Positions 1 through 64,000 of a DNA stretch of 64,000 bases are shown here, one piece after another (position 1 is the first letter of the stretch; each line of letters opens with the position of its first letter). The stretch lies in the IMG/VR virus record IMGVR_UViG_3300045988_131721, positions 32,001 through 96,000 of that record; one strand, given 5' to 3'. The DNA is from a virus. A program made the translations under genes and the position numbers. Under the pieces are notes generated by a model. It searched no databases. It was not told where the DNA came from and saw only the letters and a program-made list of their open reading frames with translations.

Positions 1-728
1 GTGAAATGGTTATAATAGAATACAAGAATGTACACGATATAGATGTATATTTTCCAGAATATGATTGGATTTTTAAAAGTGCAACATATCAATCTTTTAA
101 AAAAGGAAGTATTAAATGCCCTTATGATAGAAGTATATATGGTGTAGGATATATTGGTGAAGGTGAATATAAAATATGGGAAAATGATAAAACAACTAAG
201 GTTTATGATACTTGGCAAAGTATGCTAAAAAGATGTTATAACGAGAAATATCATAAGAAACGTCCAACATATATCGGTTGTGAAGTGTATAAAGATTGGT
301 TGAATTTTCAAAACTTTGCTAAATGGTATAAGGATAATTATTATGAGGTTGGTAATGAAAAGATGTGCTTGGATAAGGATATATTATTTAAAGGAAATAA
401 AATATATTCACCAGATACATGTATATTTGTACCAGAAACAATAAATAAATTATTTATTAAAAATGATAAAAATAGAGGAGAATCAGTTATAGGTGCAACA
501 CTTTGTAAAAATGGTAAATATCAAGCACAATGTAATATTATTAACCCAGAAACTGGAAAATCAAAACAAGAATATTTAGGTAGATACGATACTCAAGAAA
601 AAGCTTTTCAAGTTTATAAATACCACAAAGAACGTAACATAAAACAAATAGCTGATTATTATAAGATACATATTCCACAGAAATTATATGATGCAATGTA
701 TAATTATGAAGTTGAGATTGATGATTAA
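1..728 (+). CDS. Homing-endonuclease-like protein, family 1 (degenerate HNH-like core plus C-terminal AP2-like DNA-binding domain), copy 1 of 8; 5' end outside window
   Basis: Frame is open from base 1 (SEMVIIEY). Shares blocks DIDVYFPxYDW, CPYxR, GVGYxGEGxYK, WxxMLxRCY, FQNFxxW, LDKDILxKxNKIYSPxTCxxVPxTIN and YLGxYDTQEKAFxxYKYYKExNIKxxADY with seven other ORFs in the window. Confidence 0.65.
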   Translation, partial: EMVIIEYKNVHDIDVYFPEYDWIFKSATYQSFKKGSIKCPYDRSIYGVGYIGEGEYKIWENDKTTKVYDTWQSMLKRCYNEKYHKKRPTYIGCEVYKDWLNFQNFAKWYKDNYYEVGNEKMCLDKDILFKGNKIYSPDTCIFVPETINKLFIKNDKNRGESVIGATLCKNGKYQAQCNIINPETGKSKQEYLGRYDTQEKAFQVYKYHKERNIKQIADYYKIHIPQKLYDAMYNYEVEIDD

Positions 729-790
729 AAATAATTAATAAAAGCATTGACAAATAATTTTATTATGATATAATTATTAATATAAGGTGG
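727..790 (+). promoter_or_regulatory. Class I sigma-A-type promoter with upstream AAAATAATTAATAAA element
   Basis: TTGACA 747-752, 16-nt spacer, TGaTATAAT with TATAAT at 769-774, then TAT-TAATATAAGGTGGTGAT leader. AATAATTAATAAA at 730-742 sits at UP-element position. Confidence 0.7.
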
Positions 791-797
791 TGATTAG

Positions 798-907
798 ATG
801 ATTGAAAATGGGAAGATTTAAATTATTCTAGAGAAAATGTGAAATTATTAATTGATATTTGTAATGATTACAAGCCAAGTATTCAAATCAATATGTTTGA
901 GGATTAA
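798..907 (+). pseudogene. Small ORF broken by a 1-nt shift in an A-run just after the start codon
   Basis: ATG 798 reads MIENGKI-stop. The adjacent frame reads KWEDLNYSRENVKLLIDICNDYKPSIQINMFED-stop. One extra A in GAAAATGGG would join them. Further start-less coding-like fragments follow up to about 1000. Confidence 0.3.
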
Positions 908-1077
908 TTACTCCTTTAACTAATGCAGAACCCCTTAAACAAGCATTTACAAGATATTTTGGATATTTCAATAAGAGTAGAGAACAGCTTATATAAATAA
1001 AAATTTTACAATATTTGTGAAGATATGTAACATATTTTTTGTAAATACATAATATATATTAAAAAGGGGTTGATATT

Positions 1078-1989
1078 ATGAATAAAAATACAAGTGTAGC
1101 GATAGATATAGGTAATATTACATCTATTGGTGTGTCAAATGAAAAAGAAGTTGTTATCGAATCAAGAATAAAAGAATATTATGGAGGTATCGATGATTTA
1201 ACATCACATGAAATTTTTGAATTTGACGGTAAAAAATATATAATTAACGAAGGAAAATTTGAATTTGATATTTTGAAATTTAAAAAAGATAATTATTTAA
1301 TGTTACTTTATTATTGTATTAGTAAATGTACTAATTTAAATAATATTAATCTTGTTACTTGTATCCCTGCTAGTAGATATAAATCTCGTAAAGACGAAAT
1401 GAAAGAATTTATAAAAAGTAATAGTAAAAAAACTGTAGTAATTGAAGGAAAGAAAAGAATAATAAACATTGAAAATATAGAAGTCTTTCCAGAGGGGTAT
1501 GCATTCAAAACAGATAAAAATATAATAAATAAAATATCAAAAAATGCCGATACAACATTTATAGACCTTGGAGGATTGACCAATGATATTGTAGAATTTG
1601 ATTCTGATATGAGATTAAAAAATGCTAACAGTATAAATATCGGATTGTTAACATTATATAATTCTGTAAAAGAATATATTAATACAACATATGATTTAGA
1701 TTTATCTATTGAAGAATGTAAAGCAATATTTAATAATGAACAAACATTATTAGTTGATAGTAAATTTGAATATAAAAATGAATTAGTTAAAAGATTTATA
1801 GTTAATTTAATAAATGAAATTAAAGCTGTTTGTCCTAATTTAAAAAATTCAAATATATTCTGTCTAGGTGGTGGAAGTAATATAATAGGTAGTACAATAA
1901 AAAAACTTTATCCACAGACAATTGTTTGTAATGATATAAAATTACAAACAAGATGTTTATTAAATATAGCTAATAAGTTATATAAGTAG
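1078..1989 (+). CDS. parM: Actin-like plasmid-segregation ATPase (ParM/StbA/Alp family)
   Basis: Actin-fold motifs AIDIGN (phosphate 1), VFPEGYA, FIDLGGLTNDIV (phosphate 2) and CLGGGSNIIG (adenosine). 303 aa, with RBS AAAGGGG upstream. Confidence 0.7.
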   Translation: MNKNTSVAIDIGNITSIGVSNEKEVVIESRIKEYYGGIDDLTSHEIFEFDGKKYIINEGKFEFDILKFKKDNYLMLLYYCISKCTNLNNINLVTCIPASRYKSRKDEMKEFIKSNSKKTVVIEGKKRIINIENIEVFPEGYAFKTDKNIINKISKNADTTFIDLGGLTNDIVEFDSDMRLKNANSINIGLLTLYNSVKEYINTTYDLDLSIEECKAIFNNEQTLLVDSKFEYKNELVKRFIVNLINEIKAVCPNLKNSNIFCLGGGSNIIGSTIKKLYPQTIVCNDIKLQTRCLLNIANKLYK

Positions 1990-1999
1990 GTGAGTAATT

Positions 2000-2248
2000 A
2001 TGACAAAGACGATTAGAGAGGTTAGATTGACTTTTAATGAAAAAGATAAAGATATATCTGAATGGTTAAAAGGAAAATCAAGTCAAACAGCTTACATTAA
2101 AGACATTCTTCGATTACACATGCAGATTGAACAATCGTATTTAGCTAATGGCATGAATATAGAACAAAGTGTTTCACGTGAAACTGTAAATGTAGAAGAA
2201 AAGAAACAAGATGAGTTTGATTTTGATTTGAGTGATTTGAATTTATAA
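2000..2248 (+). CDS. Small ribbon-helix-helix-like DNA-binding protein, candidate ParR-type adaptor
   Basis: 82 aa, 10 nt downstream of the ParM-like gene. N-terminus REVRLTFNEKDKDISEWL...AYIKDILRLH fits a beta-strand plus two helices. Acidic tail. Confidence 0.45.
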   Translation: MTKTIREVRLTFNEKDKDISEWLKGKSSQTAYIKDILRLHMQIEQSYLANGMNIEQSVSRETVNVEEKKQDEFDFDLSDLNL

Positions 2249-2275
2249 GGGGATTAATTTCCCCTCTAATTTTTA
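2248..2275 (+). terminator. Rho-independent terminator
   Basis: AGGGGA-TTAATT-TCCCCT hairpin followed by CTAATTTTT. Confidence 0.7.
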
Positions 2276-2309
2276 AAAAGGGAGGATATAAATAATATAA
2301 AATAATAAT

Positions 2310-2362
2310 CATAGGTAATTTTTATAAAGCTTATGTTAATACAGTAATATAAGGTGGTAAAT
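2310..2362 (+). promoter_or_regulatory. Class II phage promoter cassette, copy 1
   Basis: CATAGGTAATTTT, 12 nt, GTTAATA, CAG, TAATATAAGGTGG. Same geometry as 11 other copies. Confidence 0.55.
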
Positions 2363-2450
2363 ATGAAAAACTTAAAGTTTAGGGCATGGGATAAAGAATA
2401 AAAAGAATGGATGGAACAAAAAATTATTATTAATGAAAAGGAGAGAAAGA
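2363..2450 (+). pseudogene. Relic of a YopX-like gene (N-terminus only)
   Basis: MKNLKFRAWDKE-stop. KFRAWDK is the characteristic YopX-family N-terminus. The remainder is out of frame and truncated. Confidence 0.4.
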
Positions 2451-2451
2451 T

Positions 2452-3333
2452 ATGAAAGGATATAAAGTATTTAATTCAGATTGGACTTGCAGAGGTTTCC
2501 AATATAAAGTAGGAGAAACATATAAATATGAAGGAAAAATAAGTATATGTGAAACAGGATTCCATTTTTGTAAAAAACTAATTGATTGTTTTAATTATTA
2601 CACTTTTGACCCAGAAAACAAAGTAGCTATAATAGAAGCTACTGGTGAAGTTAAAGAAAGTAATTATTCAAATAATAAATGTGTAACAAATGAAATAAAA
2701 ATAATAAGAGAATTAAACTGGCATGAAGTATTAGATATGGTTAATTTTAATAAAGGTAACACAGGTATTAAAAACACAGGTAGTTATAATTCTGGTAATT
2801 ACAATACTGGTATTAAAAACACAGGCGATTATAATTCTGGAGATTATAATACTGGTGACTTTAATTCTGGTGATTACAATACTGGTAAATTTAATTCTGG
2901 TAGATTTAATACTGGTAAGTTCAATGCAGGAAATTATAACAGAGGCAGTTTTAACATTGGAGATTGTAATTTAGGCAATAAAAAAGCAGGATGCTTTTGT
3001 ACTGATGATAAATATGAAACAATTAAATTATTTAATAAAGAGAGTGATTGGACATTAAACACATGGAAGGATAGTCATGCATTCAGAATAATGAATAATT
3101 ATTTTGAATTAACTTTATGGATTAATGAATATAAAATGACAGATGAAGAAAAAGAAAAACATCCAGATTATAAAGTTGCTAGAGGTTATTTAAAAGAATT
3201 AAGTTATGCAGAGGCATGGAAAAATATGTGGAATCATATAAATGATAAAGAAAAAGAGGTATTTACTTTATTACCTAACTTCGATAAAGATATCTTTAAA
3301 GAAATAACTGGAATAGATATAGAAGAAAATTAA
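2452..3333 (+). CDS. Pentapeptide-repeat protein with conserved N-terminal KVF..DW.CRGFQY..G..Y...CE.GFHFC domain
   Basis: About 13 consecutive 5-residue units (GSYNS GNYNT GIKNT GDYNS GDYNT GDFNS GDYNT GKFNS GRFNT GKFNA GNYNR GSFNI GDCNL). The N-terminal domain resembles one I recall as DUF7666; this needs verification. Confidence 0.6.
   Translation: MKGYKVFNSDWTCRGFQYKVGETYKYEGKISICETGFHFCKKLIDCFNYYTFDPENKVAIIEATGEVKESNYSNNKCVTNEIKIIRELNWHEVLDMVNFNKGNTGIKNTGSYNSGNYNTGIKNTGDYNSGDYNTGDFNSGDYNTGKFNSGRFNTGKFNAGNYNRGSFNIGDCNLGNKKAGCFCTDDKYETIKLFNKESDWTLNTWKDSHAFRIMNNYFELTLWINEYKMTDEEKEKHPDYKVARGYLKELSYAEAWKNMWNHINDKEKEVFTLLPNFDKDIFKEITGIDIEEN
2752..2979 (+). repeat. 15-nt-period coding tandem repeat (pentapeptide repeats)
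   Basis: Repeated AAYWSYGGTRAYTWY-like units encoding residues 101-176 of the 2452-3333 ORF. Confidence 0.8.
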
Positions 3334-3417
3334 AGGATTAAGAAAAGTTAATAAAAATAATTAATAAAAAGTATTGACAATATAAATAAAAGTAAAAACG
3401 AAATATTCACAAATAAA

Positions 3418-3882
3418 TTGGAAGAGTTGATATTGGAGGAAGTAAAGGAAAAAGTTGAAAAATTAAAAGGACTTGATGTATTAGAGGTTACTTTGAAATT
3501 AACATCTGAAAAACTATATGAATATATAGATACGAATATAGGAGATGCTAAACATTTTACATTATTAGCTAAGTTAGATGGAAATTATAATATATCAATA
3601 CTGTATTATTACAAAAATAAGATTATACAAGCAGTGACTACAGAAAAAAATACTGGAGCAATTGACATTTATACTCTATTAAGAATATGTCTCTTACAAA
3701 ATACTAATACACCTTCAGTTGAATTTACAATTCATAAATGTGAACTTCATGGAAAAGAGACATTAGACCCATCTGAACTTTCTGAATTGAACAGCTTATT
3801 AAGTTGCGAACACGAATCTTGCGAATCATGTGATTATTATGATATTGAAGAAGTTAATTTATTAGATGATAAAAATAATTAA
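3418..3882 (+). CDS. Hypothetical protein with C-terminal Cys motif (CEHESCESCDYYD)
   Basis: Long ORF. The start is uncertain: TTG with no clear RBS. A TTGACA at 3374 has no good -10. Confidence 0.45.
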   Translation: MEELILEEVKEKVEKLKGLDVLEVTLKLTSEKLYEYIDTNIGDAKHFTLLAKLDGNYNISILYYYKNKIIQAVTTEKNTGAIDIYTLLRICLLQNTNTPSVEFTIHKCELHGKETLDPSELSELNSLLSCEHESCESCDYYDIEEVNLLDDKNN

Positions 3883-3947
3883 TAAGGGTTATTTTTAATT
3901 AGTTTATGTTAATATATAAGTATAAATTAATAAAGGAGGAATATAAT

Positions 3948-4304
3948 ATGAATAAATATTTAATTGAAATGGCAGACGGAGGTATAATAGATATATGCGA
4001 CGATATAGAATGCGATGATTACGGTTGTCCTACTTGTGGATTTAATGGACACTATACAAATCATATGAAAATAACATTAGAAAAGAATATTTTAGAAATA
4101 GAATTTGGAGGAATGTATACATTTGATATACCAGATTACTTGGATATAATGAAGATATTTACTCAAAATAATGACAATATCAAAAATATGACAGAAGAAG
4201 AGTTTATAGACTTTCTTAAAGAAGAGTTAGATAATTTAACTTGTTATGAAGTAGAAATGAGTAGAAAAGAAAAAATATATAAAAAAGATAAAGAAATATG
4301 GTAA
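3948..4304 (+). CDS. Hypothetical protein with N-terminal Cys cluster (CDDIECDDYGCPTCG)
   Basis: ATG 8 nt after AAGGAGGA. A degenerate class II-like box lies upstream (AGGGTTATTTTT...ATGTTAATATATAAG). Confidence 0.6.
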   Translation: MNKYLIEMADGGIIDICDDIECDDYGCPTCGFNGHYTNHMKITLEKNILEIEFGGMYTFDIPDYLDIMKIFTQNNDNIKNMTEEEFIDFLKEELDNLTCYEVEMSRKEKIYKKDKEIW

Positions 4305-4333
4305 TGTATAAGTATAAATAAAGAGGTATAAAT

Positions 4334-4558
4334 ATGAATAAAGCTATTGATTATTTAAAGAGAGAGCTTGAGGTTGAATTAATAGAAGATGGATTTTTCT
4401 ATTCGATATTTGAAAGTGATAAATATAGAGTGAAACTTATATTTAGAGATAGAACATTCAAAAGGGATGGTTATCAAATACACATAAATGATTATTTTGT
4501 TAAATTTACTAAATGGAGTGATTTATACGGAATTGTTGATTTATTTAAAAATAATTAA
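4334..4558 (+). CDS. Hypothetical protein
   Basis: 74-aa ORF with RBS AAGAGG. Ends in the NN-stop junction motif. Confidence 0.55.
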   Translation: MNKAIDYLKRELEVELIEDGFFYSIFESDKYRVKLIFRDRTFKRDGYQIHINDYFVKFTKWSDLYGIVDLFKNN

Positions 4559-4574
4559 TAAAGGAGGAATTATT

Positions 4575-5282
4575 ATGGATGAAGTTTACAAACCAACAAT
4601 TAAGAAATTTTTAGGGAAAGAAGTGAGAGTGATTACGGTTGGATTAAAACAATATATAATTTTAAAAGATATGTTTGATGTTTTAGGTAGAGTTAAAGCT
4701 GATGGTACTTGGACTAATGAGAAAAATAAATTATTAACCTTCTTAAATGAATTAAATAAAATAGAGTACCACCAAACTTTAGTGGCACAATTAAAACAAG
4801 GTAAATCAAAAGTAGAAAAAGAGGTAGATTGTTTATTAATAGATGCTACACCATTGATATTAACTCAATTTAAACCTACAGCTAGAAAAGGAGAGCAAGC
4901 GTTAAATGAATGGATAGAATTTATGAAATGGGTAGATAACTTACTTAGAGAACATGAGGCTTATAAAGTTATATTAAAAGACAAAGAAGAACAAAAATCA
5001 ATATCTAAGGCGATAAGTGAAGAAACAAATGGGAAAATGGTTGTTATAAATACTCAAATAAGCATAATAATGGCAAAATTAATCGGAGTATACGAACAAG
5101 GAATAAAGAAAATAAATAAAGACGAATTAAAAATATATCAACCTCAAGTAACTATAGATTTGATAGAAGTTAGACAAGAGGCATTAAAAATATTTGAACA
5201 ACAATATCTAGTATTAGAAGATTATAAACAAGCTAGTGATTTTACTGTTGCTTATATGAAAAAGAAATATCATTTAGATTAA
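4575..5282 (+). CDS. BRO-N domain protein (antirepressor-like regulator)
   Basis: N-terminus FLGKEVRVITVGLKQYIILKDMFDVLG matches the BRO-N pattern (F.g..vRv....g...f.akDv...LG). ATG follows AAAGGAGGA. Confidence 0.6.
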   Translation: MDEVYKPTIKKFLGKEVRVITVGLKQYIILKDMFDVLGRVKADGTWTNEKNKLLTFLNELNKIEYHQTLVAQLKQGKSKVEKEVDCLLIDATPLILTQFKPTARKGEQALNEWIEFMKWVDNLLREHEAYKVILKDKEEQKSISKAISEETNGKMVVINTQISIIMAKLIGVYEQGIKKINKDELKIYQPQVTIDLIEVRQEALKIFEQQYLVLEDYKQASDFTVAYMKKKYHLD

Positions 5283-5345
5283 AAATAATTAATAAAATAC
5301 ATTGACAAATAATTTAGTTATGATATAATTATTAGTATAAGGAGG
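5281..5345 (+). promoter_or_regulatory. Class I sigma-A-type promoter
   Basis: AATAATTAATAAA 5284-5296, TTGACA 5302-5307, 16-nt spacer, TGATATAAT with TATAAT at 5324-5329, TAT-TAGTATAAGGAGG leader. Confidence 0.75.
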
Positions 5346-5352
5346 AATAAAT

Positions 5353-5424
5353 ATGAGTGGTATAGCAATATTACTAATAGTAATATTGCTTTTAACGATT
5401 ATAGATTGTATGTTGAGAGGATAG
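5353..5424 (+). CDS. 23-aa hydrophobic peptide (MSGIAILLIVILLLTIIDCMLRG)
   Basis: First ORF after a class I promoter and strong RBS. Single predicted membrane helix. Below the ORF-track size cutoff. Confidence 0.45.
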   Translation: MSGIAILLIVILLLTIIDCMLRG

Positions 5425-5436
5425 GAGGATTAAAAT

Positions 5437-5901
5437 ATGAATAAAATTAATGAATATCTTGATATGAAAATCAATAGAGAATTCTATAAAGGAAATTTTT
5501 ATGAAGATTTAATTTTAGATTTGGCTTACACAGTTAAACGTCCATATGCTAGTATAAGAGTTTTAACGAATGACCTTAATAGATTGATAAAAAATGCATA
5601 TCATAATATAAAAAATGAAAAAATTATAAAAATAAAATTTAAAAAATACGGAGATAGAATATATATTACTTATAATGTTTTACTTAATAACGAAGAAAAG
5701 AAAATTGTACTAACTGGAATTAATATAGAGAAAGATAATAATTGGAAACACGAAAGAGGAAATAGAGATGATTCATGGGTTATTGACTTAGATAAGAAAG
5801 GGGATATAGAGAATATAAAAGACGAAGATTTTTATAGAGAGTTTGTAAAGATAGGACTACATAGCGACAATAAAGCAAAGTATTCTTTTTTATATAATTA
5901 A
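5437..5901 (+). CDS. Hypothetical protein
   Basis: 154-aa ORF with RBS TAGGAGGA. Confidence 0.6.
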   Translation: MNKINEYLDMKINREFYKGNFYEDLILDLAYTVKRPYASIRVLTNDLNRLIKNAYHNIKNEKIIKIKFKKYGDRIYITYNVLLNNEEKKIVLTGINIEKDNNWKHERGNRDDSWVIDLDKKGDIENIKDEDFYREFVKIGLHSDNKAKYSFLYN

Positions 5902-5915
5902 GGAGGTATATTAAT

Positions 5916-6485
5916 ATGAATAAAAATGATTTAAAAAATGGAATGTTTTTTGAAATGAGAAATAAAAGTAGATTTCTAATATTAAATAATGAAATATATC
6001 TTGAGGGTATAAATCTTTATGAATATTCCTCAAATTTGCATTATTTTTTAGTAAGTTATAACGATGACATGTGCAGTATGAATGACAATGAATATGACAT
6101 AATGATTGTAAAAGATGTCGACGATAATGTTATATGGGAAAGAAGAGAAATAGATTGGAGCAAAATATCTGTTGACACTAAAGTATTAGTTAGAAATTCT
6201 AAATACGGAGAATGGCATAGAAGATATTTTGCTAAATATAAAGATGGATGTGTATATTGTTTTGATAACGGAGCAAATTCATGGAATAGTAATGAAATAT
6301 CACTTTGGAAATATTGTAAACTAGCAGAAGAACCTAGCGACAAAGTGACTATAGAAGAATTAGATAATCAATTTAAAAAGAGTTGTGGAAGACAAAATTG
6401 TTGTAATTGTGATTATGAATCTATAGATAGAGAGTGTGAGTTTCTATGGTTAATGGATAATTATAATGTAACTAGAAAGGAATAA
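5916..6485 (+). CDS. Hypothetical protein with C-terminal Cys motif (CGRQNCCNCDYESIDREC)
   Basis: 189-aa ORF with RBS AAGGAGG. Confidence 0.6.
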   Translation: MNKNDLKNGMFFEMRNKSRFLILNNEIYLEGINLYEYSSNLHYFLVSYNDDMCSMNDNEYDIMIVKDVDDNVIWERREIDWSKISVDTKVLVRNSKYGEWHRRYFAKYKDGCVYCFDNGANSWNSNEISLWKYCKLAEEPSDKVTIEELDNQFKKSCGRQNCCNCDYESIDRECEFLWLMDNYNVTRKE

Positions 6486-6488
6486 CAT

Positions 6489-6647
6489 ATGAAAATTAAA
6501 TGTAGTTTAGGGGAGTTTATAACATTTTATGACGAATCAGATAAAGAAATAATAACAATACAAAGTGACGATATTAAAAATACATTAAAAGATATTTTTA
6601 TCTTATTAGATTATTGTGATATAAAATATATTTATGAGGAGGATTAA
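6489..6647 (+). CDS. Hypothetical small protein (52 aa)
   Basis: Fills the gap between flanking genes. Weak RBS AAAGGAA. Its stop lies just before the ligase start. Confidence 0.4.
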   Translation: MKIKCSLGEFITFYDESDKEIITIQSDDIKNTLKDIFILLDYCDIKYIYEED

Positions 6648-6650
6648 TAC

Positions 6651-7952
6651 ATGGGAGAATTATTTATTAAATTAGAAAAATTACAAAATATAAGTGGAAC
6701 AAACAAAAAAAAGAAATTCATAAAAGAAAATCGAGACGACCAATTATTCTTAGATACTTTAGATTTTTTATTAAATCCATATAAAATTACGAACATATCT
6801 AAGAAAAAAATTAATAAAAAAGTGCAAATTATAGATAATCAATTAAAAGACTTAAATGAATTTTACGATTATCTAATTGACAAATCGACAGGAAAAGATA
6901 AAGATATAGCAATTATACAAGCATTTATAAGAGAACATGAAGAATTTAGAGAGCAATTAGAAGAATTAGCTTGTAAAAGTATGAGATTAGGAGTACAAGG
7001 TAAATTAGTTAACCAAGCATTGGGATATGAGCTTATACCTTTATTTAGTCCAATGTTAGGTGATTCATACTTTAAAAATGAAAATAAAGTAAAGGGTAAA
7101 TTTATATTAACAACTAAGCTGGACGGCACAAGAATCTTATTATTGAAGGAAAATGGGAAGGTTAAAGCTATGTCACGACAAGGTCAAATTATAGAAGGAT
7201 TAGATGATATAATTCGAAATGTAGAAGAAATGAATTTCAATAATGGAGTGTTAGATGGTGAATTAATAGCTGAAGGTGATTTTATAGATAGTGCAGAAAT
7301 GTATAAAGAAACTATGAAACGCAGTAGAATTAAAGGTAGAAAAACGGGATTAAAAGTAATGGTATATGATTACATAAAAAATATAAATGATTTCCATCGA
7401 GGAGTAGATAATACTCCTTGTATAGAACGAAAATCAACCGTAGAAAATTTAATAAAACAATCAAATTGTAAACATATAGAATATTTAGAACCTTTGTATA
7501 TTGGTGACGATAAAGAAGAAATAATTGAACAATTAAAAATTGCTGAAAAAAATAATGATGAAGGAGTTATGCTAAACACTTATTATGGTAAATACGAATG
7601 TAAGAGAAGTAAAGAGTTATTAAAATGTAAATTATTTAAAGATGCAGATGTATTAGTAACTGATATATTAGAAGGGGAAGGTAGGCTTGAAGGCGTCTTA
7701 GGAAAAATAGAAATTAAATTTAAATACAAAGATAAAATTTATACTAATTACGTTGGGTCTGGGTTTGATGACGAAGAAAGAAGTTATTATTGGAAAAATA
7801 AAGATGAATTAATAGGTAAAGTAATAACTATAAATTATTTTGAAGTAACTAAAAACAAACAAGGTGACTATGGACTTAGATTTGGAACTTGGAAAGGAAA
7901 AGAATATATACGAAGTGATAAAACTGATATAGATGATACCAATATTGAATAG
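6651..7952 (+). CDS. lig: ATP-dependent DNA ligase
   Basis: Adenylation motif I LTTKLDGTR (KxDG), motif III LDGELI, motif IV EGVMLN, motif V LLKCK. An OB-like C-terminal region follows. Confidence 0.85.
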   Translation: MGELFIKLEKLQNISGTNKKKKFIKENRDDQLFLDTLDFLLNPYKITNISKKKINKKVQIIDNQLKDLNEFYDYLIDKSTGKDKDIAIIQAFIREHEEFREQLEELACKSMRLGVQGKLVNQALGYELIPLFSPMLGDSYFKNENKVKGKFILTTKLDGTRILLLKENGKVKAMSRQGQIIEGLDDIIRNVEEMNFNNGVLDGELIAEGDFIDSAEMYKETMKRSRIKGRKTGLKVMVYDYIKNINDFHRGVDNTPCIERKSTVENLIKQSNCKHIEYLEPLYIGDDKEEIIEQLKIAEKNNDEGVMLNTYYGKYECKRSKELLKCKLFKDADVLVTDILEGEGRLEGVLGKIEIKFKYKDKIYTNYVGSGFDDEERSYYWKNKDELIGKVITINYFEVTKNKQGDYGLRFGTWKGKEYIRSDKTDIDDTNIE

Positions 7953-8008
7953 GGGATAAATATAGAAAATGGAACGATATAAATTATATAAAAGGGGTGT
8001 TGAATAGT

Positions 8009-8170
8009 ATGGATAAAAAACAAATAAGTACAACAGGTGCAAATGTATTAACAATAGGTGGAGTTGGAGCTATGCTAGCCATAGCTGGATTAAGTTTACC
8101 AGTTAGTGGTGTTATAATGGCATATACAATAGCAGGTTGCTATCATTTATCTAAAAAGGATGTTAAATAG
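8009..8170 (+). CDS. Small membrane protein (53 aa)
   Basis: RBS AAAGGGG. Gly/Ala-rich hydrophobic segments LTIGGVGAMLAIAGLSLPVSGVIMAYTIAG. Confidence 0.45.
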   Translation: MDKKQISTTGANVLTIGGVGAMLAIAGLSLPVSGVIMAYTIAGCYHLSKKDVK

Positions 8171-8251
8171 TTGTCATATAAAACTTATACTTAGACACCA
8201 AAACCTTTGTATGAGTTTTATATACAATAATTTTATACAGGAGGAGATTAG

Positions 8252-9040
8252 ATGTTTGAAAATGAAAGATATAAATTATATCGAGGGGATTGTTTAGAAA
8301 TAATGGATGAATTAATTAGTTTAGGTATAAAATTTGATGCTATAATCACAGACCCTCCTTACGGAAAATTAAATAAAAACAAAACAAAATGGGATAATCC
8401 AATTCCTTATAATAAAATGTGGGAAAGACTTGAAAAGTTAACAAAAGAAACCACACCTATAATATTATTTGGAGCTGAACCATTTAGTAGTGAATTGAGA
8501 TTGAGCAATATTAAAGATTTTAAGTATGATTGGATATGGGAAAAAAGTAATCCTTCAAATATAGGTAATGCCAATAGACAACCATTAAATTATCATGAAA
8601 TTATAAGTGTATTTTATAAAAAGCAATGTAAATACAATAAACAAATGATTCCTAGAAAAAGTAAAAGAATAGAACAGGCACATAAAACAGGTTATGTATT
8701 TCATAATTCAACGAGTGAACAAAACGCATTGGGATATATAGAAGTTAATAGTAGTAAATATAATGCTAATTTAAAAAATCCTAGTACAATATTAAAGTTT
8801 AACTCTTTAAGACCTAATAGCAAAGAATTTGTTAAACATCCTACTCAAAAGCCAGTAACATTGCTTGAGTATCTTGTAAAAACTTATACTGATAAAGGGG
8901 ATTTGGTATTAGACTTTACTATGGGTAGTGGAAGTACAGGTGTAGCCTGTATGAATTTAAATAGAAGATTCGTAGGTATAGAACTTGATGAAAACTATTT
9001 TAACATAGCTAAAAATAGAATAGAAAATATTTCATTATAA
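8252..9040 (+). CDS. DNA methyltransferase, beta-class (N6-adenine or N4-cytosine), orphan
   Basis: Motif IV IITDPPYG is N-terminal. HPTQKPVTLLEYL and motif I LDFTMGSGSTGVA are C-terminal. No adjacent restriction gene. Confidence 0.8.
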   Translation: MFENERYKLYRGDCLEIMDELISLGIKFDAIITDPPYGKLNKNKTKWDNPIPYNKMWERLEKLTKETTPIILFGAEPFSSELRLSNIKDFKYDWIWEKSNPSNIGNANRQPLNYHEIISVFYKKQCKYNKQMIPRKSKRIEQAHKTGYVFHNSTSEQNALGYIEVNSSKYNANLKNPSTILKFNSLRPNSKEFVKHPTQKPVTLLEYLVKTYTDKGDLVLDFTMGSGSTGVACMNLNRRFVGIELDENYFNIAKNRIENISL

Positions 9041-9112
9041 TTTATTTATGCCATTTTAGAGTTTGTCGCAATTTAGTGATATTTTAATATATTTTTATTA
9101 GGAGGAGATATT

Positions 9113-9697
9113 ATGAAAAGATGTATTAAAATTACAGATAGTAATGAAGTGTGTGATAAAGATATAAAATCGGTAACATTCGTTTGTGAAAATTGTGAAG
9201 TTATTAAAATACCGATTGAAAATTTTACAAAATTAAATATATCAAAAGTAGATAATGAATATTATAATTTTGAATGTGTTATTAAGAAAATAGACAATAT
9301 TGAATATCGTTCACTTACAAATGACTTGAGTCCTTTTAATAGATTGTCTATGTCTGATGATATAGTGAGAATTGAATTAGAACTTATAGATGGCACAATA
9401 AAATTAATACGACCTGTTTGGGAAGGAACGGATTTTAATAATTATTGTCAAGAATCATGTTTATTAAAATTTAATAAAATAAAAATAAATATAAATGAAA
9501 AAGTTAAACAAGCTAAAATAAAAAGAAATATAGGAGAAAAAGCTATAAAAATATTAGATTACATTTACCAAGATACAGGTGTGAATTTTTGTAACGATTG
9601 TGTTTATCATGAGGACTGTAAAAAAATGAAACAAAATAAAGACATTGACGTATGTGATGTATTGTATTTTTTATCAAATTCATATGAAAATAATTAA
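9113..9697 (+). CDS. Hypothetical Cys-rich protein
   Basis: 194-aa ORF with RBS AGGAGGAG. C-terminal CNDCVYHEDC motif. Confidence 0.55.
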   Translation: MKRCIKITDSNEVCDKDIKSVTFVCENCEVIKIPIENFTKLNISKVDNEYYNFECVIKKIDNIEYRSLTNDLSPFNRLSMSDDIVRIELELIDGTIKLIRPVWEGTDFNNYCQESCLLKFNKIKININEKVKQAKIKRNIGEKAIKILDYIYQDTGVNFCNDCVYHEDCKKMKQNKDIDVCDVLYFLSNSYENN

Positions 9698-9750
9698 TAA
9701 AATGCATTGACAAATAACATAGCTGTGATATACTTATTTGTATAAGGAGG
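9687..9750 (+). promoter_or_regulatory. Class I sigma-A-type promoter
   Basis: AATAATTAATAAA 9689-9701, TTGACA 9707-9712, 16-nt spacer, TGATATACT with TATACT at 9729-9734. Followed by an RBS and a 5-codon ORF (9758-9775). Confidence 0.65.
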
Positions 9751-9777
9751 AGATAATATGAAATATAAATTTTAAAT

Positions 9778-9837
9778 CATAGGTAATTTTAACAACAGTT
9801 TTGATAATACTATAATAAGAAGGTGATTAAAATGTAA
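9778..9837 (+). promoter_or_regulatory. Class II phage promoter cassette, copy 2, with ATG-TAA start-stop
   Basis: CATAGGTAATTTT, 12 nt, GATAATA, TAATAAGAAGGTGATTAAA, ATG TAA (9832-9837). Confidence 0.55.
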
Positions 9838-9906
9838 ACTTATTGAAATACCTCGACAAAAATAGTAAGGGATTAAAAATAATTAATAAAAGGGAGAGTG
9901 AGAAAT

Positions 9907-10734
9907 ATGAGTAATATAATTGATATAAATAAAGGAAAGAAAGTTGAAACAATTCCCAGTTATGAAGTAGCTAAGATGATGGGAAAAGAACATAAGGAAA
10001 TAATGTGGATGATAGAAGGAAATGAAAAACGTGGGATAGTTGGTATAAAACCGACTATAGAGATAAGTGCAGAATTGCACCTATCTGATTACTTTATAAA
10101 ATCAAGTTACAAAGATAGTATGAATAGAGAAAAATCTTCTTATGAATGTACTAAAATGGGTTGTGAAATGTTAGCAAACAAAATGACAGGTGAAAAAGGT
10201 ATAATATTTACAGCAAAATATGTAAAAAGATTTAATGAGATGGAATCAGCACAAATGCAAACAATAGACACAACAGAATTATCACCTAATCTTCAGTCAT
10301 TCAAAATGTTATTTGATAGTATGGTTGAACAAGAATTAAAACAGAAACAAATGGAAAAAGATATAAAAGGACTTCAAAATTCATTGGATAATATACAAGA
10401 CTTAATATCATTGTCGAAAGATAATTGGAGAGCAGATGTGAAAAATATGGTAAATAAGATAACATATAAAACTGGTATAAATCATAAGGTTGTATATGAT
10501 GAAATATATAAAGAAATAGATAGTAGATTTGGAGTAAATTTAAATACTAGATTAAAAAATAGAAAAAATAATGCTATTAAAAATGGTGTAAGTAAAACAA
10601 AAGCAGATAAAATAAATAAATTAGACATAATAAACGAAGACAAGTTGTTAATTGAGGCAATATTAATCGTAATAAAAGATTTAGCGATTAAATACGGTTT
10701 ATATGAAGAAAATAATTTAATAATAAATATGTAA
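9907..10734 (+). CDS. Rha-family phage regulatory protein
   Basis: IPSYEVAKMMGKEHKEIMWMIEG...YECTKMGCEMLANKMTGEKGIIFTAKYVKRFNEME follows the Phage_pRha pattern. Confidence 0.6.
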   Translation: MSNIIDINKGKKVETIPSYEVAKMMGKEHKEIMWMIEGNEKRGIVGIKPTIEISAELHLSDYFIKSSYKDSMNREKSSYECTKMGCEMLANKMTGEKGIIFTAKYVKRFNEMESAQMQTIDTTELSPNLQSFKMLFDSMVEQELKQKQMEKDIKGLQNSLDNIQDLISLSKDNWRADVKNMVNKITYKTGINHKVVYDEIYKEIDSRFGVNLNTRLKNRKNNAIKNGVSKTKADKINKLDIINEDKLLIEAILIVIKDLAIKYGLYEENNLIINM

Positions 10735-10821
10735 TTAAAAATAATTAATAAAGGGGTTGATTGAAATGGGGTAAAAATAGATAGGATTGGTGAAACAGGA
10801 GTTAATACATTTGGAAGTAAA

Positions 10822-11544
10822 ATGGTGATAATAAGATATAGGACAAATAAAGATATGGATGTTTATTTTCCAAAATATAATTGGACTTTTTATAATACAA
10901 ATTATATTACTTTTAAAAAAGGTGAAATATTTTGCCCATATGAAAGAAGGTTTTGTAGAGTAGGTTATTTAGGAGAAGGAAAATATAAAATGAGTGAAAA
11001 AGGTAAACATACGAGAACTGGGTCTGTTTGGATGAGTATGTTAAATAGATGTTATAATGAAAAACTTCATATAAAACATCCAAGTTATAAAAAATGTCAT
11101 GTTAGTGAAGAATTTCATAATTTTCAAAACTTTGGTGATTGGGATAATGATAACTATTATGAAATTGAAGGTGAAAGAATGCATTTAGATAAAGATATAT
11201 TAATAAAGCATAACAAAATTTATTCACCAGAAACTTGTATATATGTACCACAAACTATAAATGGTTTATTTACCAAACGTGATAAAGGTAGAGGTGAGTC
11301 GTGTATCGGTACAAGTCCTCTTAAAAATGGTAAATATCAAGTGAACTGTTGTTTACTTAATCCAGAAACTGGTAAGTCTAAAAATGAATATTTGGGATTA
11401 TATGAAACGCAAGAAAAAGGATTTGAGATTTATAAATATTATAAAGAGAGAAATATTAAACAAGTTGCTGATTATTACAAAAATATAATTCCACAGGAAT
11501 TATATCAAGCTATGTATTTTTATGAAGTAGAAATTGATGATTAA
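10822..11544 (+). CDS. Homing-endonuclease-like protein, family 1, copy 2 (N-terminus disrupted)
   Basis: Full family-1 block set. The conserved N-terminal segment GVKIDRIGETGVNTFGSK is in frame upstream, but the ATG at 10766 is out of frame by 1 nt in a G4 run. Confidence 0.6.
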   Translation: MVIIRYRTNKDMDVYFPKYNWTFYNTNYITFKKGEIFCPYERRFCRVGYLGEGKYKMSEKGKHTRTGSVWMSMLNRCYNEKLHIKHPSYKKCHVSEEFHNFQNFGDWDNDNYYEIEGERMHLDKDILIKHNKIYSPETCIYVPQTINGLFTKRDKGRGESCIGTSPLKNGKYQVNCCLLNPETGKSKNEYLGLYETQEKGFEIYKYYKERNIKQVADYYKNIIPQELYQAMYFYEVEIDD

Positions 11545-11581
11545 TAAGAAAATAATTAATAAACTTAGGAGGGTGTGTATT

Positions 11582-12724
11582 ATGGAAAAAATAATAAAAT
11601 TCAATACAGAACTAACAGAAGAGTTAGGAGAATATGTTTTAGACGAATTGTTAGACGTATACAACAAAAATAAAGAAATAATAGCTTGTAATGAACGTTT
11701 AAAATACAAAGAAGATTATTTACCTATGTACGACAGGGTTACATTCCTTATAAATAGTCCAGGTGGAAGTTTATACTCTTTCATGCAGATAAAAGATTGG
11801 ATTGAGAAAATAAGAAATGAACAAGGCGTAATATTCGTAAGCCACACATCTTCGATAGCTTATAGTGCAGGATTTTATCTTATGATGTGTATGGATTATA
11901 GATATATGGGTGAATGGTCACAAGTATTATATCATGAATTAGGTATAGGTAATCAAATGAAATTATCAGATTGGAATGCTGAAACAAACAGGATGAATAA
12001 AATCCAAACTAAATTAGATAAATTAGTTACTGATAATTGTGATTTAACACAAGATATATTAGATAGTTATAAAGGGAAAGACCTTATAATGGATTATGAC
12101 GAAGCTTTAGAATATGGAATAGTCAAAGAAGAACCTAGCGAAGAGGAACGATTAGCAAAAGCATTAGAAGATATGGATAAAGAAGATATGACAGAATCAG
12201 AATGGAACGCTTTTATGGAAGAGATGAAATCGTATGTAAATATCATACCAGACGAACCTAAACCTTCAGAAAAAGAAATACAAGATAAAATAAAAGAAAT
12301 AGAGGGAGATACAGAGCCAGATATGACATTAGGGGAAGCTGTTAAAGAGGTATTAGGCGAAGACTTTAGATGTAATGAAGAAGTTGAATGTGATGAGTTT
12401 GAAAATAGATGTTGTTATATGTGTGAGAACTTTGATGAATGTGATAGATTATGCGGATATGCAGAAAGAGCAGAGATGTGTGAACATATGGAGAATAAAT
12501 TAGATGAATTAGATAATGAATGTAAATGTGAAGTACCTTGTGAAGAAAATAAACAAGAAGATATAAAAGAATGTGAGGAACCAACTGAATGTGGGTTACA
12601 TCGTGGAACTAATATTTGTTGCCATTTCTGTCCAGACTTTAATAAATGTACAGACTTTCATAAATGTGCAGGCACTGATGACGTCTTTGATTGTGAATAT
12701 TTTAGAGAAGAATCGGAGGATTAA
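11582..12724 (+). CDS. ClpP/S14-like serine protease domain fused to an acidic, Cys-rich C-terminal tail
   Basis: FLINSPGGSLYS, SIAYSAGFYL and VLYHELG resemble the ClpP Ser/His regions. The last ~115 aa carry 19 Cys, including the repeat CCYMCENFDEC / CCHFCPDFNKC. Confidence 0.6.
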   Translation: MEKIIKFNTELTEELGEYVLDELLDVYNKNKEIIACNERLKYKEDYLPMYDRVTFLINSPGGSLYSFMQIKDWIEKIRNEQGVIFVSHTSSIAYSAGFYLMMCMDYRYMGEWSQVLYHELGIGNQMKLSDWNAETNRMNKIQTKLDKLVTDNCDLTQDILDSYKGKDLIMDYDEALEYGIVKEEPSEEERLAKALEDMDKEDMTESEWNAFMEEMKSYVNIIPDEPKPSEKEIQDKIKEIEGDTEPDMTLGEAVKEVLGEDFRCNEEVECDEFENRCCYMCENFDECDRLCGYAERAEMCEHMENKLDELDNECKCEVPCEENKQEDIKECEEPTECGLHRGTNICCHFCPDFNKCTDFHKCAGTDDVFDCEYFREESED

Positions 12725-12726
12725 TA

Positions 12727-13143
12727 ATGAAAGTGCTAGGCGTAGATGGTGACGTAAATTTGATTATGGGGATTAGTTTAATTGAAGATGAAAAGTTAAT
12801 TAAATTTGAAATAGTGCAAGGTTTGGATGAAGTTATGAAATTAATAAATAAAGAGAATGTTGATTTGGTTAAAGTAAATACAGTAGGATTCTGGCAAGTG
12901 ATTTATAAAAAAATAACTTATGAAGTTGGAACGAATGCAATAGTAAAATGCGTAAAGATTAATAGAGAAGAAGAACATAAAGGAATTGAAAAAATAATAA
13001 AAATAGATTTGTGGGATTTAATACAAAATAATATTCAAATAGATTATTCTGGAAAATTTAAAATTAAAATAAATACCATGAATTATAAAGACGTAACTAA
13101 AATAATGAGTTTAATAACGGCATTATCGGAAAATTACTATTAA
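12727..13143 (+). CDS. Hypothetical protein
   Basis: 138-aa ORF with RBS GGAGGA. Only the N-terminus MKVLGVDGD is faintly RuvC/RNase-H-like, which is not enough for a call. Confidence 0.55.
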   Translation: MKVLGVDGDVNLIMGISLIEDEKLIKFEIVQGLDEVMKLINKENVDLVKVNTVGFWQVIYKKITYEVGTNAIVKCVKINREEEHKGIEKIIKIDLWDLIQNNIQIDYSGKFKIKINTMNYKDVTKIMSLITALSENYY

Positions 13144-13209
13144 AATAATTAATAAATTTTATAATACAAAGAGGGAGGAATCAATCCTCCTAGAAAGGAG
13201 AATAAAGAT

Positions 13210-13341
13210 ATGAGTAAATATTGTATTCATTGTGGAAAGAAATTAAAAAATGGAGAGCTAAGTTATTGCGAAAGTTGCTATGAAGAATTGAGAACTAAAG
13301 GAATGTTTACAACTGAAAAAGAAAAAATATCAAAGAAGTAG
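13210..13341 (+). CDS. Zinc-ribbon peptide (43 aa)
   Basis: CIHCG...CESC. RBS AAAGGAG. Preceded by a GGAGGA-ATCAA-TCCTCC hairpin. Confidence 0.45.
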   Translation: MSKYCIHCGKKLKNGELSYCESCYEELRTKGMFTTEKEKISKK

Positions 13342-13413
13342 TTATATACTATAAAGATAAAGTGTCAGAAAGATTTATTAATAGCATACAAAACTATAAA
13401 GGAGAGATAAAGC

Positions 13414-15300
13414 ATGAATAGACATTGCAAAGTTTGTGGTCGAAAGTTAACTGATGGAGATAATATAAAAAGGGAATTATGTAATAAGCATTATTTACAG
13501 ATAAAAAAGTATGGATTTAATTTAGATGATAATCAAAGAAACGAATATGATTTAAATGAATATGAAATAAAAGGCAACATGGCTTATTTGAAATTATATG
13601 ACAATTTTCAAGAGGAATTAAATGAGAAAGCAATTATAGATGATTGTACAGTTGAATTAATAAATAAATATAGATGGGATAAAAATAGAACGTGTATAAC
13701 AACAAATATAAATGGTAAAATAATACCTCTTGAAAATTATATTCTTAATACTAATGAAAAGGTTAATTTTAAAAATGGAAATAATTTAGATTTTAGATTA
13801 AATAATTTAATGGTAATTCACAAAGATGTAAAAGATAAAAAAATAGACAAAAGAAAAAAAGGTAAAATTGATATAATAAGTTATGGATTTTCAAGTCAAC
13901 AAGTTACAGGAAGTAGTTGGGGAGTTTATTATGATAATATTAAAGAAAATAAAAGAGATATGTTACTTATTGAATGTGGGTTAGTACAAGGTAAAGATGT
14001 AGTTACCGATTATAACAATAATAAAAAAATGATTTCTAATATACCGTTTGAAAGATGTGGGCAAATGATATTTTCACACTGTCATCTTGACCACTTAATG
14101 AATGCTGTAGCATCAATAAAAAAAGGATTTAATGGTATAGTATATATGACTAAAACTCAAAGAATATTAGCTGAAAAATTATTGTTAGATGGTGCTTATA
14201 TTCATGAAAGAAATGTAAAAGAATTAAAAAATAAAGGTAAATCACCAGAATTATTTTATGATGAGTCTTCAGTATATTTATTTTTAAATAAAGTTAAAAT
14301 TGTAGAAATGAATGAAAAAATAAAAATCAATAATAATATTACATTTAGATTTAGAAATAACTCTCATGTATTAGGTGCTACTCAAATTGAATTATGGATT
14401 ACTAAGCCTAATAATCAAATAAAACATATTTTATATACAGGTGATTTAGGTACAAATCACAATTTTGAATTCCAACCTTTTCTAAAACAAAATGAGATAA
14501 TCAAGTCATGTGACTTAGCATTATTTGAAAGTACATACTCAGATATAAAAAGAAGTTTTACTAAAAAAGATTGTATAATAGAAAGAGAAGATTTTAAAAA
14601 TACATTATTAGAAACTATAAAAAACAAGTCAAGATGTTTAGTACCGACTTTCTCTTTTAGCAGAGGACAAATGTTAATGTGTTGGATTTATGATTGGTTT
14701 AAGGATTTAGAAGATAATTTTCAAGTTATAATAGATAGTAAACTTTTCCAAGAAATTAATAATGCATATACTCAAATATTAGAAGATGAAGAATTAGAAT
14801 ATTGGTCAACAGTTATTTCATGGGATAAATTTAAATTTGTTGGAGATTATGAAGAAACATTAGAATTATCTACTAAAAACGATGGTATACCAAGAATAAT
14901 TTTATCTTCTTCCGGATTTATGGAGGCTGGTAGGGTAAGAACTTGGGCAAGTAAAATACTAAATAATAAAGATGATACAATATGTTTTGTTGGTTATTCA
15001 TCGGCAAATAGTCTTGCAAATAAAATACAAAATCAAAAAGAAGACGTATTTATTATAGATGGTATAAAATGTATTAGGAGATGTAATATAAAAATATACA
15101 GAACATTTTCATCTCATATACAATATGATGAACTTTTAGATTATTTTTATAGATTAAAAACAAACAAAATAATACTTCATCATGGTGAATTAGATTCAAA
15201 AAATGAATTTAAAAAATATGCTACAAAATTATTAAGAGAAAAAGGAATAACTACTAAAATAATATGTACAGATAAAGATAATACTGAATTTAGTTTATAG
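13414..15300 (+). CDS. Metallo-beta-lactamase-fold nuclease (beta-CASP-like) with N-terminal zinc finger and degenerate HNH-like segment
   Basis: HxHxDH motif FSHCHLDH, later GDLG, ESTYSD, PTFSFSRGQ and LHHGE. N-terminus CKVCG...CNKH, and YILNTNEKVNFKNGNNLDFRLNNL resembling HNH_3 without the His. Confidence 0.65.
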   Translation: MNRHCKVCGRKLTDGDNIKRELCNKHYLQIKKYGFNLDDNQRNEYDLNEYEIKGNMAYLKLYDNFQEELNEKAIIDDCTVELINKYRWDKNRTCITTNINGKIIPLENYILNTNEKVNFKNGNNLDFRLNNLMVIHKDVKDKKIDKRKKGKIDIISYGFSSQQVTGSSWGVYYDNIKENKRDMLLIECGLVQGKDVVTDYNNNKKMISNIPFERCGQMIFSHCHLDHLMNAVASIKKGFNGIVYMTKTQRILAEKLLLDGAYIHERNVKELKNKGKSPELFYDESSVYLFLNKVKIVEMNEKIKINNNITFRFRNNSHVLGATQIELWITKPNNQIKHILYTGDLGTNHNFEFQPFLKQNEIIKSCDLALFESTYSDIKRSFTKKDCIIEREDFKNTLLETIKNKSRCLVPTFSFSRGQMLMCWIYDWFKDLEDNFQVIIDSKLFQEINNAYTQILEDEELEYWSTVISWDKFKFVGDYEETLELSTKNDGIPRIILSSSGFMEAGRVRTWASKILNNKDDTICFVGYSSANSLANKIQNQKEDVFIIDGIKCIRRCNIKIYRTFSSHIQYDELLDYFYRLKTNKIILHHGELDSKNEFKKYATKLLREKGITTKIICTDKDNTEFSL

Positions 15301-15328
15301 GTAATAATTGTGGAGGACGTGGTAATAT

Positions 15329-16804
15329 ATGTATTATAATGAGGAACATAAAAATATTGTAGAGAAAAGAGGTGATGGTTATACCTATATCGGGAGTTAT
15401 AAATGTAACGAAGTAACATTAGATGGCAAAAATAAAAATGGCAAACAAAATTATATAAGAGTAAAATGTCCGTATTGTGGTAGTGAGTATGACATAAAGT
15501 TAAGTAGTTTTAAATCGGGTAGTCAATGTGCTAATTGTTGTAATAAATATGAAAACTCGTTTGCTTATCATATTCAAATTGAATTAGAAGAATCCCTTAA
15601 TAAATATTGGGATTGGAGCAATAATGAAGAAAATCCATATTTAATATATAAAAATAGTACTAAAAAAGTTAATATAAAATGTACTAAAATTAATTATCAT
15701 GGTGATTATATTATCACACCTAATAGTTTTTATAGAGGCACAAGATGTCCGTATTGTGTTGGTAAAAAAGTTCATCCTAAAGATTCATTTGGTCAATGGT
15801 TGATTGCCACTTATGGAGATAATGCAATAGAAAAATATTGGTCACCTAAAAATATAGTTGACCCATTTGAAATTTCACCACAAAGTAATAAAAAAGTTTG
15901 GATATTATGTCAAGAAAAAGACTATCATAATGATAATGGTGGATATTTGGTAATCCCGTATAGTTTTTATAGAGGCACAAGATGTCCTTATTGTAGTCGT
16001 ACAAATGGTAAAGTGCATCCAAAAGATAGTTTCGGGCAATGGTTGATAAATGTATTCGGCGAAGATGCGATAGATAAATATTGGTCATCTAAAAATAATG
16101 TTAACCCATTTGAAATAGCTCCAAATACTCATAGAAAAATTTGGATACTGTGTCAAGATAAAAATTATCATAATAATGAAGGAGGTTATAAAACGACAGC
16201 CGAAAAATTTCATCATGGTAGAAGATGTCCATATTGCAATAAAAATAGTGGTAAAGTACATCATAAAGATAGTTTTGGTTCGCTATATCCAGAAAAGGCT
16301 AAGTATTGGAGTAAGAATAATAAAAAGTCATCTTTTGAGATAAGTCCTAAAAGCAATCGAAAACATAAATTCATATGTGAAAAATGTGGTGAAGAATTTG
16401 AAAGAAGTTTAGATAATTTAAATGTAAAAGATTTAGGTGTAGTTTGCAATGATTGTAGAAGTTCACAATTAGAGCAGTTAACAAAAGAAATATTAGACAA
16501 ATACTACATAAAATATTACAGAGAATATAGTTATTCGGACTTAATAGGTGTAGGTAATGGATATTTGAGATTTGACTTCTATTTACCAGATTATAATACT
16601 CTAATTGAATGTCAAGGACAGCAACATGAAGAATGGATAGAGACATGGATAACAAAAGATAATTTTGAGTTGATAAAAATACATGACCAACGTAAGAAGG
16701 ATTATTGTAAAAGGAATGGAATAAAACTAATAGAAATATGGTATTATGAAATAAATGATGTAGAAGAAATTATAAAGAAAGAATTAAATCTAGAAAATAA
16801 TTAA
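15329..16804 (+). CDS. Homing-endonuclease-like protein, family 2 (repeated treble-clef zinc ribbons plus C-terminal Vsr/PD-(D/E)XK-like nuclease)
   Basis: Four or more repeats of KDSFG...YWS.KN...PFEISP.S..K.W..C....YH.....RCPYC. C-terminus LRFDFYLPDYNTLIECQGQQH. Paralog of 19999-21252. Confidence 0.6.
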   Translation: MYYNEEHKNIVEKRGDGYTYIGSYKCNEVTLDGKNKNGKQNYIRVKCPYCGSEYDIKLSSFKSGSQCANCCNKYENSFAYHIQIELEESLNKYWDWSNNEENPYLIYKNSTKKVNIKCTKINYHGDYIITPNSFYRGTRCPYCVGKKVHPKDSFGQWLIATYGDNAIEKYWSPKNIVDPFEISPQSNKKVWILCQEKDYHNDNGGYLVIPYSFYRGTRCPYCSRTNGKVHPKDSFGQWLINVFGEDAIDKYWSSKNNVNPFEIAPNTHRKIWILCQDKNYHNNEGGYKTTAEKFHHGRRCPYCNKNSGKVHHKDSFGSLYPEKAKYWSKNNKKSSFEISPKSNRKHKFICEKCGEEFERSLDNLNVKDLGVVCNDCRSSQLEQLTKEILDKYYIKYYREYSYSDLIGVGNGYLRFDFYLPDYNTLIECQGQQHEEWIETWITKDNFELIKIHDQRKKDYCKRNGIKLIEIWYYEINDVEEIIKKELNLENN

Positions 16805-16856
16805 TAAACCTATTGACAAATAATTTGGTTATGATATAATGTATTTATAGGAAGGT
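16794..16856 (+). promoter_or_regulatory. Class I sigma-A-type promoter
   Basis: AATAATTAATAAA 16796-16808, TTGACA 16813-16818, 16-nt spacer, TGATATAAT with TATAAT at 16835-16840. Confidence 0.75.
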
Positions 16857-16863
16857 GATAAAA

Positions 16864-17025
16864 ATGAAAAAGATAAAATTTACATTGAAAGGCGAAGAAT
16901 TCAATAAAGTAGGTAAAATAGAGAACATACATGAACATCTACAAGAAGTTAAAAGAGGCACTGGAATAAAGAAAAGTAAAAAAACTTATACTAGAAAAGA
17001 TAAACATAAAAAGAAATTATATTAA
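16864..17025 (+). CDS. Small basic protein (53 aa)
   Basis: RBS GGAAGGTGA. Lys-rich C-terminus. Confidence 0.45.
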   Translation: MKKIKFTLKGEEFNKVGKIENIHEHLQEVKRGTGIKKSKKTYTRKDKHKKKLY

Positions 17026-17037
17026 GGAAGTGTTGAT

Positions 17038-17205
17038 ATGAGTATAGAAGAATTAAAAGATTTATTACATAAGTTAGACTCTAATGAAGTATGTGAGTTA
17101 TTATCTAATAAACAATGTGAGAAGTGCTTTTGTTACACCAAAGAAAAAGAATGTATCATTAAAATATTTAGCGAGGGAATGTTAAATGAAATAGGAAGTA
17201 AATAA
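17038..17205 (+). CDS. Small Cys-motif protein (55 aa)
   Basis: RBS AAGGAAG. Contains CEKCFCYTKEKEC. Confidence 0.45.
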   Translation: MSIEELKDLLHKLDSNEVCELLSNKQCEKCFCYTKEKECIIKIFSEGMLNEIGSK

Positions 17206-17235
17206 AAATAATTAATAAAAAGGAGAAATATTAAT

Positions 17236-17412
17236 ATGATAAAATTAATAACTAATGGTAGTTTAAAAGTAGTGAAAGTTTATAACACAATGTACTCTGC
17301 AAGAATGGATTTGAGACAAAGAAATGCAGAAAAATACTTAGTTGAATATTGTGATAAAATATATGGTATCAATAGATTCTTAGCATTAATAGAAGGAGGT
17401 GAAGAGAAATGA
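17236..17412 (+). CDS. Hypothetical small protein (58 aa)
   Basis: RBS AAAGGAGAA. Its stop overlaps the next start (ATGA). Confidence 0.45.
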   Translation: MIKLITNGSLKVVKVYNTMYSARMDLRQRNAEKYLVEYCDKIYGINRFLALIEGGEEK

Positions 17413-17558
17413 ATTTAAAAGATTTGATTATAAGATGTATTATTATAATCTTATCTCTAGTATTAATTTTTCGAGTAGAATTTGTAACTCCTTATGTAGT
17501 AGTTTTAGTATCATTAATAATAGGAGAGATAATATATAGTTTAAGATATAAAAAATAA
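17409..17558 (+). CDS. Small membrane protein (49 aa)
   Basis: Two hydrophobic segments. Translationally coupled to the upstream ORF. Confidence 0.4.
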   Translation: MNLKDLIIRCIIIILSLVLIFRVEFVTPYVVVLVSLIIGEIIYSLRYKK

Positions 17559-17563
17559 TAATT

Positions 17564-17624
17564 CATAGGTAATTTTATATGTGGTTATGTTAATATACTA
17601 ATATAAGAGGTGATTAAAATGTAA
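17564..17624 (+). promoter_or_regulatory. Class II phage promoter cassette, copy 3, with ATG-TAA start-stop
   Basis: CATAGGTAATTTT, 12 nt, GTTAATA, TAC, TAATATAAGAGGTGATTAAA, ATG TAA (17619-17624). Confidence 0.55.
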
Positions 17625-17684
17625 AATATATGAAGTGCCAAAATAAAATATTAATAAAAATAATTAATAAAGGTGGTGGTGATT

Positions 17685-18389
17685 ATGAATTTTGAAGATT
17701 TTATAATTGATAAGAATATAGAAATGAAATCAAATGAGCTAAATGAATTATTAAATACCTGGAGGACTGAAGAAGGCAAAAAATCTAAAGAACATAAAGA
17801 ATTCATGAGAGATATAAGAAAAGAAATGAAATTATTAGAATCGTTAGGTTTTGAGGTTGGTGGAAATTTTCCACCGACTACTTATATAGATAAACAAGGA
17901 AAAGAAAGAGGTTGCTATCTATTAAATAAAGAAGGAATATTACAAATGAGTACAAAGGAATCAGCTTATGTTAGAGCAAAAGTAATAGACTATATTAGAA
18001 CCCTTGAAACTTATATAGAAGAAACTGGACAGTCTGAAGAATTTAAATATTACAGAAGAACAGGTAAGATTATAAGACGTGGATTAACCGATACAATTAA
18101 AAAGGTATATAGAAATACGGATAAATTTATATATGCAAAATATACTAATTTAGTTTATACAATAGTATTCGATAAATCAGCTAGTGAAATAAGACTTGGG
18201 AAAGGTTTAAAGAAAAACCAAGCATTAAGAGATAATTTCACATCAGAAGAATTAGATGAAATATTGGAAGTTGAAAATAAATTAAAATCATTAATTGAAG
18301 TGTATGAAATGGAAGGTGTATGTTTAGACTTAATATATGAGAGAGCTAAAAATACTATATTAAGAGTATATCATAAAATAGCAATATAA
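17685..18389 (+). CDS. Rha-family phage regulatory protein
   Basis: HKEFMRDIRKEM...GGNF...TYIDKQGKERGCYLLNKEGILQMSTKES..VRAKVIDYIRTLE matches the Phage_pRha pattern. Confidence 0.6.
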   Translation: MNFEDFIIDKNIEMKSNELNELLNTWRTEEGKKSKEHKEFMRDIRKEMKLLESLGFEVGGNFPPTTYIDKQGKERGCYLLNKEGILQMSTKESAYVRAKVIDYIRTLETYIEETGQSEEFKYYRRTGKIIRRGLTDTIKKVYRNTDKFIYAKYTNLVYTIVFDKSASEIRLGKGLKKNQALRDNFTSEELDEILEVENKLKSLIEVYEMEGVCLDLIYERAKNTILRVYHKIAI

Positions 18390-18428
18390 AATATTAATAA
18401 AAATAATTAATAAAGGAGAGATGTGTAT

Positions 18429-19571
18429 ATGAGTAATTTAAATTTCGTTATGATTGGAAAATTATCAATAGCACCAGATAGACCAAATAAACCAGCATTT
18501 AGTGATAAGTTATTAGATAGTGGGTGCAATATCCGAGAGTTAAACCTACAAATGAAATGCGACAAAGATAATTTTAATCTTCAAATAAAATCTTTTATGA
18601 GTAATGCAAAGAAAAACAGTGATGGAAGCATAAATGTAGATAATAGTATAATATATACTATATTAGACAAAGGTGATAAAAAGTTTGAATCTGTTAACTT
18701 TAAATATAAAGATAAAGAAAAATATGAAGACGATATTGCAAACTTCAAGAGATATGTATTCGTAGACGGAGACGATAGATTAGAATGTTCTAACACCTTC
18801 GATTATGCTACTGCTGTATATACAACATTAAAATCAGATGCTTATAAAGATAAAGTATTTAGAGTTGATGGTGAAATAGAATATTCAAATTATAAGAATC
18901 CTAAAACTGGAATAGAAAATACATATACCAATTATAATGTTGAACGTATATATTTAGTTAATGACGATACAGAACAAAAAGCAACTTGTACGCTAGATGT
19001 ATATATGACAGCAGATTGTATAGACGATACCGATATAGAGGAAACAGGTAGTTTTAAACTTATGTGTTATATACCTCAATATATGAGTAAGAAAAAAGGA
19101 GAGTTTGGATATTATCAAGTATTAGATTATCCTTTAAATATTGATAAAGATAAACAATCTAAAAAATTCAATGCATTACAAAAATTATTAACAAGTAATT
19201 TTGAAGATAATGAGTTGTGTAAAATGGGATTCAAATGTAATTTAATAAATAGGATTAAGGAAGTCGATTTTGATATAAAAACAATGATAACCGATGAAGA
19301 GCGAGAACTATTAGAATTTAAAATAATTACAGAAAGTGAATTAGAAGCAAAATATGGTAAAGGACAAGGTGGCAGAGAAACCAAAATGGAAGTTGAAGGT
19401 ATAACTCGTGGATACACTACAGGAGCAATACCAGTACCTCTAACATTAAGTCAGTTATTAAGTAAAGGTGATGAAGAATTAAAAGAAAATAAGATATTAA
19501 CAAGTGATGAAAACGATGACTTAGATTTATTCTCAAACGATGATGACGAGGACGAATTATTCGATTTTTAG
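18429..19571 (+). CDS. Putative single-stranded DNA-binding protein
   Basis: SSB-like N-terminus MSNLNFVMIGKLSIAPDRP and acidic C-terminal tail DDDEDELFDF. Longer (380 aa) than bacterial SSB. Confidence 0.5.
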   Translation: MSNLNFVMIGKLSIAPDRPNKPAFSDKLLDSGCNIRELNLQMKCDKDNFNLQIKSFMSNAKKNSDGSINVDNSIIYTILDKGDKKFESVNFKYKDKEKYEDDIANFKRYVFVDGDDRLECSNTFDYATAVYTTLKSDAYKDKVFRVDGEIEYSNYKNPKTGIENTYTNYNVERIYLVNDDTEQKATCTLDVYMTADCIDDTDIEETGSFKLMCYIPQYMSKKKGEFGYYQVLDYPLNIDKDKQSKKFNALQKLLTSNFEDNELCKMGFKCNLINRIKEVDFDIKTMITDEERELLEFKIITESELEAKYGKGQGGRETKMEVEGITRGYTTGAIPVPLTLSQLLSKGDEELKENKILTSDENDDLDLFSNDDDEDELFDF

Positions 19572-19633
19572 ATTGAAAATAATTAATAAAATTATAAAGA
19601 GGGATTAATTCCCTCTAGGAAGGAGTTGGTAAT

Positions 19634-19861
19634 GTGGAAGAGTTGAAGTTATATGTTGATTATATCAATACAAAAGATTTATATTTGATTCAATTATATA
19701 AAATAGATGAGAATGAGGAAGTTTTAGAATACTTAGAAAGATATACAACTCATAATGTATACGGTGCTGTAAATAAAGTAAAAGAAATAACAAATAGATA
19801 TCCTAATGTCACAATAATAAGTGAAGATATAAGTTTTAATACATATTGTATGAATAAATAA
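19634..19861 (+). CDS. Hypothetical protein
   Basis: GTG start 8 nt after GGAAGGAG. Preceded by an AGAGGGA-TTAAT-TCCCTCT hairpin. Confidence 0.45.
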   Translation: MEELKLYVDYINTKDLYLIQLYKIDENEEVLEYLERYTTHNVYGAVNKVKEITNRYPNVTIISEDISFNTYCMNK

Positions 19862-19870
19862 ATTTTAAAT

Positions 19871-19931
19871 CATAGGTAATTTTTTATAAGGAATTGTTAA
19901 TACGATAATATAAGAGGTGATTAAAATGTAG
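19871..19931 (+). promoter_or_regulatory. Class II phage promoter cassette, copy 4, with ATG-TAG start-stop
   Basis: CATAGGTAATTTT, 12 nt, GTTAATA, CGA, TAATATAAGAGGTGATTAAA, ATG TAG (19926-19931). Confidence 0.55.
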
Positions 19932-19998
19932 AATATATTAGTTATAAGATATAAATAAAAATAACAAATTAAAAATAATTAATAAAAAGGTGATTGAG

Positions 19999-21252
19999 AT
20001 GTATCAGAATGAGGAACATAAGAGAGGAGTAATTGAAAGGGGAGATGGTTACGAATATATAGGAAGTTATAAATTAAATGAAGTGACTATAGATGGTAAG
20101 AATAAAAAACATAATGCTACTTATATTAGAGTTAAATGTCCATATTGCAGAAGTGAATATGACGTGGCTTTGAGCAGTTTTGTAGGAAAATTAAAAACAA
20201 AATGTACCAATTGTTGCAATACTTATGAAAATTCTTTTGCTTATTATATTGAAAAAGAATTAAATGAAAAATTAGAGGATTATTGGGACTTTGAGGAGAA
20301 TGGAAGAAGAGGTATAAATCCTTATTGTGTAACTAAACATAATAGCAGTATTAAAATTTCAATTTGGTGTAAAAATAAGTGGTATCATGGTAGTTATTTT
20401 ACTACCACATCACATTTTACAGAAAATAAAAGATGCCCTTACTGTGCTAATCAAAAGGTTCACCCGTTAGATAGTTTTGGACAATATTTAATTAATACCT
20501 ATGGAAAAGATGCCATAAAAAAATATTGGAGTGATAAAAATATAAATTCCCCTTTTAAAATAAGCAAAGGAAGTGGAAAACCAATATATTTATATTGTCA
20601 AGATAAAGATTATCATAATGATTATGGAGGTTATTCTGTAGTTCCATATCAATTTATGAGAGGGGATAGATGTCCATATTGTACACATAAATCGGGAAAA
20701 GTTCATCCTAAAGATTCATTTGGAAACCTGTATCCCGAAAAGGCTAAATATTGGTCACCCAATAATAAAAAATCACCTTTTGAAGTAACTTCTAGAAGTG
20801 GTAAAAAATATAAATTTATTTGTGAAAAATGTGGTGAAGAGTTTGAAAGAGATTTAGCGAATCTAAATAGAAATAATATTGGAATTGTGTGTAAAAAATG
20901 TAATTCTTCACAATTAGAAACAAAAACTAAAAATATATTAGAAAAACATAATATTAAATATGAAATAGAAAAATCATTTTTTAATTTATATGGTGTAGGT
21001 GGTAAATTATTGAGATTTGATTTTTATTTATCAGATTATAATTTACTAATTGAATGTCAAGGAACTCAACATAAATCATGGCAGAAAACTTGGGTGACAA
21101 AAGAAGATTTTGAAAGACAATTAGAACATGACAAAAGAAAGAAACAATATGCTAAAGAAAATAATATCGATTTATTAGAAATTTGGTATTATGATATAGA
21201 TAATATAGAAAATATATTGATGCATAGATTGAATTTAAATAAAAATAATTAA
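19999..21252 (+). CDS. Homing-endonuclease-like protein, family 2 (zinc-ribbon repeats plus Vsr/PD-(D/E)XK-like nuclease)
   Basis: N-terminus MYQNEEHKRGVIERGDGYEYIGSY, zinc-ribbon repeats, C-terminus LRFDFYLSDYNLLIECQGTQH. Collinear with 15329-16804. Confidence 0.6.
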   Translation: MYQNEEHKRGVIERGDGYEYIGSYKLNEVTIDGKNKKHNATYIRVKCPYCRSEYDVALSSFVGKLKTKCTNCCNTYENSFAYYIEKELNEKLEDYWDFEENGRRGINPYCVTKHNSSIKISIWCKNKWYHGSYFTTTSHFTENKRCPYCANQKVHPLDSFGQYLINTYGKDAIKKYWSDKNINSPFKISKGSGKPIYLYCQDKDYHNDYGGYSVVPYQFMRGDRCPYCTHKSGKVHPKDSFGNLYPEKAKYWSPNNKKSPFEVTSRSGKKYKFICEKCGEEFERDLANLNRNNIGIVCKKCNSSQLETKTKNILEKHNIKYEIEKSFFNLYGVGGKLLRFDFYLSDYNLLIECQGTQHKSWQKTWVTKEDFERQLEHDKRKKQYAKENNIDLLEIWYYDIDNIENILMHRLNLNKNN

Positions 21253-21270
21253 TAAAAGGAGAGATGTGTA

Positions 21271-22359
21271 ATGATTAAAATACAAATGAATGAAACAAAA
21301 AAAGGGATGGAACAACTTAGAATTTATTTAAGAGGCGAAAGCAAGACTGGCAAAAGCACGTTATTCAGAGATATGATACTAGAAAAATATAATGGAGATG
21401 CTAGTAAAGGATTGCTTTGTCAAATTGGAAATGAAACAGGTGCGAATTTTCTAAGCGATTTACAAACAACACATATAGATAATTACAAAGATTTAATTGA
21501 ATTACAAAAACTCCTAATAACTGGTAAAGGCAAGGAACATAATATAGAAATGGTATGTTTCGATACAATTGACGAAATAACTGAAATATTTGAAAAGGAA
21601 GTTTGCAGACTTTCACAAATAGAAACAGGTAAGGTTTGTAAAACAATCAATAGTGCGTATTCGGGCTATGGTATGGGAATGGAAAAGACTAAATCATTAA
21701 TGAAATCTTATTTCACTAAACTTCATCGTGCTGGATTTGGAATTTTTTGTATCAGCCACAGTAAGGTAAAAAATATAAAACCAAAAGGCTGTAATGAAGA
21801 TGAGAGTTATATGGTGTTATCTTCATCATTATCTAATGCTTATAATAGTGTATTTGAAGATATATTTGATGCAATATTAACTATAACAGTTGAAAGAAAT
21901 GTAGTTGATGGAAAAATAGAAAACACTGAAAGAAGATTATATTTCAGAAGTGATGGATATGTTATGGGAGGTTGTAGATTTAATAATAAGGTAATACCTC
22001 AATACATAACTATCAATGACGACTCAAGACAATTTGCAAGAGATTTTATCAATACATTAGAAGATGCTATGAGAAATTCTTCTTCTACACCATTAACACA
22101 AGAACAATTTAAAGAATTACAAAAAGAAGAAAAGAAACAAGCTGAAAAAGATTTAAAACAAGTACAACAAGAAGTTGAACAACAAGAAAAGGAAGAACAA
22201 CAAAAATCAGTAGATGAATTAAAATCTCAATTAAAAGACAAACTTAAAGATACAAATGCTAAGAATATAGTAAAAGAATTCATGAAAGAAAAAGGTGTCA
22301 AAAGTGTTGCATCATTAGATGCTGAACAATTACAAGAAATATTAGCTAAATTACAATAA
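21271..22359 (+). CDS. RecA-like NTPase of the AAA_24/Sak4 type (recombination mediator candidate)
   Basis: Walker A LRGESKTGKST, Walker B MVCFDTIDE. Long Glu/Lys/Gln-rich C-terminal tail. Confidence 0.5.
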   Translation: MIKIQMNETKKGMEQLRIYLRGESKTGKSTLFRDMILEKYNGDASKGLLCQIGNETGANFLSDLQTTHIDNYKDLIELQKLLITGKGKEHNIEMVCFDTIDEITEIFEKEVCRLSQIETGKVCKTINSAYSGYGMGMEKTKSLMKSYFTKLHRAGFGIFCISHSKVKNIKPKGCNEDESYMVLSSSLSNAYNSVFEDIFDAILTITVERNVVDGKIENTERRLYFRSDGYVMGGCRFNNKVIPQYITINDDSRQFARDFINTLEDAMRNSSSTPLTQEQFKELQKEEKKQAEKDLKQVQQEVEQQEKEEQQKSVDELKSQLKDKLKDTNAKNIVKEFMKEKGVKSVASLDAEQLQEILAKLQ

Positions 22360-22467
22360 TAAATAGTGGAGAAATTAATCTCCACTCCCCTGTGGGAGTG
22401 ATTAAATGTTTGGAGCGTGTAATAGAAAACCTAAACAAATTATAGATTTAAAGAGGAGGATTAATAT

Positions 22468-23388
22468 ATGATTAAATTAATAACACATAACGATTTAGAT
22501 GGGATAGGATGCGAAGTAGTATTTAAGCTTTTATATGGTGATAAAGTGGATGTCTTTTCAGTAGGAAATAATGAAGTCAATAACATCGTAGAGCAATCAT
22601 TGGAAGAACTAAGATTTGGAATTTACGAGCAATTATTTATAACAGATTTATCTATAAATGAAGAATTGGCAGAGATAATAAATAAAGAAGGTTTAAAAGT
22701 ACAATTATTAGACCATCATCCGTCAGCAACTCATTTAAATAAATATTCATTTGCAAATGTAACAACACACATGTTAGATGGATTAAAAGATAGTGGTACA
22801 CATCTATCTTTTATTTATTTGTTAGATAAATTACTAAATAAAGGATTGTATAATGAATCTCTTGAAGATTTTGTTGAATTAGTAAGACAATATGACACTT
22901 GGGAATGGAAAGAAATATTTAGAAACGAAGAAGCTAAACAGTTAAGTGATTTGCTTTATATATTAGGTAGAGAAAAATTCGTTAATGATATGGTGCATAG
23001 AATAAAAAATAATGAAGAATTATTTAGTAGAACAGATAAAGCAATATTAAAAATAAAACAAAAAGAAATAGATAATTACATTAATATAAAAGAAAAAGAA
23101 CTTATAATTAAAGATTTTAAACTTTATAAAATAGGTATAGTTATGGCTGACTCTTACACAAGTGAATTAGGAAATATATTATGTGAAAGACATGAAGAAT
23201 TAGATTTTGTAGCTATAATTAAAAAAGAAACGGTATCATTAAGAACTGTTAAAGATGATGTTAATTTAACAGATATAGCTAAACAATTTGGTGGAGGAGG
23301 TCATCCAAAAGCTAGTGGTTTTCCATTAAGCAATGTTAAATTAAATAATTTTATAAATGATATTTTTGATATAAAGGAAGGAGAATAA
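22468..23388 (+). CDS. DHH/DHHA1 family phosphoesterase (NrnA/RecJ-like)
   Basis: Motifs THNDLDGIG, ITDLS, LLDHHPS and GGGGHPKASGF. Confidence 0.75.
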   Translation: MIKLITHNDLDGIGCEVVFKLLYGDKVDVFSVGNNEVNNIVEQSLEELRFGIYEQLFITDLSINEELAEIINKEGLKVQLLDHHPSATHLNKYSFANVTTHMLDGLKDSGTHLSFIYLLDKLLNKGLYNESLEDFVELVRQYDTWEWKEIFRNEEAKQLSDLLYILGREKFVNDMVHRIKNNEELFSRTDKAILKIKQKEIDNYINIKEKELIIKDFKLYKIGIVMADSYTSELGNILCERHEELDFVAIIKKETVSLRTVKDDVNLTDIAKQFGGGGHPKASGFPLSNVKLNNFINDIFDIKEGE

Positions 23389-23390
23389 AT

Positions 23391-23660
23391 ATGAAAAGAT
23401 TAATTAGTAATTATATTGATAAAAAATTTTACAAATTAGGATGGGTGAAAAGAGAAGAAAATAAATATATAATAGCTTATGAAAAACATATTAAAAAGTA
23501 TGATTATATGCATCATATAGATATAATACATAAACGAAATGGTAATCATCTAATTCAATCATATTGTGATACAGAGACAAATAACCTATTTAGTTATATG
23601 GTAGGGTTAAATTTTAAAGAAATATTATTATCGATTTTAAAAATGAAATTAATATTTTAG
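23391..23660 (+). CDS. Hypothetical protein
   Basis: 89-aa ORF with RBS GGAAGGAG. Confidence 0.5.
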   Translation: MKRLISNYIDKKFYKLGWVKREENKYIIAYEKHIKKYDYMHHIDIIHKRNGNHLIQSYCDTETNNLFSYMVGLNFKEILLSILKMKLIF

Positions 23661-23668
23661 GAGGTATT

Positions 23669-24016
23669 ATGTGTAAATTTTGTGAAGGATTATTCAACGA
23701 TAAGCGTGAAGTAGAATGGTATATGAGAAGTGAATATGCTGACGATAATTTTTGTGAAAAGGTCTTTAATAATTCATGTGATAATTGTAAAAAATGTAGT
23801 AATCAATATATATTAAAAGGTTATTTATTTGACAATAGAGCATATATTGTATGTGATTATAAATTTACGAACGGGGATATATTAATGTGGAATTCTACAG
23901 AACCATTACCTGTAAATTATTGTCCTTATTGTGGGAGAAAATTAAGCAAAAGTATCATTGATTTCAATAATATAGGTTGTAATATAATAAATATGTTAGA
24001 TAAGGAAGGTGATTAA
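23669..24016 (+). CDS. Zinc-ribbon protein
   Basis: MCKFCEG...CDNCKKC...YCPYCGRKL. Ends KEGD-stop like the next ORF, to which it is paralogous. Confidence 0.5.
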   Translation: MCKFCEGLFNDKREVEWYMRSEYADDNFCEKVFNNSCDNCKKCSNQYILKGYLFDNRAYIVCDYKFTNGDILMWNSTEPLPVNYCPYCGRKLSKSIIDFNNIGCNIINMLDKEGD

Positions 24017-24214
24017 ATGTGCATTTATTGTGAGCAAGGTAAGGGCATATGTGACAATAGAAAAGAATTAGGAATAGAATTACATTCGGGTACAAGTGAA
24101 TTAGTAGCATATGGATTAGATGATAATAATTGGGATATAAGTGTTAAGTGTGAAATAAATTTCTGTCCTATGTGTGGTAAAAAAATAAGAAAAGAAAATA
24201 AAGAAGGTGATTAA
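24017..24214 (+). CDS. Zinc-ribbon protein (paralog of 23669-24016)
   Basis: MCIYCEQG...FCPMCGKKI...KEGD-stop. Abuts the upstream stop (TAA 24014-24016, ATG 24017). Confidence 0.5.
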   Translation: MCIYCEQGKGICDNRKELGIELHSGTSELVAYGLDDNNWDISVKCEINFCPMCGKKIRKENKEGD

Positions 24215-24775
24215 ATGGCAAAACCTAAAATGGTCATTTGCAAATACTGCAAGACTAAGATAGATAAAAATACAGCATTTAGAGAAGAGTATCTTAATGA
24301 CAATGGTGAAATAAAAAATAGATACTTTTGTAGCGAGAAATGTTATGACAAAAAACAAAATGAGATTAAGAAAAAAGAATGGGAGAAAGAAATAAAAAAA
24401 GAAAATAGGGAGAAAATAAGAAGTATATGTAATTTAAATGAGAAAGAAAAGAATATATATTTTCAAAGTACTTATAAAAGTATTACTGATAATTTTTCAC
24501 AAGAAGATATATATGAATTTATTAATAAATATGAGAAAGATATGTTAGATATATTAAACAATATAGATTTTAAAACTGTTAATTCAAGAATTAAATATTG
24601 TTTATCAATGTTAGAAAATCAATTACAACATTATATAGCCGAGAATCAATTAGATAAACAAGAATCTAAAGAAAAAATAGAAGAAGTAGAACCAAGTTTT
24701 GTAGATGATTTCGATATAGTAGTTAATGTAAAGAAAAAAGCGCCTAGGGATATTGACGACATATTAGGATTATAA
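24215..24775 (+). CDS. Hypothetical protein with N-terminal zinc finger
   Basis: CKYCKTKI...FCSEKC, followed by a Lys/Glu-rich region. Confidence 0.5.
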   Translation: MAKPKMVICKYCKTKIDKNTAFREEYLNDNGEIKNRYFCSEKCYDKKQNEIKKKEWEKEIKKENREKIRSICNLNEKEKNIYFQSTYKSITDNFSQEDIYEFINKYEKDMLDILNNIDFKTVNSRIKYCLSMLENQLQHYIAENQLDKQESKEKIEEVEPSFVDDFDIVVNVKKKAPRDIDDILGL

Positions 24776-24790
24776 GGAGGTAATAATCTT

Positions 24791-25087
24791 ATGAATGAAA
24801 TATATAAAAAGGAAATTAAAGAATTATTCGATGAATATTATAGACTTTCACCAATAACTAACGACGACTTCAAAAGAGTTATAAAGAAACAAGCTGAAGA
24901 TATGAATATTGAAAATTTGGAAAATCTAGATGAAATAAGCAAAGCGTGTTGTAATAATTTTAAAAATAATATAGATATGTTAAAAGACATATATAACAGT
25001 ATATGGGGATTCACTTTAAATAATGAGGAAGAACTAATTTATTATATAAGTTTAATTAGAGGTATATTGAATATGTTAAAACAATAA
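24791..25087 (+). CDS. Hypothetical protein
   Basis: 98-aa ORF with RBS AAGGAGG. Confidence 0.5.
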   Translation: MNEIYKKEIKELFDEYYRLSPITNDDFKRVIKKQAEDMNIENLENLDEISKACCNNFKNNIDMLKDIYNSIWGFTLNNEEELIYYISLIRGILNMLKQ

Positions 25088-25100
25088 GGAGGTCTAATTT

Positions 25101-25322
25101 ATGGAAAATATATTAGAGTTTCAAATGAGAAAAGAGCAGGAATATTTAAATAATTTGTTAGATAGTATAAATAATTTATTAAATAATGAATTTGAATTTA
25201 GCGAAGATACTAAGGCGCAATTAGAAATTGAGAAAAAAATAATATTGGCAAAATTAAGCGTATGGAAAACAGTAGAGAGGGCTGTAGAAGAATTAAAGAA
25301 CGATATTATATTTGAAAAATAA
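25101..25322 (+). CDS. Hypothetical protein
   Basis: 73-aa ORF with RBS AAGGAGG. Confidence 0.5.
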   Translation: MENILEFQMRKEQEYLNNLLDSINNLLNNEFEFSEDTKAQLEIEKKIILAKLSVWKTVERAVEELKNDIIFEK

Positions 25323-25348
25323 TTAATAACAAAATAGGAGTTGATATT

Positions 25349-26473
25349 ATGGATGAAAAAAATAGAAAGAGATATTTTCTTGCAAACGAGGATTTATATC
25401 AATTAACGGTAGATTTTGAATGTTTATTATTTGCTTTTGAAAAATTAGACCTTCTAACTTCTACAAAACTAAAACCAGACATTGAAGAATGTATCTTAAT
25501 TAGTGATTTTAGTGCTTATCAATTCATAGATTATGAAGAATTAGAAAATTCCAATAAAGATACCTTAACAAGAATAGCAATATTATTATGTAAACAAATA
25601 TTAAAATTTAAATATGGAGAATCAATGAGTATACCTATTATTGAAGATTATGAAAAAGCTTATGATAGATGGAAGTTGAATAACATAAGTAAAAAAGAAA
25701 CAAAAGAATGTAAATTAGACGATGTAATACTTGACAAAGAAATAAAAGCAGATGTGCTTAGTACAATAAACTTTGTAAAAAATATGGAAAAATATAAAGA
25801 GATTGGATGTGAATTACCAAGTGGTATATTACTAGAAGGGTCACCAGGTACTGGAAAAACATTACTTGCTAAATCAATAGCTAGCGAATCTAATATGAAT
25901 TTTAAATCAATAGTAGCATCAGATTTTGCCGAAAAATACGTAGGGGAGTCAAGTAAAAAGGTGCAAAAAATATTTGATGACTTAAAAAATAAAGGTGGAG
26001 GAATTCTTTTTATAGATGAAATTGACGCTATAGGTGTAAATCGTGAAGGTGACGATAACAAGGAATATAGAAGTGCAATGAACAAACTATTATCTTGTAT
26101 GAATGAAGCAAGTGATAATAAGATTATAGTTATAGGAGCAACGAATTTAGTAGAACAATTAGACCCAGCATTAATTAGAGAAGGGAGATTTGATAAGGTT
26201 ATAACTATTCCATTGCCTTCTTACGAATTAAGAATTGAACTATTTAAATTATATGTTAACAAACTTAAACATGAGGACGATATAGATTACGAATTATTGG
26301 CTAAAATAACAGAAGGACAAACTGGAGCATTTATTCATACAGTTTGTAATCATAGTGGTATATATGCCGTAGATAAAGGTTTACATAAAATTAATCAAAG
26401 TTGTTTATTACATACAATAGAAAGAATGGTTAGAGATAAAAAAGTAAAAAAATCAACTATTGGATTTAAATAA
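25349..26473 (+). CDS. AAA+ ATPase, classic clade (FtsH/CDC48-like ATPase module, no protease domain)
   Basis: Walker A LEGSPGTGKTLLAK, Walker B GILFIDEIDAIG, second region of homology ATNLVEQLDPALIREGRFD. Confidence 0.8.
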   Translation: MDEKNRKRYFLANEDLYQLTVDFECLLFAFEKLDLLTSTKLKPDIEECILISDFSAYQFIDYEELENSNKDTLTRIAILLCKQILKFKYGESMSIPIIEDYEKAYDRWKLNNISKKETKECKLDDVILDKEIKADVLSTINFVKNMEKYKEIGCELPSGILLEGSPGTGKTLLAKSIASESNMNFKSIVASDFAEKYVGESSKKVQKIFDDLKNKGGGILFIDEIDAIGVNREGDDNKEYRSAMNKLLSCMNEASDNKIIVIGATNLVEQLDPALIREGRFDKVITIPLPSYELRIELFKLYVNKLKHEDDIDYELLAKITEGQTGAFIHTVCNHSGIYAVDKGLHKINQSCLLHTIERMVRDKKVKKSTIGFK

Positions 26474-26499
26474 CATTAGGAATAAAATAAATATAAGAG

Positions 26500-27558
26500 G
26501 TGATTATTATAAAAAGTAAAAGAAGAATAATTTATGAAATATATTTTCCTGCCTTCTGTAAAGACTTAAAGGATTTAACAAATAAAACATCATATTTCAA
26601 GGAACTAGGAGTAACAACCTTATGGCTGACTCCTATATTTCCTTCTTGTAACCAACATGGATACGATATAATAGATTACACAGATATTAAAAAAGAATAC
26701 GGAACATTAGAAGATTTCGATAGATTTGTAGAAGTAGCACATGAAAATAACTTAGAAGTTTTATTAGATTTAGTATTATGTCATACAAGTACACAAAATG
26801 AATTATTTAAAGAAAGTATAAAAGGGCAAAATGATTGTTACTTCTGGAGTGATAAACAACAAAATAATCAATGGAGAATATGTCATGATAATCAGAAATA
26901 TTATTTAGCAAAATGGAGTTATGACATGCCACAGTTAAACAATCAATCTGAAACAGTAAGAGATATGATAAAGGACATAATAAAGTTTTGGTTAATAGAC
27001 CATAATATAGACGGATTTAGACTGGATGCCATAATCTATGCATCTGGTAATTCAATTGAATTTTGGAAATGGTTTTGTGACGAAGTTTATAAAATAAAAC
27101 CAAACGCTTATATAGTTGGAGAAGCTTGGGATACATATGAAATAAGTAATAAATATGCCAAAGAAACAGGAATGAAAAGTTTCAATTTTGAGCAAGCAGG
27201 GTGGATAAAACATTCCTTAAACACAGGAAATCCATTAGTAATTAAAAATGACCCAAAATATGATGTTAACTTCTTGTGTAATCATGATATGAGCAGAATT
27301 AGCAATTCTGTAGGACATGATATGAATAAGTTATTTAAAGCCGTTGATATGTTATTTTCATTAGATGGTGATGTTTGTATATATTACGGTGATGAAATAA
27401 ATATGGGATTAAACCAAGATTGTCATGTTGAACAAGGAGGATACGGCGACTGGAAAGTTAGAGGAAAAATGGACTGGCATGAAGCAAAAAGACAAAGAAA
27501 AGACCCTAATAGCTTGTTTAATTATTATAAAAAGAAAATAAAGGAATATAAAAAATAA
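26500..27558 (+). CDS. GH13 (alpha-amylase family) glycoside hydrolase, catalytic barrel only
   Basis: IIYEIYFPAF, LGVTTLWLTPIF, region I DLVLCHTS, region II IDGFRLDAI, region III VGEAWD, region IV FLCNHDMSR. Domain C is absent. The start codon is uncertain because the GTG lies inside the SD. Confidence 0.75.
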   Translation: MIIIKSKRRIIYEIYFPAFCKDLKDLTNKTSYFKELGVTTLWLTPIFPSCNQHGYDIIDYTDIKKEYGTLEDFDRFVEVAHENNLEVLLDLVLCHTSTQNELFKESIKGQNDCYFWSDKQQNNQWRICHDNQKYYLAKWSYDMPQLNNQSETVRDMIKDIIKFWLIDHNIDGFRLDAIIYASGNSIEFWKWFCDEVYKIKPNAYIVGEAWDTYEISNKYAKETGMKSFNFEQAGWIKHSLNTGNPLVIKNDPKYDVNFLCNHDMSRISNSVGHDMNKLFKAVDMLFSLDGDVCIYYGDEINMGLNQDCHVEQGGYGDWKVRGKMDWHEAKRQRKDPNSLFNYYKKKIKEYKK

Positions 27559-27566
27559 TTAATAAA

Positions 27567-27600
27567 TAGCTCAAGTTAAATCGACTTGAGCTATATTTGT
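27567..27600 (+). terminator. Rho-independent terminator
   Basis: 10-bp stem TAGCTCAAGT / ACTTGAGCTA with a 7-nt loop, followed by TATTTGT. Confidence 0.6.
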
Positions 27601-27656
27601 AGGTATAAATTATCAATGAATAAATTAAAAGGGCTTAGAATGGCATTTAAAAGGTC
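27598..27656. repeat. Terminator-adjacent repeat element, copy A
   Basis: TGTAGGTATAAATTATCAATGAATAAATTAAAAGGGCTTAGAATGGCATTTAAAAGGTC. About 80 percent identical to 52053-52111 and shares its core with 32170-32195. Confidence 0.6.
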
Positions 27657-27671
27657 AAAATTTTTATCAAT

Positions 27672-27731
27672 CATAGGTAATTTTTGGTGAATTAATGTTA
27701 ATACGGTAATATAAGAGAGGAGTGATAGAAA
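27672..27731 (+). promoter_or_regulatory. Class II phage promoter cassette, copy 5
   Basis: CATAGGTAATTTT, 12 nt, GTTAATA, CGG, TAATATAAGAGAGGAGTGA. Confidence 0.55.
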
Positions 27732-27810
27732 ATGTATTATAATGAGGAACATAAAAAAAAGAGTAATTGAAAGTGGGGATGGTAATTATTGAATATAGAA
27801 AAAGTACAGA
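27732..27810 (+). pseudogene. Chimeric relic: family-2 endonuclease N-terminus joined to a family-1 fragment
   Basis: MYYNEEHK then an A8 run and frameshift, (R)VIESGDG matching family 2, then VIIEYRKSTD-stop matching the family-1 MVIIEYKNVHD segment. Confidence 0.55.
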
Positions 27811-27840
27811 TTGAAAATAATTAATAAAGGGGTGATAAAT

Positions 27841-29400
27841 ATGAAAATATTATACGAAGAATTGCCAGACTATCTACAAAAAAATAGAAAAAGCATTGAA
27901 GGAACTGTTTTGGGAGTTTTATTCCAAGACATAATGAGTGTTAAAGAATATAACTTAGACGATATATTTATAACACATGAAGGAATGGTATTATATAGAA
28001 TCGTTAAAACGCTTTCAGATAATAATGTATTGAAAGTTAGTGATTTAGATATTAAACTTCAATGTGAACCTTCTCTAGTTAAAGAGTATACTGACTTAGG
28101 TGGTTTTAAAATGGTAGAAATATTAATGAGAACAACAGAATTAGAAAATGCCAATTCATACATTGATTCGTTGCTTAAACATAATATGTTAATATCATTT
28201 TGGGAAGATGGGTTGGATTTAACAAAAGAGATAACTATAACAACTAAAAAAGGTGAAACTCAAATTAGTTGGTTAAATTTGGCTGATAAAATGACTACGG
28301 ATGAATTATTAAATTTTAAAGAAAGTAGAGACACTTCTTATCTGCCAATTAGTATTAATTCGGATGTAAAGGAACACGTTGGTGAAATAAGCATGGACTT
28401 TATAGAAAACTTAGAAAATGGTAATGAAGTTGGATTTTTATTTGAAAATGTCTTATCTTCTAAGTTTTTACCAACTATAAGTAAAGAAATACTAGGATTA
28501 AGAAAGAGAACATTGAATTTTATTGCCAGTTCTATAAATATTGGGAAAAGTACATTATTATCTAATCTAGCCTTATCTTTAGCATCTAATGGGTATAGAA
28601 CGTTGTTGATGACAAACGAGGAAGACATAAGTGCTTTCAAGATTAAATTCCTAACTTATTTGGTAAATAATGAGGTAGGATATAAAAAAATAAATCAAAA
28701 GAAAATTAAATCTGGTGGATTAACTGACGAAGATAAACTAGCACTTAGGGAGGCAAGAAATATATATAATGAAAAAATAGCAGACAATTTAATAATTGTA
28801 AGTACTAATACAATGAACATGGGTAGTATGAAAAAAATAATTAGGAAATATTCATTAAGTAGTAAAGGTTTAGATGTGTTTCTATTTGATACATTCAAAA
28901 TGAGTAACGGCACAGATGATGATTGGAAAGCCTTAGTAAAACAATCTCGTGAAATCCATGAATTAACAAAGATTTATGATATATGTGCTGTAATGACTTA
29001 TCAATTAGCAATGAGTAATCAAGGAGCTTTATTTCTAGATATCTCAATGATGGCGAATAGTAAACAAATTGGGGAAGTGGCTAGTGAAATTTTTTTAATG
29101 AGAACTTTATATAAAGAAGAGTTAGATAAGGATTCTAAAGCATATTGTAAACCTTTTAAAAGAGTAAAGAAAGGCGATAGATGGGTCGAAGAAGAGGTTG
29201 AGTTGAGTCCAGATTCAAATTATAGGATATTTTTTATAGGAAAATCGAGAAGTACAACTGTGTCAAGCGATAGTAATACAGCTTTCATATTACATATGAA
29301 TACATATAGCACAAAGATTAGTGAAGTATGTTTTTGCCACCCACAACGAATGAATATAAACAATATTAATCAACAAAATAATAAATTTGGTAAAAAGTAG
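27841..29400 (+). CDS. dnaB: DnaB-like replicative DNA helicase
   Basis: N-terminal SIEGTVLGVLFQD resembles the DnaB N-domain. RecA-like C-domain with FIASSINIGKSTLLSNLALSLA and later DVFLFDT. Confidence 0.65.
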   Translation: MKILYEELPDYLQKNRKSIEGTVLGVLFQDIMSVKEYNLDDIFITHEGMVLYRIVKTLSDNNVLKVSDLDIKLQCEPSLVKEYTDLGGFKMVEILMRTTELENANSYIDSLLKHNMLISFWEDGLDLTKEITITTKKGETQISWLNLADKMTTDELLNFKESRDTSYLPISINSDVKEHVGEISMDFIENLENGNEVGFLFENVLSSKFLPTISKEILGLRKRTLNFIASSINIGKSTLLSNLALSLASNGYRTLLMTNEEDISAFKIKFLTYLVNNEVGYKKINQKKIKSGGLTDEDKLALREARNIYNEKIADNLIIVSTNTMNMGSMKKIIRKYSLSSKGLDVFLFDTFKMSNGTDDDWKALVKQSREIHELTKIYDICAVMTYQLAMSNQGALFLDISMMANSKQIGEVASEIFLMRTLYKEELDKDSKAYCKPFKRVKKGDRWVEEEVELSPDSNYRIFFIGKSRSTTVSSDSNTAFILHMNTYSTKISEVCFCHPQRMNINNINQQNNKFGKK

Positions 29401-29413
29401 GTGACAAACCTAT

Positions 29414-30442
29414 ATGAAAGAGTATTTAAAAAATAATCCAGAACAAATTGAAAAAATATTAAGTTATTACAATTATCATAGTATTAATATAACAGATAAA
29501 GAGATTAGGTGTGCAAAAGTAGGAGGAGATAACCCTAGTGGCTGGAGAATCAAATTAAATGATAATTTATCAGCTACAGACTTTACAACGTCTTATAACG
29601 GTGACCTATTCGGTTTAATAGCTACTCATACAGGTTTGACTTATAGAGAAGTTATCAAAACAATTACAATAATGTTAGGTAAGAAAATAGAAGGTAATTA
29701 TCAACCAGAGGAAGAGGTACTATTTGATGGTTTCTTCGATGACTTATATATTCCATATGAAGATGAAGAAAAGGAAGTGACTTATGACGAAAGTGTTTTA
29801 GATAAATATAATAATGGTTATAAATGGTTTAAACGTTTTGCAGATGATGGTATATTACCTTCAAGTCAGCTGAAATTCCAAATAGGATTCGATAAGGGGA
29901 GTAATAGGCTTATTATTCCTTGGAGGAATGAAAATGGAAAGCTAGTGGGGACTATGGGCCGTATAGATTCGGATGAGCCTACGAATTATAAATACCTTCC
30001 ACTTGTAGCATTCTCTAAGCACAAATTTCTATACGGCTTGTACCAAAACAGGACATACATCAAAGAAAGTAAGGAAGTGTTTATATTTGAAAGTGAGAAG
30101 AGTGTGATGCAATGTGATAGCTTTGGAGTGCATAATGCAGTCGCATTAGGCGGTAATAGTATTTCTACTACTCAAGTTGAAAAGTTATTAAAAATAGGAG
30201 TTGAACATTTTATAATCGCATTAGATGAAGGATTAGACACAGAAATAATTAAAAAAAATATTAAAACTATCAAATCATGTTGTTTTATGAGAGATATTAA
30301 AATAGGGTTTATTTTAGATAAAGACAATAAATATATGATGAAAGGTAGTAAGGTCTCGCCTACAGACCAAGGAGGGGAAATATTTAAAAAATTGATAAAA
30401 GAATGTTTAATAATTAATAAAGGGATGATGAAATATGAGTAG
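29414..30442 (+). CDS. TOPRIM-domain DNA primase
   Basis: TOPRIM motifs VFIFESEKSVMQ, ALGGNS and HFIIALDEGLD. The 3' end reads through a junction motif and overlaps the next gene by 8 nt. Confidence 0.6.
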   Translation: MKEYLKNNPEQIEKILSYYNYHSINITDKEIRCAKVGGDNPSGWRIKLNDNLSATDFTTSYNGDLFGLIATHTGLTYREVIKTITIMLGKKIEGNYQPEEEVLFDGFFDDLYIPYEDEEKEVTYDESVLDKYNNGYKWFKRFADDGILPSSQLKFQIGFDKGSNRLIIPWRNENGKLVGTMGRIDSDEPTNYKYLPLVAFSKHKFLYGLYQNRTYIKESKEVFIFESEKSVMQCDSFGVHNAVALGGNSISTTQVEKLLKIGVEHFIIALDEGLDTEIIKKNIKTIKSCCFMRDIKIGFILDKDNKYMMKGSKVSPTDQGGEIFKKLIKECLIINKGMMKYE

Positions 30443-31214
30443 AAAAACAACAGATAGAACTGGTGAGAAAAGATTAAACAACTTCGGGAGTGAAATGGTT
30501 ATCGTAGATTATAGAGGATGTATGGACGTTGATGTATACTTTCCAGAATACGATTGGGTTTATAAAAGTGTAACATATCAAAAGTTTAAAGACGGAGGTG
30601 TAAAATGTCCATATGAAAGAAGTGTATATGGGGTTGGCTATTTTGGGAATGGTGAATATAAAGCGTGGGAAAATGGTAAAAATACTAGAATTTATAATAC
30701 GTGGTATGACATGTTGAAAAGATGTTACGATAAAGAATATCATAAAAAACAACCTACATATAAAAATTGTACAGTTTGCGATGAATGGTTAAACTTCCAA
30801 AATTTTGCTAGGTGGTATGAAGAGAATTATTATGAAATAGAAGGTGAAGTAATGTGTTTAGATAAAGATATTTTATTTAAAGGTAATAAAATTTACAGTC
30901 CTGAAACTTGCGTAATTGTACCACAAGCTATTAATAAATTATTCACTAAGAGACAAAATGATAGAGGTGATTCGGCTATAGGTACGAGTCCTGTAGATGG
31001 TAAATATATGGTAAGATGTCACATGATTAATCCTAAAACTGGTAAATCTAAAAGAAAATATTTAGGAATTTATGATACTCAAGAGAAAGCATTTAAAATA
31101 TACAAGTATTACAAAGAAAAGAATATAAAAATGGTAGCAGATTATTTCAGAGAACAGATACCAGACAAATTATATGATGCACTATATAATTATGAAGTAG
31201 AGATAGATGATTAA
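30435..31214 (+). CDS. Homing-endonuclease-like protein, family 1, copy 3
   Basis: Full family-1 block set including N-terminal DRTGEKRLNNFGSEMVIVDY. Confidence 0.65.
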   Translation: MSRKTTDRTGEKRLNNFGSEMVIVDYRGCMDVDVYFPEYDWVYKSVTYQKFKDGGVKCPYERSVYGVGYFGNGEYKAWENGKNTRIYNTWYDMLKRCYDKEYHKKQPTYKNCTVCDEWLNFQNFARWYEENYYEIEGEVMCLDKDILFKGNKIYSPETCVIVPQAINKLFTKRQNDRGDSAIGTSPVDGKYMVRCHMINPKTGKSKRKYLGIYDTQEKAFKIYKYYKEKNIKMVADYFREQIPDKLYDALYNYEVEIDD

Positions 31215-31238
31215 AAATAATTAATAAGGAGTGATTTT

Positions 31239-32102
31239 ATGAGTGAAAATAAAAAAGAGAAATATAGTTTTAGTAAACTTAGTTGTTATGGGAATTGTCC
31301 TAAAAATTATTATTTAACTTATATAGAACATGTTAAAAGAAGTCAAAATATTTATGGGAGTGCAGGTGGTGATGCTCACGAACTGGTACAAGCCCTAGAA
31401 ATAGGAGAAATGACAAATGAACAAGCCGTTGAAGAATGGGAATCAAAAATGGATATATATGAATTCTGTGGTGAAGCTAATTTTCCAACAATTAATGCTA
31501 AGAAAAATTATATAACAGATGTAACGGCTTATTTCAGAAATTTTAAACCAATACCTATAAATGGTAGGGAAGTATTAATAGAGAAGGAGTTTGAAGTTGA
31601 GATTGAAGGAATTATTATTCGTGGATTCGTCGATTTAACATTGATTGACCACAACAAAAAAGAGATTGAAGTGATTGATTATAAAACATCAAGCAAGAGT
31701 GGATTTACAAATAAAAATCTAATTAAAAAATGTTATCAATTGATTTTATATTCATTAGCATTACAAAAGTTATATCCAAATTATAAAATAGTTAGAAATG
31801 CCTTTGATATGTTGAAGTATGGAAAACATAAAGAGACAGGTAGAGTTAAGGAAAGAAAAGATATTCCACCAGGAAAAGAAAAAGAGTATGAACGTTATTT
31901 TATTGAAATACCATTTAATCAAGAAAATATAGACTTATTTAAAAAATTTGTAAATAAATCTATGGATGATATTAATAAGGCTAAAGAAGAAGATTTATGG
32001 GATGTTAATAAAACTAATTTCAGTTTCTTTTGTAAATTCTTATGTTCTACAGCAGAATATTGTCAAGAATATCAAAAATATAATAAAACTAAAAGGAAAT
32101 AA
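31239..32102 (+). CDS. PD-(D/E)XK nuclease, Cas4/RecB-exonuclease-like with Cys cluster
   Basis: N-terminal CYGNCP. FVDLTLID...EVIDYKTS (D...D/ExK), QLILYSLAL (QxxxY), C-terminal FFCKFLCSTAEYC. Confidence 0.7.
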   Translation: MSENKKEKYSFSKLSCYGNCPKNYYLTYIEHVKRSQNIYGSAGGDAHELVQALEIGEMTNEQAVEEWESKMDIYEFCGEANFPTINAKKNYITDVTAYFRNFKPIPINGREVLIEKEFEVEIEGIIIRGFVDLTLIDHNKKEIEVIDYKTSSKSGFTNKNLIKKCYQLILYSLALQKLYPNYKIVRNAFDMLKYGKHKETGRVKERKDIPPGKEKEYERYFIEIPFNQENIDLFKKFVNKSMDDINKAKEEDLWDVNKTNFSFFCKFLCSTAEYCQEYQKYNKTKRK

Positions 32103-32169
32103 AAACTTTTGTAAAAGAAATTGTAAATATTATAAACAAGTACAATATAGAAATTAATACCTTGTTATA

Positions 32170-32195
32170 GCCTTAGAATGGCGTTCTAAAAGGTG
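32170..32195. repeat. Terminator-adjacent repeat element, copy B (core only)
   Basis: GCCTTAGAATGGCGTTCTAAAAGGTG, preceded by an imperfect hairpin AACAAGTA...TACCTTGTT. Confidence 0.45.
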
Positions 32196-32262
32196 TATTA
32201 AAAATATAAAGATAAAATTGTAATTTTATTTTAAAAGAAGATAAATGATTGGAGGAATAATT

Positions 32263-32598
32263 ATGGCAAATTTAAATTGGGAATATAAAAATAAATTTAA
32301 AGCAAGAGCAAGAAATGATATTAAAACAAGAGATGAAAGTAAAGTTTTATATAAAGCAGGAGAAACATTTGAATTTATAGTGACTGGTTATGGTGGTGAC
32401 CATTTTGGAATTGATGAATGTGAAGGCGAAAAAGTTTATTGTAACATTTATTTTAAAGATATAGAATTTGCTTTAAATATGGATAAAGGTACTTATAGAA
32501 CATATGATGATAATGGTAAGGTAATTGAAAATACTGTACCTAAAACATATGATTACATTTATTCATCAATATATGACGAAGAATATTCAGCTCATTAA
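32263..32598 (+). CDS. Hypothetical protein
   Basis: ATG after TGGAGGA. 111 aa. Confidence 0.55.
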   Translation: MANLNWEYKNKFKARARNDIKTRDESKVLYKAGETFEFIVTGYGGDHFGIDECEGEKVYCNIYFKDIEFALNMDKGTYRTYDDNGKVIENTVPKTYDYIYSSIYDEEYSAH

Positions 32599-32649
32599 AG
32601 GACTAATTGTTAAGTAATTATATACGTAGAAATATGTATTCAAACATAA

Positions 32650-32844
32650 TTAAACATTAAAAGATTAGGGTTAAAACTAACAAAAGAGGAGTCTAAATTA
32701 TTAAAAGAATATAGCAAATATAAAGTAGAGGATTTGATAGGAATAGAAACTGAAATACAAGTTGTAACGGATATTATAGAGTTTATACTGCTTGGATTTC
32801 CATTAGAATATTCTATTAAATTTTTATTGGAAGAAAATAATTAA
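32650..32844 (+). pseudogene. Start-less coding remnant (64 codons ending LLEENN-stop)
   Basis: Open frame LNIKRLGLKLTKEESKLLKEYSKYKVEDLIGIETEIQVVTDIIEFILLGFPLEYSIKFLLEENN. No ATG or GTG and no RBS. Ends in the junction motif. Confidence 0.3.
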
Positions 32845-32849
32845 TAAAC

Positions 32850-32907
32850 TATAGGTAATTTTGAAAGTAAAATTGTTAATACGATAATATAGGAAGGAGA
32901 TGATATT
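32850..32907 (+). promoter_or_regulatory. Class II phage promoter cassette, copy 6 (drives a family-1 endonuclease gene)
   Basis: TATAGGTAATTTT, 12 nt, GTTAATA, CGA, TAATATAGGAAGGAGATGATATT, ATG. Confidence 0.55.
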
Positions 32908-33690
32908 ATGGGAAGAGATAAAGTTGATAGAACAGGGGAAAGGAGTTGTAATAATTTCGGTAGTGAAATGATAATTGTTAAATGTAATAATGCACGTGAC
33001 ATAGATGTATATTTTCCTCAATATGATTGGATTGCTAGGAATAAACAATATAATCATTTTAAAAATGGTAAAATTAGTTGTCCATATGAACCTAGAGTAT
33101 TTGGAGTAGGATATATTGGTGAAGGTGAATATAAGGTATGGGAAAATTGTAAGTCTACTAGAGCCTATAAAAGTTGGAATCATATGTTAGAAAGGTGTTA
33201 TTCTGATAAATTTCATAAAAGAAATCCTACTTATGAAGATTGTGAGATTGATGAATCATTTCATAATTTTCAAAATTTTGGATATTGGGATGAAAACAAT
33301 TACTATCAAATCGAAGGAGAAAGAATGCATTTAGATAAGGATATACTCCACAAAGGAAACAAAATATATAGTCCCGAAACTTGTATTTATGTACCACAAA
33401 CTATAAATTCATTATTTATTAAAAGACAAAATGATAGAGGAGAATCAGCTATTGGTACAAGTCCTCATAAATGTGGGAAATATACAGTGTATTGTAGTTT
33501 AATCAATCCAGAAACAGGTAAATCAAAGAGTGAATATTTAGGTTTATATGACACACAAGAAAAAGGATTTGAGATTTATAAATACTATAAAGAAAGGAAT
33601 ATAAAACAAGTTGCAGATTATTATAAAGGACAGATACCCGAAAAGTTATATATAGCTTTATATAATTACGAAGTTGAAATAGACGATTAA
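32908..33690 (+). CDS. Homing-endonuclease-like protein, family 1, copy 4
   Basis: Full family-1 block set. Lies immediately upstream of the DNA polymerase gene. Confidence 0.65.
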   Translation: MGRDKVDRTGERSCNNFGSEMIIVKCNNARDIDVYFPQYDWIARNKQYNHFKNGKISCPYEPRVFGVGYIGEGEYKVWENCKSTRAYKSWNHMLERCYSDKFHKRNPTYEDCEIDESFHNFQNFGYWDENNYYQIEGERMHLDKDILHKGNKIYSPETCIYVPQTINSLFIKRQNDRGESAIGTSPHKCGKYTVYCSLINPETGKSKSEYLGLYDTQEKGFEIYKYYKERNIKQVADYYKGQIPEKLYIALYNYEVEIDD

Positions 33691-33708
33691 TATAGGAGGT
33701 GGTAATGG

Positions 33709-35505
33709 ATGTCAAAAAAAACCAGATTAATATTTTATGACTTTGAAGTATTTAAAGAGGATTGGTTAGTTTGTTTAACCGATTATTCTACAAAACAAGA
33801 ATGTGTTATTGTAAATGACAGAAATAAATTAATAAGGCTTTATAATAAATTCAAAGACAATACTATATTTATTGGATTTAACAATAGACATTATGACGAC
33901 GTGATATTTAAAGGTATATTAATGAATATGAATCCAAAAGAAATCAATGATAAATTAATAGAAGGGAAAAAACCTCACGAAATATCTAGAACGTTTAATA
34001 AAATTAAACTATATAGTTATGACACTTTAATTTTAAATAAAAGTTTAAAACAACTTGAATTATTTATGGGTAGTAATATAAAAGAAACAGATGTGCCATT
34101 TGATATAGATAGAAAACTAACAATGAAAGAAATAGAAGAAACAATTAAATATTGTAAACATGACGTTAGTGAGACAATAAAAGTATTTGAAGCTACAATA
34201 AATGATTTTAAAGCACATAAATCTTTAATTGAAAAATTTAATTTACCTATCAATTCATTTTCCAAAACTAAAGCTAAACTTAGTGCTGAAATATTAGAAG
34301 CTGAAAGACAACATGGAGTTACGGATGGGTTAGAATATGAATTTTTACCAACTATAAAATTGAATAAATATAAATATATTCAAGATTGGTTTGATACTCA
34401 TAGAGAATATACTTATGTAAATGAAAAAGGAACTAATAAAAAAATGCAACTGGAAACTGAAGTATTTGGTATAAATACAATATATGGCTTTGGAGGATTA
34501 CATTCTGCTAGAAAAAAATATTTTCACAAAGTAGAAGAAAATGAATTAATAGTTCACAGTGATGTTGCAAGTTTTTACCCTTCCATAATGCGTAATTATA
34601 AATTATTAAGTAGAGCAGTACATAAACCCGAAAAATTTAATGAAATTATGGATGAACGTCTACGCTTAAAAGCTTTAGGTGACAAAAAAGGACAAGCACC
34701 CCTAAAAATAGTCATCAACGCTACATACGGAATATGCAAAGATAAATGGAGTAAAATGTTTGATGAAAAAAGAGCAAATGAAATATGTATAAATTGTCAG
34801 TTATTTTTGACAGATTTACTTGAGAAATTAGAAACAAGTAATCTTGATTTAGAACTTATACAGGCAAATACAGATGGTATAATCGTTTTATTAAGAAACA
34901 AAAATGAATTTGAACAATATAAAGCAATTTGTCAAGAATGGGAAATACGTACTGGATTTAAACTAGAACATGATTTAATTAAAAACATAATGCAAAAAGA
35001 TGTAAACAATTATATATTTGAATTTGAAAATGGTAAACTTGAAAGAAAAGGAGCATATGTGAAAGAATATTCACTTATAGATAATAATTTATCTATAATC
35101 ACAGATGCTGTGGTAGAATATTTATTACATGAAACTCCTGTAGAAGAAACAATTAATAATTGTGACGAACTCATAAAATTCCAAATGTGTTGTAAGATAG
35201 GAAGTACATACAATTACATGATGTGGGGTGATAAAATATTAAATACAAAATGTAATAGAGTATTCGCAACAACGAAAGATTTACCAGGATTATCAAAAGT
35301 AAAATGTAATTTTAAAAATAAAAAAGGTGAAGTAGCAGATAAAATAGAAAAAGTAGCTAGCACACCAGAAAAAGTTATGATATACAATGAAGAAGTAATA
35401 GATAAATCAGTGTTAGAAGTTTTACCAGAATTAGATAAACAATTTTATATTGATTTGGCTAAAAAAAGACTTAAAGATTTTGGTATAAAATTTATTAAAT
35501 CATAG
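33709..35505 (+). CDS. Family B DNA polymerase with 3'-5' exonuclease domain
   Basis: Exo I FYDFEVF, Exo II GFNNRHYDD, Exo III YCKHDV. Pol motif A SDVASFYPSIM, motif B KIVINATYG, motif C ANTDGI. Confidence 0.8.
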   Translation: MSKKTRLIFYDFEVFKEDWLVCLTDYSTKQECVIVNDRNKLIRLYNKFKDNTIFIGFNNRHYDDVIFKGILMNMNPKEINDKLIEGKKPHEISRTFNKIKLYSYDTLILNKSLKQLELFMGSNIKETDVPFDIDRKLTMKEIEETIKYCKHDVSETIKVFEATINDFKAHKSLIEKFNLPINSFSKTKAKLSAEILEAERQHGVTDGLEYEFLPTIKLNKYKYIQDWFDTHREYTYVNEKGTNKKMQLETEVFGINTIYGFGGLHSARKKYFHKVEENELIVHSDVASFYPSIMRNYKLLSRAVHKPEKFNEIMDERLRLKALGDKKGQAPLKIVINATYGICKDKWSKMFDEKRANEICINCQLFLTDLLEKLETSNLDLELIQANTDGIIVLLRNKNEFEQYKAICQEWEIRTGFKLEHDLIKNIMQKDVNNYIFEFENGKLERKGAYVKEYSLIDNNLSIITDAVVEYLLHETPVEETINNCDELIKFQMCCKIGSTYNYMMWGDKILNTKCNRVFATTKDLPGLSKVKCNFKNKKGEVADKIEKVASTPEKVMIYNEEVIDKSVLEVLPELDKQFYIDLAKKRLKDFGIKFIKS

Positions 35506-35569
35506 GTAATTTTTAAATAACTTTAGTTAATATAGTAATATAAGGAGGCGATAAAAATGTAAAATGTAA
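35501..35569 (+). promoter_or_regulatory. Class II phage promoter cassette, copy 7, with duplicated ATG-TAA start-stop
   Basis: CATAGGTAATTTT overlaps the polymerase TAG stop. AGTTAATA, TAG, TAATATAAGGAGGCGATAAAA, ATG TAA A ATG TAA (35557-35569). Confidence 0.55.
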
Positions 35570-35610
35570 ATAAAATATTAATAAAAATAACAAATAAGGA
35601 GGAGAATAAT

Positions 35611-35964
35611 ATGTATTGTATTAAAAATATAGACCATATAAAAATAAATGACTTATATTTAAGGACTATAAATGGTTATAAAATTTATAAAAAAGGAAAA
35701 GATGTATTATTATATATAGATAATGAAGTATTTACAAACGAAATAAGAAAATTTTTATTAAGTGTTATCACCAATAGTAATAATTTGTATAATATATCTA
35801 TAGTAGAAACAACAATAGACGATATGGGTGTTACAAATAAATTAAAAACAATTTTTCTATGCGAAATAGCAGAAGGTACAATATATGAAAAAAAATATGA
35901 TGAAATATCAAATACAATACCGATATTTAAAGTAATAAATGTTTATGAAAGCGAGGTAGAATAA
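35611..35964 (+). CDS. Hypothetical protein (paralog of 36569-36925)
   Basis: Shares NGYxIxKK...LYLDINNEVFT(N/D)E...(C)(E/K)I(A/T)EGT(I/L)(Y/F)...P(I/L)FK(V/I)I with 36569-36925. Confidence 0.55.
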   Translation: MYCIKNIDHIKINDLYLRTINGYKIYKKGKDVLLYIDNEVFTNEIRKFLLSVITNSNNLYNISIVETTIDDMGVTNKLKTIFLCEIAEGTIYEKKYDEISNTIPIFKVINVYESEVE

Positions 35965-36267
35965 ATGTTATTAAAAATATATGGAGCGATTACAATACTA
36001 AATATAATATTAGGAGAAAAACTTAGATTTGATTTAAAGAAAAATACAAAATTTGTTGAAGAGTTGGTAACACATCAATTAGGAAGAGTAATATATAACA
36101 GATATATCAAACGAAGCAAATTAATAATAAATTCTATATTACCTATTTATAATTTATTTTCTGTATTTGAAAGCAACATGTTTTTTATATTCAATATATT
36201 TAGTACCAAGGAAGGTAATGACGCAATGTTAAAAGTATTAAAAGATTCTGAAAATGAAAATAATTAA
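35965..36267 (+). CDS. Hypothetical protein, partly hydrophobic
   Basis: 100-aa ORF coupled to the upstream stop (TAAATG). Confidence 0.45.
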   Translation: MLLKIYGAITILNIILGEKLRFDLKKNTKFVEELVTHQLGRVIYNRYIKRSKLIINSILPIYNLFSVFESNMFFIFNIFSTKEGNDAMLKVLKDSENENN

Positions 36268-36283
36268 TAAAGGAGGATTTATT

Positions 36284-36535
36284 ATGGATAAATTAGAATA
36301 CGAAATAAACGTATTAAAACCAAAAGAAGGAGATATAGTTTTATTTAGATATAAAACAATTGACGGAGAACCAATAGCTACGGACGAAGAACTTTCAGAT
36401 TTTCATAATCGTGCTAGAAAAATATTCAATGGTGACGTAATTACTTTACCAGATTATATAAACGTAGATTTGGTAGATAAAAAATTCTTAGAAGATTCAA
36501 TAAAAGCTATGCAAGAAATATTAGATAGAATATAA
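36284..36535 (+). CDS. Hypothetical protein
   Basis: ATG after AAAGGAGGA. 83 aa. Confidence 0.5.
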   Translation: MDKLEYEINVLKPKEGDIVLFRYKTIDGEPIATDEELSDFHNRARKIFNGDVITLPDYINVDLVDKKFLEDSIKAMQEILDRI

Positions 36536-36568
36536 TAAAAATAATTAATAAAAAAGGAGAATGATAAT

Positions 36569-36925
36569 ATGATGTTTATAATTGATAAAAATAAAAAAGC
36601 CATAATAAAAGGTGTTGAAATAGACACAGTAAATGGTTATGAAATAATCAAAAAAGATGATGGTTTATACTTAGATATAAATAATGAGGTATTTACAGAT
36701 GAATCTTATAAGTTATTCCTTGAAATGATTAGAGCAGAAATAAAGAAAGGTGATTTATATGAAATAATATTAGAAGATGAAATTGTAGATACTGAAAGAA
36801 AAAAAGATATTGTGAAAACACATTATATTTGCAAGATAACAGAAGGAACATTATTTAAAGTAAATTATAAAAACCCAGGTGTAACACTCCCTTTATTTAA
36901 AATAATCGACATGCATTATGAGTAA
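36569..36925 (+). CDS. Hypothetical protein (paralog of 35611-35964)
   Basis: See 35611-35964. Its leader is almost identical to the thyX leader. Confidence 0.55.
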   Translation: MMFIIDKNKKAIIKGVEIDTVNGYEIIKKDDGLYLDINNEVFTDESYKLFLEMIRAEIKKGDLYEIILEDEIVDTERKKDIVKTHYICKITEGTLFKVNYKNPGVTLPLFKIIDMHYE

Positions 36926-36960
36926 TACAAAATAATTAATAAAAAAAGGAGAATGATAAT

Positions 36961-37698
36961 ATGATGAAAGTAAAATTAATTGGGAAATATGGAAATGTAG
37001 AAGAAGTTATAGCTATGGCAGGTAAATTATGTTATAGTCCTGTAGGTATAGACGAATTAGAAGAAGGTTTAACAGAAGATAAAATACAAGGTTTTATAAA
37101 AAGATTAATAGATATGGGGCATGAGTCTCCATTAGAACATTGTAGTTTTTCATTTGCAGTGGAAGGTGTTAGTAGAGCTTTAACTCATCAATTAGTAAGA
37201 CATAGAATAGCATCTTACAGTCAACAATCTCAAAGATATGTTAAGGAAGAAGAAGGTAAATTTGAATTTATAACTCCTAGTATAATTAAAGAAATGGGAG
37301 AAGATTATGTTAAAGAATACGAAAATGATATGCACTCAATTCATGCTATGTATTTAAAATGGCAAAAAAATATAAAACAATATGTTGAAGAAAATGATTA
37401 TCCTACTTATGGTATGAATTCAACTAAAGTGGCTAATGAAAATGCAAGATATGTTTTACCTAATGCTTCAGAAACTAAAATAATAGTTACAATGAATGTT
37501 AGAAGTTTATATAATTTCTTTAATAAAAGATGTTGCAATAGAGCACAAGAAGAAATTAGAGAACTTGCAGAGAAAATGTTAGAAATATGCAGAGAAGAAG
37601 CACCATTATTATTTAGTAAAATAGGTGCGCCTTGTCAATATGGGTCTTGTCCAGAAGGTAAAATGAATTGTGGAAGTCCAAAAGAGAGATTAATATAA
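36961..37698 (+). CDS. thyX: Flavin-dependent thymidylate synthase ThyX
   Basis: ThyX signature LVRHRIASYSQQSQRY (RHRxxSxxxxSxR), plus SPLEH and the NARYVLPNA region. Confidence 0.9.
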   Translation: MMKVKLIGKYGNVEEVIAMAGKLCYSPVGIDELEEGLTEDKIQGFIKRLIDMGHESPLEHCSFSFAVEGVSRALTHQLVRHRIASYSQQSQRYVKEEEGKFEFITPSIIKEMGEDYVKEYENDMHSIHAMYLKWQKNIKQYVEENDYPTYGMNSTKVANENARYVLPNASETKIIVTMNVRSLYNFFNKRCCNRAQEEIRELAEKMLEICREEAPLLFSKIGAPCQYGSCPEGKMNCGSPKERLI

Positions 37699-37714
37699 AT
37701 GGAGATGAAGTAGT

Positions 37715-38456
37715 ATGATTGAAAAAAATGTAATATATAATACAGACTGTTTTTCCTTAATGGAACAAATGGTTGAAGAAAATTTTAAAGTGGATGTTAT
37801 ACTGACTCAAAGTCCTCCCTAGCCTATCTAAGGAGGACTACATAAATCTATTTCAACACTTTAATAAAATATTAATTGATAATGGAACAGTGTTAATTGA
37901 AATCCCATATAATAGAAAAAAACCAAGTTATGTGTTTCAAATAATAAATGAAATAGAAATGAATACGGAATTTATGTTAGGTGACATTATATATTGGAAT
38001 AAAACTGACATTCTTCCAGATAATATGAGTTGTAATCAATCAACAAAAAATATATCACAAATACATTTATTTTGCAGAAAGAATGAATTTAAAACTTACA
38101 AGACTAATAAAATAGTTAAAAGCCACAGAGAGAACGGACAAAGAACATATACTAATATATCTAATATAATTAATGCACCAGTTAGAGATAAAGGTGTTAA
38201 AACATTCAATCATAAAGTATTTTCAACTGAATTAGTTAAAGAATTGTTATATAAATATGTGAAAAAAAGAGGAATTGTCTTTGATTGTTTTCTTGGGACT
38301 GGAACTGTGGCAGTAGCAACAATTAATAAAAATATTTATTATATTGCAAGTGAAATAGACAAGGAGCAAGTAGAGTATGCTAGAATAAGAGTGTTGAAAA
38401 GAAAGAAAGAAATAAAGAAGGAGTATTATAAAAATTATAAAAGAAAGAAGGAATGA
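37715..38456 (+). pseudogene. Beta-class DNA methyltransferase split by a +1 frame change at CCC TAG (pseudogene or recoded gene)
   Basis: N-terminal part MIEKNVIYNTDCFSLMEQM..VDVILTQSPP-stop (TAG 37820-37822). The +1 frame continues SLSKEDYINLFQHFNKILIDNGTVLIEI...FDCFLGTGTVAVA (motif I). Confidence 0.6.
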
Positions 38457-38460
38457 TATT

Positions 38461-39237
38461 ATGGGGAGTAAAATTGACAGAACTGGTGAGAAAAATATTA
38501 ATAATTTTGGAAGTGAAATGGTTATTGTTGAATACAAAAAATACTCTGATATAGATGTTTATTTCCCAGAATATGACTGGACAACTAAAAATAATACATA
38601 CCAAAATTTTAAAAATGGTAAAATCAAATCACCTTATGATAAAAGCGTATTTGGTGTTGGATATTTAGGGGAGGGAGAATATGAGAGTAGAGAAAATGGT
38701 AAGCTTACTAAAGTTTATGCTACTTGGTGTCATATGTTAGAAAGGTGTTATTATGAAAAATATCACAAAAGGTATCCTACATATATAGATTGCAAAGTAA
38801 GTGAAGAATGGCATAACTTTCAAAATTTTGCTAAATGGTATGAAAACAATTATTATGAAGTTGAAGGAGAAATAATGTGTTTAGATAAGGATATTTTGAT
38901 AAAACATAATAAAATATATAGTCCAGAAACTTGTATTTTTGTGCCACAAACAATTAATACTTTATTTGTTAAAAATAATAAAAATCGAGGCAATTCAGTT
39001 ATAGGTACAAGTCCTATGAATGGTAAATATATGGTGACTTGTAGTATGTTCGACTTTAAAACTGGTAAGTCTAAAAATGAATATTTAGGAAGGTATAAAA
39101 CACAAGAAAAAGCATTTGAAGTATACAAATATTATAAAGAAAAGAATATTAAACAAATAGCAGATTATTTTAAAGAACAAATACCTATTCAACTATATAA
39201 TACTTTATATAATTATATAGTTGAAATTACAGATTAG
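38461..39237 (+). CDS. Homing-endonuclease-like protein, family 1, copy 5
   Basis: Full family-1 block set. Starts 4 nt after the methyltransferase stop. Confidence 0.65.
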   Translation: MGSKIDRTGEKNINNFGSEMVIVEYKKYSDIDVYFPEYDWTTKNNTYQNFKNGKIKSPYDKSVFGVGYLGEGEYESRENGKLTKVYATWCHMLERCYYEKYHKRYPTYIDCKVSEEWHNFQNFAKWYENNYYEVEGEIMCLDKDILIKHNKIYSPETCIFVPQTINTLFVKNNKNRGNSVIGTSPMNGKYMVTCSMFDFKTGKSKNEYLGRYKTQEKAFEVYKYYKEKNIKQIADYFKEQIPIQLYNTLYNYIVEITD

Positions 39238-39300
39238 AAATAATTAATAAATTAAAAAAACTATTGACATTAATCACCTCATGTGTTATTATCTATATAA
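39238..39300 (+). promoter_or_regulatory. Class I sigma-A-type promoter
   Basis: AATAATTAATAAA 39239-39251, TTGACA 39263-39268, 17-nt spacer, TGTTATTAT with TATTAT at 39286-39291. Confidence 0.6.
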
Positions 39301-39303
39301 GAG

Positions 39304-40428
39304 GTGATTAATGTGAAAATAATAAATAAAAATAATATTTATAAAGAAAATGAAAAAGAATTTTTCGTACTTAAAACTTTTAAAGACGTAATAGATTTAG
39401 GAAATAACAAATATCTCACACACCTATCGGCAGAAGAGATTGGTAGAATGTGGGATAAGGAGGAATTGACATATTATACTCCTACTCAACGTGGAGTGAA
39501 ATATAAGAAAATTAATAATAAAATAAAAGAAGAAACAATAACAAAACAATCAAACATATTAGAAATGCAGAATTTAATATTAAAAGGACAACTAGGAACT
39601 ACTCAATTAACATTCAATGTGCTTGATAATGGTAAAGGATTAATTAATTATAATAAAGATAAAAGAGAACTTTTTATTAAAGGAAGTATAGCTTTATTAG
39701 ACGGAAATCATAGGGTTAAAGCATGTTACCGAGCTTATAAATCTTCTCAAATACTTGGCGATGAAGAGTTAATTAAGAATGTGAAAAATACTATATTCCC
39801 CGTTATAATTTTACATTATGAAGATTCAAAAGCCAAGATTGTATTTTCTCAAATGTCTAAAGGATTAAAAATAAGTAAATCTTTAGCTGAATCATTCGAT
39901 AGTACAAAAGCTAGCAATCGAATCATATTAAGATTAAATGAACATTCTGTTCTTAAAGGTATGATTGACGTAAGAAAAAATAGCGTAAGCAAAGATGACA
40001 TGGAACATATAGTAACTTTTAATACCCTAAAAATGGCTATCGATACTTCGTTCCCCTCAATTAAAAATGAATCGGAAGAGAAGGAAATATATATGTTTTT
40101 ATCTTCATTTTTCAATGAACTATTTTGTTTATTCCCCCACATGAAAGATGGAGAAGGACGTATATTAATTAGAAAAGAATCATTAGAATGTGAAGATATT
40201 ATGTTCCATGCTTATATATCACTAGCAGAAGATTTATACATGAAGCGAAAATCTGGCAAGTGGAAAGAAGAGTTAAAAGCTTTAGAAGAAATAGATTTTT
40301 CAAAATCTAATAGTATTTGGGATTGCATAATTAAAGAAGGGAAAGAATCTTACATCACAATTAACACTAAACAATCAAGAGCATTAATGATAAGAGTGTT
40401 TAAACAAGAATTCTATAGTAATTTATAA
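39304..40428 (+). CDS. DGQHR-domain protein (DndB-like, ParB/Srx fold)
   Basis: PTQRGV, ALLDGNHRVKA (DGQHR-type motif), FPVIIL and FSQMSKGLKISKSLAESFD parallel the DndB-family layout. About 370 aa. The exact start is uncertain (GTG). Confidence 0.55.
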   Translation: MINVKIINKNNIYKENEKEFFVLKTFKDVIDLGNNKYLTHLSAEEIGRMWDKEELTYYTPTQRGVKYKKINNKIKEETITKQSNILEMQNLILKGQLGTTQLTFNVLDNGKGLINYNKDKRELFIKGSIALLDGNHRVKACYRAYKSSQILGDEELIKNVKNTIFPVIILHYEDSKAKIVFSQMSKGLKISKSLAESFDSTKASNRIILRLNEHSVLKGMIDVRKNSVSKDDMEHIVTFNTLKMAIDTSFPSIKNESEEKEIYMFLSSFFNELFCLFPHMKDGEGRILIRKESLECEDIMFHAYISLAEDLYMKRKSGKWKEELKALEEIDFSKSNSIWDCIIKEGKESYITINTKQSRALMIRVFKQEFYSNL

Positions 40429-40433
40429 TTTCA

Positions 40434-40465
40434 TCACCATCTTTACAGATGGTGAATTTTTATTA
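40434..40465 (+). terminator. Rho-independent terminator
   Basis: TCACCATCT-TTAC-AGATGGTGA followed by ATTTTTATT. Confidence 0.8.
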
Positions 40466-40467
40466 TT

Positions 40468-40522
40468 CATAGGTAATTTTAGACTAACAATTGTTAATAC
40501 TGTAATATAAGGAAGGAGGTAG
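40468..40522 (+). promoter_or_regulatory. Class II phage promoter cassette, copy 8
   Basis: CATAGGTAATTTT, 12 nt, GTTAATA, CTG, TAATATAAGGAAGGAGG. Confidence 0.55.
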
Positions 40523-40528
40523 TTGATT

Positions 40529-41464
40529 ATGGATAATCAATGTAAATATAAAAGGATATACGAGGAAAAAGCCAATGGAGAGCTAGAATGTGTAGGATTA
40601 ATAAAAAAAGGAGAAACAATAAAGGTTGTAAAAGAAATTACACCACAACAAAAGTTATTCCTTAGTAATAAGAATGAATTAACTCAACATAATAAACAGT
40701 TAGGAGGTTTTGTTCAAGTGTGCTATGTTAAAAACCAATTATTATTTAATGATTTAAATTTGAATCAAGCAACTATAAGTAGATTTTTGTATTTAGCAAC
40801 ATATATAGATTACAACGACAGAGAAGAAAATGTATTGGTTAAATATACTAAAAATAATAAAATAGAATATATGAATAAAAGAGACGTGAAATATTTATTA
40901 AATTTAGGAGACACGGCGTTTAAGTCTTTTTATAAAGAAATAAAAGAAAAAGAATTATTATTTGAAGCTAATGGTAAGATATATTTAAACCCAGTATACG
41001 TGAATAAAGGTAAAAGTAATTTTAAAGATAAAGAATATGCAAGAATGTTTATAGATACGACAAGAGAGTTATATGAAAATTGTAAGCCAAGACAACACAA
41101 ACATTTAAGTTATGTTTATCAATTATTACCATTTTTACATTATGAAACTAATATATTATGCAAGAATCCAGAAGAAATAGATATTAATAAATTAGATAAA
41201 TTACATTTCACTGATATATGTAGAATGTTAAATTTAAGTAATGATAAAAAAACAATGGATAAATTAAAAAGAGATTTGTTTAAATTTTATATAACTAGAG
41301 ATGATGAGAAATATTATTTTTTATCATATGTCACTATAAGACAAGAAATTGGAACAAGAAGTTATTATGTTGTGAATCCTTATGTTGTATGGAAAGGTAA
41401 AAATTTACAAGTAGCTAAAGATATAATAGGTTTTTTAACATTAGAACATATGAAAGGTAGATAA
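40529..41464 (+). CDS. Putative winged-helix replication-initiator-like / origin-binding protein
   Basis: No catalytic motif. The pattern LNLNQATISRFLYLATYID...MNKRDVKYLLNLGDTAFKSFYKEIKEKELL resembles plasmid/phage Rep wHTH domains. Iteron-like repeats lie directly downstream. Confidence 0.35.
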   Translation: MDNQCKYKRIYEEKANGELECVGLIKKGETIKVVKEITPQQKLFLSNKNELTQHNKQLGGFVQVCYVKNQLLFNDLNLNQATISRFLYLATYIDYNDREENVLVKYTKNNKIEYMNKRDVKYLLNLGDTAFKSFYKEIKEKELLFEANGKIYLNPVYVNKGKSNFKDKEYARMFIDTTRELYENCKPRQHKHLSYVYQLLPFLHYETNILCKNPEEIDINKLDKLHFTDICRMLNLSNDKKTMDKLKRDLFKFYITRDDEKYYFLSYVTIRQEIGTRSYYVVNPYVVWKGKNLQVAKDIIGFLTLEHMKGR

Positions 41465-41466
41465 AT

Positions 41467-41521
41467 TCAAAGTTAGGTATTCTACGACTAAAATCCAAAT
41501 CAAAGTTAGGTATTCTGCGAC
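41467..41521 (+). repeat. Two 22-nt direct repeats (iteron-like), 33-nt period
   Basis: TCAAAGTTAGGTATTCTACGAC (41467-41488) and TCAAAGTTAGGTATTCTGCGAC (41500-41521). Followed by about 55 nt of almost pure A/T. Confidence 0.75.
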
Positions 41522-41663
41522 CATATTTATTTTCAAAATAATATATAATTAATATAATATTTGTTATAAAATAGCCTTTTAACTCTTCTATATTCTATAG
41601 CACTAGATTAGATATAAGATATAGTTGAGATACAGTATAGAAAACTAAAATTAATTAATATTT

Positions 41664-41677
41664 ACCCCTAGAGGGGT
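41664..41677. repeat. 14-bp perfect GC-rich palindrome
   Basis: ACCCCTAGAGGGGT within the longest non-coding stretch of the plus arm (41465-41795). Confidence 0.7.
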
Positions 41678-41795
41678 ATAGTTTGAAAAAATAATTGCTC
41701 TTTGATTATTTTAGAAAACGAAAAAGGGTGGTGGAATTTTAATAAAATTTTCATTCATTAAATATTAATATACTAATATAAGGAAAGGAATTGAT

Positions 41796-42578
41796 GTGAA
41801 AATGGTAGCAAAAATTAATAGAAAAGGAGAAAAGAATTATAACACTTTCGGAAGTGAAATGATAATTACAGAATATAGAGAACGTATGGACATTGATATA
41901 TATTTTCCAGAATATGATTGGACTTTTAAAGGAGCAACATATCAATCTTTCAAAAACGGTAGAATTGCATGTCCTTATGAAAGAAGATATTATGGAGTTG
42001 GTTGTATTGGAGATGGAGAATACAAAGTAAGTGAAAACGGTAAACTAACTAAGGTTTATAACACTTGGCATCATATGTTGAGAAGATGTTATGATGAAAA
42101 ATACCACAAAAAACATCCTACGTATATTACTTGTGAAGCATCTGAGGAATGGTATAATTTTCAAAACTTTGCAGAATGGTACGAGGAAAATTATTATGAG
42201 GTAGATGGTGAAAGAATGGAATTAGATAAAGATATAATAATTAAGCATAACAAAATATATAGTCCAGAAACTTGTATTTTTGTACCTCAAACAATAAATT
42301 TATTATTTGTTAAATGCGATAGGAGTAGAGGGGAATCAGTTATTGGAACAAGCCCATATCGAGATAAATATAGAGTAAATTGTTGTTTAATCAATCCTCG
42401 AACTGGTAAATCAAAGAGTGAATATTTAGGGTTATACGACACTCAAGAGAAAGCGTTTGAAGTGTATAAATATTACAAAGAAAAGAATATAAAAGAAGTA
42501 GCTGACTACTTCAAAAGACAAATACCAAGGGAATTGTATTATAGTATGTGTACTTATGAAGTAGAAATAGATGATTAA
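41796..42578 (+). CDS. Homing-endonuclease-like protein, family 1, copy 6
   Basis: GTG start. Full family-1 block set. Preceded by a partial class II leader (ATTAATATACTAATATAAGGAAAGG). Confidence 0.65.
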   Translation: MKMVAKINRKGEKNYNTFGSEMIITEYRERMDIDIYFPEYDWTFKGATYQSFKNGRIACPYERRYYGVGCIGDGEYKVSENGKLTKVYNTWHHMLRRCYDEKYHKKHPTYITCEASEEWYNFQNFAEWYEENYYEVDGERMELDKDIIIKHNKIYSPETCIFVPQTINLLFVKCDRSRGESVIGTSPYRDKYRVNCCLINPRTGKSKSEYLGLYDTQEKAFEVYKYYKEKNIKEVADYFKRQIPRELYYSMCTYEVEIDD

Positions 42579-42602
42579 AAATAATTAATAAAAATTTTAA
42601 TT

Positions 42603-42660
42603 CATAGGTAAATTTTACTCATTAATTGTTAATATATTAAATATAAGGGGAGTGATGTAA
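42603..42660 (+). promoter_or_regulatory. Class II phage promoter cassette, copy 9, with ATG-TAA start-stop
   Basis: CATAGGTAAATTT, 12 nt, GTTAATA, AAATATAAGGGGAGTG, ATG TAA (42655-42660). Confidence 0.5.
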
Positions 42661-42661
42661 A

Positions 42662-43126
42662 TTGGATGTAATACAAAGGAATAAAACAGAAACGATAGAT
42701 ACAATACATGATTTGTTAAATTGTTGGAAATTTAATATAGAAAGTGAATATTCTAATCTAATAGACTTAACTAATATAATTCTAATTGTATCAGATAGAG
42801 ATGTGGATATTATGTTAGATAAGTTATTGACTGTTATTAATACATTTGAAACATCATTATCGTATGATAAAATTAAATGTAAAGATTTTTATTTAGTTGT
42901 GTTGAAATTTTATTTTGATAATTTAGATATTAATATACATCTACAATTTAGAGTAATATCATATGAGAAATATTTAGAATTAACATATCACTTGAAATAT
43001 AGTCTTCTATTATTTGATATGAATTATAATAAATTCAAAGAAATTGATTTAGATAAGGCAAAGAAAATAATTAACAAAGAACCAGAGAATATGTTTATAG
43101 ATTATGGTATTATTAATTTATATTAA
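42662..43126 (+). CDS. Hypothetical protein
   Basis: 154-aa ORF. TTG start directly after the start-stop, so the start is uncertain. Confidence 0.45.
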   Translation: MDVIQRNKTETIDTIHDLLNCWKFNIESEYSNLIDLTNIILIVSDRDVDIMLDKLLTVINTFETSLSYDKIKCKDFYLVVLKFYFDNLDINIHLQFRVISYEKYLELTYHLKYSLLLFDMNYNKFKEIDLDKAKKIINKEPENMFIDYGIINLY

Positions 43127-43139
43127 AGGAGGAGATATT

Positions 43140-43520
43140 ATGGAGAAAACATTTCAAGAGGTAATGAATACAATTAAAGAAGGTGAAACATGGATTAATA
43201 AATATGATGATAGAAGATTGGCAAAAATAGAAAAATCTTCAAATGTTATACATTTTAAATTTAATGGTGAGTTTGAAAAAATTGGTGTCATGTTAGATGA
43301 CATATTTGTATTAGACAAGAAAAAATATACTTTTGAGGAGGCTATGAAAGCCTTAAAAGAAGGTAAAGAAATAGAAAGCTGTTATAGTGAAATAAAGTAT
43401 GTAATGTCCCCTAAAGGGAATGAAAATGTACATTATTTTGATACAGAATATAATAAATGGAATGAGTGTAGTATGTTTAGTCTTAAAGAAATATTCGGTG
43501 TTTGGTATATAAATAATTAA
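43140..43520 (+). CDS. Hypothetical protein with two F(Q/E)E(V/A)M..(I/L)KEG(E/K) motifs, possibly DUF2829-like
   Basis: MEKTFQEVMNTIKEGETW and YTFEEAMKALKEGKEIES resemble the N-terminal signature I recall for DUF2829 proteins. The match is weak and made by eye only. Confidence 0.5.
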   Translation: MEKTFQEVMNTIKEGETWINKYDDRRLAKIEKSSNVIHFKFNGEFEKIGVMLDDIFVLDKKKYTFEEAMKALKEGKEIESCYSEIKYVMSPKGNENVHYFDTEYNKWNECSMFSLKEIFGVWYINN

Positions 43521-43523
43521 ATT

Positions 43524-43583
43524 CATAGGTAATTTTTATAAAAGTTTTGTTAATATAGTAATATGAAGGAGGTGATAATGTGA
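43524..43583 (+). promoter_or_regulatory. Class II phage promoter cassette, copy 10, with ATG-TGA start-stop
   Basis: CATAGGTAATTTT, 12 nt, GTTAATA, TAG, TAATATGAAGGAGGTGATA, ATG TGA (43578-43583). Confidence 0.55.
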
Positions 43584-43669
43584 ATGATAGAGTACATAAA
43601 TGGTTTTACATAGGTTTTTGTTGTTCACTACTTAGTATTTTATTCTTTGTATTAGAAATAATTTTATAA
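43580..43669 (+). CDS. Possible 29-aa hydrophobic peptide (GTG start)
   Basis: VNDRVHKWFYIGFCCSLLSILFFVLEIIL. The GTG overlaps the ATG-TGA start-stop. Confidence 0.25.
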   Translation: MNDRVHKWFYIGFCCSLLSILFFVLEIIL

Positions 43670-43696
43670 AAATAATTAATAAAAAGGAGCGATGTT

Positions 43697-45955
43697 ATGA
43701 TAGTTAAAAAAAGAAATGGAAATATGGTGGCATTTGATAAAAACAAAATAATAGTAGCTATTCAAAAAGCAATGTTAGAAGTAAATATAAATACAGATAG
43801 AGCTTATGATATAACTGAAAAGGTGTTAGATAAAATATCAGATAAAAATGAAATATCTATAGAAGAAATCCAAGATATTATTGAAGAAACTTTAATAGAA
43901 AAAAATTATCCTACAGTAGCTAAAGCATATATACTTTATAGAGAAAAAAGAAAAAGAACTAGAGAGAACCAAGCTAGACTATATGAAGAATCTCAAAAAC
44001 AAATATCAGAAATTATGGCAATGAAAAACATAGAAAATTCAAACGCAAATGTGGATGAGGCTTCATTTAGTGGCAAAAATTCCAAGGTAACTTCTTATTT
44101 TTTAAAAGAATATGCTTTGAATAATTTAATGAGACCAGAGGTTGCAAAGGCACATAGAGATGGTTTATTATACACTCACGATTTAGATAATTATGCAAGT
44201 GGGATGCATAATTGTTTATTTATAGATTTTGAAGATTTATTTAATAATAAAGGTGGTTTTACAACTAGAAATGGTGATGTAAGAAAACCAAATGATATTA
44301 TGACATTTTTTCAATTAGTAGCAGTAACATTTCAATGTGCCTCTCAATGTCAATATGGTGGAATCGCTAGTAATAAAATAGATTATGATGCATCTCCTTA
44401 TGTAGCTATAACCTTTAGAAAAAGTTTTAGAAATGCTTTAATGGATATAGATGGAATAAGTAAAGAACACGCAGAATTAATAATGAAAAATATAGAAGAT
44501 ACCAACGGAGACATTATAAAATTAGAAAATGAAAAGCTTAAATTATTTTATCCTAAACATTACAAAGTTGCAGAAAGACATACTATAGAAAAAACCATGC
44601 AAGGAGCAGAGTCTTTATACCATAACCTTAATACTCTTGAGTCTAGAGCAGGAAGTCAAGTTCCTTTTACAAGTATAAATTTTGGGACAGACACATCACC
44701 AGAAGGAAGATTAGTATCTAAGGCGTTATTGACAGCTAGTATAAATGGTATTGGTAAATTTAATAAAACATCAATATTCCCAATAAGTATATTTAAATAT
44801 GCAAAAGGAATAAATGACAAAGAAGGAACTCCAAACTACGATTTAAAATTATTAGCTTTAGAATCTTTATCAAAAAGAATATATCCTAATTTTTGCAATG
44901 TTACAATAGAGGGTGAAGGTGATATAAATGACCCAGATACCCAATCAGCAACTATGGGATGTAGGACGAGATTAGGGTATGATGTAAATGGTATGGGTTG
45001 GCACAAATCTGGCAGAGGCAATATAACACCTGTAACATTGAATCTTGTTGATATGGGAATTAGACATGGTATCTGTTTAGGTAAAAGAGATGTTGCAGAT
45101 ATTGACGGATTTATGGATGAATTAGAAGAGAATCTAAAATTATCTGAAACAGCATTATTAGATAGATATGAATGGATTTGTTCTCAAAAATCTAAAAGTG
45201 GATTCTTTACTCATCACAACGGGTTAATGAAGAATCTCTTAGGAAGAACGCTGAAAGATGAAGAAGATGTAAAAGAATCGATGAAACATGGCACATTAGC
45301 TTTAGGATATATAGGAATTGCAGAATGTATGTATGCTATGTTTGGTGAAACTCATACATATAATAAAAATGTTTATAATTTTGCATTAAAAATAGTACAA
45401 AGAATCAATTCATTTGCAAAAGAGTGTGTAGAAAGAAATCATCTAAATTTTAGTTGTTATGCTACTCCAGCGGAGGGTAGTTGTTTTACATTAAGAAATA
45501 AATTAGTTGAAAAATATGGTATTATAAAAGGTGTTACAGATAGAGAATACATAACTAACTCACACCATATACCTGTGTATGAAAAAATATCTATTAAAAA
45601 CAAAATAGATTTAGAAGCACCTTTCAGTAAATTAGCGACTGGTGGATATATTTTATATGTTGAATTAGAATCATCTTTTATGAATAATATAACTGCTGTT
45701 GAAAAAATAATAGATTATGCAATGAGTAAAGATGTTTATTATTTTGCATTAAATTTTCCAATAGATACTTGTATGAATTGTGGATATTCTTCAGAAATAA
45801 AAGAAAACTGCCCAAAATGTGGCAGTAATAAAATTGAAAGACTTAGACGTGTCACAGGTTATTTAACTACTGATTATTCTAAATTTAACAATGGTAAAAT
45901 AGCTGAAGTAGAAGATAGAGTTAAACATTCTGTTGGTGATATTAATGAATATTAG
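43697..45955 (+). CDS. nrdD: Anaerobic ribonucleoside-triphosphate reductase (class III)
   Basis: N-terminal ATP-cone (VKKRNGNMVAFDKNKI), C-terminal zinc ribbon CMNCGY...CPKCGS, glycyl-radical motif RRVTGYL. Confidence 0.9.
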   Translation: MIVKKRNGNMVAFDKNKIIVAIQKAMLEVNINTDRAYDITEKVLDKISDKNEISIEEIQDIIEETLIEKNYPTVAKAYILYREKRKRTRENQARLYEESQKQISEIMAMKNIENSNANVDEASFSGKNSKVTSYFLKEYALNNLMRPEVAKAHRDGLLYTHDLDNYASGMHNCLFIDFEDLFNNKGGFTTRNGDVRKPNDIMTFFQLVAVTFQCASQCQYGGIASNKIDYDASPYVAITFRKSFRNALMDIDGISKEHAELIMKNIEDTNGDIIKLENEKLKLFYPKHYKVAERHTIEKTMQGAESLYHNLNTLESRAGSQVPFTSINFGTDTSPEGRLVSKALLTASINGIGKFNKTSIFPISIFKYAKGINDKEGTPNYDLKLLALESLSKRIYPNFCNVTIEGEGDINDPDTQSATMGCRTRLGYDVNGMGWHKSGRGNITPVTLNLVDMGIRHGICLGKRDVADIDGFMDELEENLKLSETALLDRYEWICSQKSKSGFFTHHNGLMKNLLGRTLKDEEDVKESMKHGTLALGYIGIAECMYAMFGETHTYNKNVYNFALKIVQRINSFAKECVERNHLNFSCYATPAEGSCFTLRNKLVEKYGIIKGVTDREYITNSHHIPVYEKISIKNKIDLEAPFSKLATGGYILYVELESSFMNNITAVEKIIDYAMSKDVYYFALNFPIDTCMNCGYSSEIKENCPKCGSNKIERLRRVTGYLTTDYSKFNNGKIAEVEDRVKHSVGDINEY

Positions 45956-46433
45956 TGGAATAGTGTATGATTCAGTTGTTGATGGAGAAGGTTTAAGAAA
46001 TACAATATTTGTATCGGGCTGTTTTCATTTTTGTAAAAACTGCCATAATCCACAAACATGGGACTTTAATTATGGTTATGAGTTTACAGAAGATTTACAA
46101 GATGAATTTATAGAAAAATGCAAAGAAAATATTTTATTAAATGGAATAACTATAAGTGGGGGAGACCCTATTTATAGTTATCGAGAATTAATTCCTTTTT
46201 TAAAGAAGTATAAAAAGAAAAATCCCACACACGATATTTGGTTATATACTGGATTCAAATATGAGGGTATAAAAAACAATGAAATATTAAAATTAATAGA
46301 TGTTTTAGTTGACGGAGAATATATAGAAGAATTAAAGGATTCAACATTGTCTTTTAGAGGTAGTAGTAATCAAAGAATTATAGACGTGCAAAAAAGTTTA
46401 AAAGAAAATAAAGTAATATTATTGAATATATAA
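45945..46433 (+). CDS. nrdG: Anaerobic ribonucleotide reductase activating protein (radical SAM)
   Basis: DGEGLRNTIFVSGCFHFCKNCHN (CxxxCxxC). Overlaps the nrdD 3' end. Confidence 0.85.
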   Translation: MNISGIVYDSVVDGEGLRNTIFVSGCFHFCKNCHNPQTWDFNYGYEFTEDLQDEFIEKCKENILLNGITISGGDPIYSYRELIPFLKKYKKKNPTHDIWLYTGFKYEGIKNNEILKLIDVLVDGEYIEELKDSTLSFRGSSNQRIIDVQKSLKENKVILLNI

Positions 46434-46452
46434 ATTAAAAATAATTAATAAA

Positions 46453-46519
46453 CATAGGTAATTTTTATATCAGTTTTGTTAATACACTACTATAAGAAAA
46501 GGAGGTGATAATATTGTAA
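46453..46519 (+). promoter_or_regulatory. Class II phage promoter cassette, copy 11 (start-stop position reads TTG-TAA)
   Basis: CATAGGTAATTTT, 12 nt, GTTAATA, CAC, TACTATAAGAAAAGGAGGTGATAATA, TTG TAA. Confidence 0.5.
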
Positions 46520-46578
46520 GATGAAATCATTCTAAATAAAACATTAATAAAAATAACAAATTTTAAGGAGATGATGTT

Positions 46579-46815
46579 ATGGTAATGATTTTTATAGATT
46601 CAAAAATAGAACATCTGCAAGAAATCGTAGGGCAAAGAGTTAGTTTGGATTTTGATAGTATGACAGGTGAATTATATATTAATGCATTACAAACAGGAAA
46701 ATATATCAAATTATCATCTAATATAAATATAAATAATGAAGGTAGATATGTAATAATTTCAGATAATGATAATAATAGTTTATTTATAATGAAAGATTTA
46801 AATGAGGAGGAGTAA
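46579..46815 (+). CDS. Hypothetical protein
   Basis: 78-aa ORF with RBS AAGGAGA. Confidence 0.5.
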   Translation: MVMIFIDSKIEHLQEIVGQRVSLDFDSMTGELYINALQTGKYIKLSSNININNEGRYVIISDNDNNSLFIMKDLNEEE

Positions 46816-46822
46816 ATATAAT

Positions 46823-47545
46823 ATGAATATAAAAGTAGGAGATAAAGTTAGAATAAAAGAAGATTTGAGTGAATGTGAATTTGGATATTGTGGTTATATG
46901 GAAGAGTTTGCAGGTAAAGAGACAACTGTAATAAGTACTTTTGGTAAAGGTGTGATAAAGTTAGATATAGATGAACAAGTCTGGGATTGGTCAGAAAATG
47001 TATTAGAATTAATAGAGGAAGGAAAAACAATGAAAATGAAAAGAATAGATTATATATTAAATGCCAGAGATAACATACAAGCGATACTAGATGAAACAGT
47101 ACTAGATTGCGATATATGTCCAGCTTCTTGTGAGAACTGTAATGGTAATTGCGAGTTTCATTATAAAAAATATCTAAATGAAGAAATAGAAGTAAATGAA
47201 TCAGATTTAAAAGACGTTGGGGTTAAAGAAGAATTAGATACAAAAGAGAATATAGTTAACGACACTGTAAATCCATTTATGGAAGAATATGAAAAAATAG
47301 TAATGGATACAATGGAATTGTGTAAACGTAAAAATAAAGATTATGGTAATGCAACAGATGAATCATTTAAACAATTCGGTGATGTAAGTTATTTGGTAAG
47401 ATGTTTTGATAAATGGAGTAGAATAAATACATTATTAAAAAATAGAAAAGCCGAGGTATCTGAATCCCTAGAGGACAGTTTATTAGACCTTAGTAACTAC
47501 TTATTCCTTTGGGTTACAAGTAGAAGATTAAAAGAAAATAATTAA
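46823..47545 (+). CDS. Two-domain protein: N-terminal GDKVRIKEDL module plus C-terminal DUF1599-like (nucleotide-modification-associated) domain
   Basis: C-terminus KNKDYGNATDESFKQFGDVSYLVRCFDKWSRINTLL...EDSLLDLSNYLFLW resembles DUF1599. The N-terminal module is shared with 49219 and 50426. Confidence 0.5.
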   Translation: MNIKVGDKVRIKEDLSECEFGYCGYMEEFAGKETTVISTFGKGVIKLDIDEQVWDWSENVLELIEEGKTMKMKRIDYILNARDNIQAILDETVLDCDICPASCENCNGNCEFHYKKYLNEEIEVNESDLKDVGVKEELDTKENIVNDTVNPFMEEYEKIVMDTMELCKRKNKDYGNATDESFKQFGDVSYLVRCFDKWSRINTLLKNRKAEVSESLEDSLLDLSNYLFLWVTSRRLKENN

Positions 47546-47619
47546 TCAATGCAAGGTGATGTTATGAGCAAAAAATTGATAGGATAGGAGAAAAAAGATT
47601 TAATAATTTTGGGAGCGAA

Positions 47620-48342
47620 ATGATTATAGTTAGATATAAAAAAGCAAAAAATATAGATGTTTATTTTCCTCAATACGATTGGATTGCCAAAAATAAAACT
47701 TATCAGAATTTTAAAAACGGTCAAATAAGTTGTCCATATGAGAAAAGATATTTTATGATTGGCTATTTAGGTGAAGGAGATTATAAATCAAGAGAAAATG
47801 GTAAAGATACTAGGGTTTATGATACTTGGGTTAATATGATGCAGAGATGTTATGATTCTAAATATCACGAAAAATATCCTACTTATAAAGATTGTGGTGC
47901 ATCTGATGAATTTCATAATTTTCAAAATTTTGGAATGTGGGATGGTGATAATTTCTATCAAGTTGAAGATGAAGTAATGTGTCTTGATAAAGATATTTTA
48001 ATTAAACATAACAAAATCTATTCACCCGATACTTGCATTTATGTGCCTAAAACAATTAATAGTTTATTTACTAAGAGACAAAATGATAGAGGTGTCTCGG
48101 CTATTGGAACAACTCCTACTGAAAATGGGAAATACGAGGTACAATGTTGTTTAATTAATCCTGAGACTGGAAAATCAAAACAAGAACACCTAGGTACTTA
48201 TGATACCGAGTTAGAAGCCTTTGAAGTTTACAAATATTATAAAGAAAAAAATATTAAAATGGTTGCAGACTATTATTTTGGAAAAATATCTGAAAGACTT
48301 TACAATGGTATGTATAATTATATAGTAGAAATAGACGATTAA
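47620..48342 (+). CDS. Homing-endonuclease-like protein, family 1, copy 7 (N-terminus disrupted)
   Basis: Full block set. The conserved IDRIGEKRFNNFGSE segment is in frame upstream, but the ATG at 47564 is out of frame by 1 nt in an A6 run. Confidence 0.6.
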   Translation: MIIVRYKKAKNIDVYFPQYDWIAKNKTYQNFKNGQISCPYEKRYFMIGYLGEGDYKSRENGKDTRVYDTWVNMMQRCYDSKYHEKYPTYKDCGASDEFHNFQNFGMWDGDNFYQVEDEVMCLDKDILIKHNKIYSPDTCIYVPKTINSLFTKRQNDRGVSAIGTTPTENGKYEVQCCLINPETGKSKQEHLGTYDTELEAFEVYKYYKEKNIKMVADYYFGKISERLYNGMYNYIVEIDD

Positions 48343-48375
48343 TAATTATAATGAATAAGGGAGGAGGAAATATGT

Positions 48376-48678
48376 ATGTTAAAAGAAAATAAAAATAAAC
48401 AAGTAAAAATATATGAACTTGCAGAAGATTTTTCTGTAATATTAATGAGAGAAGACGTGGATAGAGCTTATAATTGGACGCTTTATTATGACGAAGAAAA
48501 GCCCGATGAAAACAATATCATAGAAGGTATTCAATATGTTGAATGTTGTTGTGACACGAATAAAGAATTAACATTTAATACAGCGTTAGAATATTTAATG
48601 GATGTAACTAGATTTATAGACGTACATTTTGATAGGATAGTTGAAGGCGAGGAATACGACGACCCTTGGGAAGATTAA
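48376..48678 (+). CDS. Hypothetical acidic protein
   Basis: 100-aa ORF with RBS GGGAGGAGG. Confidence 0.5.
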   Translation: MLKENKNKQVKIYELAEDFSVILMREDVDRAYNWTLYYDEEKPDENNIIEGIQYVECCCDTNKELTFNTALEYLMDVTRFIDVHFDRIVEGEEYDDPWED

Positions 48679-48705
48679 ATCCTATTCATTTAATTAAAAA
48701 AGGAG

Positions 48706-49203
48706 GTGATTATTATACCAAATAAAAGTAATAAAATAGGTGCTAAATTTGAAAATAGATTAACAAAACAATTTGAAAAATATAGAAAAGAAGGAAAGGC
48801 TTATATATTTAAGATTCCAACTGAATTTATAGTATTAAGAAAAGGAGCTAAAATCGTATCGGCTTTTCCTAAAAAACAATCACCTTGTCTGGATTACATA
48901 GGTATATTACCTAATGGAAAAAGCATAGTATTTGAGGCTAAAACAACAGCTAACAAAACTTCTTTTCCTCTTTCAAATATAAAAGACTATCAATATGATT
49001 TAATTGATGAGATTCAAAACTATGCAAATAATGTATTCTTTATAATAGAATTTAGAGAATTTAAAGAAGTGTATTTAGTGAGTGGGCTAGCAATCAAAAA
49101 GTTTAAAGAAAATAACAAGCGTAAGAGTATACCATATAAAGAGTTTAAAAATATAGGTATATTAATGAACGATTTAGATGTATTAAAATATATAAATTAT
49201 TAA
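48706..49203 (+). CDS. recU: RecU-type Holliday junction resolvase
   Basis: GAKFENRLTKQFEKYRKEGKAYIFKIPTEF...CLDYIGILPNGKSIVFEAKTT matches the RecU pattern (fE..i......A.i.K.pT...DY.G...G..i.FeAK.T). The start codon context is unusual. Confidence 0.7.
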   Translation: MIIIPNKSNKIGAKFENRLTKQFEKYRKEGKAYIFKIPTEFIVLRKGAKIVSAFPKKQSPCLDYIGILPNGKSIVFEAKTTANKTSFPLSNIKDYQYDLIDEIQNYANNVFFIIEFREFKEVYLVSGLAIKKFKENNKRKSIPYKEFKNIGILMNDLDVLKYINY

Positions 49204-49218
49204 TAAAGGAGAGATGTA

Positions 49219-49959
49219 ATGAGTAAATTTAAGATTGGTGATAAAGTGAGAATAAGAGAAGATTTAAATGAATATAATTTCCATGATATAATACCAGAAA
49301 TGTTAAAATATGCAGGGAAGGAATTTGAAATAATAGATATACGTTATAATGCTATCTTTGGCGAATGTTATGTGTTAAACGATGTTAATTATTTTTGGTA
49401 TGGAGATGCGTTAGAATTAGTAAATGAATCAGAAATTAAAATATTAGGTGTTGATTATACAACAAGCACATTAAAAATAGAAGAAAGTGTCTCACAAAAA
49501 GTAAGGGGATTTGAAATTGTGTCTAATGAATTTAGAAAACATCCAAATGTAGATATAAGAATACCTACACGTGCCACTAGTGAATCAGCAGGATATGATA
49601 TATCTACTCCAATAGATATTAAAATACCACCTCATGGTATATCCGAAGCAATACAAACAGATATCAAAGCATATATGTTATATAATGAATATTTGGAAAT
49701 AGTACCTAGAAGTAGCATTGGATTTAAAAAAGGATTAATGTTAGTAAATACATGTGGAATTATAGATAGTGATTATTATGGTAATCCAGATAATGATGGG
49801 AATATAGGGTTTAAATTTAAAAATTTAACAGATAAAACAGTAGAAATAAAAGCAGGAGAAAGAATTTTGCAAGGGATATTCAAGAAATATTTATTAGCAG
49901 ATGAAGATAATTGTAATATAATTAGAAAGAGTGGGATTGGTTCGTCGGGTACTAAATAA
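49219..49959 (+). CDS. dut: dUTPase with ~100-aa N-terminal GDKVRIREDL extension
   Basis: dUTPase motifs ATSESAGYD, PRSSIG, GIIDSDYYG, RILQGIF, GSSG. Confidence 0.85.
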   Translation: MSKFKIGDKVRIREDLNEYNFHDIIPEMLKYAGKEFEIIDIRYNAIFGECYVLNDVNYFWYGDALELVNESEIKILGVDYTTSTLKIEESVSQKVRGFEIVSNEFRKHPNVDIRIPTRATSESAGYDISTPIDIKIPPHGISEAIQTDIKAYMLYNEYLEIVPRSSIGFKKGLMLVNTCGIIDSDYYGNPDNDGNIGFKFKNLTDKTVEIKAGERILQGIFKKYLLADEDNCNIIRKSGIGSSGTK

Positions 49960-49983
49960 AAATAATTAATAAATTTTATAACG

Positions 49984-50041
49984 GATAGGTAATTTCTTTA
50001 TGCTATCCGTTAATATATAAGTATAGAAAGGACGTGATAAA
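49984..50041 (+). promoter_or_regulatory. Class II phage promoter cassette, copy 12 (variant, box embedded in a hairpin)
   Basis: GATAGGTAATTTC, 12 nt, GTTAATA, TAT, AAGTATAGAAAGGACGTGA. AACGGATAG...CTATCCGTT form an inverted repeat. Confidence 0.45.
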
Positions 50042-50218
50042 ATGAATAGATATGAAATATTACACACATTAACATTAGAACAATTAGCAGAAGTATTAGG
50101 TAAATATAAATTATGTAATATATGTAAATACCAATCAGATAATAAATGTCTAAGTATTTCACATAAAGAAAGTAATTGTTATGAAGGCATAGAACTATTT
50201 TTAAGAGAGGAGTTTTAA
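50042..50218 (+). CDS. Small Cys-motif protein (58 aa)
   Basis: CNICKYQSDNKC...NCYEG. RBS AAAGGACGTGA. Confidence 0.45.
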   Translation: MNRYEILHTLTLEQLAEVLGKYKLCNICKYQSDNKCLSISHKESNCYEGIELFLREEF

Positions 50219-50220
50219 AT

Positions 50221-50424
50221 ATGAGAAACATAATAGATGTTTTAAAACCTATATTGGTCGGTGCTATTCCATTAGGATTTACTGTAGGACTTATTTTATT
50301 TGCTTTATATAATGAATATGGTTGGATTTTATTAAGCATTATTTTATTTTTAACAGTAAGTTTTATAATAGGTAAAACAATTATAGATGATTGGAATAAA
50401 TTTTATAAAAAGGAGGCTAAATAA
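50221..50424 (+). CDS. Small membrane protein (67 aa)
   Basis: Two hydrophobic helices. RBS GAGAGGAG. Confidence 0.5.
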   Translation: MRNIIDVLKPILVGAIPLGFTVGLILFALYNEYGWILLSIILFLTVSFIIGKTIIDDWNKFYKKEAK

Positions 50425-50425
50425 T

Positions 50426-50662
50426 ATGTTTAGTATAGGAGATAAAGTTAAATTAATAATAACAGAGGAAGAATTAAATGAAATTTTAAAAACCAATAAA
50501 GAATTAAAAGAAAGTATTTTAAAATGTTATAATCAACGAGTTGGCACAATAGTTGATAAATTCTTACCAAGCGAACTCATACCAGAAACTTATTATTGTT
50601 TAGATGTAAGTCCAGACGTTGCTTGGAAAGAAAGCGAATTAAAGTTAGTGAATGGAGAGTAA
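50426..50662 (+). CDS. Stand-alone GDKV-module protein (78 aa)
   Basis: MFSIGDKVKLII...WKESELKLV aligns with the N-termini of 46823 and 49219. RBS AAGGAGG. Confidence 0.5.
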   Translation: MFSIGDKVKLIITEEELNEILKTNKELKESILKCYNQRVGTIVDKFLPSELIPETYYCLDVSPDVAWKESELKLVNGE

Positions 50663-50666
50663 TCTT

Positions 50667-50822
50667 ATGAATCTTTTAATTAATTTTATATTATTAATTA
50701 TACTTAGTTATGTTTTAGAAGAATCTTTTAAGTTATTAAAACCGTATAGACATATAATAATTAGCATTGTGATACTATCAGTTGTGTTAATTATGTTTAA
50801 TTCGTTTGATTTATTATTCTAG
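50667..50822 (+). CDS. Small membrane protein (51 aa)
   Basis: Two hydrophobic segments. RBS TGGAGAG. Confidence 0.35.
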   Translation: MNLLINFILLIILSYVLEESFKLLKPYRHIIISIVILSVVLIMFNSFDLLF

Positions 50823-50834
50823 GGAGGATATATT

Positions 50835-51185
50835 ATGAAAATGAACAAAAAAGAATTACAACAGTTTGATGCTTATGTAGAAGAATTAGGAAGAGGACTT
50901 AAAAATACAATATTATGGGAATCTACGGATGAATACTTGAGATTACAATGTGAATATAAGTATGACAGTTTTCTTGTTAATTATATTGAAAGGTATATGG
51001 GGATACAATACGAAGATGTCAAAGACGATATGAGATTGAAATCAAGATTTGATAAAATTTTATTTCCAGTATTAAAAGATATGAGAGAAGAGTTAAAGAT
51101 TGAACACGAAGAAAGAATAAAAGAAGAAAGAAAAAGAGCAAGAGAAAAAGAAATGAAAAAAGGACATAAAAGAAAGATAAAATGA
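50835..51185 (+). CDS. Hypothetical protein with basic C-terminus
   Basis: 116-aa ORF with RBS GGGAGGA. Confidence 0.5.
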   Translation: MKMNKKELQQFDAYVEELGRGLKNTILWESTDEYLRLQCEYKYDSFLVNYIERYMGIQYEDVKDDMRLKSRFDKILFPVLKDMREELKIEHEERIKEERKRAREKEMKKGHKRKIK

Positions 51186-51204
51186 TTGATAAGGGGTGAA
51201 CAAT

Positions 51205-51984
51205 ATGGGAAGAAATAAAATTAATAGAACAGGAGAGAAGAATGTTAATAATTTTGGAAGTGAAATGGTAATTATTAAATATAATAATGCACATGATATA
51301 GATGTTTATTTTCCAAAATATAATTATACAGCTAGAAATAGAGAATATGGAAGTTTTAAAAAGGGGAATGTCAAATGCCCATATGATAGAACTGTGTTTG
51401 GAATAGGTTATGTTGGTGAAGGAAAATATAAAGTGAGTGAAAATTGTAAACTAACTAGAGCCTATAATACATGGATGCATATGTTAGAAAGATGTTATGA
51501 TAAAAAACTACATGAAAAACGTCCCACTTATATTGGATGTACAGTATCAGAAGAATGGCATAACTTTCAAAATTTTGCTAAATGGTATTATAATAGCTAT
51601 TATGAGATAGAAAGTCAAAAAATGCATTTAGATAAAGATATTTTAATTAAAGGAAATAAAATTTATAGTCCAAAAACTTGTATATTTGTACCAGAAAGAA
51701 TAAATACTTTATTTACTAAACGACAAAATAAGAGGGGAGAATCGGTTATTGGAACAAGTCCTAAAAATGGCAAATATGTAGTGCAATGTCATTTAATCAA
51801 TCCTAAAACAGGAGAATCTAAACAAGAACATTTAGGCTATTATAATACACAAGAGAAAGCTTTTGAAATATACAAATACTATAAAGAGAAAAACATTAAG
51901 GAAGTGGCAGATTATTATAAGGAACAGATACCTCAAATTCTTTATAACGCTTTATATAATTATGAAGTTGAAATATATGATTAG
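51205..51984 (+). CDS. Homing-endonuclease-like protein, family 1, copy 8
   Basis: MGRNKINRTGEKNVNNFGSEMVIIKY plus the full block set. Last gene of the plus-strand arm. Confidence 0.65.
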   Translation: MGRNKINRTGEKNVNNFGSEMVIIKYNNAHDIDVYFPKYNYTARNREYGSFKKGNVKCPYDRTVFGIGYVGEGKYKVSENCKLTRAYNTWMHMLERCYDKKLHEKRPTYIGCTVSEEWHNFQNFAKWYYNSYYEIESQKMHLDKDILIKGNKIYSPKTCIFVPERINTLFTKRQNKRGESVIGTSPKNGKYVVQCHLINPKTGESKQEHLGYYNTQEKAFEIYKYYKEKNIKEVADYYKEQIPQILYNALYNYEVEIYD

Positions 51985-52003
51985 TCCAAAAAATAAAAAA
52001 GTT

Positions 52004-52044
52004 GGGATAGATGTTAATTTAAAACACCTATCCCTTTATTTATG
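52004..52044. terminator. Bidirectional terminator at the convergence point of the two arms
   Basis: GGGATAG...CTATCCC, with an inner TGTT/AACA extension. Flanked by an A-run on the left (T-run for the minus strand) and TTTATTT on the right. Confidence 0.6.
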
Positions 52045-52052
52045 TCTGTTTT

Positions 52053-52111
52053 TACAGGTATAAACTATCAATGAAGAAATTTAAACGCCTTAGAATCGAT
52101 TTTACAGCGTC
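52053..52111. repeat. Terminator-adjacent repeat element, copy C
   Basis: TACAGGTATAAACTATCAATGAAGAAATTTAAACGCCTTAGAATCGATTTTACAGCGTC, homologous to 27598-27656. Confidence 0.6.
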
Positions 52112-52135
52112 ATTATTTCTGCAATACTCGGAAAT

Positions 52136-52975
52136 TTATATAATTTCTAAATATTTTTTATTGACAAACCCATAATCTGTATTTGTATAAACAGATACCC
52201 ATCCATTCAATGAATATCCTATAGTTACAATTTCACCTTTCTTTAATACAAATTTAACTTTACCTAAATTACCATTTTTATCTGGTCGTGTATCTCTAAC
52301 ATTTAAAGTTGTACAATTAATTACTCTTGCTTGAACATTATAAGCCTTCTTGTCTTCTATTGTCTTATCAACAACTTTTTCTTCTCCAATTACACTGTTA
52401 CCTTTTCCATTGGTACAATTTCTTATGTTTGATTCTTTTAATTTTCCTATCATATAGTTATAACAATCTAATTTAAATTGTTCCCATTGAGATTTATGAT
52501 TTACAAAGTATCTTGGACAAATTTTACCTGTAACATCGTAATGTCTTATAAAATCTTTTCTAGGGTCTAACCCGTATAATTTAGCTAACCAAGCACCTGT
52601 TTTAATCATTGAAACATATTCTTTGTCAGTGTAATGGTCGTCTGAACCTGTTGTTGCACATTCTACTCCTACACTATAAGCATTTGCACTATTTGTTGTA
52701 TAAGCTATTTCGTTAAATGGAATTATATGATATATTTCTCCTTCAAGTCCCATAACTAAATGAGAACTAGCGTATATATATCTACCATTTACTCTATATC
52801 CATTAGCTACAACGTTAGAAAAATAACTTACTGTATTTTTAGCAGAAACATCATGTTGTCCTGTAAAATGCCATGCTATTTTAGTTGTTCTTCTTCTTTT
52901 AGTTCCAGGTCTCCCATATTTATTGATTTTCATAAATTTTTCTATCATTTCTGGTTTTTGTACCATATTAATCAA
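52136..52975 (-). CDS. Endolysin: N-acetylmuramoyl-L-alanine amidase (Amidase_2/PGRP type) with C-terminal SH3-like wall-binding domain
   Basis: KIAWHFTGQ...SSHLVMGLEGEIYHIIP...NAYSVGVECA. C-terminus LNVRDTRPDKNGNLGKVKFVLKKGEIVTI...NGWVSVY. Confidence 0.8.
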   Translation of the reverse strand: MINMVQKPEMIEKFMKINKYGRPGTKRRRTTKIAWHFTGQHDVSAKNTVSYFSNVVANGYRVNGRYIYASSHLVMGLEGEIYHIIPFNEIAYTTNSANAYSVGVECATTGSDDHYTDKEYVSMIKTGAWLAKLYGLDPRKDFIRHYDVTGKICPRYFVNHKSQWEQFKLDCYNYMIGKLKESNIRNCTNGKGNSVIGEEKVVDKTIEDKKAYNVQARVINCTTLNVRDTRPDKNGNLGKVKFVLKKGEIVTIGYSLNGWVSVYTNTDYGFVNKKYLEII

Positions 52976-52982
52976 CTCCTTT

Positions 52983-53021
52983 ATAAAATAAAAAGAGAGC
53001 AGATAAAATCCACTCTCTTTT
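52983..53021 (-). terminator. Hairpin terminator/attenuator between the holin and endolysin genes
   Basis: AAAGAGAG, 13-nt loop, CTCTCTTT. On the minus strand it is followed by TTTTATTTTAT, just before the endolysin RBS. Confidence 0.5.
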
Positions 53022-53180
53022 GGCTTTGGTTTATATTTAAATTATAAGAAATTTATAAATTAATCTTACTTATAATTTAAATAGTAGTATTATAAAATAA
53101 TTAATAAAGTTTTTGGAATATAATTTTGACAAAATTTATCCTTACTTTATTATAACACTTCACATCTTATTTTACAATAA

Positions 53181-53447
53181 TTATTTTTCGTCTTTATTAA
53201 TTAAATTTCTATAAGCTTCATACAATCCTGTACTTGCTAATCCTGTAATTAAACCACTTAAAATTACATTAAAATCATAACTTTGAGCATTAACTATTGC
53301 AACAAGCATACCTACAATTCCCATAATTAAAGGTATATATCTATTTGGTATTTTAGGTATTGAAGTTTTAATTATATATCCAATCACCAAACAAAATAAC
53401 ATCACACCACCATTTATTAAACTCATGTATAAATCTAAATCAATCAT
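53181..53447 (-). CDS. Holin
   Basis: 88 aa, two or three membrane helices, charged C-terminus KDEK. Adjacent to the endolysin. Confidence 0.7.
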   Translation of the reverse strand: MIDLDLYMSLINGGVMLFCLVIGYIIKTSIPKIPNRYIPLIMGIVGMLVAIVNAQSYDFNVILSGLITGLASTGLYEAYRNLINKDEK

Positions 53448-53737
53448 TATTCATTTCCTCCTTTTTCATGTTGTTTCATATCTCTAATATCCATTTTTAA
53501 ATCACTCATATCATGTTTTAAGTCATCAATTTTTACATTTGTATCTCTTACTTCATTACTTATTTCTTTTATCGTTAATGAGAACTCATTTACAGTTTTA
53601 TGAAATTCTTCTACTGAAGTTTTATATAAGTCTCTATTTTGATTATCCTCATTTAAAACTTGTTGTATTAAAATCCATACCAATATTACAAAAACTCCCA
53701 TTGCACCATAATTACTCAACACCTCCAATAAATCCAT
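53447..53737 (-). CDS. Membrane-anchored coiled-coil protein of the lysis cassette
   Basis: N-terminal helix GAMGVFVILVWILIQQVL, then a heptad-like DLKHDMSDLKMDIRDMK. Preceded on its own strand by AATAATTAATAAA plus an RBS. Confidence 0.5.
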   Translation of the reverse strand: MDLLEVLSNYGAMGVFVILVWILIQQVLNEDNQNRDLYKTSVEEFHKTVNEFSLTIKEISNEVRDTNVKIDDLKHDMSDLKMDIRDMKQHEKGGNE

Positions 53738-54003
53738 TATTAGCACCACCTTTCTTTATTAATTATTTATTATGGGTATACAACTTTAAGTGTGGAAAGT
53801 CTAGAAACATTAGTTGCATGTCCCAAATCTGTCTAGCATTTAAATCCTCTTTGTTCCTCAGTAGCAAGAATCTATCTTTTTCAAAAACCCGTATTTTTTA
53901 TTAAATTTCTTCTGTGTCCTTTTCTTTTTACTTCTTCTTTTGGGAATATTTGTTTCACTTTCAAATGGATAATCCACTATTTTTACTTGCATTCCATTAA
54001 AAA

Positions 54004-54360
54004 TCAAGTTCTTTCTCCTTCCTCATAAAATTCATTCAACACTTTATTTATAGTAGCTACATTGGGTCTACATGAATCATATTTTTCAGTTCCATCACTA
54101 TACATTCTAAATATTTCTATTGTTTCCTCATCAATTAGTTCAAACTCTAAATAATCGCCATTATCTTTTTCATATTCAAATCGAATACTCTCGCATACAG
54201 TTGGAAATATTTCAGGTTGATATTTTAATCCATAAATTAAATTTCTCATTATATCAATTAAATCTTTACTAATAGGTTCTGCTCCATATAAGTCCCAATT
54301 ATATTTTAATTTTGAAATTAATTTAAGTTTTTCTAAATTAGTCGAATATTTTGCACACAA
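54004..54360 (-). CDS. Hypothetical protein
   Basis: 118-aa ORF. TTG start after GGGGGTG. Confidence 0.45.
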   Translation of the reverse strand: MCAKYSTNLEKLKLISKLKYNWDLYGAEPISKDLIDIMRNLIYGLKYQPEIFPTVCESIRFEYEKDNGDYLEFELIDEETIEIFRMYSDGTEKYDSCRPNVATINKVLNEFYEEGERT

Positions 54361-54443
54361 ACTTTACACCCCCTGTAATATTTTTACCTCATTATACCAC
54401 ACTTAAAGTTATATTTTCCACAGTTATAGTTTCATACCCTTTA

Positions 54444-55139
54444 TTATAAGGCTATAGTTATTTCAATATATGGTCGAGTACTACCCGTACCACTAAAATA
54501 TCCATAATCTGTAACTGCGAATCCAGTTGGTGCTAATAGTCTAAAACCATCAATAGTACCATTTTGGATAGATTGTATTGCTGTACTATTTAATGTTAAT
54601 GTTAAAGTTCCTCCTTTATTAAAATGAGTACTACTACAATATTGAGTAGAATTAACATTATTCATTGAAAAGCTTGTAGGTCTATAAGTATTCATATTAG
54701 TTGCTCCACTTATTATAGTGTCTAATCCTGCATAATAATACGAATGTAAATTAGTTAATTTTAATTTTACGCTTGTTATTGTTCCTAGCTGTCTAGCTTG
54801 TTCAAATAAACTTTTAAAACATATTATTCCTAAATAATTAAAATTAGGATAATAACCTTGATATATTCTATCTCTTCTATCGTCATTGAAATTATCTGTA
54901 AATGTTCCAGTTGTACTAGAGCCACGATAACTTCCACTCCAATCAGCATAACCTTTTACAATATATGGTGAAGATGGAGTTGAACCTCCACCTCCAGAAG
55001 AGCCATTGCCTAAATCTATTCTTTCCATACCATTAGAAGTTTTTTTATAAACAGGACAAATTTCCATACCATTAGAAGTTTTTCTATAGATAAGTATGTT
55101 ATTTAATGAACCATTTTTATTGATGTATATACCACTCAT
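54444..55139 (-). CDS. Tail/baseplate-associated protein with Gly/Ser linker
   Basis: Lies in the tail module. Contains an in-frame 13-aa duplication (KTSNGME...) and SSGGGGSTPSS. Confidence 0.45.
   Translation of the reverse strand: MSGIYINKNGSLNNILIYRKTSNGMEICPVYKKTSNGMERIDLGNGSSGGGGSTPSSPYIVKGYADWSGSYRGSSTTGTFTDNFNDDRRDRIYQGYYPNFNYLGIICFKSLFEQARQLGTITSVKLKLTNLHSYYYAGLDTIISGATNMNTYRPTSFSMNNVNSTQYCSSTHFNKGGTLTLTLNSTAIQSIQNGTIDGFRLLAPTGFAVTDYGYFSGTGSTRPYIEITIAL
55022..55083 (-). repeat. 39-nt-period in-frame direct duplication
   Basis: TTTCCATACCATTAGAAGTTTTT occurs at 55022 and 55061. Confidence 0.7.
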
Positions 55140-55149
55140 AAAATCCCTC

Positions 55150-57429
55150 CTAATTAATATTTGAAATTTGCGAATCTGTTAAAACCGAATCATATACTTT
55201 GATGTATTCATAATCAGAATAACTATTTGTAGCATTGTATAAGTATCTTAATGATGAGGCTCTTCTTGTATAAGTTCCTTCATATTTAGTGTCACCTACA
55301 TTTAAAGTTAATTGTTTCTTAGTAGAATCACATCTCATAACTAAAATTATTTCTCCTGTAGCAACTTTACCTGTTACATTATCACCATTAATTATAGCTT
55401 GGTAAACTGTGCTTGAAGGCATTATATTACAAGCCATATTATCAGTCCAATTTCCTGTTCCTGCTCCTAAAGTCACAATGTTATCACCAGAAGCTACTAC
55501 GCTTGCATTTGTAGGATTAACTAATATTTTAGCCACCACTGTATAACTATTTAAATTTAACGAACCAACATTGCATAAGAAATATTTATCTCCATTAAAT
55601 CTAACTCTACCATTAACTTTTTGCACAGTTCCATTAATTGTAGCTGATTTATCTCCTACTAAATCCACCCATTTATTTGCTCCACTTGTAAAATTAGATG
55701 CATTTAATTCAAACACAGGATTAGGAACAGTTGTAGTGGTTGTCAATGTAGCACTTGCTGTGATTATTACATTACCAGTAACTTTAGATATGTTAATTGT
55801 ATTATTTGCCACTGAAGTAGAAGTTATATTTGTTCCACCCATTGTAACTACTATAGAATTAATAGTATATCCATTATAAGCTGTTAATTTTGCACTATAT
55901 GATTTATTTTTTTCTATACTTGTCATATCATTGTTTGTAATTACATTAGTTAAGTTATTTGAAATAACATATTTATCAGTACTTGGAGTAGTACTTCCTC
56001 CACTAGAAATTCCTTCTATTTTTATTAATATATCATTTTCTCTAGCGTCTGAAGGGAATTCTGAACCTGTATAAATTCTGATTCCATTTATTTCAATACA
56101 ACCTAATGCTAATCTACTATTATTGATTTCTCCATTTCTCTTCATTTCAAATTGAGAATTGTCAACACTGTAATCTATTTTTCCTTCAACTGAAACATTT
56201 ATATCTCCGTTAACATCTAATCTATCTGTTACATTTTTTACCGAATTAACTTCATTTATATCAGCTTTATTAACATACGCTTTATCAAATCTATATTCTT
56301 CTGAACCTAAACTAGAACTTATTCCTCTTTCATAAGGTATTAAGCCTTCTTTAGTTGTACGAATAGCTCTAGTTTCATTACCATCTTCAGTAATCATACC
56401 TTTGTAACCGTCTATCTCTTTAACTAATAAACCTTTTGTTTCATCTATTTTTTCAATGTAATTATTATGTGTATGATTTATATCGGCATATTTTTTATCG
56501 CAATTATTTTTAAAATCTGCTAGAGTAGTTTTAACACTATCTTGTAAATCTTTTATATCTTTTTCACTAGCAAATCCATCAAAATCAATATTATTATTGT
56601 CCATAATTATTTCAACTAACCATGTACCTATATAACTTAATCTACACTTATAATAACCTCTAGCAAGTCTATAAACATAATCTTTTTCTGCACTTCTAAA
56701 TGTTGCATAAATCACTTCTAATGTATTTATGTATAGTATAAATTCATTATGAAAGTCTATACTAGGAAGTTTTATAACTAAATCATTATCTGTAGTTACA
56801 CTTTGATATCTATCTAAAGATAAACTTATTTCTCCATTTACAGGAAGTTTATTTACAACCAAATTGTCTAATGAATAATATAAAGCGTCCTCTATCTTAT
56901 TCATTTTTTGTGCTGTTATAGTGTCTTTGTCATACCATGTGGTTTTATTATATCTTTTATTTACATCAAATATATTTATAGGGTCTCCTATAGTTATATG
57001 AGAACTTCCTATACCACCTTGATTTACTCCACTTGAAGTATCCTCTGAATAATCAATTATAGGATTTACATGAAATTGATTATAAATTATAGGTAAATGG
57101 ATTTCACTGTTATCTTTACCAAATAATTTTATTTGAAAATTATAATCTCCTATTTCTACAACTTCATCAACTATATCTTCTGTAACTTTTAAAATTATTT
57201 CGTTAATATCTACTGCTGTTTTGGGAAGAACCACTTTGGTTTTATTAGGTTTTTCTAATGTTATTTGAGAATAACTAGCACCTTCTATACCTTCGCCATT
57301 AGAAAATTTATAAGGAAAACCATCAACAGTAAAATAAAGCACTATATCTTTATCTTTTTTGCTTAAAAATATATCTCTATCTAATGTTGCTTTACCACTT
57401 TTTATTTTTATATTAAATTTGCCGTACAT
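55150..57429 (-). CDS. Tail fibre / receptor-binding protein (BppU-N-like N-terminus, Ig-like and LamG-like C-terminal parts)
   Basis: 759 aa. The N-terminus is similar to that of 61576-62817. The C-terminal segment FTSGANKWVDLVGDKSATINGTVQKVNGRVRFNGDKYF is LamG-like. Confidence 0.55.
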   Translation of the reverse strand: MYGKFNIKIKSGKATLDRDIFLSKKDKDIVLYFTVDGFPYKFSNGEGIEGASYSQITLEKPNKTKVVLPKTAVDINEIILKVTEDIVDEVVEIGDYNFQIKLFGKDNSEIHLPIIYNQFHVNPIIDYSEDTSSGVNQGGIGSSHITIGDPINIFDVNKRYNKTTWYDKDTITAQKMNKIEDALYYSLDNLVVNKLPVNGEISLSLDRYQSVTTDNDLVIKLPSIDFHNEFILYINTLEVIYATFRSAEKDYVYRLARGYYKCRLSYIGTWLVEIIMDNNNIDFDGFASEKDIKDLQDSVKTTLADFKNNCDKKYADINHTHNNYIEKIDETKGLLVKEIDGYKGMITEDGNETRAIRTTKEGLIPYERGISSSLGSEEYRFDKAYVNKADINEVNSVKNVTDRLDVNGDINVSVEGKIDYSVDNSQFEMKRNGEINNSRLALGCIEINGIRIYTGSEFPSDARENDILIKIEGISSGGSTTPSTDKYVISNNLTNVITNNDMTSIEKNKSYSAKLTAYNGYTINSIVVTMGGTNITSTSVANNTINISKVTGNVIITASATLTTTTTVPNPVFELNASNFTSGANKWVDLVGDKSATINGTVQKVNGRVRFNGDKYFLCNVGSLNLNSYTVVAKILVNPTNASVVASGDNIVTLGAGTGNWTDNMACNIMPSSTVYQAIINGDNVTGKVATGEIILVMRCDSTKKQLTLNVGDTKYEGTYTRRASSLRYLYNATNSYSDYEYIKVYDSVLTDSQISNIN

Positions 57430-57440
57430 AAAATCACCTC

Positions 57441-57830
57441 CTATTTACCAAAACAAGTTAAAAATACTGTAAAACTACCTTCTAATTTTATATTTGAATC
57501 CAAATGTCTTAATCCTATCTTTACTTTATCTTTTCCAGATGGGATAGCTACAACATTTAAATTGCTATAAATGTATTTAGTAGACTCACAACTACAAGCT
57601 ACTGTAAGTATCACGTTAGGAAACGACTTCTTTAATGTAATTTCTTGTGTTATATTTTCCGAACTACCATCAGCAGTTAATGAAATAGTCATACATTCTA
57701 CTATCATTCCATTTATGTTATTGTAAATATAATCGTCACCTAATGTAACCGAACTTGAATTATCTCCAACTGTAGTTGTTCCTAATGATTGGAATGCACC
57801 ATCAATTTTGCCTAATATTGATAAATTCAT
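57441..57830 (-). CDS. Hypothetical tail-module protein
   Basis: 129-aa ORF with RBS AGGAGGTGG. Confidence 0.5.
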   Translation of the reverse strand: MNLSILGKIDGAFQSLGTTTVGDNSSSVTLGDDYIYNNINGMIVECMTISLTADGSSENITQEITLKKSFPNVILTVACSCESTKYIYSNLNVVAIPSGKDKVKIGLRHLDSNIKLEGSFTVFLTCFGK

Positions 57831-57841
57831 TAAACCACCTC

Positions 57842-59611
57842 CTAAAATCCATTTTTGTGATTAGCTCTTACATATGTTGGATAATCGAAATAGCAAGTAT
57901 CAAAATCTACGTCTACTCCACCGTAACCACTTAATTTCTTATATCCACCTTGCCATAATTTAACATCAGTTCTAGTCCAAGTACAAGCTGAACTCCATTG
58001 AGCCACCCATATGTGGTCAGTATATTTTACATTATTCCAATTTACATAATTTGTTGCCCATGAGTTATTAGTATAAATTCCTGCCATATATCCTGCATCA
58101 TTTATTATTTGACAAAAAGCGTTCATACAATTTGTCAATACGGTTTTGCCAGGATTCCCTAATTTATCAACTAAGTCATTTTCTTGGTCAAAGAATATTG
58201 GGAATTCAAATGTTTGAGAATACTTATTTAATTGTTGAACCACCCAATTTGCTTCTATTTTAACCTTTTCAACTGTATTTGCATATGAGAAAAAATACAC
58301 ACCTACAGGTATTTTGTTTTCAACACATCCTTTTAAATATTCTTCAAATTTAGGGTCTATTATAGGTTGTCCACCTTTTCTGCTACCATAACCTATTCTA
58401 AGTATTGCAAAGTTAGTTTCGCCATAAGTTTTAATTTTAGCGAAGTCAAGATTTCCTTGATATTTAGATATATCTACACCCATACAAGGCACTGTAAATC
58501 CTGTATTGCCACCTACTTCTCCCGTTCCTCCTGCATCAACTGTTATAGTGGATATAGTTACATATGAGGGATTAGCATTTATATACCCTATACTATTATT
58601 GTAACTTACTTTAACCCATGAAGTATTTGTATAGGTTTCAAGTATTGGTAATGTATATCCATTAGGTATAGCTCCTAATACTGGATATTTTACACCCATA
58701 CCACTTCTAACGTTTAAAGCATTACAAATTACTTTTGCAACTTTAGTAGTAGAAGATAATAATAATCCCACATACGCTTTACCTGTATTTTCTCCTATTG
58801 CAGTAGCAGTAGGTTGGTCTTTACAGTTTATAGCGAATACGGGAAGACTGTGTGAAGAACTTAATCCTAAAGCATCCTTACTTATTGTTCCTGTTATTTG
58901 GAATACCTTACCATCTATATCTTTTCCAGTGTCTGCAAATTTAACATATTGTCCAACATATCTTTGGTCGGTAGTTAAACATACATTTTTATCTGGATAT
59001 TTATCACTTGTAAATTCTGAATCTATATAATAACCCATTATAGTTGAGTCTAAAGTTAAATTAGATACCCATACAGTTTTATCTTCAGCAGGTGGTTTTA
59101 TAGGTGTTGGATTACTCGGAACATCTTTACCGTCGTCGTCATCGTCTTTAGGTTCTTCATAAATTCTTATCCATAATTTATATTTTGGGTCATTAGGAAT
59201 ATCACTACCAATATATATTTCTTCTTCTGTAAAATGTTCAAACATATATTTAAATATATCATTAAGAGAATCGAATTTAGTTCCTTCAATTAAACCTTCT
59301 TTATAACTGCATAATTCTTTTCTCATAGTTTCAATTAATTCATCTTTAGTCATATCGTTATTATCTAATAAAGCTCCTATGCCTTTTACTTCATACGCAA
59401 CTTTAATTTCCGTATCTAACTCTTCAAAAGAAGAAATTATCAAACATTCTCTTTCTTCGTCATATTCTGGTTTTACTCCGTTTATTTTTTTAAACCCATA
59501 TCTTTTCATTAAATCTTCATTTGTATTAAAATTAGTAATTAATATCCCATCCGAAGTTTTGTAATTTATCGGAGCAAATATTAATTTTCCGTTAATAATT
59601 TTACCGTACAT
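57842..59611 (-). CDS. Tail-associated lysin: SH3-like domain plus C-terminal GH25 muramidase
   Basis: CMGVDISKYQGNLDFAKIK...NFAILRIGYG...VGVYFFSYA (GH25). ALNVRSGMGVKYPVLGAIPNG...WVKVSY (SH3-like). Confidence 0.7.
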   Translation of the reverse strand: MYGKIINGKLIFAPINYKTSDGILITNFNTNEDLMKRYGFKKINGVKPEYDEERECLIISSFEELDTEIKVAYEVKGIGALLDNNDMTKDELIETMRKELCSYKEGLIEGTKFDSLNDIFKYMFEHFTEEEIYIGSDIPNDPKYKLWIRIYEEPKDDDDDGKDVPSNPTPIKPPAEDKTVWVSNLTLDSTIMGYYIDSEFTSDKYPDKNVCLTTDQRYVGQYVKFADTGKDIDGKVFQITGTISKDALGLSSSHSLPVFAINCKDQPTATAIGENTGKAYVGLLLSSTTKVAKVICNALNVRSGMGVKYPVLGAIPNGYTLPILETYTNTSWVKVSYNNSIGYINANPSYVTISTITVDAGGTGEVGGNTGFTVPCMGVDISKYQGNLDFAKIKTYGETNFAILRIGYGSRKGGQPIIDPKFEEYLKGCVENKIPVGVYFFSYANTVEKVKIEANWVVQQLNKYSQTFEFPIFFDQENDLVDKLGNPGKTVLTNCMNAFCQIINDAGYMAGIYTNNSWATNYVNWNNVKYTDHIWVAQWSSACTWTRTDVKLWQGGYKKLSGYGGVDVDFDTCYFDYPTYVRANHKNGF

Positions 59612-59631
59612 ATTATACCTCCTTTATTAAC

Positions 59632-59672
59632 TTTTAGCAAAAATAAAAGAAGAGGAAAATAATCCTCTTCTT
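59632..59672 (-). terminator. Rho-independent terminator
   Basis: AAGAAGAGGA-AAATAA-TCCTCTTCTT. On the minus strand it is followed by TTTTATTTTTGC. Confidence 0.75.
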
Positions 59673-59779
59673 AAAATAGAAATAATTAAATTTTTGAATA
59701 ACAACATGGTTGTTTTTATAGACATTAATATTATGTGTTTTTTATTTAATTTAGATACACAATATTTTTAAATTGTGTA

Positions 59780-61561
59780 TTACAAATTCTCTAAAAATTT
59801 CAAAATTTTCGGAGCTATTAGTTCTTGATGTGCTAAAGAGTTTGGATGAGTTTGGTCGTGAAAATATTTATCGGTGAAAGTTTTATTCCACACAAAAAGT
59901 CCACTTTCTCCATTTAAATCATAAACTTTTATAGAAAATCTCTTACCTATTTTTATCATTTCATCTGCAATTTTTCTAATATTATTATCATAATCATATC
60001 TATAAGTAGTGTTTGTTGGAGTTATAAGTGCTATCTTTGCGAATGGAAACTTTTTAGTTAGTTGTTCACAACAATAATGAATTGCCCCACAGACAGTATC
60101 TTTTGTAGTGTCACCACATTGACCTATACTAAAACTTCCACTATCATTTATACCTGCTAAAATTGTAATATAATCATATCCTTCATTTCCTGTCAAAGTG
60201 TCTATTCTATCACATATATTTTCACTTGCATTGTAAGTTTTTATAAATCCAGTACCAGCTTTTGCTTTATCAATAACGATTATCCCAGTTTCATCAGCAA
60301 TATAACTATGATACTTCCTTACACCCTCGCTCGAACTATCGCTTGTACTATCTCCTATTACGCACCACTTTTTGCCCTTTAATTTATTATCTACTCTTTT
60401 TAATTGTTCGGAAATATTTTTAGCATACTTTTCAGTTGAAAAATTTATACTTCCTTCTAAAGAATAAGAAACATATGATGTCGGTAATGTTCTACTCATT
60501 ATCATATAAGTATCTTTTAAATTCATGTTTAAAGACATTCTTAAAAATTTTGCTCTAGAAGGAGCAACCGCATTAGTAGTCCCGTATTCCTTTAATGAAA
60601 TATATTCTTTATTAGCATCGTACCATGCACCATTCCAATTATTTGTAAAGTAATAAGTTTTTCCACTCTCTACAGGAATGAAATCACTTATACAACCAAC
60701 ATCACTAGCTACAGGAGCACCATTAGTTTCAATTATATAATTATCGGTTGTTTTAGTTTTATCAAATAAGTTGTTATCATCTTCAATTTTCAGAAATGTT
60801 GTTTTATTCGGTGTAATATTATTATTTATAGTGTCTTTAATTTTTTCACTAAATTTAGTTGTAAACTCAATACTATATTCGCCAAAACCAACATAATTTT
60901 GTGGTAATACATTCCCTTCAACAAGCATTACTGTATCTATATTAAGCATATTAATATTTTGTCTATAAAATTTTGCATTTGCAGGTGATGTAAAAGTTGA
61001 TTCACCGTAAGGTTTATCTGATATATAAGTCTTTCCACTATCGAACCAAGCTCCACTCCAATTGCTAGAATAAGTATAAATTGTATTGCCTTTTACTGGT
61101 ATATAGTCGCTAATACAACCATTTGTATTTTCAACTAATTTATTTTTTTCTAAAATATAACCTTGATTTGAAATAGAATTTTTATTAAAAAGATTCATAA
61201 TTGATTTTTTAATAAATGTTAAATTGTTATAATCAACACAATCATTCATTAGTTTATCTTTTGAGATTGTATTATCTCCAACTATGGCATTTATGGACGC
61301 ATTACCGGCGATTTGTTGTAAAAATTCATCTGTCATATAAGTTTGGTCAAATTTGCCTAAATTCTTGTTAATTTGATATATTGAAATATCAGTTGTATTT
61401 TTATCAAGCTTTTCATTCGCAATATCTTTACATTGTGAATTTACCCCATCTAAATTTTCTCTTAATGTTTTACCATCTTCACATAATACATTATCATCAG
61501 TACTCCAAAACGAAACAATATTTCCATTCTCATCACTATATTTATTCTTCATATACTTCAT
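59780..61561 (-). CDS. Tail protein with duplicated carbohydrate-binding-like modules and C-terminal SGNH/GDSL esterase
   Basis: CVIGDSTSD (GDS block), ILAGINDS, DQTHPN (DxxH). Internal repeat GCISD(Y/F)IPV...NW(S/N)GAW(F/Y)D..K.YIS. Confidence 0.65.
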   Translation of the reverse strand: MKYMKNKYSDENGNIVSFWSTDDNVLCEDGKTLRENLDGVNSQCKDIANEKLDKNTTDISIYQINKNLGKFDQTYMTDEFLQQIAGNASINAIVGDNTISKDKLMNDCVDYNNLTFIKKSIMNLFNKNSISNQGYILEKNKLVENTNGCISDYIPVKGNTIYTYSSNWSGAWFDSGKTYISDKPYGESTFTSPANAKFYRQNINMLNIDTVMLVEGNVLPQNYVGFGEYSIEFTTKFSEKIKDTINNNITPNKTTFLKIEDDNNLFDKTKTTDNYIIETNGAPVASDVGCISDFIPVESGKTYYFTNNWNGAWYDANKEYISLKEYGTTNAVAPSRAKFLRMSLNMNLKDTYMIMSRTLPTSYVSYSLEGSINFSTEKYAKNISEQLKRVDNKLKGKKWCVIGDSTSDSSSEGVRKYHSYIADETGIIVIDKAKAGTGFIKTYNASENICDRIDTLTGNEGYDYITILAGINDSGSFSIGQCGDTTKDTVCGAIHYCCEQLTKKFPFAKIALITPTNTTYRYDYDNNIRKIADEMIKIGKRFSIKVYDLNGESGLFVWNKTFTDKYFHDQTHPNSLAHQELIAPKILKFLENL

Positions 61562-61575
61562 TACTTCATACCTCC

Positions 61576-62817
61576 CTAATTTATATAACCCTCTTCAGAA
61601 GAAATTTTATTAAAAGGAATTTTTGTGATAGTTCCCGTTGTTCCTCCCGATGTGTCACCTTTAATCACAGGCACATTTTCATCATGTATTAAAGTATCTC
61701 CATACCAAACTTCATTTAAATAACTTAATTTTATTTGACATAATACATCTTTTTTTAATATTGGTTGAGTTCTCCATGCTATACTTGGAAATATTAGAAT
61801 TAAATTATCCACTGTCGGTCTAATAAATAAATTTAATTCCACAAATTCATCCATTTCTGGTAACACAATAGTTGATAATGTTTCTGTTTTTAAATATTGA
61901 TATTTATCACCTGTTAAATTTAATTTATCTTCATCATCGGTAATAACTACATTTAAATAATCTACTATTTGTTCTTTTTTATTTTTTATTTTATTGAATT
62001 TATATAATTTGAAATAATCTTCATTAAAACAACATAAACCATATGTATAAGTATCTGTATTACTTGTTATATATGTATAATTTCTATTACCATCTAAATA
62101 TATTATTTCAGTACTAGAATTAAAATCTTTTGCCCAACCCTTTAATATATAAGAACCTTTACTTAATTCTGATATTATTATAGGTGTATCTTCTGTACCC
62201 TTTTTAATTGTATAGCCTTTACTTTCTTCTAATTCTATTAATTTTGTTTTATGTTGTAATATTTCATCTCTGATTTCGCTAGTTGCTTGTTCTAATTTAT
62301 TCAATTTAGAATCGGTAATTACATCTCCAGATATCCAAATAGTTCTATTATAAGACCCATCGTCATTGAAAGTTTTTAATTCTTTTCCATATTTAGCAAC
62401 TTTTGTGTTATCTATTGCTGTTCCGTCAACTGTTCCATAAGATAAATCGTCGTCATCCACTTCACATTCTTCAACCGACATTATAAAATAAGGTAGCTTT
62501 ATTCTTCCACCTTTATCATCATAAATTCTAATATGAACATGATAATTTCCTATTTCGTCAATTTGATTCATTATTTCATTATTGATTGTAAATAATATTT
62601 TATTATCTATAATAGGTACTATATCTGATTTTATTTGTTTTTTTAGAGGGCTAACTAATACTATATCAGATAACAAATAATTAGAACTTAAATCTAAATA
62701 ATCAGTATCCATTAATTTAAAATATATGTCTACGCCTTTATCGTGTTGAAATATTGACAACTGACGATTTAAAATACTCTTTTGTTTATTGATAATTATT
62801 GAATATTCTTTTTTCAA
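61576..62817 (-). CDS. Baseplate/tail fibre protein (BppU-N-like N-terminus)
   Basis: TTG start after AAAGGAGG. The N-terminus SIIINKQKSILNRQLSIFQHDKGVDIYFKL parallels that of 55150-57429. Confidence 0.45.
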   Translation of the reverse strand: MKKEYSIIINKQKSILNRQLSIFQHDKGVDIYFKLMDTDYLDLSSNYLLSDIVLVSPLKKQIKSDIVPIIDNKILFTINNEIMNQIDEIGNYHVHIRIYDDKGGRIKLPYFIMSVEECEVDDDDLSYGTVDGTAIDNTKVAKYGKELKTFNDDGSYNRTIWISGDVITDSKLNKLEQATSEIRDEILQHKTKLIELEESKGYTIKKGTEDTPIIISELSKGSYILKGWAKDFNSSTEIIYLDGNRNYTYITSNTDTYTYGLCCFNEDYFKLYKFNKIKNKKEQIVDYLNVVITDDEDKLNLTGDKYQYLKTETLSTIVLPEMDEFVELNLFIRPTVDNLILIFPSIAWRTQPILKKDVLCQIKLSYLNEVWYGDTLIHDENVPVIKGDTSGGTTGTITKIPFNKISSEEGYIN

Positions 62818-62840
62818 AATTTTATACCTCCTTTTAATTA

Positions 62841-63086
62841 TTAAATATCTACTTCTAAATCATATTTAATCCAATTTATAAAATTTGATACATCCTCAAT
62901 ACCATATCCTTGTTCTAATGAATTTTCAGATAAAAATTCTTCCCTAATTAATCTACTTAGAAATAATCTAAATTCATCCTCTGATAAATTTAATAAATAT
63001 TTTTTAATATCTTCTTTTGAATGATTTATTCCACTATCTGTTGCTCCAGTATCATAAGCAAATTTTTCTAATATTTTATCTTTCAT
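62841..63086 (-). CDS. Hypothetical small protein
   Basis: 81-aa ORF with RBS GGAAGGAG. Confidence 0.5.
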   Translation of the reverse strand: MKDKILEKFAYDTGATDSGINHSKEDIKKYLLNLSEDEFRLFLSRLIREEFLSENSLEQGYGIEDVSNFINWIKYDLEVDI

Positions 63087-63101
63087 AATATAATCTCCTT
63101 C

Positions 63102-64000
63102 CTAAACATTTGTATTATTTTCAAGAGCATCTAATCTTGATTCTATGTTAGATAATCTTGAATTTATATTTCCTATTTTAGAATTTAAATCATTAACTTG
63201 ATTTTGAACTTCTAAGATTTTATCATTTAATCTTTTTTCAATTTGTTGTAAATTAACTTCACTTGTTGCTGAATTAATTAAATTTATACAGTTTAACATT
63301 TGTGAATTTAATTTATTTCTAGCTTCCCTATATAATGCTAATCTTATATTGAATTCTTTTCTCTCGTCTTTATTAAAAATTAAATCTTTCATATCTACTC
63401 GTATTGAATTAATGAAATTTGTATGTTTTGCTTTAAAATCATCAAAATATTCTTTTAATAGTTGTTTATTATTATCTCCTAATTTTTCATTATTATAGTA
63501 AGATTGATAACTAGCTTCTATTTTAGAAACATAATTAACCATTCCATTTGCTAAAGCGTCCAATGAATTATATTGTGCTACCGTTAATTTCCCATCCGTA
63601 TTCAACAATGACTTAGTTATAGGCAACATATCATTTGAGTACTTTTGATTTGCATCAAAGTATCCTTGAATAGTTTGTTGTTCTTTAGCAAATGAATTAA
63701 TTAGTGAAGCTTGTAATTCATTCATATTGTTAGATAAATCGTCTATTCTAGTATTTGTATTATAAACTTCATCTGATATAGTACTTGAAGCTCCTAATGT
63801 TTTTTCGCCTTCTGTAGAAATGGATAGAGTTGTACTACATGAATCTTTAAAAGAAGATAATGTTATCAATATCGTAGTTATATTAGATGTTATAGACGAA
63901 ATATCTACTAATGTTATATTTTCTCTATCATCTTCTGTGACGATTTTAATTTCTACAATTAAATCAGCCAGCATTTTTTGCAAAGATAGTTGATATTCTA
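63102..64000 (-). CDS. Coiled-coil tail structural protein (probably partial; frame stays open to the window edge)
   Basis: The frame has no stop between 63983 and 64000. The C-terminus has heptad repeats (LNDKILEVQNQVNDLNSKIGNINSRLSNIESRLDALE). Confidence 0.5.
   Translation of the reverse strand, partial: EYQLSLQKMLADLIVEIKIVTEDDRENITLVDISSITSNITTILITLSSFKDSCSTTLSISTEGEKTLGASSTISDEVYNTNTRIDDLSNNMNELQASLINSFAKEQQTIQGYFDANQKYSNDMLPITKSLLNTDGKLTVAQYNSLDALANGMVNYVSKIEASYQSYYNNEKLGDNNKQLLKEYFDDFKAKHTNFINSIRVDMKDLIFNKDERKEFNIRLALYREARNKLNSQMLNCINLINSATSEVNLQQIEKRLNDKILEVQNQVNDLNSKIGNINSRLSNIESRLDALENNTNV

Follow-up and report, generated by a model that had tools for sequence, protein, structure and literature searches.

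The analysed DNA is a 64,000-nt stretch of the viral record IMGVR_UViG_3300045988_131721, which is called the window below. Between two HNH homing endonuclease genes, positions 39238-41795 of the window hold a gene for a DndB-like protein, a gene for a 311-aa DNA-binding protein and a non-coding tail with two direct repeats (Table 1). A first-pass annotation had described this segment as a self-contained island, in which the 311-aa protein would be the initiator of a plasmid-type replicon, the repeats its iterons and the DndB-like protein a ParB-fold partner. All of the listed features were found at their coordinates, and the GATA-rich short repeats of the tail can be seen by eye but received no score from Tandem Repeats Finder. 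Megablast returned no nucleotide similarity to known phages for the 7 kb around the region. In the whole window, no Rfam match occurred at gathering thresholds and no tRNA was detected by ARAGORN; no known RNA family accounts for 41465-41795.

Table 1. Annotated features of the region, with positions as counted in the window
Feature	Position	Strand	Basis
N6_N4 DNA methyltransferase gene with conserved +1 frame break	37715..38456	+	Pfam PF01555, E 1.9e-14
HEG1, HNH homing endonuclease gene	38461..39237	+	phrog_953, E 6e-61
Sigma-70-type promoter of DndB-like gene	39264..39292	+	11/12 match, upstream TG
Predicted anti-Shine-Dalgarno hairpin	39270..39311	+	5' arm in promoter spacer; 3' arm is the ribosome-binding site
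DndB/DGQHR-like protein, YopQ family, 371 aa	39313..40428	+	Pfam DndB, phrog_5732, homologues
Intrinsic terminator of DndB-like gene	40434..40465	+	9-bp stem (40434-40455), then T run
Class II promoter-like motif plus ribosome-binding site, left over from the former resident gene	40494..40513	+	Homology to relatives runs through to 40543
311-aa multi-winged-helix DNA-binding protein, phrog_9501 family	40529..41464	+	phrog_9501, E 1e-57; AlphaFold2
Replacement cassette, absent from nine related contigs	40544..41744	+	blastn against L004-L012
Direct repeat 1, putative binding site of the 311-aa protein	41467..41488	+	13/15 modules; co-variation with HTH regions
Direct repeat 2, 33 nt after repeat 1, putative binding site	41500..41521	+	Same as repeat 1
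AT-rich spacer, 10% GC	41522..41580	+	Contains promoter-like TTTTCA-17-TATAAT at 41530-41558
Conserved box, AACTC and tandem heptamer (TTCTATA x2)	41581..41599	+	Aligned in 6 divergent modules
GC-rich palindrome/hairpin TACCCCTAGAGGGGTA, cassette tail	41663..41678	.	Similar hairpins after the box in other modules
Class II promoter-like motif of HEG2, outside the cassette	41765..41784	+	Homology to relatives resumes at 41745
HEG2, HNH homing endonuclease gene	41796..42578	+	phrog_953, E 2e-57

The reading frame of the DndB-like gene is open from 39304 to 40428, and the true start is probably the GTG at 39313, which would give the same length as in all homologues (~371 aa). The Pfam DndB profile PF14072 matched residues 59-369 with an E-value of 3.8e-31 (108.8 bits against a cutoff of 29.1) and was present in 45/45 homologues, which bears out the placement of the first protein (39304-40428) within the DndB/ParB superfamily. 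The protein also matched phrog_5732 (E 9e-58), and the motifs PTQRG, LLDGNHRVKA and FSQMSKGLKISKSL were found in its translation. With DndB and DGQHR proteins (TIGR03233 and TIGR03187) it has in common the fold family and the layout of the QR, DGxHR and FxxM motifs. The profile check proposed for these families nevertheless gave a divided result, as the Pfam DndB match stood while the scores fell below both curated cutoffs: 49.9 bits against the equivalog cutoff of 328 for DndB of dnd systems (TIGR03233), and 35.6 bits against 58.85 for the DGQHR domain (TIGR03187), with DGNHR in place of DGQHR. The genes nearby comprise a methyltransferase gene, homing endonuclease genes, thyX and nrdD, and neither dndACDE nor other dnd genes were present among the neighbours scanned (~37-46 kb and a further ten larger ORFs of the window). 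Because the scores lie far under the curated cutoffs and dnd genes are absent nearby, the protein is not an equivalog of dnd DndB.

Homologues of the DndB-like protein include YopQ of SPbeta and the DGQHR protein of LIBA2945. YopQ shares the Pfam DndB domain and was matched by tblastn with 24% identity over 84% of the query (E 2e-9). In both cases the gene is a conserved gene of large Firmicute phages, temperate for SPbeta and putatively so for the window, and the homologue in contig L147 follows a YopP-like integrase-domain gene, as it does in SPbeta. In contrast, the window gene follows a methyltransferase gene rather than yopP, has no adjacent MrpR/YopR gene and shows low identity. The gene order is YopP-like, DndB-like and NrdD in L147, and DnaE, DGQHR and NrdD in LIBA2945. 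In SPbeta, yopQ is a core gene of the yopM-yopR lysogeny operon, encodes a ParB_N_Srx/DndB-like protein and is transcribed in lysogens (bioRxiv 10.1101/2021.11.22.469490; PMC8612738). Judged from its homologues, the window gene corresponds to yopQ of SPbeta and belongs to the conserved core of a family of SPbeta/phiCD211-like clostridial phages of ~130 kb. ATP-dependent repression has been ascribed to DndB, and binding of ATP/GTP to a DndB-like protein (PMC12704722); by analogy with DndB, the protein of the window is probably an NTP-dependent DNA-binding regulator.

The promoter of this gene, composed of TTGACA at 39264-39269, a 17-nt spacer and TATTAT at 39287-39292, was the best match in 37.6-43.8 kb, and its -35 hexamer was invariant in 7 orthologous regions. 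In 7/7 orthologues the RNA of the overlapping hairpin was predicted to fold with energies between -13.4 and -17.8 kcal/mol (z-scores -4 to -5.6), and the differences among the orthologues were G-U or compensatory. These values were obtained by folding sequence by sequence, as consensus folding of the promoter alignment put the pairs in the wrong register. Since the hairpin pairs the ribosome-binding site with sequence of the promoter spacer, it would silence DndB translation from read-through transcripts arriving from upstream, and the protein would come only from its own promoter. Fold-back inhibition in IS10 is an analogous case of translation insulated by a hairpin. The apparent insulation of DndB/YopQ translation offers a testable clue to the timing of this core protein.

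The methyltransferase gene, whose frame break is formed by CCC-TAG at 37817-37822, lies upstream of the DndB-like gene in the window and in 9/9 related contigs and is not part of the cassette. HEG1, which separates the methylase and DndB genes in the window, was absent from this position in L004-L006, L008, L011 and L012 and present in L007, L009 and L010. HEG1 and HEG2 are paralogues with 69% amino acid identity, and at least eight HNH copies occur in the 64-kb window. By these comparisons, the two flanking genes are free-standing homing endonuclease genes that were inserted independently. The class II motif, TTAATA-N3-TAATATAAG, had 12 matches in the window, all of them on the + strand and mostly just 5' of ORF starts.

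The notion of a single self-contained island did not hold up against the relatives, in which the DndB-like gene and the 311-aa gene occur separately. Nine related phage contigs (L004-L012) carry the DndB-like gene in the same position and with the same promoter but without the 311-aa gene, while the 311-aa family was found without a nearby DndB-like gene at more than 40 loci. In contig ERR11042533_40, a 131-kb genome, the two families are separated by 54 kb. They are adjacent in the window and in L078-L080 and elsewhere are never neighbours. This adjacency is the sole support for the full model of the first-pass annotation, in which the DndB-like protein as ParB-type partner and the 311-aa protein as initiator would cooperate on the repeats. 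The strong terminator and the separate promoters between the genes argue against it, as does a thymidine kinase gene that intervenes between them in L080, and cooperation of this kind is very improbable. Given the nine contigs, the more than 40 loci, the 54-kb separation and the independent gain and loss of the homing endonuclease genes, the DndB-like protein does not appear to be the partner of the repeats. The region is a mosaic of three unrelated things, namely the DndB-like gene, the 311-aa cassette and the two HNH genes, and its island-like appearance is, as far as the genome comparison indicates, an accidental neighbourhood in a large clostridial phage. Adjacency in phage genomes rich in homing endonuclease genes thus does not equal a functional island, and it was the comparison with relatives that split the parts.

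The 311-aa protein belongs to phrog_9501, a family annotated as "unknown function" with 1477 clusters at 50% identity and without a Pfam model. The AlphaFold2 model (pLDDT 90) predicts several winged-helix units, in support of the earlier description of the second protein as a winged-helix type and, more specifically, of a multi-winged-helix DNA-binding protein. The Rep-family profile check suggested for this protein did not return a Pfam or NCBIfam match, and a profile search against the PDB gave chance-level matches only and no Rep. Foldseek against the PDB retrieved generic winged-helix regulators with a TM of ~0.18 and no RepE, pi or RepA structure, and against BFVD one good unnamed match together with weak matches bearing "HTH" or "replication" names, including "Replication initiator". 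Pfam and PHROG searches also showed no homology to RinA, ArpU or LtrA-C. Among distant and longer family members, searches of Pfam, NCBIfam and PHROGs were informative only for two nuclease fusions, one to a GIY-YIG domain (P0133) and one to a Vsr-like domain (P0185).

The cassette occupies the same place in L078-L080 as in the window. Remnants of a YonV-like gene persist at its edges, and the first 6 codons of the 311-aa gene derive from the replaced YonV-like gene, which makes the product an N-terminal chimera. As judged from the relatives, the cassette is a separate acquisition that replaced a YonV-like P-loop gene and uses the promoter and start codon of that gene. It was located inside or beside YonV-like genes in at least three lineages (the window, L023/L083 and L013/L111). 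In phiCD211 it stands directly upstream of a sigma-factor gene (phrog_5767), and in L023, L029 and L053-57 it lies ~1-3 kb upstream of sigma-factor homologues. The copies of L076 and L077 are upstream of YonG and terminase, among genes matching the SPbeta late operon. In Paenibacillus phage Tripp and 268TH002, the cassette is found at the early-late junction beside a sigma gene, 20 kb from the DnaC, DnaB and primase genes. The cassette is a real and widespread unit, and its usual place is at the head of sigma-factor or terminase operons, in the manner of RinA/Ltr or lambda Q cassettes.

For the 22-nt repeats, 0 matches were expected from shuffles, and the 64 kb contain no further copy of the motif. 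Exactly two direct repeats of 14-29 nt with a spacing of 31-33 nt follow the gene in 13/15 distinct modules, whereas the two-repeat pattern appeared in 18/2000 (0.9%) of control windows, which were loci without the gene. The proteins of the window and L080 share 86% identity, with substitutions that cluster in the HTH regions at aa 116-135 and 238-270; the repeats of the two differ while the downstream box is identical. Because the architecture of gene plus repeats is conserved and protein and repeats co-vary, the 22-mers are almost certainly binding sites of the 311-aa protein, and this part of the first-pass annotation was retained. The polarity from repeats to box is kept even where the unit is inverted. 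The whole genome of Tripp has a single repeat pair, with a GC-rich spacer, and one distant subfamily has its repeats across the promoter of the gene itself. Not every module shares the AT-rich tract of the window, and a consensus promoter follows the repeats in some modules only (the window, L013, L029 and phiCD211). The two heptamers of the box change together among the 6 divergent modules. The box corresponds to none of the known promoter classes, and the idea that it recurs as a promoter class in the window was rejected because the 64 kb contain a single copy. The SPbeta region upstream of yonK, where transcription by YonO starts, holds no comparable repeats or heptamer box.

Control of transcription is tentatively favoured over a replication origin as the role of the cassette, and the 311-aa gene with the 280 nt that follow it may be read, with similar reserve, as a portable unit of regulator and target site. 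The protein would probably bind as two protomers with two winged-helix units each, on 22-bp repeats three helical turns apart. Once bound, it would control a promoter or leader 10-80 nt downstream (the AT tract, heptamer box and hairpin) and hence the co-oriented genes beyond. Family, synteny, boundaries, repeats and co-variation are observed; the actual binding and the direction of control, be it activation or antitermination, are inferred. The arrangement resembles Ltr/RinA-type cassettes, in which the gene is followed by its cognate direct repeats, and downstream sigma or terminase operons are found in phiCD211, L023, L029, L053-57, L076, L077 and Tripp, but not in the window. As in the Ltr regulators (RinA, ArpU and LtrA-C), specificity and repeats vary together. 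The direct repeats bound by Ltr proteins lie upstream of terS, and phages can exchange the unit of ltr and promoter (PMC3753634). There is, however, no relationship in sequence or fold, since Ltr is small and basic while the present proteins have ~300 aa and several winged helices; the cassette has exactly two long (~20-bp) repeats with a 31-33 bp period, and activation is putative. In the lambdoid Q cassette, the Q gene goes with a promoter, a terminator and late genes, and the site bound by Q21 is a direct repeat with two subsites (bioRxiv 10.1101/651190). Both cassettes share one succession: the gene of the regulator, a binding element next to it, a promoter, a short leader, a hairpin or terminator, and late genes in the same orientation. 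The Q sites differ in being 8-bp subsites in or near the promoter, Q has no homology to the 311-aa protein, the hairpin found here has only a weak T run and no sigma-dependent pause element was identified in the cassette.

A part of the evidence counts against transcription control: a ~300-aa protein is much larger than Ltr or Q and not homologous to them, the unit of repeats and box in L105 faces non-coding DNA and convergent ORFs, and the 6.7-kb plasmid pTP3 carries the cassette without another recognisable Rep. L105 itself is a 5.7-kb contig with a 123-nt terminal overlap and no Rep. The plasmid-type replicon of the first-pass annotation is a less likely reading of the 311-aa cassette. The 311-aa protein would then be a plasmid-type or phage replication initiator, the 22-mers iterons, and the AT tract with the heptamer box an unwinding or priming site. 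The unit would span only 40529-41744, to the exclusion of the DndB-like gene, and its task in plasmid prophages would be maintenance during lysogeny. On the circular pTP3, a homologue with 36% identity precedes two 18-nt repeats at a distance of 31 nt and a non-coding region of 630 nt, and the five remaining ORFs gave no match to a known Rep. Sub-threshold matches to Phage_rep_O in 6/54 members and pTP3 (E 4.6e-4), to RepL (E 4e-4) and to HTH_36 point in the same direction, as do the weak BFVD matches named for initiators. No terminator separates the repeats from the stop codon that they adjoin, and origins of the pAMbeta1 or ColE2 type lie in the same way at the stop codon of rep. RepE binds as a monomer with tandem winged helices, which repeats of ~20 bp would fit. 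The likeness to iteron initiators (RepE/pi/RepA, pAMbeta1 RepE and ColE2 Rep) thus lies in tandem winged helices, asymmetric ~20-bp repeats, an AT tract and an origin-like region at the stop codon. In phiCD211, a plasmid prophage (PMC5786514), the gene of the 311-aa family follows an actin-like ParM and a small ParR-like gene. The same slot is occupied in LIBA2945 by 11/22-nt iteron-like repeats.

Against this, the repeats number only two in every module, neither sequence nor structure gave a significant match to a Rep family, with RepE, pi and RepA absent from the Foldseek results, and the contexts are mostly transcriptional. Since the 8 kb next to the DndB gene are free of the gene in the nine related contigs, it cannot be the essential origin of this phage family. 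Two paralogous modules share one genome in some cases, the gene of Tripp lies beside a sigma gene and far from its replication genes, and the L076 and L077 copies sit in late-operon surroundings. Another Rep candidate is present in 2/3 small plasmids, to which a search with the pTP3 protein as query added no further ones. Nor does the GC skew change at 41.5 kb. An origin is therefore considered unlikely, and the sigma and terminase contexts leave the replicon claim disfavoured. Still less likely, the cassette is mainly a selfish mobile unit whose protein is a site-specific DNA-binding module as used by homing endonucleases; recombination would carry it into YonV-like genes and other sites, the repeats would be one part of its own region for recognition or immunity, and it would have no role in phage transcription or replication. 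Its position does vary among related phages, with insertion in or beside YonV-like genes in several lineages, multiple copies per genome are possible, members are fused to nuclease domains, and homing endonuclease genes are often adjacent. However, such adjacency is expected by chance because the genomes are saturated with HNH copies, the fusions may be artefacts of gene calling or recombination, and the 311-aa protein has no nuclease domain or fold. The architecture of repeats, spacer and box moreover persists in very deeply diverged members (25% identity), an argument for a function in the cell or the phage.

Taken either as new late-gene or sigma-factor switch regulators of large SPbeta/phiCD211-like phages or as a new initiator-origin pair of phage-plasmids and small clostridial plasmids, phrog_9501 and its two repeats, after which a tandem-heptamer box usually stands, fairly probably form an undescribed portable control cassette of phages and plasmids. 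The family is now paired with a probable binding site in dozens of natural specificity variants, a handle for EMSA, reporter and replication tests, and may supply Clostridia and Bacilli with orthogonal protein-operator pairs. Should the cassette prove to be an origin, a new replicon for phage-plasmids would be defined by it. If it switches on sigma-factor or terminase operons, as the favoured transcriptional reading would have it, it fills a gap in the late-gene timing of SPbeta-like and big plasmidial C. difficile phages. In the window, the genes downstream of the cassette are a homing endonuclease gene and nucleotide-metabolism genes with their own class II promoters, so that its regulatory role there may be vestigial.

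The DndB-like gene and the cassette that lie between the HNH homing endonuclease genes HEG1 and HEG2 were found to be unrelated parts placed side by side. The cassette comprises the gene of a 311-aa multi-winged-helix protein and a non-coding tail, and it holds a well-defined protein-site pair that is open to testing. The first-pass annotation had read the DndB-like gene and the cassette as one self-contained island, a plasmid-type phage replicon with a ParB-fold partner. All features it had listed were recovered at their places (see table), including the motifs in the translation of the DndB-like ORF, and its "class II cassette" proved to be a genuine recurrent motif. The interpretation was borne out only in part: by comparison of relatives neither the single island nor the replicon with a ParB partner is present. 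Two further observations were obtained: RNA from the DndB promoter region folds back into a predicted hairpin, and the methyltransferase gene carries a +1 frame break that several relatives share.

Coordinates of features, in the window unless another genome or contig is named
Feature	Position	Observation
Paralogous HNH homing endonuclease genes	3-725, 10768-11541, 30453-31211, 32908-33687, 38461-39234, 41802-42575, 47569-48339, 51205-51981	at least eight in 64 kb, 62-69% identical to HEG1; presence or absence differs among related contigs
Class II motif, TTAATA-N3-TAATATAAG(GA)	2336, 17590, 19897, 27698, 32876, 35527, 40494, 41765, 43550	included among the sites
ORF with periodic repeat	2452-3333	30-nt period at 2830-2900; repetitive protein, possibly with collagen-like or pentapeptide-type repeat
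N6_N4 methyltransferase gene	37715-38456	frame break at 37817-37822
Promoter of DndB-like gene	39264-39292	11/12 score, TG upstream
Shine-Dalgarno-masking hairpin	39270-39311	5' arm in promoter spacer; orthologous regions in L004-L011
DndB-like ORF	39304-40428	DndB family in Pfam, E 3.8e-31, 108.8 bits vs cutoff 29.1
Terminator of DndB-like gene	40434	
311-aa protein ORF	40529-41464	
22-nt direct repeats	41467, 41500	33 nt apart; 0 matches expected from shuffles; unique within window
AT-rich tract	41522-41580	GC 10%
Palindrome	41663-41678	
nrdD	43697-45955	
phiCD211, second direct repeat pair	2198-2244	15 nt (AGAACATAGAGGGTA), spacing again 32 nt, sequence different from the first pair; between the two repeats lies a TG-TATAAT promoter, just 5' of the 311-aa homologue and 3' of the ParR-like gene
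LIBA2945 (L074), slot of the phiCD211 311-aa homologue	7495-7762	two reverse-strand genes and a 600-bp region
L011, nrdD interruption	14243-14546	~300 nt between residues 420 and 421

The window has a GC content of 25% and carries nearly all of its genes on the + strand up to ~52 kb. Encoded proteins include ThyX, NrdD, a DNA ligase, and a DnaB-like helicase, and genes for HNH homing endonucleases are numerous. A nucleotide-level search against deposited phages returned no match. It is closely related to nine viral contigs of 79 to 137 kb from two metagenomes (L004-L012), and protein comparisons further link it to SPbeta and to phiCD211 and LIBA2945, big plasmidial phages of C. difficile. Homologues of the 311-aa protein were assigned to Romboutsia, Clostridioides, Terrisporobacter, and Clostridium. 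The class II motif (TTAATA-N3-TAATATAAG) matched 12 times in the window, all on the + strand and mostly just 5' of ORF starts, including those of p313, HEG2, and NrdD; it probably represents a phage-specific promoter class.

Homology to the relatives extends across the class II motif and into the start of the 311-aa ORF, as far as 40543, and picks up again at 41745, just 5' of the class II motif belonging to HEG2. The protein opens with six residues, MDNQCK, that belong to the replaced 402-aa YonV-like protein (MENQCK...), and other family members begin M-x-x-YKRI. Three further relatives (L078-L080) carry the cassette in the identical place, and in L080 a thymidine kinase gene separates it from the DndB-like gene. 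Contigs of the L023, L061, and L081-83 lineage have a 67%-identical cassette, and behind it stand the final 50-57 codons of this YonV-like gene; in L013 and L111 a GIY-YIG::YonV_C gene comes after the cassette. Contig ERR11042533_40 has the two far apart, with the DndB-like gene at ~26 kb and the homologue of the 311-aa gene at ~80 kb. The supposed island is therefore made up of unrelated parts.

The DndB-like gene is a conserved core gene. Its order after the methyltransferase gene and an optional HEG was kept in all nine related contigs, as was its promoter, with protein identities of 65-97%. Since only some of these contigs contain HEG1, it is an independent insertion. The 311-aa gene was found within 8 kb of the DndB-like gene in none of the nine, where the slot 3' of the DndB terminator is taken by a thymidine kinase, a 402-aa P-loop (phrog_2467), a cytosine or other methylase, or a TnpB gene. 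Translation probably starts at GTG 39313, giving 371 aa and matching all homologues. Its homologues include SPbeta YopQ and the LIBA2945 "DGQHR" protein, whose gene likewise sits just 5' of nrdD. In ERR11042533_40, a YopP-like integrase-domain gene is followed by the DndB-like gene and nrdD, an order resembling SPbeta yopP-yopQ. The protein scores far below the curated cutoffs for both the DndB equivalog and DGQHR, and no dnd genes were found near its gene. Within the DndB Pfam family it is of the YopQ type rather than a DndB of phosphorothioation systems, and it is a new member of a family already known and functionally unexplained; yopQ itself is a conserved SPbeta gene of unknown function that is transcribed in lysogens (bioRxiv 10.1101/2021.11.22.469490; PMC8612738).

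In the DndB promoter, the 11 nt directly 3' of the -35 hexamer (39270-39280) pair perfectly with the ribosome-binding site (39301-39311). Seven orthologous promoters differ in sequence, yet RNA spanning each of them folds into a hairpin burying the Shine-Dalgarno sequence (-13.4 to -17.8 kcal/mol, z-scores -4 to -5.6); the changes among them amount to U-G wobbles or compensatory shifts, which work only in + strand RNA. Transcripts from the gene's own promoter would start at ~39299 and lack the 5' arm; read-through RNA from the methyltransferase and HEG genes would fold, leaving the DndB-like protein untranslated from such RNA only. The hairpin thus likely blocks translation from read-through transcripts, following the same logic as fold-back inhibition in IS10.

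The methyltransferase gene is split, with 35 codons running to ...SPP-TAG and the remainder in the +1 frame. The CCT-CCC-TAR break also occurs in L004, L005, L007, L010, and L011, with TAG or TAA as the stop and differing flanks, and no break interrupts the more divergent orthologues of L008, L009, and L012. The arrangement resembles either programmed +1 frameshifting at CCC-UAR of the prfB kind or a split gene that has been conserved.

The 311-aa protein belongs to a large and previously undescribed family (phrog_9501) of 1477 clusters (50% identity, E up to 0.001), for which neither Pfam nor NCBIfam holds a model. Its AlphaFold2 model (pLDDT 90) contains several winged-helix units. Two members, P0133 and P0185, are fused to nuclease domains, one to an N-terminal GIY-YIG and the other to a C-terminal Vsr/DUF559-like domain. 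At many loci, paired direct repeats of 14-29 nt with a period of 31-33 nt lie close to the family gene, mostly beginning no more than a few nucleotides from its stop codon. Such pairs were found in phiCD211, L013, L015, L016, L023, L027, L029, L044, L053, and L054-57. They also occur in Paenibacillus phage Tripp, at 25% identity, on a scaffold from a gut phage, and at many metagenome loci; of three small plasmids examined, two have them. The best repeat fell at the 31-33 nt period in 13 of 15 distinct modules, compared to 18 of 2000 random 440-nt windows drawn from loci without the family gene.

The repeat sequence varies from module to module. Between the window and L080 the proteins are 86% identical, with substitutions concentrated in the C-terminal tail and in two helix-turn-helix regions (aa 116-135 and 238-270); the two cassettes have different repeats but an identical downstream AT tract and box. 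Such covariation would be expected if a protomer recognises a single repeat via two winged-helix units, with the repeats as putative cognate sites. A conserved box, AACTC plus a tandem heptamer (TTCTATA twice in the window; TTATATA, TTATGTA, or TTATATC twice in other modules), lies ~55-75 nt past the second repeat and is followed by a GC-rich hairpin. In L105 the repeat-box unit is upstream of the gene and inverted, yet repeat-to-box polarity is retained. A Macrococcus plasmid and a distant subfamily have their repeats overlapping the promoter of the family gene itself. Judged from sequence, the cassette is a predicted site-specific DNA-binding protein carried with its cognate repeats.

Transcription control is quite possible as its role and, preferred over a replication origin, is put forward tentatively. 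The protein would act as a regulator through its adjacent repeats, as in regulator-plus-site cassettes, and the layout also fits the lambda Q cassette (bioRxiv 10.1101/651190). In phiCD211 the cassette lies directly 5' of a phage sigma-factor gene (phrog_5767, E 3e-139), the first in a co-oriented array (HU, exonuclease, terminase, and structural genes) that parallels SPbeta yonO-yonN-(late promoter)-yonK-yonJ-yonG-yonF. In L023, L029, and L053-57 a sigma-factor homologue follows the cassette within ~1-3 kb, and in L076 and L077 the cassette is flanked by a YonJ-like exonuclease gene on one side and YonG and terminase on the other. Tripp and Bacillus phage 268TH002 both have it close to a sigma-factor gene, where the early region ends on the right. 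The whole Tripp genome has a single copy of the repeat pair, and the cassette there lies just 5' of the late genes, with the DnaC/DnaB/primase genes 20 kb away. A promoter-like TTTTCA-17-TATAAT comes after the second repeat in the window. As HEG2 and nrdD have class II motifs of their own, the cassette may have little to regulate there; a selfish or other role seems very unlikely, and the remaining share of the estimate is unexplained.

A replication origin with the 311-aa protein as its initiator appears doubtful. The 6.7-kb plasmid pTP3 combines the family gene, repeats, and a 630-nt non-coding tail with no other recognisable Rep found, but two of three small plasmids have other Rep candidates. 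The family gene follows ParM and ParR-like genes in the plasmid prophage phiCD211, and the equivalent slot of LIBA2945 carries iteron-like repeats; the gene is, however, missing within 8 kb of the DndB-like gene in the nine related contigs, and two modules are possible in a single genome. Some members gave faint Phage_rep_O or RepL matches, but the structure search gave no Rep-like match, the repeats number only two, and GC skew shows no change at the cassette site.

The 600-bp region of LIBA2945 holds 11/22-nt iteron-like repeats and two 29-nt palindromic repeats and may be the maintenance region of that plasmid prophage. The interruption of nrdD in L011, placed by reference to the window gene, may be an intron or intein-less insertion.
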